Assembly: GCA_016782425.1 (NCBI GenBank)
Contig: JADHYN010000004.1
Location: 9,632 to 73,631, forward strand
Source of the DNA: Candidatus Omnitrophota bacterium
Lineage (GTDB): Bacteria > Omnitrophota > Gorgyraeia > JABMRN01 > RBG-13-46-9
Direction of reading: 5' to 3'
DNA: 64,000 nucleotides
Shown: in pieces, positions 1 through 64,000 of the stretch
Layout of the letters: the number at the start of each line of letters is the position of its first letter
Position numbering within the stretch: position 1 is the stretch's first letter
The notes under the pieces: generated by a model
The model's database searches: none
What the model was told of the DNA's origin: nothing
Seen by the model: only the letters and a program-made list of their open reading frames with translations
Translations under genes and position numbers: made by a program

Positions 1-867
1 TATTAAAAACTTCTTCATCGCCGCTTTCCACCCCAAACTGAACTTCGTCGCAACCAACGGATTTTAAGAGTGACAGGAGTTCTTCGTCGATTCTGTCAGC
101 TCTCACGTTTGCCGGTCTTATCCTGTAAGGCAGGCCTGTTTTCGCATATTCCCGTATTAATTTTTTTCCGCGATTCACATCAAGGGTAAAATTGTCATCC
201 CACACAACCACGTCTTTCACCTTAGGAAATAAAGTTCTGACAGTCTTCAGTTCACTGATGCAGCTAGATACTTCTCTTGGGCGCCATTTTCTCGAGTTTA
301 CCACCCCAACTGCGCAGAAAATACAGTTGTAAGGGCAACCCCTACTCGACATGAGGGGGTAAATTTCCAGATTTTCTACGTCATGGAATGTGGAATAATC
401 CGGATATGGAAGGCGGTCGACGTCAGGCAGTTTATCACCTCTTAAAACCGCGGGTCTTGGTTCTCTTTTTGCGGTGCTTATCAAATCAAGGATTATATTT
501 TCTGCTTCGCCTACTACGACATAATCTATACGCGTATCTTCTGCAAGATCGTCGTGATAACATGAGGCATGGGGCCCACCCAAAACTATCGGCATATTGC
601 CCCAGTCTCTCCGTATCGAATCTATGATCTTGTTTGCACGAGTGTATTCCGAAGAATAAGCGGATATGGCGATAACATCCGGCTTAAATACCTTTATGAT
701 TTCAGCCGGTTCAGGCACTTTATCAGAATAGTGGTAATCTGCGACTTGCGTGTCAAAACCGTTTTTCTTGAGAATCGCACAAAGTATGGCCAGGCCATAA
801 TGCGGGACTTGTTCTACATGAAAAGACGGATTTATAAATAATATCTTCTTATTTTTTTCTGTTTTCA
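1..867 (-). CDS. B12-binding-domain radical SAM protein (gene starts at 867, C-terminal part runs off the window edge)
   Basis: Own minus-strand translation from ATG 865-867 gives MKTEKNKKILFINPSFHVEQVPHYGLAILCAILKKNG... then SSRGCPYNCIFC (CxxxCxxC). It is open to position 1 (289 codons). It is missing from the ORF track because it is cut by the window edge. Confidence 0.75.
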
Positions 868-1680
868 TTATGCTTTAAGTAAATCGTGGGGCATTCTTTT
901 GTTAAAACGAGGATGGCCGGGAAAACCTATTAAAACGGCTTTGGTTTTCAGCCTAAGGTATCTGAAGAAATCCTTTTTCTTCAAATCCCTCCACTCTCTT
1001 TTCGCGCGTTCGCCCACGATCCTCCGTGACTCGGACCAACCTTTTGAAGTATAGGTAAGGCTACCCCGACACAGACTCACCTTGACCAAGGGTTTCGGCA
1101 TATAGCAAAACCTTGTGCCCTCTTTTGATGCCCTGAGAAAGAGATCCCAATCTTCGTGGTTTTTAAGGCTTTCGTCAAAATGCCACCTGTTAAAAAGAGA
1201 ACCCCTTGCCATGACCGTCGAAGTGTGTATAAAATTACTCCTTTTAAGATAGAAAAATATATCGCCGGAAAATTTGGGGTGAGGTGACTCCACGTCTTTT
1301 TCTGGGCTATCCTCAAGAAAAAATATCTCATTTGAATAGACAATGTCGATTCTTTTATTTGCATCAAGCACCCTAACACCTTCTTCAATTCTATTGGCAA
1401 GGTAAATATCGTCAGAATCGAGGAAGGATATAAATTCTCCTTTGCTTTCTGCTATCCCCTTATTCCTCGCAGAAGATGGCCCCTTGTTATTCTGCTCGAT
1501 GATCCTTATCACCTTATCCGAAGAGAATGATCTTGCCTCCGAAAGCGTAGAATCTGACGAGCCGTCATCAACTATTAAAATTTCAAAATCCCGGTAGGTT
1601 TGATCCAAAACGCTTTCAACGGCTCTTTTTATAACACGCGCTGAATTGAAAGTTGGAATTATAACGGTAACCTTTGGCAT
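868..1680 (-). CDS. family 2 glycosyltransferase
   Basis: N-terminal VTVIIPTFNSARVIKRAVESVLDQTYRDFEILIVDDGSSDST and a DSDD motif. Its stop abuts the start of the downstream radical SAM gene. Confidence 0.85.
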   Translation of the reverse strand: MPKVTVIIPTFNSARVIKRAVESVLDQTYRDFEILIVDDGSSDSTLSEARSFSSDKVIRIIEQNNKGPSSARNKGIAESKGEFISFLDSDDIYLANRIEEGVRVLDANKRIDIVYSNEIFFLEDSPEKDVESPHPKFSGDIFFYLKRSNFIHTSTVMARGSLFNRWHFDESLKNHEDWDLFLRASKEGTRFCYMPKPLVKVSLCRGSLTYTSKGWSESRRIVGERAKREWRDLKKKDFFRYLRLKTKAVLIGFPGHPRFNKRMPHDLLKA

Positions 1681-1765
1681 ATTTACAGTTCTTTAAGATA
1701 CTTCGATATAGCTTCTGCTACTATTAGATTTCCTTTTCTTGTTAAATGCTGACCCTTTGTTTATT

Positions 1766-1954
1766 TTACTCCCGGGCTTCGAATATATACCACACTAGAG
1801 CAACAGCGAGTATGGTTACAACTGAGAGCAATATTTTATTTGGAAACAGAATATGAAGAATGCCACCCGCGATCGCGCCAAGAATGACCGCCTCTAATAT
1901 ACTGACAAGATGACCTATGGTGGCACTTTTATTTTTCTTCCAATTTTTAAACAT
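1766..1954 (-). CDS. small membrane protein, unknown function
   Basis: 62-aa ORF with two hydrophobic helices. No family recognised. Confidence 0.4.
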   Translation of the reverse strand: MFKNWKKNKSATIGHLVSILEAVILGAIAGGILHILFPNKILLSVVTILAVALVWYIFEARE

Positions 1955-2069
1955 TTATTTTTGCTTCCCATCAGTCCGAAAGAAAAAAGAGCAAAGTAAC
2001 CAGCACTGCGACTATGACGGCAACCCAGATTAGTATGGCGAGCACAATACTTAAATACCCTCTCTTTTT

Positions 2070-2402
2070 CTATTCAGCCAACAGGTACTCAACGATTTTT
2101 ATGCACGGCCTTTCAAGAAGTTTATCTTCTTTCGCGGAGTCTTCTTTTGTGGGATCAGAGCGGAACATTCGATGCCTTGAATAAAACCTGTCCAGCGCTT
2201 TCACGCCATCCTGCGCCTTATGCTCTCTGCCGACTTTCAGGGCATTAAAGATCATGCCCATCAATATAGCTTTTTGCTCCTCTGAAAATTCTAGCCAATC
2301 GTTGCCGGTGGCACTTAAGCTTACTTCATCCAAAGCAAACGCATTTACAAAGATAAGCATAGCCGTAAAACATAATAGTAATATGCATTTTGTGGTGCAC
2401 AT
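2070..2402 (-). CDS. secreted hypothetical protein
   Basis: 110-aa ORF with an N-terminal signal-like segment (CILLLCFTAMLIFVNAFA). Confidence 0.4.
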   Translation of the reverse strand: MCTTKCILLLCFTAMLIFVNAFALDEVSLSATGNDWLEFSEEQKAILMGMIFNALKVGREHKAQDGVKALDRFYSRHRMFRSDPTKEDSAKEDKLLERPCIKIVEYLLAE

Positions 2403-2478
2403 CGATTAAATCGTTCTTTTTTTCCGCCGCAATGCCTTTGCCATTCGGCAGTAGGCCTCTTGGCGGTTTTTTCTTCGG

Positions 2479-2650
2479 TCAAATGCTCAGAGCATACGGC
2501 GGTATCTTTTAAAAAAACGCTTTCCGGGCAAGCCATAAAAGAGAGGTGGAGTCCTTGCCGATAGACCAAAGAAACGCTATATTTCTAAAGCGCGCATACG
2601 CTTCCCGGATTATATATACTTTTGCTTTCGAGTTCACCCAGGTAATTCAT
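2479..2650 (-). pseudogene. cysD: remnant of sulfate adenylyltransferase subunit 2 / PAPS-reductase family gene (N-terminal ~55 codons only, frameshifted)
   Basis: Own translation gives [13 protein letters not shown], then a shift in a TA run, then [34 protein letters not shown], then a second shift to KIPPYALSI*. This parallels the E. coli CysD N-terminus ([35 protein letters not shown]). The rest of the gene is absent. Confidence 0.6.
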
Positions 2651-2861
2651 ATTACTATCTCAATTGCATCAGCATCTTGCCATCGTAAAGAAATGTTGTC
2701 CGGAGGGCATTTGAATATACGACGAATATTAAGATAATGATAATAAAAACTAATAATGATTTACGAGGCCTTTTTTTCATCCCCGATTTTCAAGAATCAA
2801 CCTTTCTCACACAATTATAAAACCAGGGATTACAGTTGTCAATAACTATCCCGTATACTTT

Positions 2862-3095
2862 TTAACCGCGCACACCGGTAATGATCGTAATAGGTGGGTG
2901 TGGTTTGCCAGAAACGGAACGCTCACCTTGAGCACTTGTGGTTTCTTTATGATTGTTGATTGCGGCTTGCAAGACACTTTCTATGCATTTTTGATAGGCC
3001 TGTTTGGTATAGCTTTCTTCCTCTGCATGGGTAGGACCTACACTTGCGATTATAAATAGTACCAAGCTCGCCAAGCACACTATTTTCACCTTCAT
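2862..3095 (-). CDS. small secreted hypothetical protein
   Basis: The ORF track extends to 3146. An internal ATG at 3095 is preceded by GGGAGG and begins with the signal peptide MKVKIVCLASLVLFIIASVGPTHA. Confidence 0.4.
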   Translation of the reverse strand: MKVKIVCLASLVLFIIASVGPTHAEEESYTKQAYQKCIESVLQAAINNHKETTSAQGERSVSGKPHPPITIITGVRG

Positions 3096-3161
3096 CTCGT
3101 TCGCCTCCCTACTCTTATAATCCCTAAAAGAAGGCCAAAATTTCAATTTTTGTTGATTTTT

Positions 3162-5066
3162 TTAATCTACCAAGGAAAGTGTGCCAAAGAATATTTTTCC
3201 GGGCTGGCTTGTCGAATCGATCGACCAGGTAAGCTTCTTCGTCTTGTTATTTGCATCCCTGTCATGAATGGAAATCGAAAATCCCGTGTCTTCGCCCTTT
3301 ACGGGCCGGAATCCGTTAATCTCGTCAAACGGAATAGCCATCTCTACGGTATATCCGCCTTTTACGAACCGTACTGCGTATCTGATATTTTCCGGTTCCT
3401 TATTTCTGTATCCCCACGCCCAGATTCGCGAGGTTTCGCCCGGACCGTATGGCGCAACGGCAAACTGGTAATCATAAGCATTTTTGTCAAAGTAATAGCC
3501 GTTTTTATTGACGTCGAAAAATACTTCTACGCAGTCATCCAGATAAATTTTGCCGTTTATCTCGGTACACACTAGTTCGTTATCGCTTACCTTCCCCGCT
3601 ATGTATAAATTTTCCTCATCCCAGCCCAAATAAAATGTGCCGCTTGCGTCAGAATCATCCTTCACATAACCATGGGTTATTTCGACGTTTTTGTTATTCT
3701 TGGTAGTCAGAGTAACCAAAGATGCGCCGTTCCATTCCGATAAATCCCCGTCGATTTTTATTTGCCTCTTTAGTTTCTTTACTTTAACCGAATCATGCGG
3801 ATTACCGGCAAGATAAACTGACTTAGAGGGCTTATACTGCCTCCCGGATTCAAAACCTGCTTTCCTCATGCCGACCTTCACGTACTTATTCTGCATGAAA
3901 TATTTCCAGATAAGGCCGCTGCGGTAGTTTTCTATCATTAAAAGCGTAAGCCCCTTGTCGATCGATATATAGTAACTAGAGACCCAGTTCTCTCCTATAT
4001 TAAAAGCGTCGACGAGGCCATACTTTTTGACGGCCCTGGGGTTTTTCTCATACATCATTCTGTATTCTTTCACGGAAATTTCCGGGGTTAGCGGTATTGA
4101 GCCGCCGACAACGTAAGGCGCAACCGTTCCGTCGTCTATATTCTTTCCCGGTTTTGCGCCGAAAGCCTTATAGCCGCGCGGCGACAAAGATGCGCTAAGC
4201 CCCCAGAATCCCATTTTGTAAGTTTGGTGTTTGTCGGCGTTATCCCTGCAGTATTGCCTGTTCGCCTTAATGGCGACAATCGCATTCTGCCAATAATCGG
4301 CGTATTTATCGTGCTTATCCACGAGGTCCAGCCATGCCAACGGAAATAGATACTGGAAGAGCCCTCCGTCAGATGCGTAGATCAATTCGTAATCGCCGTA
4401 TTTAGAAACAGGCCTTAAAAACGAATCCCAGCAATCTGCGGGAATTGGGTGTGTGGGTGAACCCATGGCCAGAATATAAGAGAGTATCCCTTCTGAAAAC
4501 ACATCTATGCGGGCGAAAAATCCCCTTTCGGGTTTCCAGGCCATTTGCAGAACATTCTCACCGTCTAAAAACCACTGCCAGTCTATTTTTTTGAAGATTT
4601 CATCCGCCAATTTTTCAACTTCTGTTCCTTTGAAATATTCGCCGATGGTTATAACACCTGCCAGGAATAATCCCGTGTCGATTGAGCTTACTTCGCTGGC
4701 CCACATACGCTGGCCTGTATTTTTATTGAAGTAATGATAGGTAAATCCGTGAAATGTCTCGATTTTCCTGAAGGATTTTAAGGCTGTTAACGCCCTCTCG
4801 TACCCCTCTTCCCCCGTAATCCAGCCCCTCTCTATGCCGATCGGAAGGGCCGAAAGCATGAACCCGGCTGCGGCATTGCTGGCAGGCGAACTTCTCTCGC
4901 TCGTATTGGAGGTAAAACCAGTTTTGGGGTTGGTCTCGTTCCAAAAATAGTCAAAGGCTTCTTTTTGAACTTTATCAAGAAATTTTTCGTCGGCTTGAGC
5001 CCCGTTCTCGAAATAAAAAAAACCGACTAAAAAGGCGGTTAAAATTACAAGCACTTTAACAATCAT
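3162..5066 (-). CDS. secreted glucoamylase-like / GH144-type (DUF3131-like) glycoside hydrolase with C-terminal CBM9-like carbohydrate-binding domain
   Basis: Signal peptide. The N-terminal half carries FDYFWNETNPKTGF..ASNAAAGFMLSALPIGIERGWI, typical of the putative beta-glucan hydrolase family. The C-terminal ~190 aa (DGDLSEWN...DDCVEVFFD...W) resembles CBM9. Confidence 0.55.
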   Translation of the reverse strand: MIVKVLVILTAFLVGFFYFENGAQADEKFLDKVQKEAFDYFWNETNPKTGFTSNTSERSSPASNAAAGFMLSALPIGIERGWITGEEGYERALTALKSFRKIETFHGFTYHYFNKNTGQRMWASEVSSIDTGLFLAGVITIGEYFKGTEVEKLADEIFKKIDWQWFLDGENVLQMAWKPERGFFARIDVFSEGILSYILAMGSPTHPIPADCWDSFLRPVSKYGDYELIYASDGGLFQYLFPLAWLDLVDKHDKYADYWQNAIVAIKANRQYCRDNADKHQTYKMGFWGLSASLSPRGYKAFGAKPGKNIDDGTVAPYVVGGSIPLTPEISVKEYRMMYEKNPRAVKKYGLVDAFNIGENWVSSYYISIDKGLTLLMIENYRSGLIWKYFMQNKYVKVGMRKAGFESGRQYKPSKSVYLAGNPHDSVKVKKLKRQIKIDGDLSEWNGASLVTLTTKNNKNVEITHGYVKDDSDASGTFYLGWDEENLYIAGKVSDNELVCTEINGKIYLDDCVEVFFDVNKNGYYFDKNAYDYQFAVAPYGPGETSRIWAWGYRNKEPENIRYAVRFVKGGYTVEMAIPFDEINGFRPVKGEDTGFSISIHDRDANNKTKKLTWSIDSTSQPGKIFFGTLSLVD

Positions 5067-5596
5067 TTCCTGTCTTTGATAATGTCGTCTCTCGATCTAA
5101 ATTGAGCGATTTTATCCATGAGTTCCTCGGCCGCTTTGTTAATCTTTTTGTCACCGCGCTTCAAGACCGGCCGGGCAACCTCTTCCGTAAATGATTCGGT
5201 GGGCGATGGCGCCTTGAGTCCGTCAGAAACTTCCTGCAATTCGAGGGTGGTAAATCCATGCCCCAGTAATTCGGATAGCTTTCTTTCCAAATATATGACG
5301 TAGCTTCGGTCATTTATTATCTGGTCCTGCAAATTTTCTATGAGTTTGATTTTAAGGCCTTCGATCCTTTGGAGGGCCATGCCCGAGGGATTCTCATTGT
5401 ATAATGTAACTTCCTTATTTAATTCTTCGGCGGTCTCTTTTTCTCTATCGCTTAAATATTTCCATTGGTTGTAAAATTCCTTTTGCCTGTACTGCATCTC
5501 TTTCACGAATTTCCGCGTGCCTTCCTGGGGCTCTGCCGGATTTGTCATTTTTAAACAAATTATCAGCGCAATCAGTATAATAAAAATTCTTTTCAT
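5063..5596 (-). CDS. secreted coiled-coil hypothetical protein
   Basis: 177-aa ORF with a signal peptide and a charged helical sequence. It overlaps the downstream gene by 4 nt. Confidence 0.4.
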   Translation of the reverse strand: MKRIFIILIALIICLKMTNPAEPQEGTRKFVKEMQYRQKEFYNQWKYLSDREKETAEELNKEVTLYNENPSGMALQRIEGLKIKLIENLQDQIINDRSYVIYLERKLSELLGHGFTTLELQEVSDGLKAPSPTESFTEEVARPVLKRGDKKINKAAEELMDKIAQFRSRDDIIKDRK

Positions 5597-5634
5597 AATA
5601 CTCTCTAACTCCTTAAAGGTCCTTCGGCTTTCAA

Positions 5635-7245
5635 TTAGCCAAAACCAACACTAAGGAAATTTTTTAATTTCCGCGCTCGCGTAGGATGTCGCAGTTTTTT
5701 CAAGGCTTTTGCCTCTATCTGCCGCACCCTTTCCCTTGTTACGCTAAATATCGTACCCACTTCCTCAAGGGTTCTCGGGTAACCGTCTCCTATTCCGAAT
5801 CTCAATCGTAAAACTTTCTTTTCCCTTTCCGTAAGCGTGTCCAAGACCCCACCCATCTGTTCCTTAAGCATAGTGTAAGCCGTTGCATTGGCCGGCGAAA
5901 CGGCGCGTTTGTCCTCGATAAAATCTCCGAAATGGGTATCCCCTTCGTCGCCTATGGGTGTCTGCAAGCTTATGGGTTCCTGCGCGATTTTTAATATGGC
6001 GCGGACTTTATCAACAGGCATCCCCATCTCGTGGGCAAGTTCGTCGGGGGTAGGTTCTCTACCGGTTTCCTGCACCAACATCCTTGAAACCCGGATCAGC
6101 TTGTTAATCGTCTCGGTCATGTGTACAGGTATTCTTATCGTTCGCGACTGGTCTGCTATGGAACGGGTAATCGCTTGCCTGATCCACCAGGTTGCGTAAG
6201 TGGAAAACTTGTAACCGCGTTTATATTCAAACTTGTCAACGGCTTTCATGAGGCCAATATTGCCTTCCTGTATCAAATCCAGAAAAGACAGCCCTCTGTT
6301 GGTGTATTTCTTGGCGATGCTTACCACGAGCCGCAGGTTCGCGGCGACAAGCTCTCTCTTTGCTTTATTGAAATTGGTCTCTTTAATCCTTATCAGGCGG
6401 TATTGCTTCTTGATGCTGTTTAATTTATCTCCGAATCGGCGCTGGAGATTTTTAAGCTTTCGGCTCAATCTCTTTTTCTCTTTTCTTTTGTGACCCTTGA
6501 GCCTGGCCATGTTCCCTTCTGTCGCCTCGGCGCTTTCGAGAAATCCTCTGATCTTTTGGAAAATCTGCTCGATTATGCAAATCGCCAATTTTAGATCCAG
6601 CAAAACACCGACTATCTTGCTCTTTGCTTTTGTCCTTTTAAGCTTTTTAAGGAGTCTCAGAACTTTCCTTTTGGTTACATACTCTTTAGCCTTTGGGTCA
6701 ACATCTATAATTTCATCCAGGCTTACGTCTTTCTCAAATGCATTTTCCAGGATTTGTATCACGATGTCTTTTGCAATATTCGTCCATAAAACATTTTTTC
6801 TGAAAAGCTCTTCCGCCGTTTTTATCTTTTTGGCGAGGGTAATTTCTTGTTCTCTCGTCAGAAGCGAAATCTGGCCCATTTGCCTTAAGTACATCTTTAC
6901 CGGATCGTCTACCTGGGCAAGCCTGGCCGCCCTTTCCTCTTTTAAGACACCCTTTTTGGCATGTTGATCCTGCGGTAGCGCGTATTCCTCTTTCTCTTGG
7001 TCAATAAGCGCTATATTCTCCTTTTCAAGAACGTCCATGACCTGGTCGATTTCTTCGGAAGAAAACATATCGTCCGGAAGAATGCTATTTACCTGTTCAT
7101 AGGTGAGGTGGCCTTTTTCTTTCCCCAGGACAATCAGCTTGTCTATGACATTTCTTTTTGCGAACTTTTTCAGCTTCCGAGTCCTTTTTGGGGAACGCAC
7201 GCGCCTTTTAATGCGCTTTCTTCTCTTCAGCTTTTTCTTCTTCAC
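5635..7245 (-). CDS. rpoD: primary sigma factor RpoD (sigma70)
   Basis: Region 2 ([56 protein letters not shown]) and region 4.2 ([30 protein letters not shown]) are present. The GTG start overlaps the dnaG stop (GTGA). Confidence 0.95.
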
Positions 7246-8996
7246 TTACCAAACCCCTTAATAAGTTCGTTATACTCCGACATAAGCCTCGTTACCTTGC
7301 TCGTGTCAGATGCTTTTTCTGCTTCTTTGATTTTGGATTGAATGTTGTTTAAGGCCTTCTTTAGATTGTCCCTCTTAATATACCGGAAGCAATCATCCAA
7401 TACTTTATTCTTGTCTTTAATCGTCTGGGCAACGCTCGTCGCTTCCGAAATTATCTCTTCGATTTTACCGTCCTCAAAGCAGCTCATGAGATGTGAAACC
7501 GTTATTTTTTTTCCTTTTTTTCGCAATTCGTCTATCTTTCCCATGACAGTGGAAATGTGTCTATCTTGAATTTTTTCAAACCCCAATTCCTCCTCTATCT
7601 TCCGTAGAAACTTTGCGTCTTCGAGCGCCATGGATAGAAGCGCCAGTTCCGCTTGGTTTACGGATTTTTTATTTTCTACGTCACGAGGCCCGAGATAGTC
7701 CCTTGCGTAAACCGGCTTTACTTTTTTTAGTTCGGTCCTGATGGAATCTTCGTCGAGGGCAAGCTCTTCCGCCATCTTTTTGAGATACCCTGATTTTAAA
7801 ACCGCGTTCTTTATCCTTGAGAGTGTCGGCAACATCTCTGCCACAATTCTTGCCTTGCTGTGTGGTTGGTCTTTTTTGAATTTTGCGGTAAGCGTACCGA
7901 GTTTATAGTCAAAGAGGTCCTTCGATTCTTTTAGAATTTTCATAAATCCTGCTTTGCCTTCCTTGCGCACAAAACTATCGGGGTCGCTCCCCTTCGGCAG
8001 TACGGCGATGCGCACGTTCATGTCCTGCTCGATCAAAAGATCAAGCCCTCTCAAAGTGGCGCCTTCACCAGCTTTATCGGAGTCGTAAACCATTATGACA
8101 TTTTTTGTAAAACGCTTGAGCATGCCTATCTGATCTAGTGTCAAGGCTGTTCCAAGAGTGGCCACGATATTCCTTATATCGTTCTGATAGGGGATTATAA
8201 GATCAAGATAACCTTCTACGATTATGGCGTAGTTCTGCTTTTTGATATACTCCTTGGAAAAGTTCAGGCCGTAAAGATGTCTTCCTTTTGTGTATATGTA
8301 GGTTTCCGGCGAATTTATGTATTTCGGCAGACTATCATCTAGTACCCGGCCGCCGAATCCCATGGCCCTATTTCTCAAATCGAAAATGGGGAAAATTATG
8401 CGATTTCGAAATCTATCATACCAATTTCCGCCTTCGGCATTGCCGAGGATTAGCCCTGCCTTCTCCAGCATACCCAGTTCGATACCTTTTGCCGTGCAAT
8501 AGTTAATCAAGCCTTGCCAGGAGTCCCGGGCGAATCCAAGCCTGAAATGTTTTATCATTCTTTCTGTAATGCCTCGCCGGATAAGGTAGCCACCAGCCAC
8601 CTTGCTGTATTCTTTCGCGAGATTTTCCTGGTAATGATTGCACGCCAGATTGTTGACGCCGTACAATTTATCCGCAAGGGTATTCTTTGTTTTCCCTGTA
8701 ACACCTGTCCTCGGCACCGTTATACCCGCCTTGTCTGCCAGCATCGTTATGGCTTCGATAAAGTCCATCCTCTCGTGTTTCATCAAAAAGCTGATTACGT
8801 TTCCCCCGGCTGCGCATCCGAAACAGTGAAATATTTGTTTGCCGGGGCTGACCATAAACGAAGGGGTCTTCTCCTTGTGAAATGGGCAGCACGCTTTAAA
8901 GTTCTGGCCGCCTTTTTTAAGAGGGACGTAGCTGGATATGATCTCAACGATGTCTGTTTTATCCAGTATCCGGTTTATGACTTCATTCGGTATCAT
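7242..8996 (-). CDS. dnaG: DNA primase
   Basis: Zinc-binding [20 protein letters not shown], an RNA polymerase core and TOPRIM (VEGYLD, DSDKAG). Confidence 0.95.
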
Positions 8997-9946
8997 CGTT
9001 TAATTCTTGTGAACCCCGAACAGGGGATGATGTTAAAATTGTATTTTTTCGTCAATTCGTCCAAAATGAGATTTATGCCCAGGGTGTCGCTCGCGATATG
9101 ACCGGCGATGATAACATTCAAAAATTCCGCCTTTGCTGCTTTAAAATGCGCTTCCCCGAGATGCATCGCGATAATCGTACCTACCCCTGCCTGCGAGAGG
9201 CGCGCAAAAACTTTCTTAGATCCTTCGGTCCCGCCTGTCATGTCAACAAAGATTTTGCCCGCCTTATTGCTTTCCTTGCCCGCTATAAGGCGCGGTCCGA
9301 CGCCGTTTGTCATAGCGTCTTGGTATTCCGGGATGCCCTTCAAAAGCCGCAGTATGTCCTGAACTTTTTTCGGTTTTTTTCTGTCAAATAATTTCTTTAA
9401 AAAATGCGTTACGTGGTTATCTGCCGGCGTGTGAACACACATAAAAGGGATTCCCAGAAGTTTGGCGATGTCTATATTTCTCTGGTGGTTCATCGGAAGG
9501 TATTTCCTGGAAACCTCTTCGATACGTTCCTCCATGAGCGACTTTGCTACCTCGGCCCGAACGCCCAAGCGTTCGAGAATATCGGCCTGCACGTGCATAA
9601 CGTTATAGAGGCCTGCCAGGGCCCTGCCCGAGGGGTGGTGCGACATGGCAAGATCTATGCCGGCGCCTTTTTCGTTCAGTAAATACGCGGTTAATAATTC
9701 TTCGCCGCCTATGTCGATACCGAACATAATGGTCCGAATGTGTTTTTTCTCGTCACCGTACAAAATTCTTGTGTCGGCAAATGGGTGTTTGAGCTTTTCT
9801 TTGTCAAAACACTTTTTGTCCTCTTTTTTCAGTTTCCTGTACTCGCGGTGGACCCTCGCCAGTTCGTTTTTGATTTCCGATTTTGTCCGCGGGTCTTTAT
9901 CCAAACCCTTCTTAACAACAAATTCATAAATTTCTCTTACTTTCAT
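8993..9946 (-). CDS. NIF3-family (GTP cyclohydrolase 1 type 2 homologue-like) metal-binding protein
   Basis: Histidine clusters AMSHHPSG and CVHTPADNH. NIF3 genes are linked to dnaG-sigA in Firmicutes. No search was possible. Confidence 0.5.
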   Translation of the reverse strand: MKVREIYEFVVKKGLDKDPRTKSEIKNELARVHREYRKLKKEDKKCFDKEKLKHPFADTRILYGDEKKHIRTIMFGIDIGGEELLTAYLLNEKGAGIDLAMSHHPSGRALAGLYNVMHVQADILERLGVRAEVAKSLMEERIEEVSRKYLPMNHQRNIDIAKLLGIPFMCVHTPADNHVTHFLKKLFDRKKPKKVQDILRLLKGIPEYQDAMTNGVGPRLIAGKESNKAGKIFVDMTGGTEGSKKVFARLSQAGVGTIIAMHLGEAHFKAAKAEFLNVIIAGHIASDTLGINLILDELTKKYNFNIIPCSGFTRIKR

Positions 9947-9962
9947 TCATGCCCTCCGCATT

Positions 9963-10586
9963 TTAATATTCTTTATTAAAAAATCTCGATTTATCCTTCA
10001 AATCAAACTTTTCAAATATATAACTCTCCTTTTTGGAAAGTAACTGTGATAACGTCTTTTTGGTTGATGCCTTATCGCGCCCCAGCACTAAATTCATGGT
10101 GAAGCTATAAATATCTAAGTTAGTTTTCACGAAAAAGAGGCCTGAATACGAATTTTTGACGCTTTCCTCGATGGGCTTAATAGGTATCAGCAAAAGACCT
10201 ATCATGACTAACCCAAGAATAATGTTCGACCTCAAAATGCCCAAAATCGCTCCTCCGACTTTCTCAATACCGCCTGCTTCGGCCTCGCCCATTGCTAAAA
10301 ACATACCGGTTGAGCGCAGGACAACACGATAAATAACTGCGAAAATAAGCGCCATAAAAAGATAGCTAAAAAAGTTGCAGGTCGAAGACGCCATGGAAAG
10401 CTTGTTAACAAAAAATGTGGCTATCCCAGCATAATTGTATAATGTAATTGCTAAGATCAGGACTAATGAAATAAGTGGAAGGATTTGTATCCCAACGCCT
10501 ATACGTGAAGATATGTAACTTATTCTTAGCAAAAGAATTAGGGCAAAAATGTCTACCCAATTTACTCTGTTAAGTACTGCGAGCAA
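9963..10586 (-). CDS. cvpA: CvpA-family membrane protein
   Basis: N-terminus NWVDIFALILLLRISYISSRIGV and four predicted TM helices. TTG start preceded by GGTGGTGA. Confidence 0.6.
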   Translation of the reverse strand: MLAVLNRVNWVDIFALILLLRISYISSRIGVGIQILPLISLVLILAITLYNYAGIATFFVNKLSMASSTCNFFSYLFMALIFAVIYRVVLRSTGMFLAMGEAEAGGIEKVGGAILGILRSNIILGLVMIGLLLIPIKPIEESVKNSYSGLFFVKTNLDIYSFTMNLVLGRDKASTKKTLSQLLSKKESYIFEKFDLKDKSRFFNKEY

Positions 10587-10616
10587 ATATCACCACCCCT
10601 AATAAAATTGTAATGA

Positions 10617-10645
10617 AGTATATCATATAATTTTATCATTGTCAA
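10617..10645 (-). promoter_or_regulatory. sigma70-type promoter for cvpA, inside the 3' end of mtaB
   Basis: Minus strand reads TTGACA-17 nt-TATACT (-35 at 10640-10645, -10 at 10617-10622). Confidence 0.5.
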
Positions 10646-11927
10646 GGCAGCCAAAAACCGTCCCTTTCCCGCCATCCACGCCTGAGATCATAACCGCAAT
10701 CAGTCTGTTTTTAAGCGAATCGGCCCCGCCTAAAAGTACGCGAACATACCTGTCCGTGTACCCGGCAAGGAGTCCTGTTCTTTCGTCTCTATGCTCTTCG
10801 ACAATAACGTCTTGGACCTTCCCAACAAACGTCCTGGCAAAATCCGCCGAGAGTTTCCTGCTCAAATCGGTTAATGTCTTTACTCTTTTTTTAATCACTT
10901 GTTTACTCAGATCATCCGCATATCTGGCAGCAATGGTTCCTTTTCTTCTTGAGTATGAAAACACGTGCATTCGGGAAGGCTTTATGCTTTTTATAAATCT
11001 CAGCGTATTGCGGAATTGTCTTTCGTTCTCGCCCGGGAATCCCACAAGTACATCCGTCGTAATGGCTGCATCGGGAATTTGCTTTCTGATTTTTGCGATA
11101 ATCCGCTTGAAGTTTCTCGCTCTGTAGGGCCGTTTCATCAGTTTTAAAATTCTGTCATCACCCGACTGTAAGGGTACGTGCAGGTGTTTACACACCTTGC
11201 CCTCTTTAAGCACACTGATGATCCTCTCTGTAACATATATCGGTTCTACTGAACTAAGCCGAATTCTAAACGAGCCGTCGATCTGGCAGATCTTATTAAC
11301 AAGATCTGCTAAGTTTGTTTTAGTTTCAAGATCTTGCCCCCACGCACCGAGACAAACACCCGTTAAAACAACCTCTTTAAAACCACTGTCTACGAGATTT
11401 TTGATTTCTTGTAGAATTTCGGAAGTGCTTCTGCTCCGTGAAGACCCCCGCACAAGACTGACTTTACAATAAGAACACCTATGGTTGCAACCGTCCTGGA
11501 CTTTAATAAACGCCCTGTTATGATTTTTGAAACCTGTAATTTGCAATTTTGGATTTGGAATTTGTTTACACTTTGGTTTTAATATTTCCGCGAGTTTTCC
11601 TTTTTCGTTATTTCGTACCAGGTGCGTAACGCCGGAGATGTCCATAAGCTCTTTTCTGTCGGTATCCAATTCGGCGTAGCAGCCCGCTACCACGATTTTT
11701 CCGTTAGGATTAACTCTATGAAAACGATGTATCAGGTTACGCGTATCCCTGTCAGCCTTCTTGGTTACGGTACATGAATTAACAATGTAATAATCCGCAA
11801 CCTTGCCTTCTTTTTTTTCTACGAATCCGTTTTTGACGAGATGTTCCCGCATGGCCTGGGTTTCGTATTGATTGACCTTGCAACCGAGAGTTTTTATAAA
11901 AAAGGTTGGTTTATCGGGAAAACTCAT
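10623..11927 (-). CDS. mtaB: MiaB-like tRNA methylthiotransferase, probably MtaB
   Basis: UPF0004 N-domain (FFIKTLGCKVNQYE), radical SAM CNHRCSYC and a C-terminal TRAM-like region. Confidence 0.8.
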   Translation of the reverse strand: MSFPDKPTFFIKTLGCKVNQYETQAMREHLVKNGFVEKKEGKVADYYIVNSCTVTKKADRDTRNLIHRFHRVNPNGKIVVAGCYAELDTDRKELMDISGVTHLVRNNEKGKLAEILKPKCKQIPNPKLQITGFKNHNRAFIKVQDGCNHRCSYCKVSLVRGSSRSRSTSEILQEIKNLVDSGFKEVVLTGVCLGAWGQDLETKTNLADLVNKICQIDGSFRIRLSSVEPIYVTERIISVLKEGKVCKHLHVPLQSGDDRILKLMKRPYRARNFKRIIAKIRKQIPDAAITTDVLVGFPGENERQFRNTLRFIKSIKPSRMHVFSYSRRKGTIAARYADDLSKQVIKKRVKTLTDLSRKLSADFARTFVGKVQDVIVEEHRDERTGLLAGYTDRYVRVLLGGADSLKNRLIAVMISGVDGGKGTVFGCLDNDKII

Positions 11928-12642
11928 GGTTTAGAACCGAAAGGACATAAAGACCGGCGGTGTCGCTTTTTAGGACCCTCTTGCCGAGCGAGACAAGTTT
12001 GCAGTTTGTATTTTTTGCCATAACTATCTCCTCCGGCGTAAAATCTCCTTCGGGACCGATAAATACGATAATCTTCCCCAATTCAAAGCCTGGAAGAGCC
12101 ATTTTAAGTTCGATCGTTTCTTCCGAAAGGCAGGCCATGAGAGCAAGGTCAAAGTTATTTATGCCGTCTATGACATTATAAAATTTTTGGACATCGTTTA
12201 TTTCCGGGATATTTGTTCTGCCGCATTGCTTTGAGGTTTCGCGCGCTATGTTCCTCCATCTAGCTACCTTCTTCGAAACAGCGTTCTTCTCTAATCTCAC
12301 TATTGTCCTTTCGCTCAGGATGGGTATTATGTTCTCTACGCCGAGTTCGGTCGCCTTTTCCACGATGTAATCCATCTTCTCTTTTTTTGGCACGGCTTGC
12401 GCAAGTGTAATCTCGGGTGAGGATTCTCTCTTCGGTCGTTTTGTGCTGACGATTTCGACTACAAGCGACTTTGGAGTGGTTTCTTTTATGAAACCTTTGT
12501 ATTCCCTGCCGGTACCGTCAAAGACAACGACTTTGTCATTCTCCACAAGACGCATCGCTTTTAAAATATGCCTTGCCTCCTGGCCGTCTATATGGATTAG
12601 ATTATTTTTGATATTTTCAGGCGGAGCAAAAAACCTGGACAT
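11911..12642 (-). CDS. rsmE: 16S rRNA (uracil1498-N3)-methyltransferase
   Basis: MSRFFAPPENI..IDGQEARHILKAMRL N-terminus and a SPOUT C-terminal domain (IGPEGDFTPEE). Confidence 0.85.
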   Translation of the reverse strand: MSRFFAPPENIKNNLIHIDGQEARHILKAMRLVENDKVVVFDGTGREYKGFIKETTPKSLVVEIVSTKRPKRESSPEITLAQAVPKKEKMDYIVEKATELGVENIIPILSERTIVRLEKNAVSKKVARWRNIARETSKQCGRTNIPEINDVQKFYNVIDGINNFDLALMACLSEETIELKMALPGFELGKIIVFIGPEGDFTPEEIVMAKNTNCKLVSLGKRVLKSDTAGLYVLSVLNHEFSR

Positions 12643-12651
12643 AATTATTAC

Positions 12652-14202
12652 CTATTCTTCTTTTTCTCCGAACACCTCGGCTGTGAATATATAAATATCG
12701 CATTCGCCCTTTTTCCAGGCATCGGGTGACATACCTGCCTTGTCACCGCATAGCGAATTCATGAACTGCTCGCGGTTCCAGCCTGCTTCGGTAGCAACCT
12801 GCGGCAGATAAACGCCGCTGGTAAAACCTCTTCTCACGATAACTCCGTGCTTTCCCATTTCTATCACGTCAGGGTTATCGATTTTCTTAAGCGGAGATAG
12901 TGCTGAAATTTCAATGTCTATATCATCCATCTCGTTTAGTGTAACCTGCGGAAATCGCGGATCGCCGGTTGCCGCTTCCACCGCCATATCACGCACTGTC
13001 AGATAAAATGGGCCACGGCCTACGATGTTTCCGATGCAGCCTCGTAGCTGGCCGTGCTTGTGGAGCGTCACAAATCCGCCCATCTCAGCCAATAAGACAG
13101 GATCCGTTTCTTCAACCGGCAGGCGTTTTCTGTTTTTCAGGTAATGCATGATCGAATCCCGTGCCAGTTTCAGCATCTTTTTTCTTTGTACTTCGTTCAA
13201 CATATCATTATCTCCTTTTTCTGACTTTGGCATTTGGCGTTTCGGGCCTAGTTTTGATTTTTTCCGCCCGAGGCGGATCCGCCTTTGGCGGAGATTTTTT
13301 CCGCCCGAGGCGGAGATATTTGATTTAATTATGGCGGCACTTAAATACCCCACTACCCTCCTTTTATCCCAGGTAGTATCTCCTGAATTGGCGTACTTGA
13401 GGATTTCTATCTTGTCGGCTCCGAGTTTTTTGGTCGCGATCATGGTCGCGTACACTGCTCCGTAACCGCACATTAACTGGTGACCTGAAAGCGAACTTTC
13501 GGTGTATAATTTATCGGCATCAAATTCTTCTATTACGGAAATCGTTTTTCTATCCATGCTGTTCGCTTTCTTATACGGCAGGTAGTGCGACATGTCTGTG
13601 CTCGCAACAAGCAAAAAACTTTCTTTGTCTTTTAAGGTGTCGTATAAAGCTTTGCCCAGTATTTTGCAATTCTCCAAATTCTGATCGCCGATTGCGACGA
13701 GAACAATCTTGAAATCGTTTAAAACCGCCTGCAGAAACGGTATTTCCATTTCGATGGAATTTTCTCCCAGAAAAGCGAGGGGTTTGTCATAAATCTTCGG
13801 ATGCGCGGCGATCAGTTGTTCTGTGATTTTTTTATCGATTTCAACAACGCCAAGCGGCGTTTCAATGCCGTCTACATCAAGAACCGCTATGCCGTCATAA
13901 TTCCTTGTGTGGCTGAAGCCTACTACGACAACGGTCTTTATAGTTTGTTTACTGATAGCTTTAAAGCCATAGGCTGCAACGGGTCCCGAATAAACAAAAC
14001 CGGCATGCGGGGATATTATCGCGACAATTTCGCCGTCGATTGAGGGGGGTGTAGCTTTGGTAAGATATGATTGCAGTTCGGCGGTCAAACTTCTTTTTGA
14101 AGCAGAGTACCACCTTCCTGCCAGATCCGCCTTCTTCACTTCGCCCATCGCCGTTCCAGCAAGGAGTGTTGAGGTGATAAGACCGATTAAGATTTTTTTC
14201 AT
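12652..14202 (-). CDS. Memo-like (AmmeMemoRadiSam system protein B) fused in frame to AMMECR1 (protein A), with N-terminal signal peptide
   Basis: Residues after the signal peptide (AGRWYSASKRSL.., SPHAGFVYSG, STDMSHY) are Memo-like. The C-terminal 183 aa (MLKLARDSI..GCIG..GDPRFP..GVYLPQV) are AMMECR1. The track ORF start at 14271 reads through the tRNA, so the real start is taken as ATG 14202. An internal SD plus ATG sits at 13203. Confidence 0.8.
   Translation of the reverse strand: MKKILIGLITSTLLAGTAMGEVKKADLAGRWYSASKRSLTAELQSYLTKATPPSIDGEIVAIISPHAGFVYSGPVAAYGFKAISKQTIKTVVVVGFSHTRNYDGIAVLDVDGIETPLGVVEIDKKITEQLIAAHPKIYDKPLAFLGENSIEMEIPFLQAVLNDFKIVLVAIGDQNLENCKILGKALYDTLKDKESFLLVASTDMSHYLPYKKANSMDRKTISVIEEFDADKLYTESSLSGHQLMCGYGAVYATMIATKKLGADKIEILKYANSGDTTWDKRRVVGYLSAAIIKSNISASGGKNLRQRRIRLGRKKSKLGPKRQMPKSEKGDNDMLNEVQRKKMLKLARDSIMHYLKNRKRLPVEETDPVLLAEMGGFVTLHKHGQLRGCIGNIVGRGPFYLTVRDMAVEAATGDPRFPQVTLNEMDDIDIEISALSPLKKIDNPDVIEMGKHGVIVRRGFTSGVYLPQVATEAGWNREQFMNSLCGDKAGMSPDAWKKGECDIYIFTAEVFGEKEE
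13252..13327. repeat. GC-rich double/triple palindrome element (CCGCC-CGA-GGCGG / CCGCC-TTT-GGCGG / CCGCC-CGA-GGCGG), copy 1
   Basis: ttttgattttttCCGCCcgaGGCGGatCCGCCtttGGCGGagattttttCCGCCcgaGGCGGagatatttgattt. The 40-nt core recurs at 58484-58528. It lies in frame in the Memo-AMMECR1 linker. Confidence 0.85.
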
Positions 14203-14210
14203 AACTTGAT

Positions 14211-14286
14211 TGGTGGACTGGAGCGGAGTCGAACCGCCGACCTCCTCGTTGCGAACGAGGCGTTCTCCCAACTGAACTACCAGCCC
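14211..14286 (-). tRNA. tRNA-Ala (anticodon CGC), CCA encoded
   Basis: The 76 nt fold by hand as a 7-bp acceptor with G3:U70, a D arm GTTC/GAAC, anticodon stem CCTCG/CGAGG with loop TTCGCAA, and a T arm GGCGG-TTCGACT-CCGCT, ending in ACCA. Confidence 0.95.
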
Positions 14287-14406
14287 AATTTTTCGCCTTT
14301 GAAACTTTTGCTTTAAAAAAGTTTCATACTGAAGTAGCGTTAAGCAATCCGACCCTTAGGAAGGATTGTAGCTACCGAAGTGAAGAAAAATTGATCCTGA
14401 GGACTT

Positions 14407-16368
14407 TTACGCACAGACCCTATTCTTCCCCTCGCGTTTGGCTTTATAGAGGGCCTCATCAGCTGCTTTGATAAGCTCGTGGCTTTTCATGCCTTCCCTG
14501 TAATCGGCAACGCCTATACTTACGGTAGTGCTAACGCGTATTTTATCTTTTTTTCCCGTATGAATTTTCTCCAGATGAGGTTCTACGGGATCCCGCCCAG
14601 GGCGGGAAAATTCTTCCTCGATTGTCCTTCTGATTCGTTCAGCAGCTACAAGTGCGTTTGCTTTATCGGTTTCGGGCATTAGAACGTCGAACTCCTCTCC
14701 GCCACACCTTCCGGCGATGTCTGCGGCTCTTATGTTCGATTTTATCAGGTACGCAATCTTTTTCAGCACTTCGTCGCCGACGGGGTGACCGAACGTATCG
14801 TTTATCTTCTTGAAATCGTCCACGTCGATAATAAGCAGGGAAAAGGGCCTTTGATATCTCTTGGATCTCTCTATCTCTTCTTGGATTCTTTTGTTAAAAT
14901 AATTTACTCTGTAAAGTTTTGTAAGGTCGTCTTCTATAGCGTGCGTGTAAAGCTTTGCATTGTCTATACACACACCTAGCTGTCTTCCGAACGCATTTAG
15001 TATATCTATGTCTTCCCTGCTGTAGGGTGAAGCGTCTTTCTTGTTGCCAACGTTTAAAAACGCAGCTATGTCTCTTTCGTGATATAGGGGGAAACTGAAA
15101 CAAAGTGGTATTGAGAGTCTCGCGTTAATTTTTTCAAGGACGCTATTTATCTCTTGCATATCGTAATCCTCGGCAAAATCTTCCTTTTCATTCACTACAT
15201 AGACGTTACCTTCCCTCAAAAATTTTACCAATGGGCTTTCGGCAGAAAGGTTTTTTACCTCCTGCATTTTTTTCTTGTCCAGCCCCTTCTCGGCGATCAA
15301 CACGAAGTTTGCGCTATCTTCGTCATATATGTAAAGTGCGGCGTTTTCTATACCTACAGTATCCACGAGAGATTCCAAAACATAATTCGAAAGGCTCGCC
15401 AAATCAGTTTCTCTGTTTGATATAGAGGCGAAGTTTTCCAGGAATTTGTAATAATCGAGCTTCTTCTCATAAACAATGCGGTCTGAGATTTTACCCAATC
15501 TTAACGTTCCCGAGAAATGTGCGATCAGCAAAAGGTTGAGTAAAACAATAACACCTGTAATAACCGAGGCGGCAAAATACTCGATACCCACCACCCTGTG
15601 CAATAGATGCACCAGGCCCATGTATACAAGTATGACAAAGACTGTAAAATAAGAGAAAACGACCGTTTTGTTGACAACTATGTCCACTTCCAAGACGTGA
15701 TATTTTACTATGGTATAGCCGGTTAAAGCTAAATAAGGGATGACGCAAAACAAACCGAAAGGAAAAACGTTTATCCTGTAGACCGAGAGAAGAAAGCCAA
15801 GCGGCGCGAATATCCCGAGAAGCATCCCCAAGAATAGCCACAGGCGCTGGTTTCGTTTAAAACGCAAATATAATTTTGAGGACCGCAGGAGGTAATAAAA
15901 CCCCGTAATCAAAAAGCCTGCGAATATAAAGGTAAAAATATTGAAAGCCAATCCCGGATTTATCGTATATTTGAAGTAGGTTCCGCTAGCGATGCCTTTT
16001 ATGAATTCTTTCGGCACGATGAAGGAGGCAATAAAAAACAGAAAGAATATAATGTAGATCGTGCTTAAAATCTGATTTTTAAATACTTTCCTGTCCGAGC
16101 AGGTAGCTAAAAAATGCAAGAATACCGGAACCAGAAAGATCACAGCAGCAAGTGATGCCCGAAACCAGTACATGGTAAGCAGTGGGTCCCCTGAAACGAG
16201 CGCACTATAAATGCAAAAGCTCCACAAAGAAAAGAGTATGTTGTAAACAAGCCACACCGCATTCTGCACTCTTCTTTTGCCTACAACGTAGACGTATGAC
16301 CCTGCGAGAAGCGCGGCTATCGCATTTGCGGCTGAAATTAACGGTAATGAATTTGACATCTCAATCAT
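14407..16368 (-). CDS. membrane-anchored diguanylate cyclase (multi-TM N-domain, GAF-like, GGDEF)
   Basis: About 8 TM helices, a GAF-like middle region and a C-terminal GGDEF domain with GGEEF and an RAAD I-site five residues upstream. Confidence 0.85.
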   Translation of the reverse strand: MIEMSNSLPLISAANAIAALLAGSYVYVVGKRRVQNAVWLVYNILFSLWSFCIYSALVSGDPLLTMYWFRASLAAVIFLVPVFLHFLATCSDRKVFKNQILSTIYIIFFLFFIASFIVPKEFIKGIASGTYFKYTINPGLAFNIFTFIFAGFLITGFYYLLRSSKLYLRFKRNQRLWLFLGMLLGIFAPLGFLLSVYRINVFPFGLFCVIPYLALTGYTIVKYHVLEVDIVVNKTVVFSYFTVFVILVYMGLVHLLHRVVGIEYFAASVITGVIVLLNLLLIAHFSGTLRLGKISDRIVYEKKLDYYKFLENFASISNRETDLASLSNYVLESLVDTVGIENAALYIYDEDSANFVLIAEKGLDKKKMQEVKNLSAESPLVKFLREGNVYVVNEKEDFAEDYDMQEINSVLEKINARLSIPLCFSFPLYHERDIAAFLNVGNKKDASPYSREDIDILNAFGRQLGVCIDNAKLYTHAIEDDLTKLYRVNYFNKRIQEEIERSKRYQRPFSLLIIDVDDFKKINDTFGHPVGDEVLKKIAYLIKSNIRAADIAGRCGGEEFDVLMPETDKANALVAAERIRRTIEEEFSRPGRDPVEPHLEKIHTGKKDKIRVSTTVSIGVADYREGMKSHELIKAADEALYKAKREGKNRVCA

Positions 16369-17096
16369 CTTTTATGCCCTACGGGAATTATGTAAATAGG
16401 TTTTTCGTTTCGTTGCAAATTTAAAGCCTTTGAAACGGCGGCATCGTTGAACGCGCCGACAGGCACAGAGGCCAATCCGAGCGAAACTGCCTCGAGGTGA
16501 ACGTTTTGAGCCGCGTGGCCGACCTCGATATCCGTGTATCTTATTCCGCGCTCGCCGTATCGGGAGGTAACACGTTCGTAAACGGCGCATATGACGATGT
16601 CGATGGGGGCTTCTTCTATAAAACTCTGATTCCAGGAGGCACGGGCTAAGTCTTGCTTTACATTTTTACCGGAAATTTTTTCTAACTGATGACTTTTGGG
16701 AATATATCGGTAAACCCCTTCATTTTTGACGAGGTAAATTTCCAACGGGTAAAGTGCTCCGGCAGACGGCGCTGTCCTAAATCCTCTCCTATCAGTCATA
16801 CCCTGACAGGCCCATAGGAGCTGACTTATTTCCTCTGTTGTAAGTTGCTTCGACGAATAGCTCCGCACAGACCTTCTTTTCGCTATCGCCTCTTCCAATG
16901 AAACAGTGCTTTTCAATTTTGGTTTCGGAAGTTTTATCGTTTCCATATCTTGTGCCCCACATCTTGCAGAGAATAGAAAGCAGAGAATAGAGAACAGAAA
17001 AAAGAAAATCCAAAAATACAAAAATACTTTTCCAGCTTCTATTTTCTGTACCCTGTACTCTGTTATCTGGTTTCTGAGTTTTGTCATCCTAATCAC
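16365..17096 (-). CDS. SagB/ThcOx-type dehydrogenase (nitroreductase superfamily) with N-terminal membrane anchor
   Basis: RRSVRSYS.. and the hallmark RTAPSAGALYPLEIYL. N-terminal hydrophobic segment. Confidence 0.7.
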   Translation of the reverse strand: MIRMTKLRNQITEYRVQKIEAGKVFLYFWIFFFLFSILCFLFSARCGAQDMETIKLPKPKLKSTVSLEEAIAKRRSVRSYSSKQLTTEEISQLLWACQGMTDRRGFRTAPSAGALYPLEIYLVKNEGVYRYIPKSHQLEKISGKNVKQDLARASWNQSFIEEAPIDIVICAVYERVTSRYGERGIRYTDIEVGHAAQNVHLEAVSLGLASVPVGAFNDAAVSKALNLQRNEKPIYIIPVGHKR

Positions 17097-17997
17097 CGCA
17101 TATCTCTACTGCGGTTTTTATCGTATTAAACTGAATCTGGACCATGTCCTCTTGTCTTACCGCATATCCACCGGCCAGAACCACAGAAACGGGAACCTGA
17201 TAATTTTTCCCCTGTGTGTAAATGAAGGAGTCGCGCTTTTTTAATCCATCTATCGTCAGGGCTAAATTGCCTATCTGGTCGTGCTCGTAAGGGTCGGCAC
17301 CCGCTACATACATGAGAAGTTCCGGTTTGAAATCGGAAATTATTTTCGGAATGTTCTTTTCTAAATGCCCCAGATATTCTTTATCTTTTGCGCGGTCAGC
17401 AAGACCTATATCCATGTTGCCCTTCGGCTTATAAAATGGGTAATTATTCTCCTGATGTATCGAAAAAGTGAATACGCGGCTCTCGTTTTGGAAAATATGC
17501 GCCGTTCCGTTGCCCTGGTGCAAGTCACAGTCAATAATAAGGGCTTTTTTGATTTTTCTTTCCTCTATCGCTTTCTTTATAGCAACGGCAATATCATTTA
17601 AAACGCAGAACCCTTCGCCGTGATCCGGAAACGCATGATGAAAACCGCCGCCAAGGTGTATCCCGAGCCCATCCGCCAAAGCCGCTTCCACCGCATGTAT
17701 GGTGCCGCCGCAGCAAAGGACGGAACCCTCGACCAGTTTTTTTGAGTACGGAAGCTCTAGGGTGAGTATTTCTTCGAGAGACAATTTTCCGTATTTTAGC
17801 TTGTCGATGTAATCCGCGGTGTGAACGCGCAGTAAATCTTCGTCGCTTGCTTTCTCCGGCTCGACAAAAGTAATTTTGTTAATAATACTTAAATCTTTTG
17901 AAAGCTTTTTCTTTATTAACCTGTATTTTACCGTTGGGAATACGTGGGCTCCTATGTCAATATAGTACTTGTCCGTATAGACGATTTTCGTCTTCAC
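17089..17997 (-). CDS. histone deacetylase-family (class II HDAC / AcuC-like) deacetylase
   Basis: GGGFHHAFPDHGEGFCVLND, DCDLHQGNG and GADPY motifs. GTG start. Confidence 0.85.
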   Translation of the reverse strand: MKTKIVYTDKYYIDIGAHVFPTVKYRLIKKKLSKDLSIINKITFVEPEKASDEDLLRVHTADYIDKLKYGKLSLEEILTLELPYSKKLVEGSVLCCGGTIHAVEAALADGLGIHLGGGFHHAFPDHGEGFCVLNDIAVAIKKAIEERKIKKALIIDCDLHQGNGTAHIFQNESRVFTFSIHQENNYPFYKPKGNMDIGLADRAKDKEYLGHLEKNIPKIISDFKPELLMYVAGADPYEHDQIGNLALTIDGLKKRDSFIYTQGKNYQVPVSVVLAGGYAVRQEDMVQIQFNTIKTAVEICGD

Positions 17998-18043
17998 AGT
18001 TTACTTATTGCTACTTACAGCTTATAGCTTACAGCTTATGTAA
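17998..18043 (-). repeat. TAAGNNN heptad array beginning at the stop codon of the upstream gene
   Basis: Minus strand reads TAAGCTG TAAGCTA TAAGCTG TAAGTAG CAA TAAGTAA ACT, followed by GTG (HDAC start). Confidence 0.8.
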
Positions 18044-18302
18044 GCTCGTCAATCATGCCGGTAACGGCGTCGGTTATGAGTTCCCAGTCTTCCTGAGAAT
18101 GCACGGCAAATTTTTGTTTTCTCTTCCATCTATCGTCACGTTTCTGCCATAGATAAAAGCATACCTGTTTCCTGCCGTAACTTTCCAGGAGGACAACTGC
18201 TGACCACCAGCCAAATCTCTTGTTGACCGTTTTGTAGGTGATAACCTTTAGCGGCGCTATAATCGGGACCTTCTCTGTTTCGCGCCTTGTCGGTCTATCC
18301 AT
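18036..18302 (-). CDS. hypothetical protein (88 aa)
   Basis: ORF with AGGAGG 5 nt upstream of the ATG. No family recognised. Confidence 0.45.
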   Translation of the reverse strand: MDRPTRRETEKVPIIAPLKVITYKTVNKRFGWWSAVVLLESYGRKQVCFYLWQKRDDRWKRKQKFAVHSQEDWELITDAVTGMIDELT

Positions 18303-18372
18303 AAAAACCTCCTTCTCTTGACTTACACTTCCGCCCTAAGCTTACTCTTTATCACTTAGGGCTTACAAATTA
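18303..18372 (-). repeat. TAANNNN heptad array beginning at the stop codon of the upstream gene
   Basis: Minus strand reads TAATTTG TAAGCCC TAAGTGA TAAAGAG TAAGCTT AGGGCGG.. AGAAGGAGG-5 nt-ATG. It also contains the 8-bp hairpin GCCCTAAG/CTTAGGGC. Confidence 0.75.
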
Positions 18373-18570
18373 TCTCAAACTCACCGTGTGGTTGGGGGCA
18401 TCCCCTTCTAATACAACATGTCCTTCGCGGGCAAGCCACCCCACACTCATAAGGATAACATCCCTTGGCTTATCGACGTTTCCCATGATGTTCTCCAGGC
18501 TTGCTGAGCTCTGGTTATTCTCGAGGTAATGCCAAATCTCGCCTGCTGTGATACCTATTTCCGTAATCAT
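18370..18570 (-). CDS. small winged-helix protein (DUF2582-like)
   Basis: 66 aa with the pattern AGEIWHYLENN...LMSVGWLAREGHVVLE, recalled from the small wHTH family. Not verified. Confidence 0.4.
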   Translation of the reverse strand: MITEIGITAGEIWHYLENNQSSASLENIMGNVDKPRDVILMSVGWLAREGHVVLEGDAPNHTVSLR

Positions 18571-18806
18571 GCTTTATGCACCCCCTTCTTGTTGATGCTC
18601 CTGCAGCGCGGGCATCTGGAAAAATCCCCGCTCTTTGGATCTATGTAGACATAATTGCAAACTGCGCATTGCCACATGTCTTTTCGGTCTACTTTAAATG
18701 TGTTAAAGCTTGAACCCCTCTCAAGCCATATCCATATACCGAAAACAACTATCACCGTAAAAAAGAGATAGAAAAATAACACTACGGAAATATCGAGCTT
18801 TATCAT
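18567..18806 (-). CDS. membrane-anchored zinc-ribbon protein
   Basis: One TM helix, then CAVCNYVY..(13)..CPRCRS (CxxC...CxxC). Confidence 0.45.
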   Translation of the reverse strand: MIKLDISVVLFFYLFFTVIVVFGIWIWLERGSSFNTFKVDRKDMWQCAVCNYVYIDPKSGDFSRCPRCRSINKKGVHKA

Positions 18807-19508
18807 TTACTTTGCAGTTACCTTAATGGTAACGATACCCCATATTGATTTGTCCTTCTCGACCATGCTCAAAGGCGAAAACCGCCATTTCTTCAAAAAT
18901 TCTATGGCCCGCAAATCGATTTCGGGATATCCGCTTGAGGCAACGGGTTCTATTTCTCGAACGATTCCGTTATTCGATAGAAAAAACTTGAGCTTTACAA
19001 CGTACCCTTCGGTATCATCATAAAGGCCACGTGGAACAGTTAACTCCTCCGGGCTAAAAATAATTTCTCTCTCGCTGGCGGGCCCCTCGATAGCCGGTGA
19101 AATCCCACCTCCAGTCCGGAAATCCGCGATCCTCATATCTTCCTCGGCATACAGCGGAATTTCTTTCTTGTTTTTAACATAATCGCTTAAAACAAAAACG
19201 AATCTATCCAATACCGCATCTCCGACGAATTCCTTCAAGACCTTTCTTTCGGGGCCTTTCGGTTTCAGGTAGATATTGTCAATAAAAAGTGTTGACCGGG
19301 CGTAAAGTGTTTCCGCCTGCGGCTTTGCCCCCTCGACCATGAGGTCGAAAGCGGTCTTCTCTAGAATGGGACCCAAAAAATTCACCTCCTGATAGAAATC
19401 ACTCGGCTGGACGCTGGGCGTCACAACAATACCGATGGCGGAAATCCAAAACAGATGCCATGCGCACGAAAATAGAATTGACAGGTTAAATATTCGGTCC
19501 CTGAACAA
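18807..19508 (-). CDS. TonB/TolA-like energy transducer (TonB C-terminal domain)
   Basis: N-terminal anchor. The C-terminus YVVKLKFFLSNNGIVREIEPVASSGYPEIDLRAIEFLKKWRFSP matches the TonB C-terminal domain pattern. Directly downstream of exbB-exbD. Confidence 0.6.
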   Translation of the reverse strand: MFRDRIFNLSILFSCAWHLFWISAIGIVVTPSVQPSDFYQEVNFLGPILEKTAFDLMVEGAKPQAETLYARSTLFIDNIYLKPKGPERKVLKEFVGDAVLDRFVFVLSDYVKNKKEIPLYAEEDMRIADFRTGGGISPAIEGPASEREIIFSPEELTVPRGLYDDTEGYVVKLKFFLSNNGIVREIEPVASSGYPEIDLRAIEFLKKWRFSPLSMVEKDKSIWGIVTIKVTAK

Positions 19509-19511
19509 GTC

Positions 19512-19910
19512 CTACCTCTTCTGGGTTGTCGCGATATTTATTTTCTGTATTCCCTCCGCCCTGCACATATCCCACACCTCCACAACCCTGCCTAAAGATG
19601 CTTTTCTGTCGGCCTTTATCAAAATCTGTTTTGATTCCTGTGCGGCGATCTTAAGACGTGAAGAGAGTTCTTCCGAGTCAATCTGTCTTTCGCTAATATA
19701 TATCGCGCTCTCGTCTGTTATGACGATTATTAAATTTTCTCTCTGGATAACCTCGCTCGTAAGCGCCTTCGGAAGATTTATTTTTATGCCTGGCTGAAAT
19801 ATAAAACTGGAAGTCAGCATGAAAAAAATGAGAAGGAGAAATACGACGTCGATAAGTGGGGCTATGTCGAGCCGGCCCTTCTCTAAAAATACTCTTCTCT
19901 TAAACTTCAT
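19512..19910 (-). CDS. exbD: ExbD/TolR biopolymer transport protein
   Basis: DIAPLIDVVFLLLIFFMLTSSF TM motif and a periplasmic domain. Confidence 0.85.
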   Translation of the reverse strand: MKFKRRVFLEKGRLDIAPLIDVVFLLLIFFMLTSSFIFQPGIKINLPKALTSEVIQRENLIIVITDESAIYISERQIDSEELSSRLKIAAQESKQILIKADRKASLGRVVEVWDMCRAEGIQKINIATTQKR

Positions 19911-20533
19911 GCCGTCTCTCTCTGGTCGGATAATATATTTACAAGCTCTGTTGCGCTCTTCTCCATATCTAACACGAAATTGTCAACCCTGCTAACTAAA
20001 TAGTTATAAGCAACATAAGTTGGAATCGCAATAGAAAGCCCTGCAACAGTCGTTATGAGCGCTTCCCAGATTCCGCCTGCAAGGTCGCCGGGATTCACCG
20101 GGACCATACTCATCGCCTTCTCTTCTATAACCTGGAAGGCCTTCAGCATTCCCACGACCGTTCCGAGAAGACCCAAAAGCGGTGTAATGTGCGCTATCGT
20201 GGCTAGAACGCCCAGATTTTTTTCCAGAAGCGGTACCTCGTGAATACCTGCGTTTTCTATCGCCTCTTTTATGTCGTGGCGGTGCCTGTCATATTTCATG
20301 ATTCCAGACTTTAGTATGCGCGCGATCGGCCCCCTGGTTATATTGCACATGTCGAGGGCCTCCATGACTTTATTATTTTTAACCTTGGCTGATATCTCCT
20401 GCATGAACTTTTTTGTGTCGATTTTGGCATTCCTGAGATGCCACATTCTTTCCAGAAAAACCGCAAATGCCATTATCGAGCACAGTATGATTAACCCCAT
20501 TATGGGTCCGCCTTTGATTATAAATTCCCACAT
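19907..20533 (-). CDS. exbB: MotA/TolQ/ExbB proton channel
   Basis: Three TM helices and GLLGTVVGMLKAF. Start moved to ATG 20533 (MWEFIIKGG) behind GAAGGAGG. The track extension to 20560 is encoded by the repeat element. Confidence 0.85.
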   Translation of the reverse strand: MWEFIIKGGPIMGLIILCSIMAFAVFLERMWHLRNAKIDTKKFMQEISAKVKNNKVMEALDMCNITRGPIARILKSGIMKYDRHRHDIKEAIENAGIHEVPLLEKNLGVLATIAHITPLLGLLGTVVGMLKAFQVIEEKAMSMVPVNPGDLAGGIWEALITTVAGLSIAIPTYVAYNYLVSRVDNFVLDMEKSATELVNILSDQRETA

Positions 20534-20827
20534 TTTTTCCTCCTTCAATGAGACCCACACTTATGAAAATCGAAGATTTTCGTAAGTGTGTCTTCCGTGA
20601 ATTTCTTCTGTGAATCCTGTTAGAAATATCTCATTTCTAACAGGGTGAAGGGTCGAATTGGACCCCCCCACCACTTTCTAAAATTACAATTTCTTGTTAC
20701 TAAAGGCTTTGTCTCTATTATGATGCACTATCACCACTTTTGTACATAGCATAGAAAGTGGTGGGGGGTAAATTCAGCCATATAACTTACGTCGCTTCGC
20801 TCCGTAAGTTATGGCTTCATTTACCTC
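20534..20827 (-). repeat. three-hairpin intergenic element, copy E1 (central module type B2, plus one extra hairpin)
   Basis: Fills the TPR-stop to exbB-start spacer. Hairpin A 20556-20590, extra hairpin 20616-20644, long hairpin B arms 20652-20680 / 20752-20779, hairpin C 20780-20813. The core is roughly nine-tenths identical (by eye) to 31326-31451. Confidence 0.85.
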
Positions 20828-23275
20828 CTATTCTTTCATTTTAAGCCATTCCAATCTTTCTCTGGCGTACTCGGATTCTTTTACTCTGCGCTTGGCTAAT
20901 CTTTCGTACACCTTTATTGCTTGATCCCATTTATGTACTGTCTCTAATAATGCGCCGCATTTAAGTTCTGCCCTCGCGGCCCAGAACGTGTTCCGCGGAT
21001 ACGCATAACTTACTTTTAAATATTCAATAACGGCCTCTTCCGTCTTATTGTTGAGTTCATAAGCCTCGGCTATGCCATACTGGATCTCGGCGTTGAAGTC
21101 AGTATCATCTCTTGTCTGGGCTTTTTTGAAATGCTCGATGGCTTTTGGAAAATCTTTCTTTTCCATGAAAATTCGGCCGATCTTTCTGTTGGCAGTCCTC
21201 ACAAACGGTGTATCCTTGTATTTATTTATAACTTGCTTAAATACATTTAATGCCTCGTCTGTTTTGCCCTCCTCAAAAAGGATATCCCCCGTCCTAGAAA
21301 TCGCCTCCTGGCTCCATTCGCTATCGGGGTAATTCTTGTAAAGCGTTCTAAATTCATCGATAGCCTGAAGCGGCTTTCCTTCTTCGTAAAGCGTCCAGCC
21401 GAGCCAGTAGAAAGCGTCATCTACAAAACTCGACTGCGGGTATTTAGAAATAACACGGTTAAAACGCTTCTTGGCATCCTGGAATTTGCCCTTGTTGTAT
21501 AAATATTCTCCGAACCATATGTTCACGCCGGCCGCAAGGGCGTCTTCTGGATATTTTTTTAAAATGATTTCGAATTCCTTAAGTGCGTCTTTTTCTTTAT
21601 GCATCCTGTAATAGCACCAGCCCAGTTGATAATGCGCGGTCTTCGTCAGTTCCGTATCGTCTTTTTTCTTTATAATTTCTTTAAAAATCGGGATCGCTTC
21701 GATATATTTGCTGGCGTTATAAAGTGAAAGTGCCTTCTGAAATTTTGCGCTTTTCGCAAGAGGGCTTTTTGGAATGGTTTTTATAATTTCGTCAAACTGG
21801 TCGGCCGCCAGATCAAAATTGCCCTTTTTGAAGTAGAGAACCCCTAGCTGATAATGCGCCTCATCCTTGAAGCGTGAATCCGGAAAATTTGCCAGTAAAT
21901 ACTGAAATGCGAGTATGCTGGAATCAATTCTATCCATCAGAAAAAGGAGTCTTCCTACTTCGTATTGGGCATAATCGGCCCAGATGCTTTCATGATATTT
22001 GGTCAATATAATATCGTATGTTTCAACTGATTTGTCGTATTGATTGAGTTTTTCATTGATCTCGGCTATTCTACAAAAAGCCCCGACAATGAGTTCGGCA
22101 TCATCGGAGACTTCAGTGACCTTTTGGAATTCCCCCATGGATTCTCTCAAGTTGCCTTTTTCCCTCAAAGACCACCCCAGGTTGTAATGAAACTCATCGA
22201 CCAGTTCGCCTGTCGGAAATCTGTTAATGGCGTCGCGATAAACGCTAGTGGCTTTTCCAAATTCTTTCTTTTTGTAATAAAGCTCACCGAGCCAGTAGAA
22301 AGCGTCGTCTGCCCATTGACCTTCTCCGAAATTTTCAATTATTCCAATGTAGCCTGACTCTGCCTCGCCAAGGTTGCCTAATTTCTCGTAGGATTGGGCT
22401 ATTCCAAATAGACTTGCCGCAATAAGATCAGGCTGGCGGGCGTTTTTATTACACTTTTCGAAAGCGTGGAGGGCATCGGTAAAATTTTCTAATTTGAAAT
22501 ACGCCTTCCCTTTCTTGTATATTGCCGAATTTTGCCAGTTTGCGCCTCCGGATATGGAAAGGGCTTCATCAAAATTCCTTATCGCATCCTTAAAATCTCC
22601 CAAGTAAAAACTTGACTCCGCCAGCATGTAATAGAGGTCGGCTCTCTTTTCCATAAGGGGGTATTTGCTTAAAAAATTGTATAGCCTGAGGCGCGCCTTG
22701 GCAAACTCCATCCTTTCGTAAAGTATCTCGCATATCTTGTACTCCGCTTTTACCGCCAGCCGATCCAGGGGAAATTTTACCAAGAAATTATCAAACTCTC
22801 CAAGGGCCCGGCCGTAGTCGCCGAGCTTGTAGTAGCACCACGCTATCGAATAATAACTGTACGACAGGAAAGATGAATCCTGAAAATCGTCTATGATTTT
22901 TTGATAGTTAACTATCGCTTTGTCGTAATCGCCAGATTTGAAATATACCTCTCCTGTCCAGTAAATCGCTTCATCCGCATGATCGATCGCCCGGGGGTCA
23001 TCGATTATCAGCTGGAATTCATACAACGCCTTCTTGAACTCCCCCCCTTCGTAAAAACACTTTCCCAAGAGAATGTATACGCCTTCTTTATGCGCTGAAT
23101 CCGGATATTTTTCCAGGAAAGTTTGGAGTCTCTGTGCGGCAAGGTCGTAAAATCCGTCGCTGAATGCCTTTTTGGCAAAAACCATCTCGTTTTGTTCCTG
23201 CTGGGCGTATAGGTGGTAATTAAGGGGGTATATTATAAAGATAACCGCAATGATAATATGATATATAGCTTTCAT
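20828..23275 (-). CDS. large secreted TPR-repeat protein (YbgF/CpoB-like repeats)
   Basis: 815 aa. Signal peptide, then more than 15 TPR-like units (A.YWLGE.YY..G.Y..A...F pattern). Confidence 0.8.
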   Translation of the reverse strand: MKAIYHIIIAVIFIIYPLNYHLYAQQEQNEMVFAKKAFSDGFYDLAAQRLQTFLEKYPDSAHKEGVYILLGKCFYEGGEFKKALYEFQLIIDDPRAIDHADEAIYWTGEVYFKSGDYDKAIVNYQKIIDDFQDSSFLSYSYYSIAWCYYKLGDYGRALGEFDNFLVKFPLDRLAVKAEYKICEILYERMEFAKARLRLYNFLSKYPLMEKRADLYYMLAESSFYLGDFKDAIRNFDEALSISGGANWQNSAIYKKGKAYFKLENFTDALHAFEKCNKNARQPDLIAASLFGIAQSYEKLGNLGEAESGYIGIIENFGEGQWADDAFYWLGELYYKKKEFGKATSVYRDAINRFPTGELVDEFHYNLGWSLREKGNLRESMGEFQKVTEVSDDAELIVGAFCRIAEINEKLNQYDKSVETYDIILTKYHESIWADYAQYEVGRLLFLMDRIDSSILAFQYLLANFPDSRFKDEAHYQLGVLYFKKGNFDLAADQFDEIIKTIPKSPLAKSAKFQKALSLYNASKYIEAIPIFKEIIKKKDDTELTKTAHYQLGWCYYRMHKEKDALKEFEIILKKYPEDALAAGVNIWFGEYLYNKGKFQDAKKRFNRVISKYPQSSFVDDAFYWLGWTLYEEGKPLQAIDEFRTLYKNYPDSEWSQEAISRTGDILFEEGKTDEALNVFKQVINKYKDTPFVRTANRKIGRIFMEKKDFPKAIEHFKKAQTRDDTDFNAEIQYGIAEAYELNNKTEEAVIEYLKVSYAYPRNTFWAARAELKCGALLETVHKWDQAIKVYERLAKRRVKESEYARERLEWLKMKE

Positions 23276-23327
23276 AGCAGGTTAATATACTACCACTTGA
23301 AGTAGGCCAGCGCAAGTGTTTTGTACC

Positions 23328-26123
23328 TTACTCTAATACCTTCTTCAAAAACTGGCCGGTGTAGGAGGAGTCGGTCTTTACGATCTCTTCCGGTGAGCCC
23401 TCGGCAACAATTCTTCCACCTAAATCTCCGCCTTCAGGGCCGAGGTCAATAATATAATCGGCTTGTTTTATAACATCCAGATTATGCTCTATTACGAGCA
23501 CTGTATTTCCGCCATCTACAAGCCGCTGCAGGACACCTAGGAGCTTGTCTATATCGGCGAAGTGCAAACCTGTCGTTGGTTCGTCGAGTATGTAAAGCGT
23601 TCGTCCGGTGGAACGTTTGGAAAGCTCCGTCGAAAGCTTGACCCTTTGGGCTTCGCCGCCGGACAGCGTTGTCGCGGATTGGCCAAGTTTTATGTAACCC
23701 AGGCCTACGTCGTAAAGGGTTTGCAATTTTGGTTTTACAGCGGGTATATTCTCAAAAAGGTTTAGTGCTTCCTCGACACTCATGTCTAAAGCTTCTGCGA
23801 TTGATTTACCCTTATATTTTACGGTGAGAGTCTGTTCGTTGAACCTCTCGCCTTTACACACCTCGCAGGGAACATAAACATCTGGCAGAAAATGCATCTC
23901 TATTTTCTTTATACCGTCTCCCGCACATGCCTCACATCGTCCGCCTTTAACGTTAAAACTAAACCTGCCGGGTTTATAGCCCCTCATCCTTGACTCGGGT
24001 AGTCTTGAAAAAAGAAGCCTTATGGGGCCAAAGGCACCCGTATATGTTGTTGGGTTGCTTCTCGGGGTTCTTCCGATCGGCGACTGGTCTATTACTATTA
24101 CCTTATCGATATTTTCTGTGCCTGCGATTTTCTTATGAAGCCCGGGTTTTTCTTTGGACCTGTAAAACTTCTTGGCGAGCGCCCTGTATAGAATCTCGTC
24201 GACGAGAGTGCTCTTGCCGGACCCGGAGACGCCTGTGATGCAGGTAAAGGTGCCCATAGGTATTTCAACGTCTATATCCTTCAAATTATGCTCTCTTGCG
24301 CCTATGATTTTCAGCAGTTTCCTTCCTCTATATTTCCGCCTTTTTTGGGGGACTTTGATCCTCAATTCGCCTTTCAGGTATTTGCCTGTTATTGATTTTT
24401 TCTCTTTCAGGACTTCTCGGATGGGACCGCAGGCGATGACCTTGCCGCCATGTTCTCCGGCGCCCGGACCGAGATCGATTAGGTAATCGGATTTGCGCAT
24501 CGTCGCTTCGTCGTGTTCTATCACGAGGAGCGTATTTCCCAAATCACGAAGCGCTACAAGTGTATCTAATAATTTGGAATTGTCCCTTTGATGCAGCCCT
24601 ATGCTTGGCTCGTCGAGAATATATAACACCCCGACTAATCCGGCGCCAATTTGCGTAGCCAGACGAATACGCTGCGCCTCGCCGCCTGAAAGGGTGCTGC
24701 TTCGCCTCTCAAGCGTAAGGTAATCAAGTCCTACGTTCTGCATGAAGGTAAGTCGTGAAATTATTTCTTTTAAAACCTGGTGCGCTATCATCTTTTCGGT
24801 ACTAGTCAATTTTAATCCGGTAAAAAAAATCTTCGCCGCTTTTACAGATAGTTCTGTTACCTCCGTTATGTTTTTTCCCCCGACGGTAACCGCCAGTACC
24901 TCGGGTTTTAATCTTTTTCCGCGACACGCAGGGCACGGCAGAACTGACATGCGTTTATTGATTTCGGTTTTAATGTACTCTGATTCTGTTTCATGGAATC
25001 TTCGCTCAAGGTTTGGGATTACACCTTCGAACCATCCATCCGGTTCATCTTCGCCGTAAAGGATGATCTTTCTTATTTCCTTCGTCAGTTTATTAAAGGG
25101 TGTCGTGACATCGAAATCGTAGTCTCTTGCCAATGACCTTAAGTATCGCCTGAAATAAAGAATAAGCCCTTTTCCTCCCCTTCTCCATGGTTCAATCGCT
25201 TCTATGAGGGGCTTTGATTTGTCCGGTATAACCAACTCTGGATCGATTTCGATCTTATTGCCGAGCCCGCCGCAAAGATTGCATGCGCCGTAGGGACTGT
25301 TAAATGAAAACATTCTTGGCGCCAGTTCTTCAAAGCTCAAGGCGCAATTTGCGCAGGCGTTCTTTTCGCTAAATAAAATGTCTCGGCTTTTATTGTTCTT
25401 GTCGGTAAGGTTGATGACCACGACACCCCCACCCATGGAGATCGCTGTTTCAACGGAATCCGAGAGCCGCTTCTTCATATTATCGCTTATGAGGAGCCTA
25501 TCTATTACCACCTCGACGGTATGTTTTTTGTTTTTGTGGAGTTTTATGTCTTCGTCTTCCAAATTTATCAACTTTCCGTCGACCCTGGCGCGGAGAAAAC
25601 CGTCCTTTCTGAGTTGATCAAACAGATTCCTATATTCTCCTTTTCTCCCTTTTATCCGGGGTGCAAGGAGCATGATTTTTGCTTTTCTAGGTAACTCCAT
25701 GATTTTTTCCGTGATTTCCTGCGGGCTCTGTCTCGTAATTTGCCTCTGGCATTTCGGGCAATGCGGGATGCCGATTCTGGCAAAAAGAAGCCTCAGATAG
25801 TCGTAAATTTCTGTCTGCGTGCCGACCGTGGAACGGGGATTCGAACCAGCAGTGCGCTGTTCGATACTTATTGCGGGTGAGAGGCCTTCTATGTATTCGA
25901 CGTTGGGCTTTTGAAGTTGTTCGAGAAACTGCCTCGCGTAACTAGACAGGCTCTCAACGTATCTTCGTTGGCCTTCGGCGTAAATCGTGTCAAACGCAAG
26001 CGAGCTTTTTCCCGAGCCGGATAATCCTGTTATTACGCAAAGCGTGTTGCGTGGAATTGTTACATCGATATTCTTTAAATTGTGCTCTTTGGCACCCTTT
26101 ATAAATATATTCTTCTTCTCCAT
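23328..26123 (-). CDS. uvrA: excinuclease ABC subunit A
   Basis: Two ABC modules ([26 protein letters not shown] twice) and zinc-finger CxxC pairs. Confidence 0.97.
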
Positions 26124-26271
26124 AGGTGTAATATCTTACCACGATTATATAAAGTTTTAAATAAGTTTCTAGCTTATTAGATAATGAAGATACGGGGGTT
26201 CTCGGCCCAATATCCCCATAATAACTAACATGCGAGAGATTGCTGAAAAAGTCTTAACACACCAGCAACCT

Positions 26272-26356
26272 CTGATTACAAAGATTAGATATAGATTACA
26301 CAGATTAAAGTCTCGACGATAACAATCTGTGTAATCTTGAGCAATCTGTGTAATCA
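26272..26356. repeat. four 13-15-bp boxes (GATTACAMAGATT twice, then AATCTGTGTAATC twice) forming an ~85-nt imperfect inverted repeat
   Basis: ctGATTACAAAGATTa (26272), aGATTACACAGATTa (26294), cAATCTGTGTAATCt (26323), cAATCTGTGTAATCa (26342). Confidence 0.7.
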
Positions 26357-26397
26357 GAGGTCTCTGACCTAAAGTTAGGAGTTTTCAGAGACCTCTG
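26355..26397 (+). promoter_or_regulatory. promoter-upstream inverted-repeat module, copy 1
   Basis: CAGAGGTCTCTGAcctaaagttaggagttttCAGAGACCTCTG ends 9 nt before TTGACA. The same module lies in the opposite orientation at 62056-62097. Confidence 0.7.
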
Positions 26398-26406
26398 CGA
26401 TATCGC

Positions 26407-26434
26407 TTGACACCGCAATTCGTTATGCTACACT
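26407..26434 (+). promoter_or_regulatory. sigma70-type promoter of the GAF-GGDEF gene
   Basis: TTGACA-16 nt-TACACT. The -10 ends at 26434, immediately before ATG 26435, and a second in-frame ATG lies at 26444. Confidence 0.4.
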
Positions 26435-27655
26435 ATGCTCGTTATGGCGCTATTAAACCCGTTAGGACGAGGAGATTCTGAAAGGATCAAGCGAGAACTC
26501 AGCATACTCTACGAGGTATCTAATGCCATGAGGACCACGCTTAAGCTCGACCATATCTTCTACATGATCTTAACTGCTCTTACCTCGCACGAAGGCCTGG
26601 GGTTTAACCGGGCCATGCTTTTTTTGGTAAGCGAAAAAAGCGACTTCCTGGAAGGTAAGATGGGAATCGGGCCCCACTCGGGCGAAGAGGCCGACAGGAT
26701 ATGGAAAGGAATCGAAGAGGCTAAATTAAGCCTGGAGGACCTTCTTAATTCCTATGACAAGTTTAAGCGCGATCCTGAATCAAAATTGAATGCTATGGTA
26801 AAAAGCGTAAAAATCGCCCTTACCGAAGACATGGGCATACTTGCCCTTACGATCCTGGAAGGGATGCCTTTTGAAGTTACTACCGACGAGGCGAAAAAAA
26901 AGGTCTCACCCATAATACAGAATAACTTAAACACGGAATATTTTGTCACGGTCCCGCTAAAATCCAAGAACAAAACACTTGGCGCAATCCTCGTCGATAA
27001 CATATTCACGAAAAAGCCCATCACGAAATCCGACATGCGGATTCTGACCATGTTCGCAAACCACGCCGGGCTTGCGATTGAGAACTCTCGCCTTTACGAA
27101 GAAACCGAGTACCTGTCAAAAACGGACTGGCTTACGAAACTGTGGAATTCCGGAGAACTTCGCAAAAAACTCGAAAAGGAATTGGGGATAAGTAGAGTCA
27201 CGGATAAAAACTTAAGCGTGCTCATGATCGACATCGATAATTTCAAGCCGTATAATGACTCCGTCGGTCACCAGGAGGGTGACGAAGCCATTAAGACAAT
27301 CGCTTCCCACCTCGGCAGTAAGTCCAGAAAAGCTGATTTTGTCGCAAGATACGGCGGCGAAGAATTCACTATCATAATGCCCAATACGCCCAAGCAGGTA
27401 GCGGCGACCATCGCAGAAAGATTACGAAAAGAAATCGCAGGGCTTTTCGCCCAAACAGAAGTTCCGAAAGGAATACCCCATCTGACCGTAAGTATCGGTA
27501 TTTCGACATTTCCTTATGACGGTGGCGACAAAGACAATCTTATACACAGGGCTGACATCGCGCTTTACGAGGCCAAAAAACAGGGTAAAAATAAGGTGTG
27601 TACGTATAATCCGCGTTTAAAAAAGGGTCTCTTCGGGTTTAAAAAAAGGTATTAA
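26435..27655 (+). CDS. cytoplasmic GAF-GGDEF diguanylate cyclase
   Basis: GAF domain (ILYEVSNAM..GFNRAMLFLV), GGDEF with GGEEF and an RKAD I-site. The start may be 26444 if the mRNA is leaderless. Confidence 0.85.
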   Translation: MLVMALLNPLGRGDSERIKRELSILYEVSNAMRTTLKLDHIFYMILTALTSHEGLGFNRAMLFLVSEKSDFLEGKMGIGPHSGEEADRIWKGIEEAKLSLEDLLNSYDKFKRDPESKLNAMVKSVKIALTEDMGILALTILEGMPFEVTTDEAKKKVSPIIQNNLNTEYFVTVPLKSKNKTLGAILVDNIFTKKPITKSDMRILTMFANHAGLAIENSRLYEETEYLSKTDWLTKLWNSGELRKKLEKELGISRVTDKNLSVLMIDIDNFKPYNDSVGHQEGDEAIKTIASHLGSKSRKADFVARYGGEEFTIIMPNTPKQVAATIAERLRKEIAGLFAQTEVPKGIPHLTVSIGISTFPYDGGDKDNLIHRADIALYEAKKQGKNKVCTYNPRLKKGLFGFKKRY

Positions 27656-30600
27656 ACAAGAACTTCTTCTTCCTTGGGTGGAGCCTGATTCCCGCTTTCG
27701 GCGAATTTAACCGACACAATCTTTGAAACCCCCTTCTCCTGCATGGTAATGCCGTATAGAATGTTTGCCATCTGCATGGTCTTTTTGCTGTGGGTAATGA
27801 CTATGAACTGGGAGGTTTTCAAAAATTCCTGCAGTATACGCGTAAACCTGCCGATGTTCGACTCGTCGAGGGGCGCATCGACCTCGTCAAGTATGCAGAA
27901 GGGGCTGGGTTTCACCTTAAATATGGCGAACATAAGCGCTATCGCGGTAAGTGCTTTTTCGCCGCCGGAGAGGAGAAGTAGATTTTGCAGCTTCTTGCCG
28001 GGTGGCCGCGCAACGATTTCAATACCGCTTTCTAAAACGTCCGTTTCGTCCAGAAGGAGAAGTTCTGCATGCCCACCGCCAAAAAGCATCCTGAAATAAT
28101 TCTTGAATTCGACCTGTATCTTCTGGAACGACTCCATAAATAGCTGCTTGGTAGTCCGATTTATCTTTGTTATGGCCCTGTGAAGCGATTCCTTCGCCCT
28201 CAACAGGTCCTCCTCTTGCTGGGTTAAAAACGAATATCGCTCCTCCAGTTCTTTATGTTCCTCGATGGCCACGAGATTCACGGGCCCTAATTTTTCAAGT
28301 TTTATCCTCAAGACCTCTATCTGATTTCGGATTTCTTCGGTGTTTGTTCCTTCCTCAATCTGGATATCCTGGGCCCCTATGTCCACCTTGTAAGCGTCGC
28401 GCATCCTGTCTTTGATGTTAGAGATTTTAAGCTCGCTTTCCCTGTTTTTTATTTCAAGGTTGCGGATTTGATTTCTCAAATTCTCGACGGCGTTTTCCCT
28501 CTCGCGGGAGGCACCTTCTTTATTATGCAATTCCCGAGAAAGCGTCTTTTTGTTCTCGTAAATATCGTTTAGCTTCTCTTTAAGAGATGCTTCCCCATCT
28601 TTCTCGGCTTCTATCTGCTCGGCGAGATCCTTTGCTTCGGTCTCAAGCGCTCTTATCTTTTCTTCAGAGCCCCGAGAGGCCTCTTCTTTACTCGCGTATT
28701 GCTCTTTAACTTCCTCAAGCAGCTTGAGTTCTTTATCCAGGTTTCGCGCTTCGGATTCTTCCGTATCTTTCAAAAATGTGATACCGGATTTTATTTCTGA
28801 TATTTCGAGAATTAGGTCGTTTTTCGCTTTTGTTTTGTTCTGAACCGCTTCTTGCGAAGAAGAAATAACCTCTTGCTCTCGGGCATATTCGCTTTCGTTT
28901 TCATTGAGCGTTACATTTAAGGTCTCACCCCTGGTGGATATTTCACGTATTAATTCTCCCACTTCGTCGATTTCAAGTTCAACGATCGATACCTCTTCTT
29001 TTATTTTTTTCAGGCTGGATTCCGCCGATTCCTTTTTTGACTGCGCGTTGGCCAGTTCGATTTCCTCCTCTTTCAAGCAGTTCTCGGCTGAGACGATTTC
29101 CTGCCTTAGTCCGTTGACGGTATTCTCGCGGCCGGTTTCTTCTGCCTTCAAAACCTTCATCTCTTCCAGGAGGCGAATCTTTTCACCGGCAATCTGTTCC
29201 AGTTTCTTCGCCCTTCCTATGATAGAGGTCGTGGTTTGGTTTTTGGCGGCGGATCCGCCGAAAACATACCCTTTCTCCATGTAAAAACCGTCTTTCGTTA
29301 CTATTTTTATGCCGCCGCCGTTAGCGCTTAATACTTCAGATGCCTTTTCCGCGTTCTCGACTACGTAAACATCGTCAAGGAGGAAATCGGCTAAAATCCT
29401 GTTGGGGTGGTCGATTTTCACAAAGGATAAAAGAAGCGGTATATTTTTCCTCGCCATGATTGCTTTGTGGCGGTTGTATTTTGCGCCGCGGGTGATATCC
29501 TCGTGGATTATAAAATGCGCCGAACCATTATCCCCGAGATACGAAAGGGCCTGCTTAAGAAGTTCTCTATTTTCTACGGTGATTGCCTGTGCCTTTTTGC
29601 CCAGGGCAACCTCCAGGGCTGATTCGTAACCGTTTTCTGGCTCTATCATGTCGGCGACAACGCCGGTTATGCCGCTTAATACGCCTTGCTTTACGCCTTC
29701 CATGATAAATTTGACGCCCTTGTCGAAACCCTCGAAGGTCTCGATCATCTCCTTTAATATTTCTTCCTTAGATTTAAGGGAGATAAGATTGGATTCATCT
29801 TCTCTTATCTGTCTTCTTATATCTCCGAGCGTCTCTTGGTGTAAATCGAGTCGGTCTTTTAGTTCATCGCATGAATTCCGGCGTTTCTCTACCTTGGCGC
29901 TTTTTGTGTTTAGCTCTTTATTTGCCGCTTCGAATAGCGTTTCGGCATTCTTTTTCTCCAGAGATATATTTTCCCTTTCTCCTTCAAGCCTTCTCAGTCT
30001 CAATCTCCTGTTCTGCAAATCTGCGCCCATCTTGATCAATTCGTTCTTTGTTTTTGTCTCGACGGCCAAGAGGTCTACCGTTCTATTCTTGGCGGCTCTT
30101 GTGTCTTTCTGGTGTCTTTCTATTTCGTGCGAGAGGTTCCGTGTGGATTCTTCTTTTTCAATCAGGGCCTTTTCTTTACTTTCCTTCGCGTTCGATATCC
30201 CGTCGAATCGCGCCCTGACAGTCGCGATCTCTTCTTTCTGTAGCTTGATTTTTTCTTTGAGACCGGCAAGTTCTTTCTCGAGGCCTGCCTTGAACTTTTG
30301 AAGGTCGTTAATCCTCTCTGTATTAAGCTCTATCTTGTGTTTGCTCTTATCGACGAAAATAGTGGCATCAGAAAGTTTCTGCTGCATTTCGGTTAAATTG
30401 TGGATTGCATTCTCTAGGTCCTCGCGATATTTGTCGATCAGGGCAAGATTTCCATCAAGTTCGAGCTTCAGGCTATTCTCATCTTGCGAGATGCCCTCCA
30501 AGCGCGTTTTGTTATCCTCGAACTCGAACTCTATATTGCGTAGTTCATATACGGCCATTTTCACGTCCAATTCCTTCATTATTTCGAAGTCATTCTTATA

Positions 30601-31242
30601 TCTTTCGGCTTTTCGCGCATGCCTTTCGATGGAATTAATCTGTCTTCTTACCTCATTTATAATATCGTTTATCCTTACGAGATTATTCTCTGTGTGCTCT
30701 AATTTTCGCAGCGCTTCTCTTTTCTTTGTCTTGTACCTTGTTATACCGCTTGCTTCCTCAAAAATATAGCGGCGCTCTTCCGGTTTTGAACTGAGAATCA
30801 AATCAATCTTGCCCTGTTCGATAATTGAATATGAACTTGTCCCCATGCCTGTTCCCATGAGTAAGGAGGTTATGTCTTTTAATCGAACGGGTGTCTTATT
30901 TAGAATGTATTCACTTTCACCTGAACGGAATAATCTGCGGGTAACGGTAACTTCGTCATAATCGATCGGCAAGGCCTTGTCTTCGTTCGACAGTGTTAGT
31001 GAAACCTCGGCCATGTTTATCGGGTCGATGGAATCGGTTCCGTTGAATATAACATCCTCCATGGAGGCACCTCTTAGTGATCGCGGAGACTGCTCTCCGA
31101 GAACCCATCTTATGGCATCGGATATGTTGCTTTTTCCGCAACCGTTCGGGCCGACGATAGCCGTAACGCCCGGTTCGAACTTTAGCTTTGTCTTGGTCGG
31201 AAACGATTTAAATCCTGTAATCTCCAGTTGCTTGAAATACAT
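27652..31242 (-). CDS. smc: chromosome segregation protein SMC
   Basis: MYFKQLEITGFKSF..GPNGCGKSN, long coiled coils, a hinge, then C-terminal LSGGEKALTAIAL and ILDEVDAPLD. Start set at ATG 31242 behind GAAGGAGG. Confidence 0.95.
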   Translation of the reverse strand: MYFKQLEITGFKSFPTKTKLKFEPGVTAIVGPNGCGKSNISDAIRWVLGEQSPRSLRGASMEDVIFNGTDSIDPINMAEVSLTLSNEDKALPIDYDEVTVTRRLFRSGESEYILNKTPVRLKDITSLLMGTGMGTSSYSIIEQGKIDLILSSKPEERRYIFEEASGITRYKTKKREALRKLEHTENNLVRINDIINEVRRQINSIERHARKAERYKNDFEIMKELDVKMAVYELRNIEFEFEDNKTRLEGISQDENSLKLELDGNLALIDKYREDLENAIHNLTEMQQKLSDATIFVDKSKHKIELNTERINDLQKFKAGLEKELAGLKEKIKLQKEEIATVRARFDGISNAKESKEKALIEKEESTRNLSHEIERHQKDTRAAKNRTVDLLAVETKTKNELIKMGADLQNRRLRLRRLEGERENISLEKKNAETLFEAANKELNTKSAKVEKRRNSCDELKDRLDLHQETLGDIRRQIREDESNLISLKSKEEILKEMIETFEGFDKGVKFIMEGVKQGVLSGITGVVADMIEPENGYESALEVALGKKAQAITVENRELLKQALSYLGDNGSAHFIIHEDITRGAKYNRHKAIMARKNIPLLLSFVKIDHPNRILADFLLDDVYVVENAEKASEVLSANGGGIKIVTKDGFYMEKGYVFGGSAAKNQTTTSIIGRAKKLEQIAGEKIRLLEEMKVLKAEETGRENTVNGLRQEIVSAENCLKEEEIELANAQSKKESAESSLKKIKEEVSIVELEIDEVGELIREISTRGETLNVTLNENESEYAREQEVISSSQEAVQNKTKAKNDLILEISEIKSGITFLKDTEESEARNLDKELKLLEEVKEQYASKEEASRGSEEKIRALETEAKDLAEQIEAEKDGEASLKEKLNDIYENKKTLSRELHNKEGASRERENAVENLRNQIRNLEIKNRESELKISNIKDRMRDAYKVDIGAQDIQIEEGTNTEEIRNQIEVLRIKLEKLGPVNLVAIEEHKELEERYSFLTQQEEDLLRAKESLHRAITKINRTTKQLFMESFQKIQVEFKNYFRMLFGGGHAELLLLDETDVLESGIEIVARPPGKKLQNLLLLSGGEKALTAIALMFAIFKVKPSPFCILDEVDAPLDESNIGRFTRILQEFLKTSQFIVITHSKKTMQMANILYGITMQEKGVSKIVSVKFAESGNQAPPKEEEVLV

Positions 31243-31524
31243 CTTGCCTCCTTCGATGAGCATTGGACTTATGAAAATCTCTGATTTTTATAAGTCCATC
31301 TTCTATGAATTTCTCCTCCGAATGTGCGAATTGAACCCCCCACCACTTTCTAAAATTACAATTTCTTGTCATTAAAGGCTTTGTCTCTACCATAATACAT
31401 TATCACCATTTTTGTACATAGCATAGAAAGTGGTGGGGGGTAAATTCAGCCATACGACTTGCGTCTCTTGTAACCTGGAAATAAAAATTCCTAAACTATA
31501 TATAAACGCAAGTCGTGGCTTCAT
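31243..31524 (-). repeat. three-hairpin intergenic element, copy E2 (central module type B2)
   Basis: Fills the spacer from the MerR-like stop to the smc start. Hairpin A 31264-31298, hairpin B arms 31326-31352 / 31424-31451, hairpin C arms 31451-31463 / 31507-31518. Confidence 0.85.
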
Positions 31525-31740
31525 TTATTTGCCTTTAAGCAGTATTCTCCGTAAAATATCTAGATCCTGAGATGTGTATTCGCGATAGTGGTTTATTGGG
31601 TTCCTGTGGGGTTTTGGAAAAATGCCCTTCGCCTCGTAGTTTTTTATCGTTCCCTTGTAGATGCCCAATATGTTGGCCACCTCTTGAACATTGTATCTCT
31701 TCCTGCCCAATTTGGTTTCTTCATCAACCATCAACATCAC
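31525..31740 (-). CDS. small MerR-type HTH DNA-binding protein (no effector domain)
   Basis: YNVQEVANILGIYKGTIKNYEAKGIFPKPHRNPINHYREYTSQDL matches the MerR N-terminal HTH pattern. Confidence 0.6.
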   Translation of the reverse strand: MMLMVDEETKLGRKRYNVQEVANILGIYKGTIKNYEAKGIFPKPHRNPINHYREYTSQDLDILRRILLKGK

Positions 31741-31779
31741 CTTTGTATATGTTTGTACATCTTTAATGCTCTCACTACA

Positions 31780-31808
31780 AGTATATACAATTTTGGTATT
31801 GTTGTCAA
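31780..31808 (-). promoter_or_regulatory. sigma70-type promoter of the MerR-like gene
   Basis: Minus strand reads TTGACA-17 nt-TATACT. Confidence 0.55.
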
Positions 31809-31835
31809 GATGAAAATAAAAAAATGATTAGTTGT

Positions 31836-33041
31836 TTATTTTCTTAGGACTTGGCGAAATTTTTTTGTTAAGGCAGGAACTACCTCGAAGAGGTCGCCTA
31901 CTATACCGTATGTGGCGACCTTAAAGATGGGTGCATCCGGATCCTTGTTTATCGCGATTATTATTTTAGATGACTGCATTCCGATTAAATGTTGAATCTG
32001 CCCGCTTATGCCGCAGGCAATATATATCTTCGGACAAACGGTTTTACCGGTCTGCCCTACCTGGTGTGAATACGGTATCCAGTCTGCGTCCACAGCGCTT
32101 CTGGAAGCGCCGACAGCGCCTCCTAAAACAAGCGCAAGCTCTCTTATGATATCAAAATTCTCGCCTCCTCGCAGTCCTCTCCCACCGGAGACTATTGTGT
32201 CGGCTTCGGTAAGATTGACTGTCTCTTCTATTTCTTCTACGATATCAATGAGCTTTGTTCTTGTCGATAGAATATCATCGTTATACTTTTTCTCAATAAG
32301 AGTGCCCTTTTGGCTTTTGTCAAGACCTGCTTCCTGCATGACCTTGTGCCTTACTGTTGACATCTGCGGCCTGTGGTTCGGGGTTATGATAGTAGCCATT
32401 ATGTTTCCGCCGAATGCGGGACGCGTTTGCAGAAGCAGCCTTTTTTCCGTATCAATATCCAGACCCGTGCAGTCAGCCGTAAGACCTGTATTTATTTTCA
32501 CGGCGACTCGCGAAATGAGGCTTCTTCCTATCGTCGTGGCGCCGCAAAGTAAAACCTCCGGCTTGTACTCGTGCGCAAGCTCGGTAAGGACCTTTGTATA
32601 AGGGTCGTCCTGGTAATATTTCAAATGCGGTGAGTCAACGAGATAAACGATATCCGCGCCTCTATGGTATAACTCGTTGACATCCTTTTTTACACCTTCA
32701 CCTAAAAGTACGGCACATAATTTGCCGTTTAGTTTTGATGCAAGTTTCTTGCCTTCGCCGAGAAGCTCGTATGCGACGGATTGTATTACGCCCTTCTTCT
32801 GTTCGCAAAAAACCCACACGTCCTTGTATGCGGTGTGGTCATATTTCCTTTCGATAGTTTTTATCTCTATTGCATTAAATTTGCATGGGTCGAGGCACCC
32901 GCCGCATAGGTTGCATTTGTCATAATCTATGACGGCTTTTTTATTCTCCATGCGAATGGCGCCGAAGGGACACGCATCGACGCAGAGGCCGCATCCTATG
33001 CATACTTCGTTAAGAATTTTTATTTTTTTCTCAAAACTCAT
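31836..33041 (-). CDS. etfA: electron transfer flavoprotein alpha subunit with N-terminal 2x[4Fe-4S] ferredoxin domain
   Basis: N-terminus CIGCGLCVDACP ... CNLCGGCLDPC, then the EtfA fold (VSGGRGL, YIACGISGQIQH). Confidence 0.85.
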   Translation of the reverse strand: MSFEKKIKILNEVCIGCGLCVDACPFGAIRMENKKAVIDYDKCNLCGGCLDPCKFNAIEIKTIERKYDHTAYKDVWVFCEQKKGVIQSVAYELLGEGKKLASKLNGKLCAVLLGEGVKKDVNELYHRGADIVYLVDSPHLKYYQDDPYTKVLTELAHEYKPEVLLCGATTIGRSLISRVAVKINTGLTADCTGLDIDTEKRLLLQTRPAFGGNIMATIITPNHRPQMSTVRHKVMQEAGLDKSQKGTLIEKKYNDDILSTRTKLIDIVEEIEETVNLTEADTIVSGGRGLRGGENFDIIRELALVLGGAVGASRSAVDADWIPYSHQVGQTGKTVCPKIYIACGISGQIQHLIGMQSSKIIIAINKDPDAPIFKVATYGIVGDLFEVVPALTKKFRQVLRK

Positions 33042-33810
33042 TTTTTAACTCACTGGCCAACTTATCCACGATTTCGCTTGTAACGCCTTTTAATATTACC
33101 CCGTTTTTTCTTGGCGGCGGCGTGAAAATCTTCACGACACGGGTGGGTGAACCGTCAAGGCCTATCTTGTCAAAATCGCAACCGAGATCCTCAGCGCCCC
33201 ATTTTATGATTTCCGCTTTCTTTGCCTTCATCTTGCCTTTAAGCGACGGGAGGCGTGGGCGGTTGATTTCTTTTACAACAGTAAAAAGGCAGGGTAGCGG
33301 TGTTTCTATTATTTCGAATCCCTCTTCTGTCATTCTTTCTACGCGCGCGGTTTCTTTTGTTATTTTTTCCACCTTTTTTACATATGTAACCTGCGGTATC
33401 CCCAGATGCATCGATATGCCAGGCCCTACCTGTGCTGTATCGCCGTCTGAGGCCTGTTTCCCGCAAATTATAATGCTGAAATCGCCTATTTTCTTAACCG
33501 CCTGCGAGAGCACGTAACTCGTAGCCCAGGTATCGCTACCGGCAAATAGCCTATCGGTCAAGAGTATCGCCTCATCACATCCGAGCGAAATTGCCTCTTT
33601 AAGCGCTGCCTCCGCCTGCGGCGGCCCCATGCTTATAACCGTAACTTTGCCACCGAGTTTTTCCTTTAGAAGAACTCCCTCTTCTACGGCATACATGTCA
33701 AAGGGGTTGATGATACACTCTACCCCTTCGCGTATAAGGGTGTTTGTCTCGGGATTGATTCTGACTTGGGTAGTATTCGGAACTTGTTTTACAGAGACTA
33801 TTATGTTCAT
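33031..33810 (-). CDS. etfB: electron transfer flavoprotein beta subunit
   Basis: MNIIVSVKQVPNT..INPFDMYAVEE..GKQASDGDTAQVG. Confidence 0.9.
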   Translation of the reverse strand: MNIIVSVKQVPNTTQVRINPETNTLIREGVECIINPFDMYAVEEGVLLKEKLGGKVTVISMGPPQAEAALKEAISLGCDEAILLTDRLFAGSDTWATSYVLSQAVKKIGDFSIIICGKQASDGDTAQVGPGISMHLGIPQVTYVKKVEKITKETARVERMTEEGFEIIETPLPCLFTVVKEINRPRLPSLKGKMKAKKAEIIKWGAEDLGCDFDKIGLDGSPTRVVKIFTPPPRKNGVILKGVTSEIVDKLASELKNEF

Positions 33811-33813
33811 GTT

Positions 33814-34965
33814 TTACTTCTTTTTAAGCTCCTTAATGAGACTCGCTGCGATAATGCTGCGCTGGATTTGATTCGTACCTTCGTAAATCTGCGTAATCTT
33901 AGCATCCCTCATGAGCTTCTCTACAGGGTACTCTCTCATGTAACCGTATCCGCCTAAAACCTGAACGGCATCCGTCGTAACCTTCATGGCAACGTCAGAG
34001 GCAAACGTCTTTGCGATGGCTGAAATTTTGGCCATAGACTTATCGCCGGAATCGACTACTTTAGCGGCTCTGTAAACCACAGCTCTCGCCGCCTCAACCT
34101 GTATAGCCATGTCAGCGAGCATAAACTGTAGACCTTGAAAACTCGATATCAGCCGGCCGAACTGCTTCCGTTGATGGGCATAGCTAACCGCTTCATCAAG
34201 GGCCCTCTGTGCTATACCAACAGCCTGAGCGGCAACTCCGGGACGCGAATAATCGAATGTTTTCATCGCGACAATAAATCCCATTCCTTCTCGGGATAAT
34301 ACGTTCTCCTTCGGCACCCTGCAATCTGTCAGGACGACTTCTCTTGTAGCGGAACCCCTGATGCCGAGTTTCTTCTCTTTCTTACCGAAATCAAGGCCTT
34401 TTGTTCCCTTTTCGACCATAAAAGCCGTGGCTCCACGCGCCCCCTTTGATTTGTCGGTCATGGCTATAACAGTATAAATATCCGCCTCTCCGCCGTTTGT
34501 AATCCACTGTTTTGTCCCGTTTAAAATATAGTGATCTCCGTCTTTTACCGCTTGTGTCTTTATGGAACCGGCGTCCGAACCTGCCTCTGCCTCGGTGATA
34601 CAGAAAGCCGCCATTGTCCCCTTTGCAATCTTCGGGAGATATTTCTTTTTTTGCTCATCGTTTCCGAAAAGAATTATCGGAAAGGCGCCAAGGCCTGTTG
34701 CGGCAAAGGCCAATGCTATGCCGCCGCATCCCCAGGATAATTCCTCGGTGGCGATGGCAAGCTCAAAAACGCCCCCGCCCATTCCGCCGTATTCTTCGGG
34801 AATGTAGATGCCGCATATATCCGATTCGGCCAATATTTTCACTATCGGCCAGGGAAATTCCTCTTTTTCGTCATACTCGGCAGCCACGGGTTGAATCTTT
34901 TCCCTCGCAATCTGCCTGCACAAGTCCTTTATCATCTTCTGTTCTTCGGTAAGCAAAATGTCCAT
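33814..34965 (-). CDS. short-chain (butyryl-CoA-type) acyl-CoA dehydrogenase
   Basis: ACAD fold: FCITEAEAGSDAGS, QWITNGG and YEGTNQIQ motifs. 383 aa. Confidence 0.9.
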   Translation of the reverse strand: MDILLTEEQKMIKDLCRQIAREKIQPVAAEYDEKEEFPWPIVKILAESDICGIYIPEEYGGMGGGVFELAIATEELSWGCGGIALAFAATGLGAFPIILFGNDEQKKKYLPKIAKGTMAAFCITEAEAGSDAGSIKTQAVKDGDHYILNGTKQWITNGGEADIYTVIAMTDKSKGARGATAFMVEKGTKGLDFGKKEKKLGIRGSATREVVLTDCRVPKENVLSREGMGFIVAMKTFDYSRPGVAAQAVGIAQRALDEAVSYAHQRKQFGRLISSFQGLQFMLADMAIQVEAARAVVYRAAKVVDSGDKSMAKISAIAKTFASDVAMKVTTDAVQVLGGYGYMREYPVEKLMRDAKITQIYEGTNQIQRSIIAASLIKELKKK

Positions 34966-35005
34966 TTTCCCCTCCTTTAGTTTATATTGGGATTATAACC
35001 TTGTA

Positions 35006-35034
35006 ATTATAAAATAGGTGCGGCGGTTTGTCAA
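35006..35034 (-). promoter_or_regulatory. consensus sigma70 promoter of the bcd-etfBA operon
   Basis: Minus strand reads TTGACA-17 nt-TATAAT. AAAGGAGGGG SD precedes ATG 34965. Confidence 0.65.
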
Positions 35035-35040
35035 GAAGGC

Positions 35041-35069
35041 TTTACAATATCAGTATTATCGGATAATAT
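35041..35069 (+). promoter_or_regulatory. sigma70-type promoter of the DUF3108 gene (divergent, back-to-back with the bcd promoter)
   Basis: TTTACA-17 nt-TAATAT, then 6 nt, then ATG 35076. No SD. Confidence 0.5.
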
Positions 35070-35075
35070 AGATCT

Positions 35076-35897
35076 ATGAAAAAACGCATATTTGTATTGC
35101 TCTTATTGCTTCTTTTTGCTGCCGGTTGTGCGAGGACGGCTAAGATAAGGCGTCTTGCGGTTCGTGATTCGGCCGGTGAAGAGATCGCAAAACCCAGCGC
35201 ACGCTTTACCGTCGGCGAAAGATTTACTTACGTTGCCGCATGGAAAGGCATACACGTCGGCCGAGTCACGGCAACCATAGAAGACCTTATAAGGTTTAAG
35301 GGGTATGAGGTTTACAAAATCGTGGTTGTCGCCAAAACAAGCGATTTTCTCTCCAAGCTTTTTAAGGTCGAGGACACATTTATATCGTATATGGATAAGG
35401 ATAAACTCATAAGCAGAGGATTTGAAGCCACGATAAGGGAAGGCAGGTATAAAAAGGATCTGGTCGTAGATTATGATTTCGAAAAGTGCGTCGCTACATT
35501 CAAGAACCTGCGAGACGGAACCGTAAAAACATGTCCCATAGAAGAAAATGTCCAGGATCCGATAAGTGCCGCATACTTTTTCAGAACTATCCCTGTAAAA
35601 GTCGGTGATAGGATAAAGCTAACTGTGAATTTAAATGAAAAGAACTACGAAGTATTCGGCAATATAGAAAAAAGCTCTATTACCACAGTCCCGGCTATCG
35701 GCACCTTTAATGCATTTCTGGTGAGGCCCTATATCAAATTAAAAGGAAAATTAGAGCGGCGAGGAAAAGCCTGGGGGTATTTCTCTCAGGACGAAAAACG
35801 TATCGGGCTTTACATGGTGGTCAAGGTCCTGGAAATACCGTGGATTGGAGAAATTACGGCAACGCTGGAAAGGGTGGAATATTTACAGGCTTCTTAA
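35076..35897 (+). CDS. DUF3108-like lipoprotein
   Basis: Lipobox LLFAAGC. GERFTYVAAWKGIHVGRVTATIEDL matches the DUF3108 pattern as I recall it. Confidence 0.55.
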   Translation: MKKRIFVLLLLLLFAAGCARTAKIRRLAVRDSAGEEIAKPSARFTVGERFTYVAAWKGIHVGRVTATIEDLIRFKGYEVYKIVVVAKTSDFLSKLFKVEDTFISYMDKDKLISRGFEATIREGRYKKDLVVDYDFEKCVATFKNLRDGTVKTCPIEENVQDPISAAYFFRTIPVKVGDRIKLTVNLNEKNYEVFGNIEKSSITTVPAIGTFNAFLVRPYIKLKGKLERRGKAWGYFSQDEKRIGLYMVVKVLEIPWIGEITATLERVEYLQAS

Positions 35898-36604
35898 AAT
35901 TCGAACTGGTCGCCGGCTTCAAAGCTTACAAAGCCTTCCTTGAAAATCTGCCGTAAGGCCTCTTTTGCTTTCTCGCCCGTGCAGTGGGTAGGCCCGATAA
36001 GTTTGATTCCAAGTTTTTTTAGCAAAAGTGCCAAAAATCTTACAAAGAAAACAGGGAAATGTTCCAGATGAAGGCCACCCAAAACCGCGTAAATATTCTT
36101 TCCAAAATCGTTTTTTACCTTTTTGCAAATTCCGTATATACAGGGGTGGGCGCATCCCGTAAATAAAATTAAACCCCTGGGCGAATCTATAACTAAAACA
36201 TTTTCTCTTGCGCAAAGGCCTTTTATCGGAAATACGTAGACTCCGTTCGTTATTTCTTTCCATTTCCGAACCGCGTATAAACTTTTTGCCAAAGGCTGTA
36301 ACTTGTCGAATGATTTTTTGTCGAAACCAACGGGCGTGTATACACCCAGGGTCTTCCTGGTTTTGCGAAGAATTTCTTCCAGCGCTCCGACATGGTCGTT
36401 GTGGCCGTGCGATATAACGATTGTGCGGATATCGGCCGGATTGATACCTAAAGTATTCATGTTGGATAAAAGATGTTCGGGCTCGGGACCCACATCAAAA
36501 AGAACCGGTTCTTTCCCTGTTTCCAGCAATACCGACAATCCCCACCCTGTCTTTAACCCTTTATCTTTTGCGATATGATTGAATACAACCGTTGCTTTTC
36601 CCAT
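35894..36604 (-). CDS. MBL-fold metallo-hydrolase
   Basis: VISHGHNDHVGAL motif and downstream His/Asp ligands. Confidence 0.75.
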   Translation of the reverse strand: MGKATVVFNHIAKDKGLKTGWGLSVLLETGKEPVLFDVGPEPEHLLSNMNTLGINPADIRTIVISHGHNDHVGALEEILRKTRKTLGVYTPVGFDKKSFDKLQPLAKSLYAVRKWKEITNGVYVFPIKGLCARENVLVIDSPRGLILFTGCAHPCIYGICKKVKNDFGKNIYAVLGGLHLEHFPVFFVRFLALLLKKLGIKLIGPTHCTGEKAKEALRQIFKEGFVSFEAGDQFEF

Positions 36605-38037
36605 TACCCGAAAATATTCCCTCTTCCCAGAATCAGATTAGGGTCCAATGCCTTCTTGACTTCCAGCATTTCCTTAACGCCTTTTTCTCCGTAAAGAAGC
36701 TTTAAAAACTCCCGCTTTGCCTTTCCGATGCCGTGTTCTGCCGAAACGGTGCCTCCTAAGGATATAGATTTTTTTACAAACGCGAGTTGCAACCTTTTGG
36801 CTTTGTTGTAATCACTATCGCCGGATGGCAGCATGTTTACGTGGAGGTGCGCGTTGGCTATGTGACCGAATACAAAATACCGTAAATTGCTTTCTTTTAG
36901 ATTGTCTTCATAAAATTCGAGCATCTCCCGGAGCTTTTCGTTCGGTACGGCGAGGTCAGTGCTTACCTTGGGAAAACCGGAATGTTTTGCCGCTTCGCCC
37001 ATTCGTTCGGGGATATAGTGCCTTCTATCCAGAAACTCCCTGTGGGTCTTCTCGTTCATGGCAACCCATGTATCGTCCAAAGAAATGCCATGCCCAGATA
37101 AAAGCTTCTCCCACTTATCTAATGTAGCGTCTTCGCTATCTATAATCTCATCCTCAAAAAATATCGCTGCCTTTGCTCCGTCGGGCACATTGCCGTATTT
37201 CTCCCGGAGTAGCGTAAGGCAGTCCTGGTCAAAATATTCTATCGAGAGAGGCCGAGCCTTCCGTGCATCTTCCGAAAAGACCCATGCGGAATGCTCATCT
37301 TTAAAGAATGTGAAAAAGCTAAAAGGGTCCTTCGTTTTTTTAAGCACTGCAAGCTCTGCTTCTACGATAACGCCAAGTGTTCCTTCCTGACCGATAAAAA
37401 GATCGATAAGGTCCATGTCGTCTTTTGCGTAATAACCTGCCGAATTTTTTGTTCGTGGCATTGTGTACGAGGGAAGCTTGATTCTGTAATTCTTTTTATT
37501 TACCTCAAACTCCAGCGTCCGTCCAGTTGCTCTAATGCTTCCTTTCTTTAGCGAAAAAACCGACCCGTCAGCCAATACGATAGTAAGAGCCCTTACGTAT
37601 TTTCTGGTGGGGCCATATCGGAACGAGCGTGCTCCGGATGCATTCGTGGCAATGGTACCGCCGACAAAGGCCGTTTGTTCCGTAGGGTCGTATGTATAAA
37701 ATAAACCCTTCTTTTCGCAAGTCTCCTTTAGGTCCTTTATGAGGACGCCCGCGCCTACGGACGCGATACCGTCTTTATCTAGTCCTTTGATTTCTTTTAT
37801 CGCATTTAACTTTTCCGTAGAGAGAACAAGCCCACCGTACGGTATCCGAGCGCCTGCCTGGCCTGTTCCAGCACCGGAAATTGTTACGGGTATTTTTTTG
37901 GAGTTTGCGTTTTTCAGAAATGAAGATACTTCTTCAAGGTTCTCGGGAATGGCTACTTCGTCCGCGCAACCGCCCTTGAGACTGGATGAATCTTCCAGGT
38001 AAGCCTGGATAAAGGTAGGATCTTTTTTTATAAGCAT
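36604..38037 (-). CDS. FAD-linked oxidase (GlcD / D-lactate dehydrogenase family)
   Basis: FAD_binding_4-like N-domain (PVTISGAGTGQAG) and a C-terminal FAD-oxidase domain (GGTVSAEHGIG). Confidence 0.8.
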   Translation of the reverse strand: MLIKKDPTFIQAYLEDSSSLKGGCADEVAIPENLEEVSSFLKNANSKKIPVTISGAGTGQAGARIPYGGLVLSTEKLNAIKEIKGLDKDGIASVGAGVLIKDLKETCEKKGLFYTYDPTEQTAFVGGTIATNASGARSFRYGPTRKYVRALTIVLADGSVFSLKKGSIRATGRTLEFEVNKKNYRIKLPSYTMPRTKNSAGYYAKDDMDLIDLFIGQEGTLGVIVEAELAVLKKTKDPFSFFTFFKDEHSAWVFSEDARKARPLSIEYFDQDCLTLLREKYGNVPDGAKAAIFFEDEIIDSEDATLDKWEKLLSGHGISLDDTWVAMNEKTHREFLDRRHYIPERMGEAAKHSGFPKVSTDLAVPNEKLREMLEFYEDNLKESNLRYFVFGHIANAHLHVNMLPSGDSDYNKAKRLQLAFVKKSISLGGTVSAEHGIGKAKREFLKLLYGEKGVKEMLEVKKALDPNLILGRGNIFG

Positions 38038-38133
38038 TTAACGGGATACTGGATATTGAATACTGCATGCCGGTAAGAAACGCTCTTAAACTAGCATCCA
38101 GAATCCGGTATCCGCCTGTTTTTACGTATCTGA

Positions 38134-38511
38134 TTACATTCCTATCAATACGATGGAGCCAAGGATAATCATTACGACTCCCCATACCCTGTAGGCATTG
38201 TCGTTTGCCTTTAGCCACCAATCTCTCATTTTGTTTACTTTCTCTGTTGCGACTATGAAAAGCACGCCTTTGGTAATGGCTAAAAGCCCGAGCAGTATGA
38301 TTAAAAATGCATATCGGCTATAAAAAGCAGATAAAAGCAGTAAAATTCCGACAAGAATGGGAATTGGCGCAAATTTCTTTAGATCCTTGATGTTTAGAAG
38401 TTTCAATAAAAACTTATCTTTTGCAAGCTCTGTAGCAAATACCACAAGCGTGCCCATGACAATCCAGAAAATGCCTATCAAATACAGAAAGGTCATCATC
38501 AATTTTTCCAT
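38134..38511 (-). CDS. membrane protein, unknown function
   Basis: Four hydrophobic helices. Start set at ATG 38511 behind GGAGGTG. Confidence 0.4.
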   Translation of the reverse strand: MEKLMMTFLYLIGIFWIVMGTLVVFATELAKDKFLLKLLNIKDLKKFAPIPILVGILLLLSAFYSRYAFLIILLGLLAITKGVLFIVATEKVNKMRDWWLKANDNAYRVWGVVMIILGSIVLIGM

Positions 38512-38569
38512 GTCTTCACCTCCATTCATCTATTGTATTTTATGCATCACTTATCGTATATATTACCAT

Positions 38570-38613
38570 AAAAAAACGCCCAGGACAAATATTTTTCAGA
38601 TTTTGTACTGGGC
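38570..38613 (-). terminator. Rho-independent terminator after the 118-aa gene
   Basis: Minus strand reads GCCCAGtACAAA-12 nt loop-TTTGTcCTGGGC-g-TTTTTTT. Confidence 0.6.
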
Positions 38614-38635
38614 ACGCAAATACTGTTAATTCCGT

Positions 38636-38992
38636 TTATTTTCTGATGCGGTCTAGCGCTTTTTTATTTTCTTCGTCTTTCCAGACTTTCTTGAAACTCG
38701 TAACCCTACCGGTTTTTAAAGGGGGTTGAAAAGCGCTAACGCCGTGGGTCCGGCCAGATGTAACGGGTGTGCTTTTAAGATATCCGAAAGATGTTGTCCC
38801 GATGGCAACAAATGCGAAAACAAGGAAAATGCCAGTGTGGAATAATACGCGATTTTTTAGCGGCGTACTTTTCCACTTCATCGTTATACCGCTTTCCTCG
38901 AGTTCCCCTTTTAAGAATTCGCCGGCGAGGTCTATTGCGCCATCCCGGTTTTCCGCGTCTGCTGTGATTTCGATTACTGTTCGGTATTTCAT
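38636..38992 (-). CDS. hypothetical membrane-anchored protein (118 aa)
   Basis: ORF with its own promoter and terminator and one TM segment. No family recognised. Confidence 0.4.
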   Translation of the reverse strand: MKYRTVIEITADAENRDGAIDLAGEFLKGELEESGITMKWKSTPLKNRVLFHTGIFLVFAFVAIGTTSFGYLKSTPVTSGRTHGVSAFQPPLKTGRVTSFKKVWKDEENKKALDRIRK

Positions 38993-39036
38993 TTCTCGGT
39001 TTTTCCTTCCCTAACTATTGGCTTTTTGTTTTCTTA

Positions 39037-39065
39037 ATTGTAACAAAAATGCAACAGAAAGTCAA
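39037..39065 (-). promoter_or_regulatory. sigma70-type promoter of the 118-aa gene
   Basis: Minus strand reads TTGACT-17 nt-TACAAT. Confidence 0.55.
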
Positions 39066-39215
39066 GTATTTAATCTACCTTTTTTAATTGCTAACTTACT
39101 TGGATTGTGTACGATATGTGTAGACTGGAACTCTTGATTTATGTGATAAAGTAGTAGGTAAAAGTGAGGTGTTTTATGAGGGGTAAAGATAGGGGTTTTT
39201 GAATTAAGAAAGAAT

Positions 39216-40184
39216 ATGATTGAGGACTGGCGTTATAGAAGTATGCATTGGAGGGATATAGCTTATAAATACAGAGTCAGTAAAGGATGGTTTTATATCT
39301 TAAGAAAGAGGTTCCTAGAAAAAGGTTATGAGGGCTTAAGGGATAAAGTCCACAATAACTCTAACCGGCCTCACAGGATTAACTGGGAACAAAGACTTAG
39401 GATATTATCCTATGTTTATGATAATCCGACTCACGGACCCCAGAGGATAGCTTATGAGCTAGAGCCTCGGCTCTCCCCTAAAGGCGTATGGAATACATTG
39501 AAACGCGAAGATCTTAATACCAGGCGCAAAAGACGCCTCTGGGCTCATTACCAGGGAAAGCCTGTCTTGACTCAGAAGGAAAAGCACCTCATCCTTGCCA
39601 GGGATAGGCATGTAGAATCTTATGAGCCTGGGGAACTTGTAAGCATAGATACATTGGCCGTCTCCGTCAAGGAATTGGGTAAAATGTGGCAATATACGGC
39701 ATGTGATACGTATTCCAGCTACGGGTGGGCTTGGCTGTATCGCAATAAAACTGCGAATAATGCCGTGGACTTTTTTATGAACCATGTAAGGGGCACGGTG
39801 CCGACACGCAAGATAAAAAGAATCTTAACGGACCAGGGCACCGAATTCTACAACATAAAAAGTACGGAACGCGATAGCCCTTTTACAAATGCTTTAAAGG
39901 CTCACGGCATAAAGCATACGGTTACTAAAGTTGCTCATCCCTGGACCAATGGTTATGTCGAAAGGCTTAATCAAACCATATGGCAGGAGTTCTATCTATG
40001 CAGGTTAGAGAATCCTTATGCTTCGATAGAAGCGCTTAATAAAGAGTTATATGCTTTTATGCGGTATTATAACTTTTACAGAAAACATACTGGTTATAAG
40101 CTTAAAATGGCAGGATTTGAGTATCCCGGCCATGCGTTCTTTGATGTGAAAGAATCGAGTAACATTGTCGAGATAAAGTACTAA
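39216..40184 (+). mobile_element. IS481-family-like DDE transposase gene (rve integrase core); element ends not defined
   Basis: HTH region, then the DDE core: SIDT.., TDQGTEF, HPWTNGYVERLNQTIWQEF. One of only three plus-strand genes. I could not find terminal inverted repeats. Confidence 0.7.
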
Positions 40185-40279
40185 GTTCTTGCAAGAATTG
40201 GGTATTTTTGCTATGGTAGGGGTGTATCTTGGTTAGTTTACTCTAAAGGGAGAGAGGACATACTTCCGTCGGAGATTTT

Positions 40280-41092
40280 TTATTTGGACAAGACGCGAAC
40301 CATCTGGGAATGTATTTTCGAATTTGAGGCGAGAATTTCGTTATCGCAAAAGCTGTATGGTGAACCATTGAGACGGCTTACCCTCCCCCCTGCTTCTTTG
40401 ATCAGCAAGAGGCCCGCTGCGGTATCCCAGGTGTGGAGATAAAATTCCCAGAATCCGTCAAAGCGGCCGCATGCTACATAGCACAAATCGAGGGCAGCTG
40501 ATCCTGCCCTTCTTACCGCTTGCGAGGCCTTTAGGAAATTAATGAAATTTTTGATGTTCTTTTTTCTTGCGCTTCTTACGTCATATGCAAAGCCGGTCGC
40601 GACAAGCGATTTCCCGAGATCCCTTGTCCGAGAGACACAGATTCTCTTGCGGTTTAAGAAAGCGCCTCCCTTCAGTTCTGAGTGGAATATTTCGTCTCTT
40701 GTGGGGTCATATACTACTCCGGTTACAACTTCGCCTTTATCGGCAAGCGCGATCGAAACAGAGAAGACCGGAAAACCGTGCAGGAAGTTAGTCGTGCCGT
40801 CTAGGGGATCTATGATCCAGGTAAAATCGTGTTTAGTTTTAGCGTATTTTTTTTCTTCGGCAAGAATGTTGTGTTTCGGAAAGGAACGTTTTATTATACC
40901 GACAACAATATCTTCTGCTTTTTTATCGATGTCTGTGACAATATTAATCTCGCCTTTATAGCGAACGTTCTTTATCTTGCCGATGTTTTTTCGAATATAT
41001 GTCCCTGCCTTTACGGCGGCATCAATGGCTATTTTTTTGAAATTTTTATCAGCCAAGCTTAATTGCCTCAACGGGGCACTGTGAAGCGACAT
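40280..41092 (-). CDS. inositol monophosphatase family protein (SuhB-like)
   Basis: WIIDPLDGTTNF and WDTAAG motifs. The real start is probably the TTG at 41056 (ADKNFKKIAIDAAVKAG), which would overlap only the last few nt of the ferredoxin gene. Confidence 0.85.
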   Translation of the reverse strand: MSLHSAPLRQLSLADKNFKKIAIDAAVKAGTYIRKNIGKIKNVRYKGEINIVTDIDKKAEDIVVGIIKRSFPKHNILAEEKKYAKTKHDFTWIIDPLDGTTNFLHGFPVFSVSIALADKGEVVTGVVYDPTRDEIFHSELKGGAFLNRKRICVSRTRDLGKSLVATGFAYDVRSARKKNIKNFINFLKASQAVRRAGSAALDLCYVACGRFDGFWEFYLHTWDTAAGLLLIKEAGGRVSRLNGSPYSFCDNEILASNSKIHSQMVRVLSK

Positions 41093-41231
41093 CGTTTAAA
41101 TCGTGAGTCTTGCATGAATCGGCGTTGATCTTCGGCTTCTCGTTATCCCCCATCTCAAATACCTCGGGGCACAATGAAGCGCATAGCCCGCAACCGATAC
41201 AAAGATCTTCATCTACTGTTATTTTTCCCAT
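41049..41231 (-). CDS. small single-cluster [4Fe-4S] ferredoxin
   Basis: 60 aa with CIGCGLCASLCP ... CP. Confidence 0.8.
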   Translation of the reverse strand: MGKITVDEDLCIGCGLCASLCPEVFEMGDNEKPKINADSCKTHDLNDVASQCPVEAIKLG

Positions 41232-41363
41232 CTTTTAACCCCCTTATCCGAATTTACTATAAAGAATATAATACCATAACTTTTGCCGTAGTGAAGCGGG
41301 AGTAGACATGTTCCTTTTTTTGCATAATTTATGGAAATGCGGCAGGAAAAAATAGACAGGTTA

Positions 41364-41627
41364 TTATTTGTCTTCGCGATGTTCAGAAATTTGAAGGCCG
41401 ATCTTTTTTGCTATATCGTAAAATTCTTTTTTAGTTACAGTTTCGAGGGTCTTGCGGTTTTTATCGAGTTGTTCGTTGAATTTCACGGCCTTCTCCTGCA
41501 TGAACTCGTGTGTCTCTTTTGAGCCTCCGTAAAGGCGAAAATTCTTGCCTTTTGTGATTCGCACGTGCCCGTCTTTGCAGTCGAAACCCAATCCCAGCAA
41601 TACTTTTTTGAATAATCTGTTTTTCAT
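41364..41627 (-). CDS. hypothetical protein (87 aa)
   Basis: ORF directly behind a near-consensus promoter. No family recognised. Confidence 0.4.
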   Translation of the reverse strand: MKNRLFKKVLLGLGFDCKDGHVRITKGKNFRLYGGSKETHEFMQEKAVKFNEQLDKNRKTLETVTKKEFYDIAKKIGLQISEHREDK

Positions 41628-41635
41628 TATGGCAA

Positions 41636-41664
41636 ATTATATAATATGGTATTTGATATATCAA
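41636..41664 (-). promoter_or_regulatory. sigma70-type promoter, probably giving a leaderless mRNA for the 87-aa gene
   Basis: Minus strand reads TTGATA-17 nt-TATAAT, then 8 nt, then ATG 41627. No SD. Confidence 0.55.
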
Positions 41665-41675
41665 GCAAAATCGAA

Positions 41676-41969
41676 TTACGAGATTTTATATACCTTGTCC
41701 CCGTGCCTTACCTTGGAGTTGACTCGCAATCCTACCTCCTGCCCCTTTGATGCTTTTTCAACCGGGGCGTGGTCAAGCTGCATGCTCTTTACCTTCTGTT
41801 CAAAATCCGAGGTGTGCCCTTTTATGTAGATTGTCTCACCCGCTGATAAGCCATCCTTTTTTAATTTTATAACTGCTGCTTTTACGTGCGGAAAATAATG
41901 AGTAATCTCACCTAAGGGTTCCCCCAATTCTTCCAAACTTCTTTTTTTCTTGAATAGACCGAAAAACAT
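41676..41969 (-). CDS. small beta-barrel protein (EF-Tu domain-2-like), unknown function
   Basis: Start set at ATG 41969 behind GGAGGT. GETIYIKGHTSDFEQKVKSMQLDHAPVEKASKGQEVGLRV resembles translation-factor domain II. Confidence 0.35.
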   Translation of the reverse strand: MFFGLFKKKRSLEELGEPLGEITHYFPHVKAAVIKLKKDGLSAGETIYIKGHTSDFEQKVKSMQLDHAPVEKASKGQEVGLRVNSKVRHGDKVYKIS

Positions 41970-42013
41970 ATTACACCTCCATTTTTTCACACTAATTATA
42001 CCATACTTTCTAC

Positions 42014-42649
42014 CTATTTGACCACTTTTAAAGGACAAATTTCGCAAAGGGGCCTTTTCTTCCTACAATAATTTTTCCCTACTTCCACAATCAAGGCATG
42101 ATATTCGTTGAAAAGTTTTGTTTTCCTTGGAAGAGCGCGCGTGAAGAATTTTTGAGTCTCTTCGTACGTTGCATCCCGTGGTAGCAGTTTATGCCTTGCA
42201 AATATGCGTTTTGTGTACGCATCAACGACAAAAACGGGTTTATCCAAGGCGTAGAGAAGAATGCTGTCAGCCGTCTCAGGACCTATCCCCTTTACGCTAA
42301 GGAGTTTTCTTCGGAGTGTGCTTGCATTATACGATTTTAATTTATCGACGTTGCCATTTGAAAATTTAATCAGGAATTCTGCGAAATTCTTAAGCTTCTT
42401 AGCTTTTTCGTTATAAAACCCGGACGGTCGTATAAGGGTTTTTAAATTCTTCGCAGGCACGCGCATCATCTTTTGCGGAGTAAGAAGCTTTTTCCTTTTT
42501 AAGTTATTTATGGCTTTTTCAACATTTGACCACGCCGTATTCTGCGTAAGTATGGCGCCTACCATGACCTCGAACGGGGTCTTCGCCGGCCACCAGTGCC
42601 GCGGCCCGAAGTGGGAGCGTAATTTGTTGTAGATGTTTAGTAGCTTCAA
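42014..42649 (-). CDS. endonuclease III-related HhH-GPD DNA glycosylase family protein
   Basis: HhH motif LLSVKGIGPETADSILLYA, catalytic Asp region VVDAY, and a C-terminal Cys cluster. Confidence 0.75.
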   Translation of the reverse strand: MKLLNIYNKLRSHFGPRHWWPAKTPFEVMVGAILTQNTAWSNVEKAINNLKRKKLLTPQKMMRVPAKNLKTLIRPSGFYNEKAKKLKNFAEFLIKFSNGNVDKLKSYNASTLRRKLLSVKGIGPETADSILLYALDKPVFVVDAYTKRIFARHKLLPRDATYEETQKFFTRALPRKTKLFNEYHALIVEVGKNYCRKKRPLCEICPLKVVK

Positions 42650-43374
42650 ACCAACCTCTTTAGTTCTAGCGCGTTTTTCACCGCATATCCGTCAGTATCG
42701 TTGTTGAAGTAAATATAGACGTCTCTTTTTTCTTTTAAATTTTTCTTTATAATTTCTGCGTCATTTTCGAGCTGTTTCGCCGAATAGCAACCGCTGTATA
42801 GCTTCGCGGCCTGTCCATGACGGCGCAGATATAGAAAATCGGCGGTGATTTGTATGTCCTTGCTGAAATCGGGCCGGTCAGCGCTGCATAAAGCGAAACG
42901 TGCGTCTTTCAGCATATCGAAAATCTCCTTGCAATACCACGTTTCATTCCTGAACTCGAAAACATGCTGCACCTTTTTGTATTTCTTTAAATTTTTAAGG
43001 AACGCTTGTAGCCTTTTTGGATCCGCTTTAAACGAAGGTGGAAGCTGCCAGAGCACGGGCCCGAGTTTTTCCCTGAGAAGCCCGGCCCGTGAGAAAAAAA
43101 GCTTAAGGGATTCTACGCAATCCTTTAGTTTTTTAATGTGCGTTATGAATCTGCTTCCTTTTACCGTAAACCTGAAATTTTTAGGCGTTCTTTTGCGCCA
43201 GCTTGCGAATGCTGCTTCTTTCGGAAGCCGATAAAACGTGACGTTGAGCTCTACCGTGTCAAAAAACTTGGTGTAATACTCGAGCCACTTGTTTTCTTTT
43301 GTGCCCCTTGGGTAGAAAACGTCCCTCCAGTGCTGGTAGCTATAGCCGCTGGTTCCTATATATACCTTACTCAA
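42646..43374 (-). CDS. DUF72 (YecE-like) protein
   Basis: YIGTSGYSYQHWRDVFYP N-terminus, typical of DUF72. Confidence 0.8.
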   Translation of the reverse strand: MSKVYIGTSGYSYQHWRDVFYPRGTKENKWLEYYTKFFDTVELNVTFYRLPKEAAFASWRKRTPKNFRFTVKGSRFITHIKKLKDCVESLKLFFSRAGLLREKLGPVLWQLPPSFKADPKRLQAFLKNLKKYKKVQHVFEFRNETWYCKEIFDMLKDARFALCSADRPDFSKDIQITADFLYLRRHGQAAKLYSGCYSAKQLENDAEIIKKNLKEKRDVYIYFNNDTDGYAVKNALELKRLV

Positions 43375-44155
43375 TCATGCCTTCCTTTCTCAGGAATGAT
43401 ATACTTTTCTTTGCTTCACTGATATTTCGCGGCTCTAATACGAAAGCGCAATCCTCGCCTCTTTTGTCAAAATTTTTGAAAAACGCGGCAAAGTCGATAT
43501 TGCCGTCGCCAACGGGAAGATGGGTATCGTCATCGCCTTTGTTATCTGCCAGATGTATTTCTTTTATGGAGCCGACCGGATATTTTTCTAACCAGTTTTG
43601 CGCGCTTAAATCGCTGAACGCGTTAAAATGACCCAAGTCCACGCACATGGCAAGATAGGGCGACCTGACCTTTTTCATGAGCATGACAAGATGCGTGGGT
43701 TCTCGCTCGCAGTGGTTTTCGATACTTATATGTATATTATTGGCGCTTAAATCATCGCCGAGAGCGCGCCACACCGAAACGGCACCGGCGAGCTGTTTAT
43801 CTATTGGGAAAACCGAGTCATAGTTAAGTTCGGCATGTGCAACGACATGATTTATGCCCAGAGCCTTGCAAAATTTAATCACATACCCATAGAGCGGTTT
43901 TAGGCGAAGGAAGGTGTCTTTTATTTGTGAGTAGTCAATTTCTGCTATCGGGGCGTGTAGCCTTAATGGAAGGCGATCCTTTTCGACAAAGGATTTTATG
44001 TTATTGATAATGCCGGTATCGTAACGGGTGATTTCCTCGGCGCTGAGATACAACTCACCGCCGAATCCGAGGAAGTGCTTTTCGACACCCCTCTTTTCCG
44101 AAAGGAGATCAGAATATTTCACTTGAATAAGGAAGTTCTGTTTCTCTATCCTCAT
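43367..44155 (-). CDS. sugar phosphate isomerase/epimerase (xylose isomerase-like TIM barrel)
   Basis: HLADNKGDDDTHLPVGDGNIDF and upstream His/Glu ligands. Confidence 0.7.
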   Translation of the reverse strand: MRIEKQNFLIQVKYSDLLSEKRGVEKHFLGFGGELYLSAEEITRYDTGIINNIKSFVEKDRLPLRLHAPIAEIDYSQIKDTFLRLKPLYGYVIKFCKALGINHVVAHAELNYDSVFPIDKQLAGAVSVWRALGDDLSANNIHISIENHCEREPTHLVMLMKKVRSPYLAMCVDLGHFNAFSDLSAQNWLEKYPVGSIKEIHLADNKGDDDTHLPVGDGNIDFAAFFKNFDKRGEDCAFVLEPRNISEAKKSISFLRKEGMIE

Positions 44156-44258
44156 TTTAAAAAGTAGACAGCAGATCGTAGTAAGTAGATCATAGTTAGG
44201 TGTTTTTTGGTAGACTACCCCCTCGCTACTCGCTACTGTCTACTTCCTATTGTCAAGC

Positions 44259-44504
44259 CTATCTTCTTCTTCTTTTTTTTCTGCCGCCGCGCTGCATCTT
44301 TGCTTCGCTGACGTTGCCTTTCTTATCGATAAAGTAAAGATAACCTTTTTTCCTTTTTATGCGGCAGTTGTGGACTATCTTTCTTCCGCCACCCTTCTTT
44401 TTGCCACGAGCCATTTTTGTTTCGTACGCGCAACCATTTTTGCCTACGAAATAGAGGTAGCCCTTTTTTCTTTTTATGCCGCATTTACATATTACTTTCG
44501 CCAT
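44259..44504 (-). CDS. small highly basic protein made of two tandem ~37-aa repeats
   Basis: C.IKRKKGYLYF(V/I).K.G....(E/A).KM.RG occurs twice. The tail is poly-Arg/Lys. AGGAGGTG SD. Confidence 0.5.
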   Translation of the reverse strand: MAKVICKCGIKRKKGYLYFVGKNGCAYETKMARGKKKGGGRKIVHNCRIKRKKGYLYFIDKKGNVSEAKMQRGGRKKRRRR

Positions 44505-44647
44505 TTATTTCACCTCCTTCCGTCAATTCATTTTCTTAGAACTTCGACTTTGAACAGTCGAATTGAACCCTTGACATCTTTGATGTCAAGGGTAAGTTCA
44601 GCCATATGATTTATGGCAACTTCGGTTGCCATAAATCATGGCTTCAG
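44505..44647 (-). repeat. three-hairpin intergenic element, copy E3 (minimal, central module type B1)
   Basis: Fills the nadX-stop to 81-aa-start spacer. Hairpin B arms 44559-44577 / 44583-44601 (TTGACAT-ctttg-ATGTCAA), hairpin C 44602-44641, short A-like hairpin 44543-44562. Confidence 0.8.
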
Positions 44648-45460
44648 TTACGTTCCTATTTTAACGCCCTCTACGATGCCCTTCAGTGTTGCGATGGCAG
44701 AAAGGGCTGCTAGTTTGCTTGTTTTCGGATTTTTCTCAAACGGGACATTTTCGGTTCTCGTCGTAATCCTGCCGAAATCGCCGACTATTTCTATCTCATG
44801 CGTGTTTTTTGTGAATTTAGGGGAGGTGACGATCTCTACCGTTGTATTTTTCGCCCCTATGCCTGCAAGGGATAAAAGCGATGCAACGTTTACATTCTTG
44901 GGAAAGCCCTTCACTGCTTCGAGGGCATTTCCTTTAAATATAACCTTCTCGTCTCTTATGGAATTTATGTCTATGTTTTTCTCCTCGAGATAAGGCGCGC
45001 CTTCAAGGCCTTTAGGCGGTTTTTTTGTAGTTAGCGTAACTTTGTCTATTTTGGAAATTTTTGCGCTTTTTAGGGCATCTATCCCGCATATAGCACCACT
45101 CGGGAAATACACCTTGATGTTTTTGATTCTTGCTTCTTCCAGGAGGTTTTCGGATTCGATCAGCCCTCCGACGCTCATCACCATGATGTCTTTTGACTTT
45201 TCGACGGCTTTTTTCACCACTTCCCGAGAAATACGGCTACTTGCGGCTTCTATTATTAATTCGGATTTGCCAAAAAGGGCTTCTTCCGAATCAGTTGCAA
45301 CATCCTTTTTCACGAGGCGCGATAGGCTCTCGCTCTTCTCTTTATCTATATCGTATAGCGCTACAAGTTCTATATTGTTTTTTAAAAGCGTTGCGCAGGC
45401 AGAGGCTATCTCACTGCCTATCGCGCCGCAACCTATAATGCCAACTTTTAGCTTCTTCAT
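44648..45460 (-). CDS. nadX: L-aspartate dehydrogenase
   Basis: KVGIIGCGAIGSEIA Rossmann N-terminus. The C-terminal NPKTSKLAALSAIATL is typical of the Asp-DH family. Adjacent to nadA. Confidence 0.7.
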   Translation of the reverse strand: MKKLKVGIIGCGAIGSEIASACATLLKNNIELVALYDIDKEKSESLSRLVKKDVATDSEEALFGKSELIIEAASSRISREVVKKAVEKSKDIMVMSVGGLIESENLLEEARIKNIKVYFPSGAICGIDALKSAKISKIDKVTLTTKKPPKGLEGAPYLEEKNIDINSIRDEKVIFKGNALEAVKGFPKNVNVASLLSLAGIGAKNTTVEIVTSPKFTKNTHEIEIVGDFGRITTRTENVPFEKNPKTSKLAALSAIATLKGIVEGVKIGT

Positions 45461-45470
45461 GTTGTTTCCA

Positions 45471-46436
45471 TCAACGCTTCAGCGCCGGTTTTTCCGTTAC
45501 GCGGAGCATCCTCTCCAGCGTCTGGCGGGCCCTTTCGCGTATCTGGGGCGAAACCTTAACCTCGTAAACCAAACTCTCAAGCGAATGAACCACCCAGCCA
45601 AGTGTTGTAAGTTTCATGTTCGCGCACACAAGACGCGGGGTTGGTAAACAAAATTTCTTATCGGGATTTTCCTTTTTCAACTTGTAAAGCATCCCTCCTT
45701 CGGTGCCGATAATAAATTCTTTTGCCTTCGAAGCCCTGGCGTATTTAAACATACCAGCGGTGGAACAGATGTGGTCGGCCAGCTTCAGAACTTCAGGTCT
45801 GCATTCCGGATGCGCGATAAATTCGCTGCCGGGGAAATTTTTCTTTGCCTTTACAACATCCTCTTCCGTAAGGCGTAAATGCGTCGGGCAGTATCCTTCC
45901 CACAGAATGATATCCTTCTCTGGCACCTGGCTTTGAACGTATCTACCGAGGTTTTTGTCAGGGACAAATATGATGCGTTTATTCTTTATGGATTTGACGA
46001 CCTCTATCGCATTCGAGGAAGTGCAACTTATATCGCTCTCGGCCTTTATTTCGGCACTTGAGTTGACGTAGCACACTACCGCAGCGCGTGGGAACTCTTT
46101 TTTCTTCTGGCGAAGCGATGGCACCGTAATCATGTCAGCCAGGGGACAACCCGCTTCCTTCACGGGTAAAAGCACTTTCTTGTCAGGGTTCAGGATAGAG
46201 GCGCTTTCTGCCATGAAATGTACGCCGCAGAATACGAGAATCTCCGCCTTAGTATCGATCGCTGCCCGCGCCAGTGCCAGGGAATCACCCGAAAAATCCG
46301 CTATTTCCTGTATCTCGTCGCGCTGGTAGTTGTGCACGATAATAGCGGCGTTTCTCTCTTTTTTAAGCTTCGTTATTTTTCTCTTAAGCTCTTCCTTATA
46401 CAGGATATCATCTTTTTTGTGATTTTTCGCACTCAT
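45471..46436 (-). CDS. nadA: quinolinate synthase
   Basis: Three-domain NadA pattern with conserved Cys residues (VHNYQRDEIQEIADFSGDS..). Confidence 0.9.
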   Translation of the reverse strand: MSAKNHKKDDILYKEELKRKITKLKKERNAAIIVHNYQRDEIQEIADFSGDSLALARAAIDTKAEILVFCGVHFMAESASILNPDKKVLLPVKEAGCPLADMITVPSLRQKKKEFPRAAVVCYVNSSAEIKAESDISCTSSNAIEVVKSIKNKRIIFVPDKNLGRYVQSQVPEKDIILWEGYCPTHLRLTEEDVVKAKKNFPGSEFIAHPECRPEVLKLADHICSTAGMFKYARASKAKEFIIGTEGGMLYKLKKENPDKKFCLPTPRLVCANMKLTTLGWVVHSLESLVYEVKVSPQIRERARQTLERMLRVTEKPALKR

Positions 46437-47298
46437 ACGCTTTTTCGGTCTCCTTTACGTTTAAAATGGCATTATCAATCAATCTTGTCTTGCCTATAAA
46501 TGCGGCCAATGCAATCAAAACCTCATCCCGAAGGGTGTCAACTTCTTTTAACGACTTTGTATCGACTATTGAAATATAGTCAATACGTGCCGACTGCGAT
46601 TCCAGTATTAAATTACGCATCCTTTTTATTATTTTTTTTGGATTTCGTTCACCGCAATTTATCAATTCCTCGGCCATTTTAAGGGCCTTGCATAAAAGAG
46701 TCGCATCTTTTCTTTCGTCTTTTGTGAGATAAACATTTCTGGAGCTCATCGCAAGCCCGTCTTCTTCTCTTGCGATGGGCATGATTTTCATGGTTATATC
46801 CATGTTTAAATCCTCAACCATTTTCTTAATCACAAACACCTGTTGCGCATCCTTCTGGCCGAAATAGGCAATGTCCGGCTTGATAATTTCGAATAATTTC
46901 ATCACCACAGTTGTAACACCCCTGAAGTGGCTGGGTCTTGACTTGCCACAGAGATTCCCCGTCAGGCCTTCCACGTTCACGTAAGTGGAAAAACCGTCGG
47001 GATACATATCTTTTTTTCTTGGATAAAATATAACATCGACACCGCAGGTCTTGGCGAGTTCCTCGTCCCGCTTTGTGTCATGTGGATATTTTTTAAAATC
47101 CTCCTTGGGGCCGAATTGGATAGGATTGACGAATATACTTGTAATAACGATGTCAGATTGCTTCCGTGCGGTTTTGATAAGACCCAGGTGCCCCTCGTGA
47201 AAATAGCCCATCGTGGGAACAAACCCGATGAGTTTGTTTTCTTTCCGCATAATTCTTGCGTAGGTCTTCATCTTGTTTATTTCGCGGATTATCTTCAT
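46408..47298 (-). CDS. panC: pantoate-beta-alanine ligase
   Basis: GFVPTMGYFHEGHLGLI and downstream ATP-binding motifs. Confidence 0.9.
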   Translation of the reverse strand: MKIIREINKMKTYARIMRKENKLIGFVPTMGYFHEGHLGLIKTARKQSDIVITSIFVNPIQFGPKEDFKKYPHDTKRDEELAKTCGVDVIFYPRKKDMYPDGFSTYVNVEGLTGNLCGKSRPSHFRGVTTVVMKLFEIIKPDIAYFGQKDAQQVFVIKKMVEDLNMDITMKIMPIAREEDGLAMSSRNVYLTKDERKDATLLCKALKMAEELINCGERNPKKIIKRMRNLILESQSARIDYISIVDTKSLKEVDTLRDEVLIALAAFIGKTRLIDNAILNVKETEKAYECEKSQKR

Positions 47299-47723
47299 AA
47301 CATTCTCGCCTGGCGCAATTCCCGCAATCCCTTCAAGACGAATTCACGCTTGTGCATCCTGGGATGCGGGATTGTTAGTTTTTTATCGTCTATTTTCTTG
47401 CTGCCAAAAAGTAGTATGTCCAGATCTATCGTGCGGGGGGCGTTTTTTATTCTTTTTTTTCTGCCGAGATGTTTTTCAATCTTCTGAAATTCGCAAAGAA
47501 GCTCCAAAGGGTTAAGTGTTGTTTCTATTTTAAAGACGCCATTTAGGAATTTCCCCTGCTTTGGGCCTCCCGCAGGATCTGTCTCGTAAATCGAGGATAT
47601 ATTTTTCAGCCTTACTCCTTTTACGAGCTCTACAAGCCTTATCGCTTTTTCAATGTTGGATTTTCTGTCTCCCAGGTTCGAACCTATGCCGACATAAGCG
47701 GTGGTGCTTCGTCTTTTAGGCAT
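47295..47723 (-). CDS. folK: 2-amino-4-hydroxy-6-hydroxymethyldihydropteridine diphosphokinase
   Basis: AYVGIGSNLGDR ... RTIDLDILLFG ... LTIPHPRMHKREFVL. Confidence 0.9.
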   Translation of the reverse strand: MPKRRSTTAYVGIGSNLGDRKSNIEKAIRLVELVKGVRLKNISSIYETDPAGGPKQGKFLNGVFKIETTLNPLELLCEFQKIEKHLGRKKRIKNAPRTIDLDILLFGSKKIDDKKLTIPHPRMHKREFVLKGLRELRQARML

Positions 47724-47727
47724 TGCA

Positions 47728-48897
47728 CTAAATAATCTTCTTAATCCTATCGATTGCTTTCTTTAATCGCGACTCGCTGACCGTGAGTGCCATCCTCACG
47801 TAGCCTTCCCCGCCTTGGCCAAAGCCGTTGCCGGGTGTAACTACTACATCTGCTCTTTCCAGAAGTTCCTTCGCAAGACTGGCTGAGGTATATCGCTTTA
47901 GAATTGGAGCCCACACGTAAAATGTCGCATTAGGTCTAGGAACATCCCAACCGATCTTATTTAATCCATCGACGAAAATATTCCTTCGCTTCTGGTAAAG
48001 ACTTTTTATGTTTTTCGTAACCTTGTCCACTCTCTTCAGCGCTTCGACTCCCGCCATCTGAATAGCATTAAAAGCACCGGAATCTATATTGGCCTTTACC
48101 TTTGTAAGGGCTGTTATAATCGCTGGGTTTCCAACGGCAAAACCGAGCCGCCACCCCGTCATGTTAAACATTTTCGAAAACGAATGGAATTCCACGCCGA
48201 TTTCTTTCGCTCCGGGGGTTCCGAGAAAGCTCGGTATTTTCAACCCGTCGAACGAAAGCTCGCTGTAAGCAGCATCGTGGCAGACGATGATGTTGTGCTT
48301 TGTCGCAAACTTCACGACGTCCTTGAAAAACGATTTATCACATACCGCTGCGGTCGGGTTGTTCGGGTAATTGAGAAACATGATCTTTGCCTTATGCAAT
48401 ACGCCGGGTTTCACATGGCGTAGATCCGGTAGGAATCTATTTTCCCTAAGAAGCGGAAGTTTGTGAGGCTCGCCCCCTGCAAAAATCACTCCCGAATTAT
48501 ACGGGGGATAACACGGATCCGGCACAAGAGCGGTGTCTCCCTGATTAATAAACGCAAGTGGAATGTGCGCAATCCCCTCCTTCGAACCTATGAGAGGCAG
48601 GATTTCCCTGTCAGGATCAAGATCCACGTTAAAACGGAATTTATACCATCTCGCTATCGCTATTCTAAGTTCCGGAAACCCCCTATCAAGCGCATACTTG
48701 TGGGTCTGGGGTTTCAGGCTTGCTCTGTGAAGCGCATCGATTATGAATCTTGGTGTCGGTTGGTCCGGATCGCCCACGCCTAAGTCTATTATGTCTCTAC
48801 CTTCTTGTTGTGCCTTTTTCCTAGCCGTATCTATCTCTACAAAAAGATATGGCGACAATTTCTTTAACCTAGTTGATAGATCGATATTAAACCCCAT
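47728..48897 (-). CDS. dapL: LL-diaminopimelate aminotransferase-type class I aminotransferase
   Basis: PYLFVEIDTARKKAQQEGRDIIDLGVGDPDQPTP N-terminus and the SFSKMFNMTGWRLG PLP-lysine motif. Sits between dapB and folK. Confidence 0.7.
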   Translation of the reverse strand: MGFNIDLSTRLKKLSPYLFVEIDTARKKAQQEGRDIIDLGVGDPDQPTPRFIIDALHRASLKPQTHKYALDRGFPELRIAIARWYKFRFNVDLDPDREILPLIGSKEGIAHIPLAFINQGDTALVPDPCYPPYNSGVIFAGGEPHKLPLLRENRFLPDLRHVKPGVLHKAKIMFLNYPNNPTAAVCDKSFFKDVVKFATKHNIIVCHDAAYSELSFDGLKIPSFLGTPGAKEIGVEFHSFSKMFNMTGWRLGFAVGNPAIITALTKVKANIDSGAFNAIQMAGVEALKRVDKVTKNIKSLYQKRRNIFVDGLNKIGWDVPRPNATFYVWAPILKRYTSASLAKELLERADVVVTPGNGFGQGGEGYVRMALTVSESRLKKAIDRIKKII

Positions 48898-48902
48898 TTT
48901 TA

Positions 48903-49607
48903 CTATCCTTTCGAACTCAATATATCTCTCATTGAGAAAAGACCTTTTTTCTTTTTTACGACAAATTTAGCAGCTTTTAATGCGCCGAGCGCAAATATGT
49001 CTCTTGTCTTGGCACTATGTGAAATCTTTAACGTATCCACTTCGCTTTCAAAAGTTATGTCGTGGTCCCCTACGATCTCGCCTTTCCGTATAGATTCTGT
49101 AGGTATATCTACATCTCCTAACTTTTCTTTTGCAATTTTTGCCATGAACTTTGCTGTTCCACTCGGCTTGTCCTTTTTATGTATGTGATGCGCTTCTTTT
49201 ATGCTTGCGGTGTATTCTTTTCCAAGTATTCCGGCAGCCTTTTCTATAAGGCCAAAAAGAACGTTGACACCAACTGACATATTCGGCGAAAACACAATTG
49301 GTATGGTCTTCGATGCCTCGCGGATAACCTTGACGTCTTTGTCGGATAAACCGGTAGTACCGACTACCATGGCCTTCTTGAGCTTTGCGGCCATCTTAAC
49401 GTGCTCAATGGTTGCAGCCGGAGTCGTAAACTCAACAATGCAGTTGTAATCGTTCTTGATGAGGTTTAAATCGCTTACGATGTTCTCTTCGGGGTTCGCT
49501 TTGAGTTCAACACCCGCTACGACTTCCAAATCAGAATCTTTTTCGGCAAGACTCGTGATCCTTTTTCCCATCCGACCTTGCGCACCGCTAACTACTATCT
49601 TTACCAT
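48903..49607 (-). CDS. dapB: 4-hydroxy-tetrahydrodipicolinate reductase
   Basis: KIVVSGAQGRMGK N-terminus and the EAHHIHKKDKPSGTA motif. Confidence 0.85.
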   Translation of the reverse strand: MVKIVVSGAQGRMGKRITSLAEKDSDLEVVAGVELKANPEENIVSDLNLIKNDYNCIVEFTTPAATIEHVKMAAKLKKAMVVGTTGLSDKDVKVIREASKTIPIVFSPNMSVGVNVLFGLIEKAAGILGKEYTASIKEAHHIHKKDKPSGTAKFMAKIAKEKLGDVDIPTESIRKGEIVGDHDITFESEVDTLKISHSAKTRDIFALGALKAAKFVVKKKKGLFSMRDILSSKG

Positions 49608-49612
49608 GGTTT

Positions 49613-50479
49613 TTATAATATCCCGTAATCCTTTAGTGCCTTTTTAAGCCTTGCTTCGTTTTCTGTTACCATTTCGCAGAGGGGCAGCCGAAACTCGCCA
49701 TTTAACCTTCCGATCAGCTTCATCGAAGTCTTTACCGGTATCGGGTTTGTTTCGATGAACATTGCCTTGCAAAGCGGCAGCAATTGATAATGGAGCTTCT
49801 CGGCCTTTTTGATATCGCCTTCCAAAAAGTTGGATACCATCTCGTGCACTTCCTTTGGAATAATATTCGCTACGACGCTTACAACGCCTTTTGCGCCTAC
49901 TGCCATCATTGGGAGCGTCAGTGAATCGTCACCGCTTAGTACCGTTATGTCCGAAAGCAAGAGAATCTGGCTTACCTGATCGAGGCTTCCCGAGGCTTCC
50001 TTTATGGCAACGATATTGTCGATCTTTGAAAGACGTGCTACCGTCTCCGGCTTCATGGATATACCTGTTCTGGACGGCACGTTGTAAACCATGATAGGGA
50101 TATCCACGCTTTTTGCAATCGCTTCATAATGCCTGTATTGCCCCTCGGGTGTTGGCTTGTTGTAATACGGCGTAATGGATAAAACGCCGTCGGCACCTGC
50201 AATTTTTGCGGCTTTTGTAAGAGAAATCGCCTCCATGGTATTGTTGGAACCCGCACCCGCAACAACGCGCACCCTTTTATTTACTACTTCAGTTGTAAAC
50301 TTCATTAGGTGCTTTTGTTCTTCGTGAGTAAGTGTTGCCGCTTCTCCGGTGCAACCGGCAGGAACTATGCCGTCGGTACCGTTTTTAATCTGAAATTCTA
50401 TTAATTCTGCGAACTTCTTCTCGTCTATTTTCCCGTTTTTAAACGGCGTAACAATTGCGACATATGAACCCTTAAACAT
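49613..50479 (-). CDS. dapA: 4-hydroxy-tetrahydrodipicolinate synthase
   Basis: GTDGIVPAGCTGEAATLT, YNVPSRTG and the active-site Lys region AIKEASG. Confidence 0.9.
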   Translation of the reverse strand: MFKGSYVAIVTPFKNGKIDEKKFAELIEFQIKNGTDGIVPAGCTGEAATLTHEEQKHLMKFTTEVVNKRVRVVAGAGSNNTMEAISLTKAAKIAGADGVLSITPYYNKPTPEGQYRHYEAIAKSVDIPIMVYNVPSRTGISMKPETVARLSKIDNIVAIKEASGSLDQVSQILLLSDITVLSGDDSLTLPMMAVGAKGVVSVVANIIPKEVHEMVSNFLEGDIKKAEKLHYQLLPLCKAMFIETNPIPVKTSMKLIGRLNGEFRLPLCEMVTENEARLKKALKDYGIL

Positions 50480-50890
50480 AATTTATCCCCCCTTCAATGA
50501 GCACGCAACTTATGGAACGAAATGAACATAAGTTGCTGTGCGAATTGAATCCTTGACATTTTGTTCCGAAACAGAATTTATTATTTTTTCAATAGTCTTC
50601 TTTCTTGTATTTCCATTTTTAAATTGTCTTTCCCGCATAAAAGCCTGTGCCCGCGAATTGAACTTTTCATAATAGATTAATTCGATAGGTCGTCTATGCT
50701 TCGTATACTTAACATGTCCACTTGAATGTTCGGCGAACCGTTCTTTTAAGCGATACGTATGGCCGTAATACTTTGTGCCATCGTTACATTTCAAGATATA
50801 AAAATAATAAGTTGTTTTCATAAGCAAAATGTCAAGGATCAAATTTGCGCTTATGATTTATGTCGCATAAATGCGGCTTAAATCATGCGC
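50480..50890 (-). mobile_element. three-hairpin intergenic element, copy E4, carrying a GIY-YIG ORF inside central hairpin B1 (candidate autonomous copy)
   Basis: Hairpin A 50502-50540, hairpin B arms 50541-50559 / 50829-50849 enclosing the ORF, hairpin C 50847-50890 (overlaps the last codons of dapF). 50491-50559 differs from 60834-60902 at 2 of 69 positions. Confidence 0.7.
50510..50821 (-). CDS. small stand-alone GIY-YIG nuclease-domain protein (YhbQ/UPF0213-like)
   Basis: MKTTYYFYILKCNDGTKYYGHTYRLKERFAEHSSG..ELIYYEKFNSRAQAFMRERQFKN carries the GIY/YIG, Arg and Glu/Asn motifs. Start set at ATG 50821; the track begins at an upstream TTG. Confidence 0.8.
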   Translation of the reverse strand: MKTTYYFYILKCNDGTKYYGHTYRLKERFAEHSSGHVKYTKHRRPIELIYYEKFNSRAQAFMRERQFKNGNTRKKTIEKIINSVSEQNVKDSIRTATYVHFVP

Positions 50891-51701
50891 TCATTTGACC
50901 TTCGAAAACGATGTGGGCTTTGCCTTCGAAATAAACATCGTGAAAGTGATTGCGTTCTTTCTTGAAGTAAACATTCAAAATTTCCTTGCTTTTTGTAACA
51001 ACCTTGACGGGCTCTCTTGTGCCGTTTACCAGGTGCGAAATAATGGCCGATGCGACCACGCCCGTGCCGCAGGCTAACGTCTCGTCTTCGACGCCCCTTT
51101 CATAGGTCCTTACCAGAATCGTCGAATTGTCGTTGGAAGGTTCCACGAAATCGGCATTTGTGCCTTCCGGTTCGAACAGCTTATGATATCTTATTTTCGA
51201 ACCCATTTTCTTTACGGGATAATTTTCGATGTCCTTGACAAAGTGTACGGCGTGTGGAACTCCTGTATCGAGTGTATGGACGTTCATAATTGTTTTTCCG
51301 GCTCCGATATTCTGGTCGAGCTTGACATTTTGTGGAGGCGTCATCTTTATCCTTATCAAACCTTTTTTTACTTCTGCTTCCAATGTGCCGGCTTTTGTTT
51401 CTATTTTCATCGAAGCCTTGCACCACTTTTTCTCGTATGCGTAAAGGGCGCTACACCTGATGCCGTTTCCGCACATGGTTACCTCCGAACCGTCGGGATT
51501 AAAAATCCTCATCTTGAAATCGGCGGATTCCGAGTTTTCCAGAACAAGAAACCCGTCGGCACCGATAGAATATTTCCTTCTGCAGGAACGCCTCGCAAAA
51601 TCCGAAAAGTCGCCTATTTTGCTAGCGAGTTTCTTTTCCCTGTTGTCAAGAATCAGAAAATCGTTTCCGCTTGCTACAGTCTTTACGAAATCTACATTCA
51701 T
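50883..51701 (-). CDS. dapF: diaminopimelate epimerase
   Basis: ASGNDFLILD, the two catalytic Cys regions (MCGNGIRC, LACGTG). Confidence 0.9.
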   Translation of the reverse strand: MNVDFVKTVASGNDFLILDNREKKLASKIGDFSDFARRSCRRKYSIGADGFLVLENSESADFKMRIFNPDGSEVTMCGNGIRCSALYAYEKKWCKASMKIETKAGTLEAEVKKGLIRIKMTPPQNVKLDQNIGAGKTIMNVHTLDTGVPHAVHFVKDIENYPVKKMGSKIRYHKLFEPEGTNADFVEPSNDNSTILVRTYERGVEDETLACGTGVVASAIISHLVNGTREPVKVVTKSKEILNVYFKKERNHFHDVYFEGKAHIVFEGQMSA

Positions 51702-52942
51702 GCCCTGACAGACTCTCCCCTTACGAGATCCTTATACGCCTCCCGCTTCCTTACGACAGCAAACCTCGTCCCGTCAACAAGGACCTCTGCGGCACGCGGC
51801 CGCGAGTTATAGTTGCTGGACATAGCAAAACTATAAGCGCCGGCGCCCATTACGGCAAAGAGATCCCCCTTCTTTAAAACAGGCAGGACTCTATCCTTAC
51901 CCAGAAAATCGCTACTTTCGCATATAGGCCCGACTATGTCAAATTTGGCCTTTTTGAGGCTCCCGGCCGGTTTTGTAACCGGGAGTATGGTATGATATGC
52001 CCTATAGAGGCTCGGCCTTATGAGGTCATTCATACCGCTATCCACTATGATAAAATTTTTCCTGCCGTTTTTTTTTCTATACAAAACTTTAGTCACCATT
52101 ATCCCGCTGTTGCCAGAAATAAACCTGCCCGGTTCAAAGATAAGCTTTAATTTTGATCTTTTGATTATTGGCGCTATTTTCCTGGCGAAGCTTGCCGCTG
52201 TCTGCGGTTTCTCAAATGAATACACGATGCCAAGTCCGCCTCCGACATTGAGGTATTCGATGGAAATCTTGTTTTCATCCACAAACCCCAACACCTTCTT
52301 TATAGCGTGCCGGAAGGGCCGCGCGCTCAAAATCTGTGATCCGATATGTATGTGCACACCTTTTATATTCGCATTTCTGTACTTCCAGCTTGAACGAAAA
52401 ATATTCTTAGCGGTCTTAAAGTCGACTCCGAACTTGGTCTGGCCCATGCCGGTTGTTATATAGGCATGCGTCGAAACATCGACATCAGGATTTATCCTGA
52501 TTGCCACGTTTACCGTTTTTTTCATTCCCCTGGCGCATTGATTTACAAGCTCGAGTTCTTCCTGGGATTCAATGTTGAAAAAGAGTATCCCATAGCGGAT
52601 CGCATCCATGATTTCATCTCTTTTTTTGCCGACGCCGGCATAAACTATTCTCTCGGGCGGTGTTTTAACAAGCTTTGCGCGGTAAAGCTCTCCTCCGGAG
52701 ACAATATCGAGCCCCGCACCTGCCTTAACAAGGGTCTTAAGAACAGATAAATTGGAATTGCTCTTTACGGAAAAGCATATAAGCGGAGAAAGTCCTTTGA
52801 GTGCCTTCTCTATCTTTCGATAGTGATCAAGAAGCGTATTCCTGCTGTAGATATAAAGAGGGGTTCCTACCTCTTTTGCAATCCTTGCAACTCTTACGTT
52901 CTCGCAATAAAGCGAGCGTCCTTTGTATTTAAAACGATGCAT
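51698..52942 (-). CDS. lysA: diaminopimelate decarboxylase
   Basis: Fold-III PLP decarboxylase: FSVKSN, HIHIGSQ, GGGLG, CESSD. Confidence 0.9.
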   Translation of the reverse strand: MHRFKYKGRSLYCENVRVARIAKEVGTPLYIYSRNTLLDHYRKIEKALKGLSPLICFSVKSNSNLSVLKTLVKAGAGLDIVSGGELYRAKLVKTPPERIVYAGVGKKRDEIMDAIRYGILFFNIESQEELELVNQCARGMKKTVNVAIRINPDVDVSTHAYITTGMGQTKFGVDFKTAKNIFRSSWKYRNANIKGVHIHIGSQILSARPFRHAIKKVLGFVDENKISIEYLNVGGGLGIVYSFEKPQTAASFARKIAPIIKRSKLKLIFEPGRFISGNSGIMVTKVLYRKKNGRKNFIIVDSGMNDLIRPSLYRAYHTILPVTKPAGSLKKAKFDIVGPICESSDFLGKDRVLPVLKKGDLFAVMGAGAYSFAMSSNYNSRPRAAEVLVDGTRFAVVRKREAYKDLVRGESVRA

Positions 52943-52947
52943 GGCTT

Positions 52948-54273
52948 TTACCTTTTTATCGAAATCCTCGATTTTACGGACACAAGCGGGTCGAGAAGTC
53001 TGGCTATTTCACTGTGTTTGAACTTATTTGAAAATTTCGCCAGTTCCGTGTCTTTCATGCCTTTTATTTTCCTACCTTTATCGAGTGAAAACTTTACAAG
53101 TTTCCCAATGATATCGTGCGCTCTCTTAAACGGGACTCCTTTTTTAATAAGATAATAAACGAGATCCGTTGCGTACAGCGCCTCATCCTCTTCTATTCTT
53201 TTTTTGATAACGCGCCTGTTCCACGCCAGCCTTTCTACGAGCTTCGCCAGAATCTGCAATTCTTGCGCAATTATCTCAAAGGAACTAAAAAGCGGAGGCT
53301 TGTCAAGCTGCATATCCCTGTTGTAACCGAGGGAGAGCCCTTTCATCATCGTCAAGACGCTTATCAAGTTACCGTTTAATGTCCCCGTGTAGCCCCTTAT
53401 AAGCTCCAGCACGTCCGGATTCTTCTTCTGCGGCATAAGGGAACTTCCGGTCGCAAAAGCATCGTCTAGTTCGACAAAGTTAAATTCCTTCGTCGACCAT
53501 ATAATGAGATCCTCGGCCAATCTCGAAAGATGCATCCCGAGAATCGATAGCATCGATAATATCTCAATGACAAAATCCCTGTCGCTAACCGTATCTATCG
53601 GATTTGTCGTCGGTTCTATTTTTATGCCCTTTGCCTCTTTTTTGTAAAGCTTTGCGTCGATTGGGGTTCCTGCCAGCGCTCCCGCGCCCAGCGTCAACTT
53701 CATACTGTTTTTTATATTCTCTAATCTCTTATTATCCCTTTCCAGCATCTCGATGAAACTACCAAGATAATCCGAAAGATACACAAGCTGCGCGTGCTGC
53801 AGGTGCGTGTAGCCGGGAATTATAATTCCCTTTGCCTTTTTGCATACAGTCTTTAAGGATTCCATAAGCGCAAGGGAGAGCCCCTGTATGTTATTCAACT
53901 CGGCGGCGCAGAAAAGTTTCAAATCGAAAAGTACCTGGTCGTTTCTTGATCGTGCCGTATGCAGTTTTAGCGCAAGACTTCCGAGTTCTTTTTCTATGGC
54001 ATTTTGAATATTCGTGTGGATATCCTCTGCCTTCCTGTCGATTGCGAATTTTTTCTTTTCGATCCGGTTGTATATCTTTTTAAGGGCGCTTCCGAGTTTT
54101 TCCGCTTCCTTGTTAGTAATGAGCGAACTCTTTTTCAATATCAAAACGTGCATTATGGATCCCAGGACATCGTATTTAGCAAGCTTATAATCGTAATCTA
54201 TGGATTTTGTAAATTCTTCGACAAGCGGATCTGTCTTTTTTTTAAATCTTCCGCCCCACATCTTCTTAGTCAT
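52948..54273 (-). CDS. argH: argininosuccinate lyase
   Basis: MWGGRFKK N-terminus and the GSSLMPQKKNPD signature. Confidence 0.95.
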   Translation of the reverse strand: MTKKMWGGRFKKKTDPLVEEFTKSIDYDYKLAKYDVLGSIMHVLILKKSSLITNKEAEKLGSALKKIYNRIEKKKFAIDRKAEDIHTNIQNAIEKELGSLALKLHTARSRNDQVLFDLKLFCAAELNNIQGLSLALMESLKTVCKKAKGIIIPGYTHLQHAQLVYLSDYLGSFIEMLERDNKRLENIKNSMKLTLGAGALAGTPIDAKLYKKEAKGIKIEPTTNPIDTVSDRDFVIEILSMLSILGMHLSRLAEDLIIWSTKEFNFVELDDAFATGSSLMPQKKNPDVLELIRGYTGTLNGNLISVLTMMKGLSLGYNRDMQLDKPPLFSSFEIIAQELQILAKLVERLAWNRRVIKKRIEEDEALYATDLVYYLIKKGVPFKRAHDIIGKLVKFSLDKGRKIKGMKDTELAKFSNKFKHSEIARLLDPLVSVKSRISIKR

Positions 54274-54310
54274 TTCTTCCTCCTGCTTATAGCTTATGGC
54301 TTAAAGCTTA
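54274..54310 (-). repeat. TAAGCNN heptad array beginning at the argG stop codon
   Basis: Minus strand reads TAAGCTT TAAGCCA TAAGCTA TAAGCAG GAGGAAGAA ATG(argH). Confidence 0.85.
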
Positions 54311-55486
54311 TCGCTTCTTCCTATATGGCAATCCCCAGAGTTCGATAAAACCTTTTGCCAGGGACTGGTCGAATTTGTCGCCCTTGCCATAGGTTGCAAG
54401 TTCTTCCTTATAAAGTGAATTCGGCGATTTTCTGCCGACCGCACTTGCTGTGCCCTTTAAGAGTTTCACATTCACAACGCCCTCTACGTTTCTTTGTGTA
54501 TGCTCTACGAATTTATCCAGTGCCTCCTTAAGGGGCGTATACCATAAGCCGTCATAGATGAGCCTCGAATATCTGAGGCTCACTATGTCTTTGAAGTAAA
54601 GGGTTTCCCTATCCAGCACCAGGCTTTCAAGCGCCTTGTGTGCTTCCAGAAGAATTTTGGCAGCTGGTGCCTCGTATACCTCTCTTGACTTGATTCCGAC
54701 CAGCCTATCTTCGATAAGGTCGGATCTGCCGATAGAATACCTGCCGCCTATTTCATTAAGCTTTTTTATAAGCGCTATTGCATTGAGTGTCTTGCCGTTT
54801 AGTTTTTTCGGAACCCCCTTTTTGAAATATATTTTTAAATAGCACGCCTTGTTGGGCGACTTTTCAATTGGCTTTGTAATCTGGAACACATCTTCCTTCG
54901 GCTCAAACCACGGGTCCTCTAGCTTGCCGCTTTCTATGCTTATGCCCCAGAGATTCTTGTCTAAGCTATAAGGCTTCTTTTTCGTAACATCTATGGGAAT
55001 TTTGTGAACCTTGGCGTATCTTATCTCGGCTTCCCTGGTCGGGAGATCCCACTCCCTTACAGGCGCTATCACCTTGAGTTTGGAATCCAAAGCGCCTATC
55101 GAAACCTCAAATCTTACCTGGTCATTACCCTTGCCTGTTGAGCCGTGAGCGACAAGCTTGGCGCCTTCGGTGTGAGCCACCTCTACAAGCTTCTTTGCAA
55201 TAAGAGGTCTTGAAAGGGCTGTCGCGAGGAGATACTTTGACTCGTAGACAGCGTTGGCCTTCAAGCTCGGCCAGATAAAATCCTCTACGAATTCCTTCTT
55301 CAAATTGCCTACTATGACCTTCGCTGCACCGGCTTTATGGGCTCTTTTCTTGGCAACTTGGAAATCCTGCCCCTGTCCTACGTCGGCCAAGAAGCATACA
55401 ACGCTAAAGCCTTTTTCTTTAAGCCATCTGACAGAGACCGATGTATCCAACCCTCCTGAATATGCCAGTATTATTTTTTTAGCCAT
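54308..55486 (-). CDS. argG: argininosuccinate synthase
   Basis: AYSGGLDTS and GSTGKGNDQVRFE motifs. Confidence 0.95.
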   Translation of the reverse strand: MAKKIILAYSGGLDTSVSVRWLKEKGFSVVCFLADVGQGQDFQVAKKRAHKAGAAKVIVGNLKKEFVEDFIWPSLKANAVYESKYLLATALSRPLIAKKLVEVAHTEGAKLVAHGSTGKGNDQVRFEVSIGALDSKLKVIAPVREWDLPTREAEIRYAKVHKIPIDVTKKKPYSLDKNLWGISIESGKLEDPWFEPKEDVFQITKPIEKSPNKACYLKIYFKKGVPKKLNGKTLNAIALIKKLNEIGGRYSIGRSDLIEDRLVGIKSREVYEAPAAKILLEAHKALESLVLDRETLYFKDIVSLRYSRLIYDGLWYTPLKEALDKFVEHTQRNVEGVVNVKLLKGTASAVGRKSPNSLYKEELATYGKGDKFDQSLAKGFIELWGLPYRKKR

Positions 55487-55490
55487 TTAT

Positions 55491-56414
55491 TTATCCTCCC
55501 AAGAGCATTAATAATATCGCCTTCTGAACATGGAGCCTGTTTTCCGCTTGCTCGTAAACAATTGAATTATCGCTATCTAACACGTTATCGGCAATCTCTT
55601 CTCCTCTATGCGCCGGCAGGCAATGCATGATTAACGCACCTTTTTTGGCGCACGAAACCAGTTCCTCGTTTACTTGGAACCCCTTAAATAACTCCGTTCT
55701 CTTTTGTTTTTCGGATTCCTGGCCCATACTCACCCAGACATCCGTGTAAATGACATCAGCTCTATCAACGCATTTTTTGGGATCATTTACGATTTCTATG
55801 ACCGATTTATTCGCTTCCGCGTATTTTTTTGCCTCTTTTAGTATTTCGCCGTTGGGTTCGCAACCCTTTGGCGTGGCAACACATATATCCCTTCCCAGAA
55901 TACCGCATCCTAAAAGAAGCGAATGTAGAACATTGTTCCCATCCCCTACAAACGATATCTTGACCTTTTTGTTTCCGAATTTTTCTTCAACGGTAAAAAG
56001 ATCGCTTAACCCCTGACACGGATGCAGTAAATCGCTTAACCCGTTTATGACCGGGAGCCACGAAAATTTGCTCATATCTACGACATTCTGGTGTTTAAAA
56101 GTTCTTGCGACGATACCGTCCACGTATCTTCCGAGGACCCTCGCAATGTCTTTAACCGATTCTCTGACGCCAAGTTTAAGTTCATCCGGTCCGAGATATA
56201 TGGCCTTTCCCCCGAGTTGAAACATGCCGACCTCGAACGAAACCCTCGTCCTATTCGATGGTTTCTGAAAAACAAGAGCGAGAGACTTTCCTTTTAAGCT
56301 GTTATATTTGGCTAACGGCTTTTTCTTCAATACTTTCGTTGTGCTAAAAAGTTTCGAGATTTGCGCCTTCGTTAAGTCCTTTATCGATATTAAATCTTTT
56401 TTATGATACTTCAT
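55491..56414 (-). CDS. argF: ornithine carbamoyltransferase
   Basis: SNRTRVSFE, HPCQGLSD and HCLPAHRGEE. Start set at ATG 56414, overlapping the argD stop (ATGA). Confidence 0.9.
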   Translation of the reverse strand: MKYHKKDLISIKDLTKAQISKLFSTTKVLKKKPLAKYNSLKGKSLALVFQKPSNRTRVSFEVGMFQLGGKAIYLGPDELKLGVRESVKDIARVLGRYVDGIVARTFKHQNVVDMSKFSWLPVINGLSDLLHPCQGLSDLFTVEEKFGNKKVKISFVGDGNNVLHSLLLGCGILGRDICVATPKGCEPNGEILKEAKKYAEANKSVIEIVNDPKKCVDRADVIYTDVWVSMGQESEKQKRTELFKGFQVNEELVSCAKKGALIMHCLPAHRGEEIADNVLDSDNSIVYEQAENRLHVQKAILLMLLGG

Positions 56415-57592
56415 ATGTTCTTTAACACTCCGTCCAGTATCGCTAGAGCCCTGTCGATCTCGCCTTTTGTAACCGTAAGAGGGGGCATTATTCTCAACAC
56501 ATTTTTCTGAGTACAGTTTATCAAGAGCCCTTTTTCTAAACACCTTTTATATATTGATTCTCCGTCTATCGCGAGCTCAACGCCGATGGTTAAGGCGCTA
56601 CCCCTTATCTCTTTTATGATTTCATATTTCTTTTTGAGACCCCTAAGTTTCTTCACGAGGTACTTGCCCTGTTTTACGGCATTTTCTAAAAGATTTTTCT
56701 TTTCAATTGCTTCAAAAACACCCAGCGCCCCAGCGCACACGATCGGGCTTCCGCCAAACGTCGAGGCGTGAGAGCCCGGTGTTAACACGCCTTCAAATTT
56801 GGAACTCGCGACTATCGCTCCTATCGGAAGTCCACCCCCGAGAGACTTTGCCAGCGTCATGACGTCCGGCGATATCGCATAGTTTTGATAACAGAACATC
56901 TTTCCGGTTCTACCCATGCCAGTCTGGACCTCATCAATAATAAGAACTATGTCTTCCTTATCGCATATTTCTCTTACTTTTTCTATATATTCAGTCCTTG
57001 CAATATTTATGCCGCCTTCGCATTGAATAAGCTCAAGCAAGAGAGCAGCAGTTTTTGTGTTTACGGTTTTCTCCAAAGCCTCTATGTCGCCGAAGGGGAT
57101 ATGGACAAATCCTTCCGGTAGCGGCTCAAAACCGTGTTTGACCTTATCCTGGCCTGTCGCAGCGATCATGGCGAGGGTTCTGCCGTGAAAAGACTTTGCC
57201 ATCGTTATGACTTCAAACCTTCCCTTTTCGTGGCCGTATTTCCTTGCAAGCTTAACCGCTCCCTCGTTGGCCTCGGCTCCCGAGTTGCAGAAGAAAACCT
57301 TTCCGGGAAAGGCATGTTCTATAATCTTCTTTGCAAGCACACCCTGAAGGGCGCTGTAATAATTGTTAGAAACGTGCAGGAGTTTTTTAGCCTGCTTGGA
57401 GATTGCCTTTGTAACCTCCGGGTGACAATGTCCTATACCGCTTACGGCCCACCCGGGAAAGAAATCGAGATATTTCTTCCCGTCGATATCCTCGACAAGA
57501 GCGCCTTTCGCCTTTTCTAAACATAACGGCAGCCTTGTGTAGGTCTTCATTACATACTCGTCATATAATTTTACTACGTCTTTGGTTGTCAT
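56411..57592 (-). CDS. argD: acetylornithine aminotransferase
   Basis: Class III aminotransferase: FCNSGAEANEGA, DEVQTGMGRTG and LAKSLGGG. Confidence 0.9.
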   Translation of the reverse strand: MTTKDVVKLYDEYVMKTYTRLPLCLEKAKGALVEDIDGKKYLDFFPGWAVSGIGHCHPEVTKAISKQAKKLLHVSNNYYSALQGVLAKKIIEHAFPGKVFFCNSGAEANEGAVKLARKYGHEKGRFEVITMAKSFHGRTLAMIAATGQDKVKHGFEPLPEGFVHIPFGDIEALEKTVNTKTAALLLELIQCEGGINIARTEYIEKVREICDKEDIVLIIDEVQTGMGRTGKMFCYQNYAISPDVMTLAKSLGGGLPIGAIVASSKFEGVLTPGSHASTFGGSPIVCAGALGVFEAIEKKNLLENAVKQGKYLVKKLRGLKKKYEIIKEIRGSALTIGVELAIDGESIYKRCLEKGLLINCTQKNVLRIMPPLTVTKGEIDRALAILDGVLKNI

Positions 57593-58479
57593 AAGCCTTC
57601 GGTTGCTTTCGTTTTTCTGCCCAATTTTATTATTTCGGTTCCTATTCCTTTATCTGTAAATATCTCGAGAAGTAAAGCGTGCGGTATATGACTATCAATT
57701 ATGTGCGATTTTCTTACCTTGCCCTCCAACGCCTTCGTGCACGCGTTCGTCTTCGGAATCATGCCTTCCGATATAATCTTTTTCTGCAACAACGTATCCA
57801 CATCGGCGAGGCTAAGCGAGCCATATAACGTGTCGAGATTCTCCTTTTCCTTCATTATACCTCTTACATTAGTAAGCACAAAAAGTTTCTCAGCCCGGAG
57901 CGCTATAGCAATCCTGCTTGCTGCTTCGTCTGCGTTTACGTTGTAAATCTCACCATCGCCTCCTGTGGCAACAGGTGAAACTACCGGAATAATATTCGTC
58001 TCTATCAGTCTTTCGAGAACCGTCGTATCTACATTCTCTACGGTTCCCGCAAAGCCTATATCTTCTTTTTTATGCTCTATTTTCTTTGCCAGAAGCAATT
58101 TATTTTCTTTGCCGCTCAAGCCAAATGCCTCTGCGCCCATCTTTTTGATTTCTTCAACAAGTATTCCGTTTAATTCCGTAAGGGCGTTATCCACTATTTC
58201 CATTGTCTTTTTGTCCGTTACTCTCAGGCCATCTATGAATCTGGGTTTTTTTCTCGCTTCCTTCATCTTCTCGCTTATGAACGGGCCGCCGCCGTGTACT
58301 AAAACCGGGTTCATCCCGGCGTAATTGAGGAAAACTATATCCTCGAGCACGCTGCGTCTTGCGTTTTCATTGGATAAGGCGGACCCGCCGAATTTAATTA
58401 CGAATATTTTATTGAAAAACTTTTTTATATAAGGCAGCGCCTCTATTAAAACATTACTCTTTTTTATCGCTTCTTCCAT
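57589..58479 (-). CDS. argB: acetylglutamate kinase
   Basis: LIEALPYIKKF..FVIKFGGSAL. The canonical N-terminus starts at ATG 58479. An alternative ATG at 58533 overlaps the argJ stop (ATGA) and would add 18 aa encoded by the palindromic repeat. Confidence 0.9.
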   Translation of the reverse strand: MEEAIKKSNVLIEALPYIKKFFNKIFVIKFGGSALSNENARRSVLEDIVFLNYAGMNPVLVHGGGPFISEKMKEARKKPRFIDGLRVTDKKTMEIVDNALTELNGILVEEIKKMGAEAFGLSGKENKLLLAKKIEHKKEDIGFAGTVENVDTTVLERLIETNIIPVVSPVATGGDGEIYNVNADEAASRIAIALRAEKLFVLTNVRGIMKEKENLDTLYGSLSLADVDTLLQKKIISEGMIPKTNACTKALEGKVRKSHIIDSHIPHALLLEIFTDKGIGTEIIKLGRKTKATEGL

Positions 58480-58483
58480 TGTT

Positions 58484-58528
58484 TTTTCCGCCCGAGGCGG
58501 ATCCGCCTTTGGCGGAGATTTTTGATTT
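58484..58528. repeat. GC-rich double palindrome element, copy 2
   Basis: ttttttCCGCCcgaGGCGGatCCGCCtttGGCGGagatttttgattt. The core is identical to 13262-13301. Confidence 0.85.
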
Positions 58529-58529
58529 T

Positions 58530-59723
58530 TCATGTCATATAGTGCGAATTTATTTCGACATAGCGCTTCGATAAATCGCACGTCCAGATTCTGGCATCCT
58601 TCTTGCCAGAATTCAGATTTACTGCTATTTCAACATTTTTTCTTTTATATATTTTGTAAAACTTCTCCTTTGAGGGCATGGTGAATTTCCCGCCTTTAAA
58701 AACACAAATACCGTCTAAGTAAATTTCGAACTTATTCTGTTTTATTCCCTCTGCGCCGCTTGAGCCGACCGTGGCAGCAACCCTTCCCCAGTTAGGGTTT
58801 TCGCCGTGTATGCTCGTCTTGACAAGACACGAATTCGCTACGGATCTGGCTACTCTATATGCATCCCTGGTTCTTTTGGCATTTTCGACATAAACGGACA
58901 CGAATTTTGTCGCTCCTTCGCCGTCTTCGACTATATTCTTGGCCAATTTAAAAGTCACGTTCTTTAAAGCCTTCGAGAACGCCTTATACTCTTTTGTCTT
59001 TCTCTTTATCGTCATGTTGTTCGCAAGACCGTTAGCCAAAAGGATAACCGTATCATTCGTACTCATGTCGCCGTCAATACTTATGGAATTAAAGGATCTG
59101 TCGCAGGCCTCTTTGAGGGCCACTTTAAGAGCGTCCTTATCTATCTTCGCGTCCGTTACTATGAAAGAAAGCATTGTCGCCATGTTCGGATGTATCATAC
59201 CCGCGCCTTTTACTATCCCGCTTATCGTGGCTTCCTTTCTGCCGATTTTAAATTTCTCGATCCCGACTTTGATCTTCTTATCGGTAGTCAATATGGCACT
59301 TGCTGCGCTTTTTAATCCCTTCTCGGAAAGGCTCTTCACCAGCTTGGGAATACCTTCTTCTATGAGATCTATGGGAAGCCTCTTGCCGATTATGCCGGTT
59401 GAGGAGACCTGCACATTGTTAAATTTCAGCTTCAGATTATCGCATACACCGCTTATCATTCTCTTGGCATCCCTTACCCCGTACCAGCCGGTGCAGCAAT
59501 TGGCGTTTCCGCTATTTATAATTATTGCCCTGATGGGTTTGCCTTTTTTTAAGATCGATTTTGAAACGATCAAAGGCGCAGCCCTAACCTTATTTTTTGT
59601 AAAAATTCCGACTGCCTTGCAGCCTGCCTTCGAATATATAAGGGCCAGGTCTTTTTTAAACCTTTTTATGCCGCAGTGTACACCGCTTGCCAGGAAACCC
59701 TTTGGTAGTATATATTTTCCCAT
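58530..59723 (-). CDS. argJ: bifunctional glutamate N-acetyltransferase / amino-acid acetyltransferase
   Basis: NSGNANCCTG and the autoprocessing site PNMATMLSF. Start set at ATG 59723 behind GGAGGT. Confidence 0.9.
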   Translation of the reverse strand: MGKYILPKGFLASGVHCGIKRFKKDLALIYSKAGCKAVGIFTKNKVRAAPLIVSKSILKKGKPIRAIIINSGNANCCTGWYGVRDAKRMISGVCDNLKLKFNNVQVSSTGIIGKRLPIDLIEEGIPKLVKSLSEKGLKSAASAILTTDKKIKVGIEKFKIGRKEATISGIVKGAGMIHPNMATMLSFIVTDAKIDKDALKVALKEACDRSFNSISIDGDMSTNDTVILLANGLANNMTIKRKTKEYKAFSKALKNVTFKLAKNIVEDGEGATKFVSVYVENAKRTRDAYRVARSVANSCLVKTSIHGENPNWGRVAATVGSSGAEGIKQNKFEIYLDGICVFKGGKFTMPSKEKFYKIYKRKNVEIAVNLNSGKKDARIWTCDLSKRYVEINSHYMT

Positions 59724-59807
59724 TTTCGTACCTCCACATGCTTCCGCATGTGGCATCCTTTGTAGTTCGCACATTCCCCACAGGAAGTACGGGGTGTCTT
59801 ATACCTG

Positions 59808-60824
59808 CTACAACAACCCTTCCGTTTCTTCTAACCCGTACATTATGTTCATGTTTTGTACAGCCTGGCCTGCTGCGCCCTTTAATAGATTATCTATACA
59901 GCTTACTACAACTACTTTGTTACCGGTTACTTTAGTCCCGATGTTGCAGAAATTTGTGTATCTTACATCTTTTATTTCCGGAAGCGTGCCTTCATCCATA
60001 ACTCTTACAAACGGCTTGTCCTTGTAAAAATTTTTGTAAACCTGTGTAATCTCTACTATATTAAATTCCTCATTCAAATCCATATAAACCGTTGAAAGAA
60101 TTCCTCTGTTCATGGGAATAAGGTGCGGCACAAATAGAACGTCGACGCCTTTTCTACCGGAAAGCTTGCCTAGCACCATGTTGATCTCGGGCTTATGCTG
60201 ATGCTCGTTGATTTTATATGCTTTAAGATTTTCGTTTACCTCCGCGTGCGAGAGCGCAATGGTCGCTTTTCTGCCGGCGCCCGTAGTGCCGCTTTTTGAA
60301 TCTATGATGATTGTATTTAAATTCACCGCACCTTTTTTAACCAAAGGCATCGTAGCAAGTAGCGCACTCGTCGGGTAACAGCCGGGATTTGCGATTAATT
60401 TGGCACCTTTTATTTTATTCCCGTAAAGCTCTGGCATACCGTATACAGCCTTTCTGATGTTCGCAATGTCTTTATGTTTTATGCCATACCATCTTTCGTA
60501 TTCACCGACTTCCAGTCTATAATCGGCGCTTAAATCGATAACCTTTTTTCCCGCTTCAACGAGCTTCGGCGCTACCGTCATGGAAACCGTATGCGGAAGT
60601 GCAAGAAAAAAGAGATCCGCCTTCTTTATCGCATCCTTAAGACTAGGTTTCTTGCAGACAAGATCAATTTTTTCCGCAAGTGACGGAAAAATATCCGATA
60701 TCGGCAATTCTTCTTCCACTATTGCCTGCAAAACGGCTATTTTAACGTCTTTATGTCCTGCCAGGATTTTTACAAGTTCTTCGCCAGTGTATCCGGTCGC
60801 TCCGATTATACCTACCTTTATCAC
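59808..60824 (-). CDS. argC: N-acetyl-gamma-glutamyl-phosphate reductase
   Basis: KVGIIGATGYTGEEL and the active-site GCYPTS. GTG start behind GGGAGG. Confidence 0.95.
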   Translation of the reverse strand: MIKVGIIGATGYTGEELVKILAGHKDVKIAVLQAIVEEELPISDIFPSLAEKIDLVCKKPSLKDAIKKADLFFLALPHTVSMTVAPKLVEAGKKVIDLSADYRLEVGEYERWYGIKHKDIANIRKAVYGMPELYGNKIKGAKLIANPGCYPTSALLATMPLVKKGAVNLNTIIIDSKSGTTGAGRKATIALSHAEVNENLKAYKINEHQHKPEINMVLGKLSGRKGVDVLFVPHLIPMNRGILSTVYMDLNEEFNIVEITQVYKNFYKDKPFVRVMDEGTLPEIKDVRYTNFCNIGTKVTGNKVVVVSCIDNLLKGAAGQAVQNMNIMYGLEETEGLL

Positions 60825-60991
60825 ATCTTCCTCCCTTCAATGAGCACGCAACTTATGGAACGAAGTGAACATAAGTTGCTGTGCGAATTGAACCCTTGAC
60901 ATTTTCGGAAATCTTCATATGGGAAATGTCAAGGGTATAATTCGACCACATAGTTTACGTCTGCCACCGGGCAGTCGTAAACTATGGCCTC
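60825..60991 (-). repeat. three-hairpin intergenic element, copy E5 (ORF-deleted derivative of E4; 5' leader of the arg operon)
   Basis: Hairpin A 60845-60883, hairpin B arms 60884-60902 / 60927-60945, hairpin C 60949-60986. It retains ATG AAG plus the last 19 codons of the GIY-YIG ORF in frame. Confidence 0.85.
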
Positions 60992-61020
60992 AGTATAGAC
61001 AAAAAAACCCACCCTGTCAA
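60992..61020 (-). promoter_or_regulatory. sigma70-type promoter of the arg operon, abutting element E5
   Basis: Minus strand reads TTGACA-17 nt (GGGTGGGTTTTTTTGTC)-TATACT. Confidence 0.55.
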
Positions 61021-61049
61021 TATATTTTCTCGTCGAGAAATGTCACAGG
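61001..61049 (-). terminator. possible intrinsic terminator after rpsI, overlapping the arg promoter
   Basis: Minus strand reads CCTGTgACA-TTTCTcgacgAGAAA-atatatTGACAGG-GTGGG-TTTTTTT. The stem is interrupted and AU-rich, so the call is weak. Confidence 0.3.
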
Positions 61050-61097
61050 ATAGGTTTAGCCTCTACACCAATAAATTGGTGTGGGATGTATATTATA

Positions 61098-61532
61098 TTA
61101 GCGCTTGGAGTATTGAAATCTTTTTCTTGCGCGTTTTCTTCCGTATTTCTTCCTCTCTTTGGCCCTGGGGTCTCTGGTGAGGAACCCCGCTTTCTTTATT
61201 GCCGATTTCTGGTTCTCATCGAACTTGACAATTGCCCTTGAAATTCCGTGTTTAAGAGCCTGCGCCTGTCCGCTGATGCCGCCCCCGTTTAGAGTAGCGG
61301 CAATATCAAGCTTATTTTCGAGCTTCACCGTCTTGATCGGCTGGTTTATGATTAGCCTGTGAGATTCCCGCGGAAAATAATCCTCGAGCGAGCGTTTATT
61401 TACGCGGATCTTACCTGATCCCTCGCGTAAAAAAACGCGAGCTATAGACTTTTTCCGACGACCGACCGTCAGGATAAAATCTGCCTTGGTTTGCGTTTTC
61501 GTCTTTTGCTCTCTTTTCTGTTCGGCTACCAT
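61098..61532 (-). CDS. rpsI: 30S ribosomal protein S9
   Basis: The C-terminus GFLTRDPRAKERKKYGRKRARKRFQYSKR is diagnostic. Confidence 0.95.
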   Translation of the reverse strand: MVAEQKREQKTKTQTKADFILTVGRRKKSIARVFLREGSGKIRVNKRSLEDYFPRESHRLIINQPIKTVKLENKLDIAATLNGGGISGQAQALKHGISRAIVKFDENQKSAIKKAGFLTRDPRAKERKKYGRKRARKRFQYSKR

Positions 61533-61568
61533 TATTCTTCTTCCTTATAACTTAAGGCTTACGGCTTA
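61533..61568 (-). repeat. TAAGNNN heptad array beginning at the rplM stop codon
   Basis: Minus strand reads TAAGCCG TAAGCCT TAAGTTA TAAGGAA GAAGAATA ATG(rpsI). Confidence 0.85.
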
Positions 61569-61994
61569 CAGCTTTATCTCCTTGGGTACCTGCGCTGTAT
61601 GGGGATGCTTGCCCCCTGCATAAACCTTTAATCTTTTTATCATTCTCCTGCCGAGTTTGTTCTTCGGGAGCATCCCGCTTACAGCGTGTCTTAATACCTC
61701 GTGCGGTCTCCTCTTAAGAAGGTGTTCCATGGGTTCGAGTTTGAGGCCGCCAGGGTAGCCGGAAAATCTTTTATATTGCTTCTCCTGGAGCTTTTTGCCG
61801 GTAACCCTTATTTTTTCAGAGTTTATGACAACTACGCCGTCCCCCAAATCCACGTGTGGCGAATACTCAGGTTTGTGTTTTCCTTTAAGTAGCGACGCTA
61901 TTTTTGTAGCGAGCCTGCCCAATATTTTATCCCTGGCATCTACGAGATACCAGGCGTGTTTTACGTCGGCTTTCTTTACATGTGTGGTCTTCAT
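61566..61994 (-). CDS. rplM: 50S ribosomal protein L13
   Basis: [28 protein letters not shown]. Start set at ATG 61994 behind GAGG. Confidence 0.95.
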
Positions 61995-62017
61995 ATAGAA
62001 CCTCAATTAGACCCGTA

Positions 62018-62046
62018 AATTTATCATATTCCCGTCGTATTGTCAA
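62018..62046 (-). promoter_or_regulatory. sigma70-type promoter of rplM-rpsI
   Basis: Minus strand reads TTGACA-17 nt-TAAATT, about 24 nt upstream of the L13 start. Confidence 0.5.
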
Positions 62047-62055
62047 GCTAAACTT

Positions 62056-62097
62056 AGAGGTCTCTGAAAAACTCCTAATTTTAGGTCAGAGATTTCT
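62056..62097 (-). promoter_or_regulatory. promoter-upstream inverted-repeat module, copy 2
   Basis: Minus strand reads AGAAATCTCTGAcctaaaattaggagtttttCAGAGACCTCT and ends 9 nt before TTGACA. It matches 26355-26397. Confidence 0.7.
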
Positions 62098-62230
62098 CAT
62101 ATTGTAGACTTTCTCAGAAATCTCATTTAACAGCTTGTAAATTGGCAAAAAGTGAGGAATTCTTTTCACAATATTTCCAGATGAGCCTTAAGGAAGGGAG
62201 TATACTTGCTAATATAGTGGGGGATAGTGT

Positions 62231-62356
62231 TTACTTCTTTTTAATCTTTCTTTCCACCACACGATGTATGAGTAGGAATATGAGGTAAATAATAACTATT
62301 TCCGATATTACGAATATCCAGCCGAATTTCGCATCAGCGAGAATGGTGAAGTCCAC
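62231..62356 (-). CDS. 41-aa single-TM peptide, possible small subunit of the adjacent NSS transporter (MetS-like)
   Basis: Own translation gives (GTG)MDFTILADAKFGWIFVISEIVIIYLIFLLIHRVVERKIKKK*. AAGGAG lies 8 nt upstream of the GTG. It overlaps the transporter 3' end by 23 nt and is below the ORF-track length cutoff. Confidence 0.45.
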   Translation of the reverse strand: MDFTILADAKFGWIFVISEIVIIYLIFLLIHRVVERKIKKK

Positions 62357-63878
62357 GCTTTACTCTCCTTCTCTTATCACGCTCTATCGTTAATACCTTA
62401 ACGGTGAAATATATAAATCCTCCCCAGAAAATGACGCAGATAAAAATAGTCATGAATACTGTCATGGGGGTTATGCCGATAGAAGTAAATTCTATGTCTT
62501 TTGCGCTCGGGATAACCCGAGGTATGATACCGTTATCCTGAAGAACCCTTATAAGCGTAAGCATAAAAAGAAGCCCGATAAATACGGGTACAATAGCCCT
62601 TATCCAGAATTTAATCCACGTATGGCTGAGTTTCACTCTGGCATTTTTATTCATCTCATCGAAACCGCGATTTCCCATGAAATACCCGACGGCAATTATC
62701 GCAAGTATTCCGAATACGGGTATCGCAAGCTGACCTATAATAATATCCATTTTTGAAAGTAGCGCAAGCTTAGCGCCGATTCCGCCCTGCACGAAACCGT
62801 TAAGTATAAAGGGGAGCCCCATAATCCAGAGTATTATCCCCGTAAATAAAGCCGCTTCCCTTCTTGTCCAACTCGCCTCCTCCTTCAACCATGCAATAGC
62901 AGGTTCCTGAATGCTTATCGCGCTTGATATGGCGCCAAAGGCAAGAAGAACGAAGAATATTCCTCCGAAAATATGTCCGCCAGGCATAACCTCAAAAACC
63001 TTCGGCAGGACAAAAAACGTAAGACCGATAGATTTGGCACCGCCTATTACCGCTCCGAAACCGAGCGCGAAAGCCGCCGGGAATATGGCAAAACCGGCCA
63101 GAATGCTCGCTGAAGTATTGCCCAGCGTAACAGTGAGCGCGTTCATGGGTATTCCCCACTCGTCTTTCATGTACGAGCCGTAAAGAAGCATAGCACCCAT
63201 GCCCAGGCTTAACGTAAAAAATACCTGGCCTAACGCTGCAATCCATGTCTCAACATTCAAAAGCCCCTCCCAGCGTGGCCTCATGTAAAACTCTATGCCC
63301 TCGGCTGCGCCGGGAAGTGTTACGCTTCTTATTGCCACAATTATTAAAAGCACAAATAAGGTGGGTATCATAATCTTGCAGGCTCTCTCGATACCTTTTT
63401 GAACACCCATTGCCAAAATCCCGCTTGTAATGCATACAGCGATAAAATGAACGACGAATATCCATTTGCTCCCCAGAAACGAAGAAAAGTAAGCCTCCGT
63501 ATCTTTACCGAAATAAAGCCCTTCTAGCGAAGCAAAGACAAAGAATATAACCCAGCTTGTTATAACGATATAGTACGAGTAAAGAAAAAACGGGCCTATT
63601 ACGCCCCAGGCGCCGATATCCCTTCCGAACGGAAACTTTATTTTATCAAATGCTCCGAGGGGTTCCCTTTTTGTGTGCCGTCCCAGGACCCATTCGCACA
63701 TCATCGCAAATATGGCAATGCCGAATAATAGAACGACATACGGAATTAAAAAACTTGCGCCGCCGTATTTTCCGCATAGATAAGGAAAGCGCCAGATATT
63801 CCCAAGGCCGATAGCGGTGCCTATCATCGCCACTATCATGCCCCAGTGCGATCTCCACGTCTCTCTTTTTGTTGTCAT
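62334..63878 (-). CDS. sodium-dependent transporter, neurotransmitter:sodium symporter (SNF/NSS) family
   Basis: GLGNIWRFPYLCGKYGG signature and about 12 TM helices. Confidence 0.9.
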   Translation of the reverse strand: MTTKRETWRSHWGMIVAMIGTAIGLGNIWRFPYLCGKYGGASFLIPYVVLLFGIAIFAMMCEWVLGRHTKREPLGAFDKIKFPFGRDIGAWGVIGPFFLYSYYIVITSWVIFFVFASLEGLYFGKDTEAYFSSFLGSKWIFVVHFIAVCITSGILAMGVQKGIERACKIMIPTLFVLLIIVAIRSVTLPGAAEGIEFYMRPRWEGLLNVETWIAALGQVFFTLSLGMGAMLLYGSYMKDEWGIPMNALTVTLGNTSASILAGFAIFPAAFALGFGAVIGGAKSIGLTFFVLPKVFEVMPGGHIFGGIFFVLLAFGAISSAISIQEPAIAWLKEEASWTRREAALFTGIILWIMGLPFILNGFVQGGIGAKLALLSKMDIIIGQLAIPVFGILAIIAVGYFMGNRGFDEMNKNARVKLSHTWIKFWIRAIVPVFIGLLFMLTLIRVLQDNGIIPRVIPSAKDIEFTSIGITPMTVFMTIFICVIFWGGFIYFTVKVLTIERDKRRRVKRGLHHSR

Positions 63879-63899
63879 GCTATTTCCGATCTTTCTATC

Positions 63900-64000
63900 T
63901 TACTCGGAAACATCTTGGCTTTTTTCTTCAAAAACTTTTTTTATCTCTTGTAACAAACTGTTATTATCAACGGGTTTCAACAGATATCCGGAAATGCCTA
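63900..64000 (-). CDS. C-terminal end of a response-regulator receiver-domain protein (gene starts beyond the window)
   Basis: Own translation gives GISGYLLKPVDNNSLLQEIKKVFEEKSQDVSE*. G..YL.KP is the receiver beta5/alpha5 pattern. Confidence 0.5.
   Translation of the reverse strand, partial: GISGYLLKPVDNNSLLQEIKKVFEEKSQDVSE

Follow-up and report, generated by a model that had tools for sequence, protein, structure and literature searches.

Rickettsia palindromic elements (RPEs), reportedly described by Ogata et al. in 2000, are palindromic selfish repeats of ~100-150 bp found only in Rickettsia, where they lie in frame in essential genes at surface or loop positions and also in intergenic DNA. 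The G+C clusters of yeast and fungal mitochondrial genomes are 30-50-bp GC-rich palindromes in an AT-richer genome; several families co-exist, as solo copies and as tandem or nested arrays, occasionally in frame in a gene (var1), and they probably spread by a conversion-like process. Palindromic repeats in Fusarium mtDNA offer a comparison with these clusters (PMC7218506). A REP is by definition extragenic and has GTAG or CGTC at its head (PMC3733652), and REP, BIME and REPIN elements are mobilised by RAYT Y1 transposases (PMC3116915, PMC3333891, PMC3733652). Further candidates for comparison are MITEs such as Correia/NEMIS and ERIC (PMC3184786, PMC2229807) and the PARCEL repeats.

The window (the whole stretch of DNA analysed, 64,000 nt from a Candidatus Omnitrophota bacterium) carries two identical copies of a shorter element, E30, whose 30-nt family core is TCCGCC-NNA-GGCGGA / TCCGCC-TNN-GGCGGA. 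Its 15-nt unit, TCCGCC-NNN-GGCGGA, has a 6-bp stem and a 3-nt loop, and E30 consists of two such units in mirror orientation, so that its halves are inverted repeats of each other. Like RPEs, E30 is an in-frame palindromic insertion in protein-coding genes, is absent from orthologues and also has intergenic copies. Unlike RPEs, it measures 30 bp (15-bp units), forms two independent 6-bp hairpins, occurs in many phyla (Omnitrophota, CPR and others) and keeps near-exclusively to a single frame. The initial annotation had already proposed an in-frame palindrome that behaves like an RPE and is unrelated to it in sequence; this holds, the relation being judged here by the incompatible lengths. With REP, BIME and REPIN elements E30 shares short (20-40 nt) GC-rich hairpins, often as inverted doublets, high copy number, lack of target duplication, placement in operon spacers and a hairpin as the recognised feature; it is itself a short GC-rich palindrome arranged as an inverted doublet, two mirror 15-nt hairpins with covarying stems. 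However, its consensus contains neither GTAG nor CGTC, 35-46% of its copies lie deep in ORFs, including that in the Memo-AMMECR1 gene described below, its units abut without a spacer, and no RAYT is linked to it (approximate queries, windows of at most 14 kb).

G+C clusters are likewise short GC-rich palindromes, scattered, solo and in arrays, sometimes in frame in a gene, but these and the 'byp' elements are organellar and of other sequence; byps are skipped by the ribosome, whereas the frame bias of E30 implies translation. MITEs are also non-autonomous interspersed repeats with inverted-repeat symmetry, some of them inside genes; they span 50-500 bp with TIRs and a fixed target-site duplication, in contrast to the 30 bp of E30, without duplication at coding sites. 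PARCELs are dyad-symmetric coding DNA with a patchy occurrence in distant microbes, which has been put down to HGT and to shuffling within genomes, but they form 25-residue units in long tandem arrays of dedicated ORFs, whereas E30 is a solitary 10-codon insertion in housekeeping genes and spacers. Literature searches for the core sequence, its peptide, or palindromic in-frame elements in CPR or Omnitrophota found no prior description, only cloning primers and general REP, MITE and PARCEL papers.

Table 1. Features of the window discussed in the text (positions of the whole stretch)
Feature	Position	Strand	Remarks
Memo-AMMECR1 (AmmeMemoRadiSam B-A) fusion gene	12652..14202	-	516 aa from ATG 14202; Pfam and NCBIfam matches
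Internal Shine-Dalgarno AAGGAG (13212-13217) and ATG (13203-13201)	13201..13217	-	start of AMMECR1 domain
Inserted block, 66 nt / 22 codons	13256..13321	-	encodes NISASGGKNLRQRRIRLGRKKS, residues 295-316 of the 516-aa protein
Heptamer GATTTTT (coding strand AAAAATC)	13256..13262		next copy 13293-13299
E30 twin hairpin TCCGCC-CGA-GGCGGA / TCCGCC-TTT-GGCGGA	13263..13292		Memo-AMMECR1 copy
E15 solo hairpin TCCGCC-CGA-GGCGGA	13300..13314		translated S-A-S-G-G
Heptamer variant GATATTT	13315..13321		third heptamer of the 66-nt block
Possible decayed unit, C-G variant, TCCCGCC-CAG-GGCGGGA	14591..14607		inside neighbouring GGDEF gene; tentative
argJ-argB spacer, new relative to relatives	58480..58530		coding strand AAAAATC AAAAATC [E30] AAAAACA; aligned with L249, L250, L251
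Second E30 copy, identical to the 13263-13292 copy	58487..58516		intergenic, argJ-argB

The first copy lies in a gene that fuses a Memo and an AMMECR1 domain (Table 1). The mechanical ORF, 12652-14271 on the minus strand, extends past 14202 across a tRNA-Ala gene (14211-14286) that overlaps its first 23 codons; the true start is the ATG at 14202, and the NCBI model likewise has 516 aa. In the numbering of the longer ORF, the Memo domain occupies residues 48-312 (E = 2e-64; equivalent TIGR04336) and the AMMECR1 domain residues 367-534 (E = 2e-53; equivalent TIGR04335); the AmmeMemoRadiSam profiles for proteins B (Memo) and A (AMMECR1) score 261.8 and 170.3 bits, both above the cut-off. The partner protein of this system is a radical-SAM activase (TIGR04337); the genes adjoining the fusion encode an RsmE-like protein and a UPF0004 and Radical_SAM (MiaB-like) protein. 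Across the linker the ORF reads ...ISASGGKNLRQRRIRLGRKK..., and the linker peptide is NISASGGKNLRQRR.

The GC-rich sequence to which the initial annotation drew attention is real (13252-13326), and the palindromic block within it does lie in frame between the two domains. The block is built of three 15-nt hairpin units, two abutting and one solo, with heptamers between and beside them. Its E30 is translated in a rare Arg-rich frame (RQRRIRLGR), and the effect on the protein is a linker lengthened by a basic, Gly-rich stretch. The predicted structure places the inserted residues in a stretch that lacks secondary structure and has pLDDT < 50. Tolerance of the rare frame is probably owed to the disorder of the linker and to the conserved Shine-Dalgarno sequence and ATG of AMMECR1, from which that domain may also start on its own. 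The element region folds at -38.3 kcal/mol (z = -4.1 relative to shuffles), and CCGCC-N3-GGCGG occurs 8 times in the window with at most one mismatch against 1.33 expected, a count reached by 0 of 100 shuffles. The C-G closing-pair variant listed in Table 1 is also seen in the E30 family. TTGATTT flanks the block on both sides, as first noted, at 13254-13260 and 13320-13326 with a spacing of exactly 66 nt; it belongs to a series of A/T-rich heptamers found together with the hairpins. A simple E30 model fails to account for this composite, in which hairpins and heptamers arrive together. The further claim that the sequence has no stop in any of six frames holds for the GC core; over the full interval given, TTGATTT supplies a TGA in one plus frame and the end a TAA in one minus frame. 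Freedom from stops belongs to the stems and to the loops of this copy, not to the E30 family: among 256 NNA/TNN loop combinations, 175 create a stop codon in at least one frame.

The second copy lies between argJ and argB, with the stop of argJ at 58530-58532 on one side and the start of argB at 58477-58479 on the other. A 40-nt repeat at 58484-58528 had been reported; the exact repeat exists, but is 42 nt long and pairs 13258-13299 with 58482-58523. Relatives, whose ArgB begins MEEAIKK, have an argJ-argB junction of 1-8 nt, against 50 nt in the window, and this alignment indicates that the second copy too is an insertion. It folds more stably than shuffles (z = -3.1). The possibility that the heptamers were already in the target before insertion was rejected for this site, because the relatives' junctions have no heptamers.

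Far from being confined to the window, the motif occurs on a much larger scale than was first supposed, at no fewer than 120 loci in each of two public collections, with PVC phyla besides Omnitrophota among the hosts. A scan of genome contigs gave at least 120 loci; about half of the matches listed belong to Patescibacteria/CPR, and other hosts among them are Omnitrophota, Kiritimatiellae, Planctomycetes, Lentisphaerae, Ignavibacteria, Gammaproteobacteria MAGs and others. The exact 28-mer of the window was found at a minimum of 120 metagenome loci, with flanks unrelated between loci. With its flanks the family consensus reads TT(T)T-CCGCC...GGCGG-A(A)AA. The twin-hairpin model shows compensatory changes in 8 of 12 pairs (24 cells), a level that 0 of 500 shuffles reach, and a single-long-hairpin model gives no covariation signal; the stems remain paired through compensatory change, and the loops are free to vary. 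A single long hairpin with a 3x3 internal loop, the MFE fold of the second copy, was rejected because the covariation supports two separate hairpins. A linker hairpin at another locus (L122), considered as a diverged E15, proved to belong to a second family, CCTGCC..GGCAGG.

Copies lying at least 60 codons inside an ORF ('deep' copies) account for 44/125 (35%) of one set and 61/132 (46%) of the other, in genes for GyrB, ThrRS, SerRS, RecG, TrmD, DnaG and others. The frame S-A-x-G-G-S-A-x-G-G is used by 101 of the 105 (41/44, p = 1e-16, and 60/61, p = 1e-27), and the sites are loops, linkers and termini. Within genes, essentially only copies in this frame persist, as small, flexible and apparently translated extra loop residues. 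Random sites would fall in ORF interiors in 62% and 51% of cases, so E30 is barely depleted there. Depletion this weak would not be expected if insertion were random and purifying selection then acted, and could mean frame-aware targeting or a benefit.

Removal of exactly 10 codons restores a gap-free alignment with element-free homologues at no fewer than 10 junctions (TrmD, SerRS, DnaG, including the window's own, TsaD, a T9SS tail, an RluA-like protein and others). The left codon is Phe in 64/110 copies and the right codon Lys in 68/110, giving a preferred site TTY/AAR. For GyrB the empty site is GAA ATT TTC/AAG and occupied sites are TTC/TTT[30 nt]AAA; a target-site duplication is absent from this pair and from the gap-free coding junctions. 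These alignments indicate that E30 enters DNA as a precise 30-bp (10-codon) block, without target duplication and with a preference for TTY/AAR. A 7-nt direct repeat adjoins 17/256 copies (~7%) against 2.6 expected; TTGATTT or any such repeat was rejected as a general target-site duplication, as it is always within heptamer arrays and absent at coding sites.

The distribution within orthologues is patchy. Among the 120 closest GyrB proteins, 4 besides the query carry E30, and in an NJ tree the carriers are scattered among proteins without it. The 30-mer is 29-30/30 identical in four GyrB lineages in spite of flanking third codon positions near saturation (0.43-0.60), three of these four having been ascertained by exact match. 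This identity amid saturated flanks could reflect functional constraint rather than renewal. Some copies have decayed (L247, L248, P0139, P0183).

Taken with the window, these data lead us to the reading that we consider probable: in the Memo-AMMECR1 gene, whose fusion is ancestral, 66 nt were inserted in frame into a disordered linker, and E30 is an interspersed, selfish, non-autonomous hairpin DNA element of very many uncultured bacteria. Its spread would involve DNA folded into a hairpin, as a single strand, or into a cruciform, an intermediate that a putative enzyme would recognise in trans. By analogy, its hairpin-dependent insertion without duplication resembles the 'peel and paste' of HUH/Y1 systems (IS200/IS605, RAYT-REP). 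Re-insertion or gene conversion may keep renewing the perfect copies as others decay. Mobilisation by a nearby Y1 transposase found no support in an enrichment search, a weak test given its approximate queries: RAYT and IS608 TnpA sequences gave 2 tblastn matches in 1.8 Mb of windows of at most 14 kb around copies. A Pfam scan of the window's 59 ORFs for a transposase gave housekeeping genes among the top 25 families listed. Carriage by phages or plasmids was rejected: the viral contig collection held 2 E30 loci, and BLAST with the 10-16 commonest loop variants, which detects only copies with loops near these, found no match in INPHARED phages, PLSDB plasmids or E. coli genomes. Ordinary selfish spread, with no agent in common, does not easily account for stems so nearly identical in different phyla.

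A broader version of this reading is possible but distinctly more speculative. E30 would be a codon-compatible mobile hairpin that crosses phyla: exactly 10 codons long, it would insert where a Phe-like codon meets a Lys-like one and be read as a flexible loop of Gly, Ser and Ala. Dedicated machinery, or an uptake or conversion drive, would pass it horizontally between ultra-small and other uncultured bacteria that live together, and continual renewal or selection would keep it perfect in essential genes, gyrB, thrS and recG among them.

That E30 is instead a selected structural signal in RNA or DNA (a hairpin that stabilises mRNA or directs its processing at cistron junctions, as REPs do in operons, a site of translational pausing between domains or a target of a conserved protein) seems to us unlikely, though it fares best among the alternatives. 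Compensatory stem changes are what such a signal predicts, but they can also arise mechanically, as intrastrand template switching in quasi-palindromes can produce them. The window copies sit just upstream of starts, 7 nt before the argB ATG and ~50 nt before that of AMMECR1, and an identical 30-mer occupies orthologous GyrB, ThrRS and RecG sites despite saturated flanks; yet across the family E30 lies in unrelated genes and positions, is patchy among close orthologues and has clearly decayed in some copies. The modest depletion from genes would also suit a signal, whereas the freely varying loops would not, nor would the Rfam result: nothing reached the gathering score, the best match at the element scoring 22.8 bits against a gathering score of 49.5 (permissive thresholds), and tRNA was the sole match over the whole window. 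A sense-strand U-tract is missing. In the family consensus the hairpins are followed 3', whichever strand is read, by a run of A and not of T, and an intrinsic terminator was rejected, the terminator-like matches being confined to the plus strand, antisense to both host genes.

Uptake-signal sequences such as Haemophilus USS and Neisseria DUS suggest another route, in which carrier alleles spread by transformation and homologous recombination. Such a drive would account for an identical insertion at the same orthologous site in diverged, non-monophyletic carriers. USS are reported to show a reading-frame preference inside genes, as E30 strongly does, and the CPR bacteria in which E30 is abundant depend on DNA uptake. 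We nevertheless rate this as improbable: known uptake sequences originate mostly through point mutations rather than 30-bp insertions, and uptake specificity is lineage-restricted, whereas E30 crosses phyla. Less credible still is selection of the peptide SAxGGSAxGG itself as a flexible linker, with the palindrome incidental. The near-exclusive frame and the choice of loops, linkers and termini fit, but more than half of the copies are not deep in an ORF and nonetheless have the same DNA and the same flank preference, the synonymous positions of the stem are fixed while the x residues vary, and the Memo-AMMECR1 copy uses a different frame.

The initial annotation had proposed that separate, adjacent Memo and AMMECR1 genes were fused when the palindrome, free of stops, replaced a stop-containing spacer. 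The stop-free GC core and the second copy at a genuine cistron junction (argJ/argB) are in keeping with this, and AMMECR1 does retain its own AAGGAG and ATG, but this start signal (G[DE]xxM, encoded ..GGAGA..ATG) is kept in nearly all fused relatives. The 120 best homologues, all from Candidatus Omnitrophota, already carry both domains in one ORF, and the closest (72-78% identity) have palindrome-free linkers of 11-22 aa, e.g. AAFVRD-TEKGDNNML. Palindrome-free relatives with the same fusion are what that proposal had itself named as its refutation. The fusion is ancestral and was not caused by the element, and we give the proposal next to no weight. The same very low standing falls to an artefact of metagenome sequencing, assembly or adapters: all matches come from MAGs or metagenome contigs, the E30 centre is a BamHI site, and BLAST with the commonest 10-16 loop variants found nothing in E. 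coli genomes, plasmids or phages, but the frame bias, the decayed and compensated variants, the conserved orthologous positions and the many independent projects and assemblers (the window's Memo-AMMECR1 protein is in two assemblies) cannot come from an artefact.

For the Memo-AMMECR1 gene, the outcome removes a tempting story of gene fusion caused by a repeat; its linker is instead a tolerant landing zone. Beyond this locus, in Patescibacteria, Omnitrophota and further uncultured lineages, housekeeping proteins and the spacers of operons contain an apparently undescribed family of 15/30-bp hairpin insertions. Its sites form a natural map of insertion-tolerant positions in essential proteins, and its recurrent, homoplastic 10-residue SAxGGSAxGG indels affect gene calling, alignment and phylogenomics of the carrier groups. 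E30 also poses a sharp mechanistic question, namely which agent inserts a fixed 30-mer at TTY/AAR across phyla without target duplication, and it offers a compact marker for tracing DNA exchange among unculturable organisms. If the cross-phylum mobile-hairpin reading is true, E30 would be, of the in-frame mobile elements known from bacteria, both the smallest and the one with the widest distribution.

The G+C-rich palindrome described in the initial annotation is present at 13252-13326, and it contains a 66-nt inserted block within the minus-strand Memo-AMMECR1 gene. On the plus strand, this block reads GATTTTT / TCCGCC-CGA-GGCGGA TCCGCC-TTT-GGCGGA / GATTTTT / TCCGCC-CGA-GGCGGA / GATATTT. It comprises E30, a 30-nt twin hairpin of mirror-oriented units, and E15, a single unit, with the coding strand translated as N-I-[S-A-S-G-G]-K-N-L-[R-Q-R-R-I-R-L-G-R]-K-K-S. 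An exact 42-nt repeat (13258-13299 and 58482-58523) links the block to a second E30, copy 2. CCGCC-N3-GGCGG occurs eight times in the window with at most one mismatch, versus 1.33 expected, a count reached in 0 of 100 shuffles. The 30-nt core is 73% G+C and the window 41-47%. RNA folding of the coding strand around the element gives -38.3 kcal/mol (z = -4.1), and copy 2 gives -21.8 kcal/mol (z = -3.1). The reported absence of stop codons in all six frames holds for the GC core only, as the flanking TTGATTT gives a TGA in one plus-strand frame. A single hairpin, TCCCGCC-CAG-GGCGGGA followed by TCCCG..., lies at 14591-14607 inside a GGDEF gene (14410-16368, minus strand), where its translation is F-S-R-P-G-R-D-P; possibly this is the element's C-G-closed variant in decayed form.

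Positions of the hairpin elements and other repeats in the window
Feature	Position	Description
Inserted block	13256-13321	66 nt, three 15-nt hairpin units and three A/T-rich heptamers
E30	13263-13292	two abutting units
E15	13300-13314	solo unit
E30, copy 2	58487-58516	argJ-argB spacer
TAAGCNN arrays	18001-18038; 54273-54316; 61531-61574	3-5 heptamer copies
Leader-like repeat copies	20536-20797 vs 31244-31469; 50486-50562 vs 60829-60905; 44559-44580	

The host ORF (12652-14271, minus strand) encodes a Memo domain (residues 48-312) and an AMMECR1 domain (367-534), matching AmmeMemoRadiSam proteins B and A. Immediately upstream lies a tRNA-Ala(CGC) gene (14211-14286, minus strand), which the mechanical ORF overlaps with its initial 23 codons. 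Because this 539-aa ORF (TTG at 14271) reads through the tRNA gene (...VGGSTPL...), the protein start is placed at ATG 14202, giving 516 aa, which is also the length in the NCBI model for the same Candidatus Omnitrophota MAG (an ENA assembly exists too). The palindrome had been proposed to replace a stop-containing spacer and thereby fuse two genes, and the homologues contradict this: both Pfam domains occur in one ORF (~483-540 aa) in 120 of the 120 best homologues, and the closest (72-78% identity) have linkers lacking the block, such as AAFVRD-TEKGDNNML. In an alignment of 25 of the best homologues, the extra NISASGGKNLRQRRIRLGRKKS is found in the window protein only, and in the DNA alignment the block is a clean gap in relatives L123 and L122. 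By these sequence comparisons, which give the very outcome named as refuting in the initial annotation, the fusion is ancestral and was not made by the element. An AlphaFold2 model built on the 25-homologue alignment predicts two confident domains (mean pLDDT 83.5) and an unstructured segment at 296-332 (pLDDT about 22-25), the insert occupying residues 295-316. Unlike the remainder of the linker, which is variable, an SD-like GGAG and ATG ahead of AMMECR1 (13201-13217, minus strand) persist, as G[DE]xxM, across nearly all of the fused homologues from Omnitrophota. From this conservation, a separate internal start for AMMECR1 is plausible, but such a start does not result from the element. The fusion adjoins an RsmE-like methyltransferase and a UPF0004 + Radical_SAM (MiaB-like) protein (10626-12642, minus strand), with no obvious AmmeMemoRadiSam radical-SAM partner among these adjacent genes.

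Copy 2 occupies an intergenic position, reading TGA-AAAATC AAAAATC [E30] AAAAACA-ATG on the coding strand. Since ArgB begins MEEAIKK in some sixty relatives, the element is not an N-terminal extension. The argJ-argB junction is TAA, 1-8 nt, ATG in three relatives (83-89% ArgB identity), and the 50-nt spacer of the window consists wholly of heptamers and E30. Copy 2 is thus an insertion into an operon spacer.

Beyond the window, a pattern in which only the stems and a few flank bases were fixed was run against one genome per species and matched at least 120 loci. Nearly every listed match has the form t-CCGCC-NNA-GGCGG-AT-CCGCC-TNN-GGCGG-a within unrelated flanks. The 80 titled loci among them comprise ~39 from Patescibacteria/CPR, eight from Omnitrophota, eight from 'uncultured Gammaproteobacteria', nine from other PVC phyla (Kiritimatiellae, Planctomycetes, Lentisphaerae, Verrucomicrobiota) and five from Ignavibacteria or Bacteroidota, the remainder being singletons. 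The window's exact 28-mer is found at 120 or more loci in metagenome contigs. Among the metagenome matches listed, with no flank imposed, the consensus left flank is T(0.70) T(0.90) t(0.68) T(0.96) and the right flank A(0.99) a(0.67) A(0.90) A(0.70), and conservation is absent past these four positions per side. Two loci lie in viral contigs. BLAST with the 10-16 commonest loop variants, which detects copies whose loops resemble these, found none in 5,426 E. coli genomes, PLSDB plasmids or INPHARED phages. The suggestion of a family analogous but unrelated to the Rickettsia palindromic elements (RPEs) is supported and much extended, to a cross-phylum family with at least 120 loci in each of two collections; no description of it was found in open-access literature. 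E30 can also be a component of larger repeats: in a Kiritimatiellae MAG it lies near one end of a ~185-nt repeat present in several copies (L006:4569-4752 and 6390-6572), as also in L003 and L046.

Insertion into coding genes is precise. E30 copies lie within GyrB, ThrRS, SerRS, RecG and a ComM-like ATPase. At one carrier's GyrB site, only four others of the closest 120 proteins (P0121, P0130, P0139, P0183) have an insert there, and the nearest relatives (81-84% identity) read EIF|KDIKFDW, element-free. The empty site in DNA is GAA ATT TTC|AAG GAG (L246), the occupied sites (L174, L190, L196) read ..TTC/TTT [TCC GCC AAA GGC GGA TCC GCC TCG GGC GGA] AAA GAT.., and L247 and L248 hold decayed versions. 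When exactly 10 codons were deleted from 111 ORF-internal copies and the products searched against other loci, gap-free junctions with element-free homologues were obtained for TrmD, SerRS, TsaD, an RluA-like protein, a T9SS C-terminal domain, DnaG (the one encoded in the window among them) and others. Coding sites thus show no target-site duplication. Phe is the left-hand codon in 64/110 cases (TTT 46, TTC 18) and Lys the right-hand one in 68/110 (AAA 56). As these residues pre-exist in element-free homologues, TTY|AAR is a preferred target and does not belong to the element. The reading frame is strongly biased: among copies flanked on either side by 60 or more open codons, S-A-x-G-G-S-A-x-G-G is used by 41/44 in the genome set (p 1e-16) and 60/61 in the metagenome set (p 1e-27), versus one third expected. 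The Arg-rich frame of the window gene's E30 is seen in only 1/105 ORF-internal copies, and its solo E15 is in the common S-A-x-G-G frame. Depletion from ORF interiors is mild (35% vs 62% of random sites in one set, 46% vs 51% in the other).

At orthologous GyrB sites, carriers are interspersed with non-carriers in a neighbor-joining tree of the GyrB region with insert columns removed, two carriers being distant (0.25-0.29), which implies that the site gained the element more than once, that precise losses occurred more than once, or that alleles were transferred. E30 is identical at 29-30 of 30 positions among L174, L190, L196 and L114, against 43-60% identity at third codon positions of the flanks. 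By its flanks L248 is nearest to L190 (84%), yet its E30 matches at only 20/30. Perfect elements within diverged flanks are suggestive, not proof, of renewal or constraint, as an exact-match search was what picked out three of these four copies.

Sequence change preserves the hairpins. Sequence similarity alone identified 39 variant copies; in these, pairing inside a 15-nt unit is restored by 24 double changes (e.g., TCAGCC..GGCTGA, CCCGCC..GGCGGG, TCCCCC..GGGGGA) but not by three others, and a single long hairpin is fitted by only one. In an 89-sequence alignment, the twin-hairpin model has two-sided changes at 8/12 pairs (24 cells), 98.2% of its cells are paired, and it beats 500/500 shuffles on every measure. 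The single long hairpin cannot be told apart from shuffles, and in about half of the sequences the loop-loop pairs it would need are unpaired. Recurrent variants of the CAGCC/GGCTG type may be subfamilies, so the covarying cells would not be independent events, and intrastrand template switching could yield compensatory changes without selection.

The heptamers recur beyond the window. A 7-nt direct repeat abuts E30 in 17/256 copies versus 2.6 expected, with perfect tandem continuity across the junction at period 7 only; these copies lie in short arrays of degenerate A/T-rich heptamers (AAAAATC, GAAAATT, AAAAGTC). The unit-7 nt-unit layout of the window is also found in L066 and L117, the latter (495-597, 2453-2511) carrying tandem arrays of up to five units with a 22-nt period (15-nt unit plus the 7-nt spacer TCTTCGA/G), the same module as in the window block. 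A second hairpin family, CCTGCC(T/C)G(C/T)C(C)GGCAGG(CAGG), has 16 sites in 1.8 Mb of loci. It is nested inside E30's second unit in two unrelated genomes (L016:958; L221:1992), and in L122 (2147-2163) it occupies the same Memo-AMMECR1 linker position, next to AAAATCC heptamers, which makes this linker a repeated landing site for small GC hairpins. The TAAGCNN arrays of the window occupy spacers between co-directional minus-strand genes, just upstream of SD and ATG; with a unit length of 7, which is not divisible by 3, the recurring TAA brings a stop into all three frames.

The window is a housekeeping region (arg operon, nadA, panC, dapA, smc, dnaG, rpoD) with no evident transposase, and Y1-transposase-like ORFs were not enriched near E30 copies in 1.8 Mb of loci, a weak test. 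One IS200/IS605-type TnpA-like ORF (L058:3485-3889) lies ~700 nt from an E30 copy (L058:2752-2779), a single case that is not significant in 1.8 Mb. A leader-like repeat (~80-260 nt, 74-96% identity) directly precedes several operons, e.g., argC. Its features are an internal hairpin (...GCAACTTATG...CATAAGTTGC...), an SD and a TTGACA-like box, and at gathering score Rfam gave no match to it. The element itself matched no Rfam family, and an intrinsic terminator of host transcripts is rejected, terminator-like matches being on the antisense strand only.

In behavior E30 resembles RPEs, REP/REPINs and mitochondrial GC clusters, yet it does not fit what defines each of them (size, host, head motif, extragenic location, target-site duplication). 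A selfish, non-autonomous hairpin DNA element fits best, given the precise insertion, the interspersion in unrelated loci and phyla, the patchy presence with decay at orthologous sites, the hairpin-preserving change and the strong translational filter. Room is left for a functional or drive-based reading, since stem identity across phyla, the weak depletion from genes and the perfect copies within saturated contexts lack a full explanation. For a selfish E30, our working guess is that a folded single-strand or cruciform intermediate would be recognized in trans, with copies possibly renewed by conversion.

Follow-up and report, generated by a model that had tools for sequence, protein, structure and literature searches.

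MITEs of bacteria (Correia of Neisseria and Nezha of cyanobacteria are examples) are non-coding, have an A+T-rich interior between perfect terminal inverted repeats, and fold into a long hairpin; they occur as dispersed copies inserted between genes or inside operons, and most members are flanked by short direct repeats. The BIME/REP repeats of enterobacteria and the BOX repeats of Streptococcus pneumoniae are mosaics of palindromes and linkers, variable in the number and type of their units, which lie between genes of the same transcription direction; in BOX the stop codon of the upstream gene has been reported inside the element (PMC3049150). Riboswitches and attenuators are a further class of structured spacer, in which mutually exclusive helices can be drawn upstream of a transport operon, and free-standing GIY-YIG homing endonuclease genes offer a comparison for an ORF carried within a palindrome.

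All four can be set beside the 294-nt spacer (20534-20827) that lies before exbB, between two minus-strand genes, in a 64,000-nt stretch of DNA from a Candidatus Omnitrophota bacterium (the window). The spacer contains an outer scaffold of palindromes and conserved blocks whose central slot holds a second palindrome of ~105 nt, B2. By analogy, B2 would work like bacterial MITEs such as Correia, and the scaffold like the BIME/BOX mosaics. When the MITE criteria listed in PMC3049150 are applied, B2 proves to be a short, non-coding, A+T-rich and strongly folding unit with terminal inverted repeats and dispersed copies; presence or absence at orthologous sites is observed for the composite element, and no cognate autonomous element was found in the loci searched or in the form of the window's transposase. 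The family to which B2 belongs also has short flanking direct repeats in most members, as MITEs do, but these are TCAA/TTGA or TGA where the MITE target duplication is TA, and no parent insertion sequence was found for it. Unlike MITEs, moreover, the B2 units of the window are nested in another repeat with no clean duplication, and B2 arms occur in two phyla. In the literature searched, no described MITE resembled B2 in sequence, no described family of any kind resembled the element, and nothing relevant turned up on the motif strings or on MITEs in Omnitrophota or Patescibacteria.

The scaffold (units C, B1 or B2, an extra hairpin, and A) has the variable palindromic units and the extragenic position within transcription units that characterize mosaic repeats, and one copy, copy 3, resembles BOX in containing the upstream stop codon. 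It differs from REP, BIME and BOX in sequence, in lacking the GTAG-plus-palindrome signature of REP, and in regularly ending in a Shine-Dalgarno sequence used by the downstream gene; no RAYT gene, the companion of the REP signature, appears in the Pfam annotations, which cover most of the window. Like riboswitches and attenuators, the element follows one gene and precedes a transport operon, and two exclusive helices can be drawn for it; unlike them, it lacks a terminator and a match in Rfam, its alternative helix is not conserved, and it is not conserved at orthologous loci either. Copy 5 of the scaffold is like a homing endonuclease gene in that a GIY-YIG ORF sits inside its palindromic centre, but this ORF comprises only the ~80-aa catalytic domain and has no recognisable translation signals. 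We consider it probable that the spacer before exbB arose in this lineage by insertion of non-coding, repetitive DNA of a mobile type, made up of palindromes nested in one another, and that it is not an RNA switch.

The spacer before exbB and its counterparts in relatives

The element separates the gene of an 815-aa TPR-repeat protein (20828..23275, minus strand; ORF list and Pfam TPR families), whose TAG stop codon occupies 20830-20828, from exbB (208 aa, 19907..20533, minus strand, with its start ATG at 20533) and the exbD and tonB genes that follow (PF01618, PF02472 and PF03544 for the three). These Pfam assignments confirm the flanking genes named in the sequence-only reading, and every motif listed there is present on the minus strand. 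In the sense direction, hairpin C (20776..20816) comes first, with 4 bp, a 2-nt bulge, 10 bp (arms 20782-20791 and 20803-20812) and an 11-nt loop, and it runs into the scaffold block GCTGAATTTACCCC (20765-20778, minus strand). The B2 module (20664..20768) consists of two perfectly complementary 17-nt arms, CCCCCCACCACTTTCTA and TAGAAAGTGGTGGGGGG, which an inverted-repeat scan places 71 nt apart at 20664-20680 and 20752-20768, so that the proposed pairing of the 5' arm with a distal arm around a loop of ~70 nt holds. By direct count the G+C content of this loop is 31%, compared with 44% for the window. The second, nearer partner that had been proposed for the 5' arm is also present as AAAGTGGTG (20732-20740, minus strand), an internal 9-nt copy of the 3' arm to which 9 nt of the 5' arm are complementary. 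At its base the central stem is extended by pairing between GGGTCCAATTCGACCC (20650..20665, minus strand), the scaffold block 3' of the central slot, and GCTGAATTTA (20769-20778).

Beyond the central slot, a 36-nt insertion relative to copy 2 (20611..20646, minus strand, from the alignment of copies) contains a perfect 12-bp hairpin (20616-20627/20633-20644, minus strand, inverted-repeat scan), which had been called unique to this copy and which indeed occurs only here in all the sequence searched. Hairpin A follows (arms 20556-20571 and 20575-20590, minus strand); its 16 bp are 94% paired, with one C:A mismatch on the sense strand, and it has in common with hairpin C the core ACTTAYG...CRTAAGT. 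The conserved 3' end of the scaffold, CTCATTGAAGGAGG (20539..20552, minus strand), is unpaired in the predicted fold and contains the Shine-Dalgarno sequence that exbB now uses, GGAGG at 20539-20543, 5 nt before the ATG. The arm sequence is far from random in its frequency: the window holds four matches to the 17-mer with up to three mismatches, against 0.09 expected.

Folding was carried out on both strands, a check that the sequence-only reading had itself proposed. For the sense strand of the 300-nt region the folding energy is -111 kcal/mol (z = -9.7), the long B2 stem is found in both the MFE and the centroid structures, and the Shine-Dalgarno sequence and AUG of exbB are unpaired in the fold, the Shine-Dalgarno sequence in both structures. 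The antisense strand gives z = -9.9, i.e., there is no strand asymmetry. Equal folding of the two strands points to DNA palindromes and is unlike what would be expected of a strand-specific RNA device.

The spacer can be compared directly with its counterparts in five related contigs, each of which has an 815-aa gene immediately before exbB (same-length TPR orthologues in L154-L157 and L166). ExbB of four of the five is 89-94% identical to that of the window; the fifth contig, L155, was returned for P0006, a 93%-identical ExbB that L154 also encodes. In these contigs the spacer measures 10-13 nt, compared with 294 nt in the window, and reads TAG-AGAGGAGAAAACA-ATG in L154, TAG-GAGGCATATT-ATG in L156 and TAA-GGAGGAAGCAAA-ATG in L157; for L155 (13 nt) and L166 (10 nt) the lengths are from gene coordinates only. 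The short spacers of the relatives thus identify the element before exbB as an insertion. The junction in the window reads TAG-GAGG-[TAAATGAAGCC ... CTCATTGA]-AGGAGG-AAAAA-ATG, in which the inserted composite element of about 280 nt, from TAAATGAAGCC to CTCATTGA, spans 20545..20823 (minus strand; comparison with the five relatives), its right boundary being approximate, with or without GGAGG. The GAGG that immediately follows the TPR stop codon (20824..20827, minus strand) is probably the orphaned native Shine-Dalgarno sequence of exbB, and comparison with the relatives' spacers implies that ~280 nt were added just after this native ribosome-binding site and that the site now in use is the one at the element's end. 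An AGGAGG direct repeat flanks copy 1, formed by GAGG with the preceding A-G on one side and by 20539-20544 on the other.

A second scaffold copy gives the same picture. Between the MerR-type gene and smc, related contigs have spacers of 8 nt (L163) and 26 nt (L164), compared with about 280 nt in the window, and judging by these spacers copy 2, upstream of smc, is likewise an insertion. The empty sites (five for TPR-exbB and two for MerR-smc) speak for the composite element and not for B2 alone.

A scaffold family with different centres

Self-similarity of the window and motif searches yielded five copies of the scaffold, all on the gene strand and each filling an intergenic gap, which runs from stop to start codon or from promoter to start codon in five of five cases. 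The outer parts of copy 1 had been described as following a family scaffold, and hairpins C and A and the conserved blocks do recur in the further copies. Alignment gives the order (TAA)ATGAAGCCAT, hairpin C, ATGGCTGAAYTTA, central palindrome, TTCAATTCG, linker, hairpin A and CTCATTGAAGGAGG; the 5' end lies a few bases from the upstream stop codon (in one copy, from a promoter) and the CTCATTGAAGGAGG end 4-8 nt before the downstream start codon. Together with inverted-repeat maps of the five copies, the alignment describes the scaffold as a mosaic of palindromic units of varying composition. Copy 2 (31244..31523, minus strand), flanked by a 68-aa MerR-type gene and smc, has a B2 centre, 90% identical to that of copy 1 over 144 nt, whose module (31335-31441) has 18-nt arms that are 100% complementary. 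The description of the centre of copy 1 as a different module therefore stands in so far as B2 is distinct from B1, and fails in so far as uniqueness was implied, since copy 2 carries B2 as well. Copy 3 (44513..44650, minus strand), before a small zinc-ribbon-like gene, has the B1 centre, a short palindrome ACCCTTGACATC/GATGTCAAGGGT, and the stop codon of its upstream gene falls within the element's conserved first bases. The B1 palindrome, CCCTTGACAT.../...ATGTCAAGGG, is also the centre of copy 4 (60830..60992, minus strand), where it has a 19-nt loop; this copy lies upstream of argC, and a promoter-like TTGACA-17 nt-TATACT site abuts its 5' end. Copy 5 (50480..50882, minus strand), before dapA (DHDPS), has a degenerate hairpin C, a GIY-YIG ORF in its centre, and a 3' part made of hairpin A and then a Shine-Dalgarno sequence. 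The genes downstream of the five copies (exbB, smc, argC, dapA and the small zinc-ribbon-like gene) are unrelated.

Hairpin C retains its architecture of 4 bp, 2-nt bulge and 10 bp or more across four copies, in which all 14 pairs are 100% paired even though 7 of the 14 have changed on both sides. Double changes with full pairing indicate that the palindromes are maintained, at the level of RNA or of DNA. No clean target duplication was established for the scaffold: AGGAGG flanks copy 1, an offset AGGCAA occurs at copy 2, and the others show no clear equivalent. The five copies were seen in about 84 kb of one strain, to which 20 kb beyond the window contributed no further full copy, and the scaffold is absent from ~68 kb of related Omnitrophota DNA (64 kb searched directly, and L166) and from about 250 kb of other metagenome loci. 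The hairpin-C block had no match among viral contigs, and the 15-mer TGGCTGAAYTTACCC gave only single chance matches, in unrelated taxa, among genome contigs. Among the sequence compared, as far as these searches reach, the scaffold is restricted to the DNA of this strain. The public short-read contig L002 terminates inside the element, as expected of a repeat.

The ORF of copy 5 encodes a GIY-YIG catalytic domain (Pfam PF01541, E = 4e-12) and nothing beyond this domain of about 80 aa. Most of it is enclosed by a 49-nt inverted repeat of 78% identity (arms 50540-50588 and 50800-50848), which includes the B1 arms CCTTGACATTTT and AAAATGTCAAGG. The ORF has no Shine-Dalgarno sequence, reads on into hairpin A and is uncalled as a gene in the public record, and exact look-up of its protein found nothing on record; having no ribosome-binding site and being uncalled, it may be in decay. 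From the 3' arm onwards copies 4 and 5 are 96% identical, and the 19-nt loop of copy 4 still contains ATGAA and TTTCCGA, similar to the ends of the ORF. This identity and these loop remnants suggest that the B1 hairpins are deletion derivatives of the ORF-bearing centre. Across the roughly 430 kb compared there is one other GIY-YIG ORF, in L149, and it lies between the arms of two CACCACTTT modules, so that the association of GIY-YIG ORFs with palindromes, at two cases, is suggestive.

The B2 arms in metagenomes

When metagenomes were searched for the 12-nt arm cores 55-85 nt apart, 31 loci came back, against an estimated 0.2 or so by chance. The arm cores of the metagenome copies were set by the search pattern, and their conservation is therefore not independent evidence. 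With near-matches in the same 31 loci counted, there are 29 unique modules, i.e., the two window copies and 27 further ones, with arms of the form CCCNG-CACCACTTTCTA and A+T-rich loops of about 70 nt. The arm motif of this palindrome family is also written CCCNGCACCACTTTCTA. The outer 5 nt of the arms co-vary (CCCCG/CGGGG, CCCAG/CTGGG, TCCCC/GGGGA and others) and are complementary in 22 of the 29 modules.

Short direct repeats of 3-4 nt flank 19 of the 29 modules. Identical 4-nt flanks account for 16 of them (TCAA in 8, TTGA in 6, TAAA and TTTA in 1 each), and the three modules with TCCCC arms (L124, L146 and L147) have 3-nt TCA/TGA repeats. The L124 and L146 modules sit exactly between two adjacent genes, one of them between rplK and rplA, at sites that look like former ATGA stop/start overlaps; that of L147 begins directly after a stop codon, near a contig end, and nearly all remaining modules are intergenic, in either orientation. 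At the B2 units of the window the corresponding flanks are less regular, with one of four positions identical at copy 1 and three of four (TGAA/TAAA) at copy 2.

Hosts were identified for three source contigs and are Patescibacteria, in part Kerfeldbacteria. Loops diverge between subfamilies and arms are kept. A profile of the Patescibacteria loops did not match the B2 loops of the window at any reported threshold, whereas some shuffled loops scored. Homology between the loops of the window and of Patescibacteria was accordingly rejected, the features in common being the arms, the spacing and A+T richness only. Loops that resemble one another among the metagenome copies but not those of the window are the usual pattern of miniature elements that share only the ends recognised by a transposase. 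An autonomous parent with the same ends was looked for as widely spaced arm pairs, of which the loci searched contained none, single arms occurring there at chance number. The only transposase in the window, of rve type (39216-40184), has no matching ends, and it was rejected as the mobiliser of the units because its ends are unrelated.

Competing explanations and the origin of the spacer

The sequence-only reading had regarded the competing helices as typical of an RNA switch or attenuator, in which the 5' arm would alternate between the distal arm and AAAGTGGTG and so control read-through into exbB-exbD-tonB. Both pairings exist in the sequence, and an arm copy of at least 9 nt in the loop is unlikely by chance, arising in 42 of 20,000 shuffles. 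The energetics are against it: copy 1 B2 with its flanks folds freely into the long stem at -48.9 kcal/mol and reaches -18.3 kcal/mol when the 3' arm is forbidden to pair, such that the 17-bp stem exceeds the 9-bp alternative in stability by about 30 kcal/mol and the probability of the 5' arm pairing inside the loop is 4e-11 at equilibrium. Folding predictions give the 9-bp hairpin only for the nascent transcript of copy 1, at the stage when the 3' arm has yet to be transcribed. In copy 2, with a free fold of -48.8 kcal/mol, -15.2 kcal/mol with the 3' arm forbidden and a loop-pairing probability of 1e-15, the corresponding segment, AAAAATGGTG, has a C:A mismatch in mid-helix, the arm copy is down to 5 nt, and no helix is predicted there, the nascent transcript included. 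Among 23 other unique modules with these arms, no loop contains an arm copy longer than 5 nt. An alternative helix far weaker than the long stem and broken in another copy of the same type is the outcome that the sequence-only reading had named as telling against its own proposal. The sense strand further lacks an expression platform, having no hairpin with a U-tract terminator, no promoter-like site above background and a Shine-Dalgarno sequence that is not sequestered in either the MFE or the centroid structure. Searches of Rfam returned noise only (gathering threshold for the window, E-value mode for the region). The five relatives have no element before exbB, and the same module also stands before smc, an unrelated gene. 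We consider a switch very improbable. The internal segment we read as a decaying internal duplicate of one arm, non-random and not conserved.

Host functions acquired after insertion deserve more credence, although we still rate them as fairly improbable: the hairpins might shield the TPR message against 3' exonucleases, offer a site to a double-strand-specific RNase that uncouples the cistrons, or govern exbB translation by way of the ribosome-binding site that the element carries. Such effects have been reported for BIME, ERIC and BOX repeats (PMC3049150), and they would suit an element that is always in sense orientation, spans stop codon or promoter to start codon with a correctly spaced Shine-Dalgarno sequence, keeps the pairing of hairpin C by compensatory changes, and folds very stably while leaving the Shine-Dalgarno sequence free. 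Yet both strands fold equally well, hairpin A has sense-strand C:A mismatches that would become G:U pairs in an antisense transcript, the genes downstream have no relation to one another and the relatives do without the element. Perfect palindromes, symmetrical on both strands, with an arm sequence kept across two phyla around differing loops, could alternatively be operators or sites for nucleoid proteins or gyrase, as proposed for REP/BIME, the 17-bp arms being bound by a dimeric protein. This is quite unlikely given flanking repeats that vary (TCAA, TTGA, TAAA, TTTA, TCA/TGA) and so point to insertion events and not to fixed operators, copies that adjoin unrelated genes in both orientations, orthologous sites that are empty, and the lack of a candidate binding protein. 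A further possibility keeps mobility and changes the agent, in that the central stem would be the inverted repeat of a GIY-YIG cassette, with B1 its deletion derivatives and B2 a foreign replacement, spread by nuclease-induced repair and not by DDE transposition. The inverted repeat around most of the copy 5 ORF, the near-identity of the 3' part of copy 4 with its ORF-end remnants, and the L149 ORF all favour it; however, a single copy bears the ORF, which itself lacks translation signals, and 28 other B2-like loci have no GIY-YIG gene nearby. To our knowledge, short GIY-YIG proteins of about 100 aa have no DNA-recognition domain. We hold this route to be unlikely, and equally doubtful is its extension, by which the central slot would mark an undescribed type of small bacterial mobile element, a GIY-YIG gene within long inverted repeats, with B1 as its miniatures and the CACCACTTTCTA-armed palindromes of Omnitrophota and Patescibacteria moving by the same nuclease-and-repair route. 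If true, this would explain why the units land so precisely at stop codons, at stop/start overlaps and at TTGA sites.

Insertion of mobile-type DNA remains our preferred reading, and it would account for the spacer as two nested layers. The outer layer would be the scaffold, made of hairpin C, central stem, linker, hairpin A and the terminal CTCATTGAAGGAGG, and its central slot would house the second palindromic unit, B2 in copies 1 and 2, whose 17-nt arms would be the terminal inverted repeats of a MITE-like family also present, with 3-4-nt target-site duplications, in Patescibacteria. The long stem would then exist because both ends of a transposon-like unit have the same sequence, and not because it was selected as a switch, and the 9-nt 'alternative partner' would be the decaying arm copy. 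The units were presumably mobilised in trans by some enzyme, and the element is presumably co-transcribed within the operon mRNA; its insertion may have been tolerated because the stop codon stayed intact and an unpaired ribosome-binding site was supplied. Any effect on the mRNA, whether stabilisation or RNase III cleavage of the 17-23-bp duplex, would be a by-product. The scaffold, which opens 5' with stop codons and closes 3' with an unpaired Shine-Dalgarno sequence, appears by its design to be suited to the interior of operons. Against this reading stand the failure to find a cognate transposase in the window or the loci searched, the lack of a clean target duplication at both B2 units of the window, scaffold ends that are not sharp and leave the scaffold's own duplication ambiguous, and a sample of five scaffold copies from ~84 kb of one strain; the covariation of the hairpins would also fit a structure, of RNA or of single-stranded DNA, that serves the host and is under selection.

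A structured repeat within an operon will be no surprise to specialists, and the spacer is probably selfish DNA of an ordinary kind in a little-studied phylum. Mildly new are the arms common to two phyla and the precise landing at gene junctions, and possibly the link between a GIY-YIG gene and palindromes. For exbB-exbD-tonB there is no sign of a dedicated regulatory device. When genomes of Omnitrophota and Patescibacteria are annotated, a long structured spacer of this kind should not be taken for a riboswitch, and in assembly such repeats break short-read contigs, as in L002. For the study of mobile elements, the spacer adds an undescribed palindromic family in two uncultured phyla, nested here in a scaffold equipped with a stop codon and ribosome-binding signals of its own.

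Palindromes between genes and at gene starts

At a metagenome locus with pilin-like genes (L149), a variant of the B2-like palindrome, with arms CCAGCACCACTTTTCA and TGAAAAGTGGTGCTGG, occurs at 2415-2520, about 3365-3475 and 5465-5567, each time bracketing the 5' end of a pilin-like gene, three genes in all. The left arm falls within the 5' UTR; the ATG and a leader rich in N and K are in the loop, and the right arm codes for (V/L)KSGAG, which directly precedes the cleavage motif G|FTLIE. In one copy GCACC/GGTGC has become GCGCC/GGCGC, a compensatory change. The palindrome at 5469 is flanked by TTTA on both sides, and from these flanks an older leader can be reconstructed, MTGLTSRRG|FTLIEV. 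Either the repeat rebuilt the pilin leaders, or a pilin 5' hairpin gave rise to the arms of the repeat. Prepilin peptidase and pseudopilin genes are also present on this contig.

Palindromes with TCCCC-CACCAC arms were found between folP-like and yebC-like genes (L124, 2026-2129), between rplK and rplA (L146, 4141-4247) and near a contig end (L147, 13038-13147), where the module begins immediately past a type IV pilus assembly-like gene's stop codon. The L124 and L146 modules fit exactly from the stop codon of one gene to the start codon of the next, with TGA duplicated and the last A of the element used to rebuild the ATG.

A GIY-YIG reading frame and a stand-alone hairpin

In scaffold copy 5, one of the repeat units of the window, the palindrome at the centre contains a GIY-YIG domain ORF (50510-50842, minus strand; PF01541, E = 4e-12) that runs on into hairpin A; this ORF lacks a Shine-Dalgarno, and the public record has no gene call for it. 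A B1-like hairpin, resembling the short central palindrome of other scaffold copies, also stands without the surrounding scaffold in the same strain, at the start of an aconitase gene (L158, 2949-2980; GAATTC-TTGACATC-AGA-GATGTCAA-GAATTC).

Other genes of the window

The sole transposase seen in the window is an IS481/IS3-type protein of 313-322 aa that combines an HTH_32 domain with an rve (DDE integrase) domain (39216-40184, plus strand), and its flanks lack ends similar to the repeat modules. The only Rfam or ARAGORN match in the window is a tRNA-Ala (CGC) at 14211-14286 (minus strand), which overlaps the start of a mechanically listed ORF (12652-14271). Some Omnitrophota SMC proteins (P0128, P0129, P0221, P0223, P0239) reach about 1750 aa and carry intein and LAGLIDADG domains (PF14890, PF14528); the window SMC has neither.

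Promoter-like boxes beside the repeats

A TTGACA box, followed 17 nt on by a TATAAT-like hexamer, adjoins the right flank of many TTGA-flanked modules (L127, L133, L145 and others). Either -35 boxes are a frequent landing site of these modules, or the duplication of TTGA restores such a box. Immediately ahead of scaffold copy 4, upstream of argC, lies a consensus-like promoter, TTGACA-17 nt-TATACT (60992-61020, minus strand); given this position, the argC transcript would begin with hairpin C.

Follow-up and report, generated by a model that had tools for sequence, protein, structure and literature searches.

In a Candidatus Omnitrophota MAG, the gene for a MerR-type protein and smc are separated by 282 nt of intergenic DNA, and the question that this locus raises is what this DNA is and how it came to lie there. 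A sequence-only reading of the surrounding 64 kb, the whole stretch that was analysed and that we call the window, had described it as the second copy of a repeat, near-identical to another copy in its centre but with flanking stems "rebuilt by compensatory changes", and had concluded from paired substitutions across five copies that selection acts on structure in RNA or single-stranded DNA (ssDNA) and that the pattern is not just one of repeat spread. Both the nature of the hairpins and the origin of the copies are addressed here.

Position and anatomy of the element between merR and smc

The region 31243-31524 is the entire gap separating the MerR-type gene and smc. It is occupied by an element termed E2, which together with its surroundings comprises the following features.

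27652-31242, minus strand: smc, the downstream gene (SMC_N match; true start is the ATG of MYFKQLE at 31240-31242)
31247-31251, minus strand: Shine-Dalgarno (SD) sequence GGAGG of smc, read from the sequence, immediately past the A end of E2
31254-31527, minus strand: element E2, a gene-less three-hairpin repeat, in gene-strand order C module, central hairpin B, A module
31254-31335, plus strand: A end module of E2, a divergent A' variant with the outer stem CGAT/ATTG (31254-57 with 31330-33)
31336-31440, no strand assigned: central hairpin B of E2, B2 type, with the arms CCCCCCACCACTTTCT (31336-31351) and AGAAAGTGGTGGGGGG (31425-31440)
31438-31527, minus strand: C end module of E2 (match to covariance model R1 at 31438-31526, minus strand, 56.9 bits, E 2e-10)
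31525-31731, minus strand: upstream gene for a 68-aa MerR-type protein (Pfam PF13411 MerR_1, E 7.8e-9)
31780-31808, minus strand: operon promoter TTGACA-17-TATACT upstream of the merR-type gene (11/12 matches; conserved in the related loci L036 and L038)

The matches to MerR_1 and SMC_N bear out the location given in the sequence-only reading. The MerR-type protein is 100% identical to P0035, and its gene is kept adjacent to smc across Omnitrophota, as judged by synteny at 42 loci. As the promoter lies upstream of the merR-type gene, E2 is situated inside the transcription unit, and the TAA stop codon of the merR-type gene is provided by the last bases of the C module of E2.

In the C module, an outer stem ATTTA/TAAAT with a GA/GA loop is followed by AGCCA/TGGCT and then by hairpin C, the stem of which pairs 31455-31463 with 31507-31515; the AT-rich loop described earlier (31464-31506) indeed measures 43 nt, with 77% A+T. 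The A module contains, inside its outer stem, GA/GA (31258-59, 31328-29), GCAT/GTGC, hairpin A (31264-31298) and a 25-nt spacer (31299-31323). This A' variant also occurs in the copies E1, L010, L015 and L038; it retains the outer stem, the GA/GA loop and the 4-bp stem, has the 25-nt spacer after the hairpin, and is given just 17-23 bits by model R1 in L010 and L015. The central loop of E2 comprises 73 nt (31352-31424), is 89% identical to that of E1 and has a homolog in none of the other MAGs sampled. The 16-mer AGAAAGTGGTGGGGGG occurs four times, as both arms in E1 and in E2, compared with 0.52 expected occurrences, and four were reached in 0 of 100 shuffles. When 31243-31530 was folded as ssDNA, both strands proved far more stable than shuffled sequences (z = -8.9 and -10.1).

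Several conventional assignments were considered for the region. A 45-aa ORF at 31387-31524 was rejected as a gene, as it is not conserved and E1 has a stop three codons past the same start. A promoter role of the element centre was likewise dismissed, the best candidates attaining 9/12 promoter matches and not exceeding shuffles. The terminator search in the element returned one weak terminator-like call, at hairpin A on the antisense strand. At gathering thresholds, the sole Rfam match in the window was a tRNA (14214-14286), and a permissive Rfam scan of 31200-31560 gave chance matches only, namely to miRNA-precursor hairpins.

A family of composite hairpin repeats in Omnitrophota

Exactly five related elements, E1 to E5, were found in the 64 kb of the window, the same number as counted in the sequence-only reading; all are intergenic and one of them, E4, carries a gene.

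20546-20822, minus strand: element E1, B2-type sister copy between a TPR gene and a MotA/ExbB-family gene (C module 76.8 bits)
44527-44649, minus strand: element E3, short B1-type copy with a degenerate A end
50495-50896, minus strand: element E4, full-length copy between dapF and dapA
50510-50821, minus strand: 103-aa single-domain GIY-YIG gene inside the central hairpin of E4 (Pfam PF01541, E 5e-12)
60838-60995, minus strand: element E5, internal-deletion derivative of an E4-like copy, upstream of asd (modules 70.7 and 52.5 bits)

A scan of species-representative genomes for a junction pattern of 20 nt retrieved two chance matches and 18 copies that are genuine, the latter from no fewer than ten other Omnitrophota MAGs; the copies are drawn from MAG fragments and are phylogenetically non-independent. 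Without the gene, the elements are 125-280 nt in size and consist of three hairpins. Read on the gene strand, all copies share the order TAA(A/G)TGAAGCC, hairpin C, GGCTGAATTTACCC, then the central hairpin B, and then GGGTTCAATTCGCAC, hairpin A and GTGCTCATTNAA; E1 has one additional hairpin (20616-20644). If the A module is read on the other strand (CAATGAGCAC...GTGCGAATTGAACCC), its homology with the C module (AAATGAAGCCA...TGGCTGAATTTACCC) becomes evident, and the two were aligned as one family. One covariance model suffices for both, detecting C and A on opposite strands with about 80 bits in the sense and about 27 bits in the antisense direction. This homology, together with the recognition of both modules by one model on opposite strands, means that the element has inverted ends of about 59 nt, each with a hairpin of its own. 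GA/GA internal loops are found in the end modules on each module's own 5'-to-3' inward-reading strand.

The central hairpin follows a different rule, in that its sequence is free while its pairing and its flanks, GAATTnACCC ... GGGTnAATTC, are kept. In clear cases it is near-perfect, with 14/14, 15/15, 12/12, 13/13, 16/16 and 21/22 pairs; these counts refer to the clear cases only, a simple end-inward count being disturbed by unequal C and G runs. Hairpin B sequences differ wholly among subfamilies (TTGACAT, CCACCACTTTC, CACACCAA, CACACCCAGCA, TGTTAAAT, AGCACTTATTTT and others). The B2 subfamily unites E1 and E2 with L002, L005, L010, L015 and L017 from other MAGs, and the 73-nt loop is present in E1 and E2 only.

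How the short copies relate to the full-length one is apparent from the alignment of E5 with E4. Both ends match and a single clean gap of about 255 nt separates them, such that the ORF is gone and the ATGAA start region and the 3' arm are kept. This gap identifies short copies as deletion derivatives.

Conserved pairing and the strandedness of the hairpins

The paired substitutions first noted in the window hold on a larger set of copies, in which 44 end modules represent the window and no fewer than ten other MAGs. In a model-fitted alignment of these modules (A4), 97.2% of the 791 cells of the end-module stem are paired, 13 of the 18 pairs exhibit double-sided changes (145 cells), and the covariation score amounts to 0.54 as compared to 0.18 for shuffled alignments, a value reached in 0 of 500 shuffles. 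When the partner columns were slid against each other, pairing fell to 19-37%. An independent MAFFT alignment of 24 modules also had 97.2% of its cells paired, with double changes in 11 of the 18 pairs. What is conserved is thus a hairpin formed within one strand.

The strand check on G:U pairs that had been suggested for deciding between RNA and DNA gave no RNA signal: excluding one alignment-artefact column, the 791 cells contain about eight G·T and about eight A·C mismatches, i.e., about 1% each, and the module types do not differ in this respect. In the five A'-type hairpins, G·T lies on the strand antisense to the genes in three cases and on the gene strand in none. In 38 of the 44 modules, GA faces GA in the outer internal loop, on opposite strands for A and C. 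An apical motif, GA-2bp-loop-2bp-GA(A) with a loop of 3-5 nt and often with CGAAG or GCGAAGC, was detected in 16 of 44 modules in the sense direction and in 0 of 44 reverse complements. As the A and C modules lie on opposite strands, a single transcript cannot hold both sets of purine loops. The evidence thus favours hairpins in ssDNA, arranged symmetrically about the element, over a structure in mRNA, and of the two options named in the sequence-only reading it is ssDNA that the opposite-strand ends favour; the element is probably not an RNA regulator. For annotation, this implies that strong covariation of an intergenic hairpin does not by itself point to an RNA.

A minimal GIY-YIG nuclease gene inside the central hairpin

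The only gene found in an element of the window is that for the GIY-YIG protein in E4. PF01541 spans residues 12-80 of the 110-aa ORF, and the 3' end of the 103-aa gene reads through the B arm into the A module. The protein is 100% identical to P0001. Its nearest solved structures are the UPF0213 proteins 1ywl (1.8e-12) and 1zg2, its best plasmid match is a Sphingomonas GIY-YIG protein (43.8% identity, E 3e-10), and NCBIfam models gave no match. A profile search seeded with the Sphingomonas homolog collected 3039 relatives; among the best 120 of these, all named ones are from Omnitrophota and none forms a bridge to SsnA from Neisseria.

In E4 and at five loci elsewhere, the GIY-YIG gene encodes a single-domain protein of 92-103 aa and resides within the central hairpin. 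A core of 88-103 aa is common to the homologs, and where a form is longer, this is due to read-through into the repeat. In all six distinct GIY-YIG-bearing elements examined, the gene has B1 arms on either side and, beyond them, C and A sequence. In E4, L023, L031, L032 and L087, the gene is preceded by a C module and followed by an A module or what remains of one, the A end being degenerate in L032. The homolog loci share the frame C module, CCCTTGACATTTTGCC, ATG...gene...GGCAAAATGTCAAGGG, A module. They occupy quite different sites, i.e., within a NiFe hydrogenase operon (L023), between ispH and rpsA (L032), between QueC-like and ThiI-like genes (L031) and between yceD and rpmF (L087), and at all four of them the nuclease gene is co-oriented with its neighbours. 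Every GIY-YIG variant was found at one locus only.

The C-terminal tails of the 34 first-found homologs are mostly KCQGFNS, and the remainder are QNVKDS or K(M/T)SR(I/V). All three types correspond to one DNA sequence, CAAAATGTCAAGG(G/A)TTCAATTCG, representing the right arm and the junction, translated in three reading frames, and many N-terminal extensions (LTLDILLM) are the translated left arm. One DNA in three frames and a translated left arm indicate that the constraint acts on nucleotides. B1 arm sequence is contained in the reading frame of nearly all 34 homologs, and to judge from these sequences the association of nuclease and repeat is essentially obligate. In annotation, a C-terminal tail like KCQGFNS or an extended neighbouring ORF may owe its presence to read-through into a repeat.

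Insertion at gene junctions

At the 42 orthologous loci, the merR-smc gap mostly measures 6-20 nt, and the element is present at two of them, in the organism of the window (282 nt) and in L038 (230 nt). A close empty counterpart is L036, which encodes a MerR protein 84% identical to that of the window and has a gap of 8 nt (AAAGTAGGAGGGGCAATG), the stop codon abutting the SD sequence (TAGGAGGGGCAATG). These comparisons show that the element has been inserted into the narrow space that separates the stop codon of an operon gene from the SD sequence or start codon of the gene that follows. In other lineages, the merR-smc gap contains unrelated small palindromes, and L057 has a canonical hairpin resembling the Neisseria NTS there.

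The same arrangement recurs at other sites. Among 26 scorable copies, 24 are co-oriented with the flanking genes and two are inverted; in those 24, the C end is located at or overlaps the upstream stop codon, which is often the TAA or TGA of TAAATGA, and the A end lies 0-16 nt before the downstream SD sequence or start codon. The orientation bias fits the direction of transcription or of replication alike, as the skew is uniform and the genes are nearly all on the minus strand. Plus-strand GC skew is uniformly negative across the window, and almost every gene of the window is encoded on the minus strand. The termini of the element are TAA(A/G)TGA on the left and CTCATTNAA on the right. No consistent target-site duplication was apparent in the flanks of 28 copies inspected by eye or in the comparison of empty and filled sites, and in the 64-kb window and related loci totalling about 300 kb, no transposase-like ORF bounded by modules was detected.

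Mosaic copies and compensated changes

The near-identity of the cores of E2 and E1 was reproduced: 31327-31469 and 20654-20797 are 90.3% identical over 144 nt (blastn, E 7e-52). Similarity is distributed unevenly, with 30/30 identical positions in the arms of the central stem and the right junction, 65/73 in the central loop and 24/38 in the hairpin A region; the left flanks (31244-31323 and 20536-20615) are 74% identical. The quoted stems read as described, the base of hairpin A being TGGAC..GTCCA in E2 versus CACAC..GTGTG in E1 and the hairpin C stem CGACTTGCG/CGCAAGTCG in E2 versus TAACTTACG/CGTAAGTTA in E1, and those given for E3 and E5 are correct as well. In hairpin C, E2 and E1 differ by three double-sided changes among nine pairs and none is unpaired.

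E2 and E1 thus have a centre in common but different ends. The A' and C modules of E2 are similar (about 72% identity) to those of L038, the copy at the orthologous site, and this similarity extends to the long C loop, an unusual feature. The C module of E1 is 94-96% identical to copies in other MAGs. In E4 and E5, the A modules are 96% identical and the C modules are very different. Since centres are shared while ends differ, the exchange of parts among dispersed copies fits better than a rebuilding of stems in place. The earlier notion of stems rebuilt by compensatory changes is therefore correct in so far as the two outer hairpins of E2 and E1 differ only by fully compensated pairs, but it overstates evolution in place, since the copies are mosaics. 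Compensated change also occurs at orthologous sites, as the C stems of E2 and L038 differ by three compensated pairs (CGACTTGCG/CGCAAGTCG versus CAACTTACA/TGTAAGTTG). The opposition of structural selection to mere repeat spread has to be modified in a similar manner: the paired substitutions are real, but the repeat has spread as well, given that the insertion is missing at most orthologous sites.

What keeps the stems paired and distributes the copies

The explanation to which we incline, with moderate confidence, links the hairpins to the nuclease. By analogy with the Ssn nucleases, the GIY-YIG protein would recognize the hairpins as ssDNA and in a strand-specific manner, and this recognition requirement would keep the stems paired and, in consequence, give rise to compensatory changes. 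Copies would spread or swap parts by nuclease-triggered repair or recombination between dispersed copies, and such an exchange would endow E2 with the centre of E1 and not with its ends. On this view, E2 itself is a non-autonomous, gene-less copy of the composite Omnitrophota hairpin repeat; this copy encodes nothing and would be carried passively in the merR-smc transcript. The degree of confidence given applies to the explanation as a whole, including the nuclease acting on ssDNA. Several observations speak against it. Rejoining of DNA is beyond a GIY-YIG hydrolase, target-site duplications are not seen, each GIY-YIG variant was found at one locus only, the SRM motif published for Ssn repeats has no match in the window, the nuclease has UPF0213 proteins as its nearest solved relatives and is recognized by no NCBIfam model, and the strong co-orientation with transcription would equally fit a role at the RNA level.

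A more far-reaching proposal, which we put forward tentatively and consider possible rather than likely, is that the family represents an autonomous mobile element of a kind undescribed in prokaryotes. Its unit of about 450 nt would have as its sole gene that for a minimal GIY-YIG nuclease, the substrates of which would be the hairpins formed in ssDNA by the element's inverted ends; such an element would target stop/start junctions in housekeeping operons, leave behind MITE-like deletion derivatives and swap its central hairpin cassette among dispersed copies by nuclease-triggered repair. If true, this would reveal how hairpin repeats of the Ssn/NTS type multiply.

Alternatively, the hairpins could act as structured intercistronic RNA in the operon mRNA, in processing, stability or translational coupling, with selection on the RNA causing the covariation. 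The strength of the covariation, the co-orientation of 24 of 26 copies with transcription exactly at gene junctions, the position of E2 within the merR-smc transcription unit, and GA/GA and GNRA-like apical loops, which are also typical of RNA, would all agree with this. The modules are inverted, however, and the GA strand is the mRNA for C only, whereas A would show UC/UC loops. Moreover, G·U amounts to about 1%, the same as A·C, G·T is antisense in three of the five A'-type hairpins and never on the gene strand, two copies are oppositely oriented, and Rfam matches are lacking even at permissive thresholds. Most orthologous sites are without the element and functional with a gap of 8-20 nt, and the obligate association with a gene for a DNA nuclease likewise counts against such a scheme, which we regard as improbable. 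Little likelihood also attaches to an ordinary MITE that is moved by a conventional transposase encoded elsewhere, with the GIY-YIG gene as a mere passenger of some copies. Long terminal inverted repeats, dispersed short copies and presence or absence at orthologous sites would be as expected for a MITE, and the enzymology established for the GIY-YIG family is not known to include strand transfer by a hydrolase alone. On the other hand, neither a target-site duplication nor a module-bounded transposase-like ORF was encountered in the material searched (64-kb window and about 300 kb of related loci for the latter), the sole coding version found has GIY-YIG, and nearly all of the 34 first-found homologs have the B1 arm in frame.

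Pairing could finally be maintained with no selection on structure at all. Template switching within a strand during replication is an established mechanism for the correction of quasi-palindromes, and changes in one arm of a decaying repeat would thereby be copied across to the other. It is in keeping with this that the changes are nearly always Watson-Crick on both strands without wobble bias, and that differences occur in contiguous blocks, e.g., CAC..GTG versus TGG..CCA. Yet GA/GA loops, a TA bulge, junctions and apical motifs are conserved across MAGs whose flanking proteins are 60-85% identical, module sequences are 94-96% identical between MAGs, and asymmetric loops would be erased by template switching, not kept, which makes it a very improbable source of the pattern. 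A group I intron, a small ribozyme and an integron attC site were rejected on account of the small size of the minimal copies, the lack of an Rfam match, the inverted DNA symmetry of the ends and the core nature of the flanking genes.

Comparison with known systems

The literature on GIY-YIG proteins in connection with MITEs, palindromic repeats or UPF0213, and on repeats in Omnitrophota, yielded no description of the family, and four groups of systems were compared with it. Correia/NEMIS and ERIC MITEs are similarly short, non-coding, long imperfect palindromes with inverted ends that lie in intergenic positions within transcription units and form internal-deletion derivatives. The Omnitrophota element differs from them in having neither a target-site duplication nor a transposase partner and in containing a hairpin with structural covariation inside each end. 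A classic MITE was consequently rejected: terminal inverted repeats and presence/absence at orthologous sites are observed, but there is no duplication and the only coding partner is a GIY-YIG nuclease. The homing endonucleases I-TevI, Seg and Mob of T4-like phages have in common with the Omnitrophota nuclease that a GIY-YIG gene is inserted between conserved genes, none of which is disrupted. They differ in size (200-250 aa) and by a separate DNA-binding domain, and have no structured inverted repeats and no gene-less multicopy derivatives; with its single domain of 92-103 aa, the Omnitrophota protein is not a homing endonuclease of the I-TevI/Seg kind.

REP/REPIN-RAYT systems and IS200/IS605 share with the family dispersed extragenic hairpins that are recognized as ssDNA, stems maintained through compensatory change, one small enzyme gene with repeats on both sides, and the absence of target duplication. 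Their enzyme, however, is a Y1 HUH transposase with a covalent intermediate, whereas that of Omnitrophota is a GIY-YIG hydrolase, and the end hairpins of IS200/IS605 are on the same strand, whereas the Omnitrophota ends are on opposite strands. Identity with either system was rejected because no HUH protein was found and because of this opposite placement of the end hairpins.

The closest known system is the Ssn nuclease with its NTS/SRM hairpin repeats, which the family resembles in architecture. SsnA is a 94-aa single-domain GIY-YIG protein that binds the directional hairpin repeat NTS/dRS3, generalized as SRM, and cuts only ssDNA, on one strand only and next to hairpin repeats, but neither dsDNA nor RNA; the ssn gene is often flanked by repeats, of which there are hundreds of copies per genome, and the authors note a likeness to insertion sequences and REP/RAYT but do not decide how the repeats spread (Chenal et al., Nat Commun 2025, PMC11893778). 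Both systems combine a single-domain GIY-YIG protein of about 94-100 aa, a gene flanked on both sides by hairpin repeats and many gene-less intergenic copies. In both, a palindromic core is framed by conserved, directional, non-palindromic flanks, ATT..CCC-stem-GGG..AAT in Ssn repeats being similar to GAATTnACCC-stem-GGGTnAATTC in Omnitrophota. Strand-specific cutting of ssDNA, as known from SsnA, is hinted at in the Omnitrophota family solely and indirectly by its strand-specific GA/GA loops, which are on opposite strands at the two ends. Differences concern the Omnitrophota unit, which has three hairpins and 125-280 nt without the gene instead of a single hairpin of 20-50 nt, the location of the gene inside the central hairpin, the inverted end hairpins on opposite strands, the precise placement of the copies at stop/start junctions of housekeeping operons, and the UPF0213 proteins as nearest solved relatives of the nuclease. 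The SRM consensus HGTCWYN(0-2)YYVSBRHN(0-5)WNVSBRGN(0-2)RNCYNB has no match on either strand of the window, compared with 0.1 in shuffles; it matches solely at other Omnitrophota loci, most clearly in the NTS-like hairpins of L057 and L077, which occupy the same kind of site.

That hairpin repeats can be associated with minimal GIY-YIG nucleases was recognized only in 2025, leaving open how these repeats multiply and whether gene and repeats together constitute a mobile unit. In the Omnitrophota family, a single genome contains both full-length and deletion copies, close relatives provide clean empty sites, the elements are inserted at a fixed position, the gene junction, and with a strong bias in orientation, and mosaics point to exchange between elements. 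Its natural hairpins, as putative ssDNA substrates with a matched small nuclease, could broaden the range of specificities of this class of enzymes.

Mosaic copies and possible nesting within the element hairpins

When the full-length copy E4, which carries the GIY-YIG gene, was compared within the window with the internal-deletion derivative E5, the A modules proved to be 96% identical and the C modules strongly divergent. The pair represents a second instance of mosaic copies inside one genome. The following segments were compared:

50495-50552 (E4) and 60838-60895 (E5), first compared segment
50836-50896 (E4) and 60933-60995 (E5), second compared segment

Locus L012, from another genome, contains two element copies:

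420-470, first copy
4180-4230, second copy

Both share the outer central stem CCCTGTTAAAT, and within each lie two small inner hairpins that differ in sequence between the copies and retain their pairing (AATTTCGC/GCGAAATT and GCCGC/GCGGC in one copy versus AATCCCGAC/GTCGGGATT and CCGCC/GGCGG in the other). A short, GC-rich palindrome, CCTGCCTGCC...GGCAGGCAGG, interrupts A-module loops or junctions in three separate MAGs, which suggests that an additional tiny element nests within these hairpins:

L005, approximately 1975-2000
L011, approximately 4810-4855
L023, approximately 1885-1910

Other repeats in the window

A 42-nt unit, TTTTTTCCGCCCGAGGCGGATCCGCCTTTGGCGGAGATTTTT, occurs with 100% identity at two far-apart sites, and three short intergenic gaps hold three to four tandem octamers containing GCTTA:

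13258-13319, 42-nt unit
58482-58523, 42-nt unit
60667-60692, related single hairpin
18001-18038, GCTTA octamers
54273-54310, GCTTA octamers
61531-61568, GCTTA octamers

The 42-nt unit, which consists of paired small GC hairpins with T and A runs on either side, is a second small repeat unrelated to the three-hairpin element and has the appearance of a two-way terminator. The octamers read TAAGC on the gene strand with a period of 8 nt and, at 54273, run right up to the Shine-Dalgarno sequence, and they may serve as a leader motif for protein binding. The only Rfam match in the window at the gathering threshold is a tRNA gene (14214-14286, minus strand).

Small GIY-YIG genes and hairpins in other genomes

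Housekeeping operons of Sphingomonas plasmids or chromids also house small GIY-YIG genes:

L085, 1495-1815
L086, 1500-1870

In one case the neighbours on the two sides are nrdR and a gene for an RNA methyltransferase; the second gene, with an in-frame stop, is located between rnc and era. The sequence TTCGACTTCGCTCAGGG, present in the merR-smc gap of the Omnitrophota locus L050 (1687-1753), recurs nearly identically in L085 (1380-1460 and 1780-1810), within the long hairpins on the flanks of the plasmid GIY-YIG gene, and is a cross-phylum hairpin repeat. A distinct small GIY-YIG gene in L019 (5403-5618, minus strand; MWYVYFLKS...), whose product is 37% identical to the window protein, adjoins a tRNA-like sequence, and an element copy lies about 1 kb away.

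In L038 (1895-2500), nested long palindromes spanning about 600 nt in total separate etfA from the merR-type gene; they are missing in the window and in L036, with a corresponding gap of about 100-140 nt. The merR-smc gap of L057 has a hybrid appearance, with a C-type end in reduced form (AATGAGGCC-ATAA-GGCCGAATT) followed by two inverted NTS-like hairpins and then GTGCT. The Omnitrophota contigs L057 (1378-1405) and L077 (1347-1374) carry canonical hairpins, TGTCATTCCCGCGAAAGCGGGAATCTAT, like those of the Neisseria NTS repeat.
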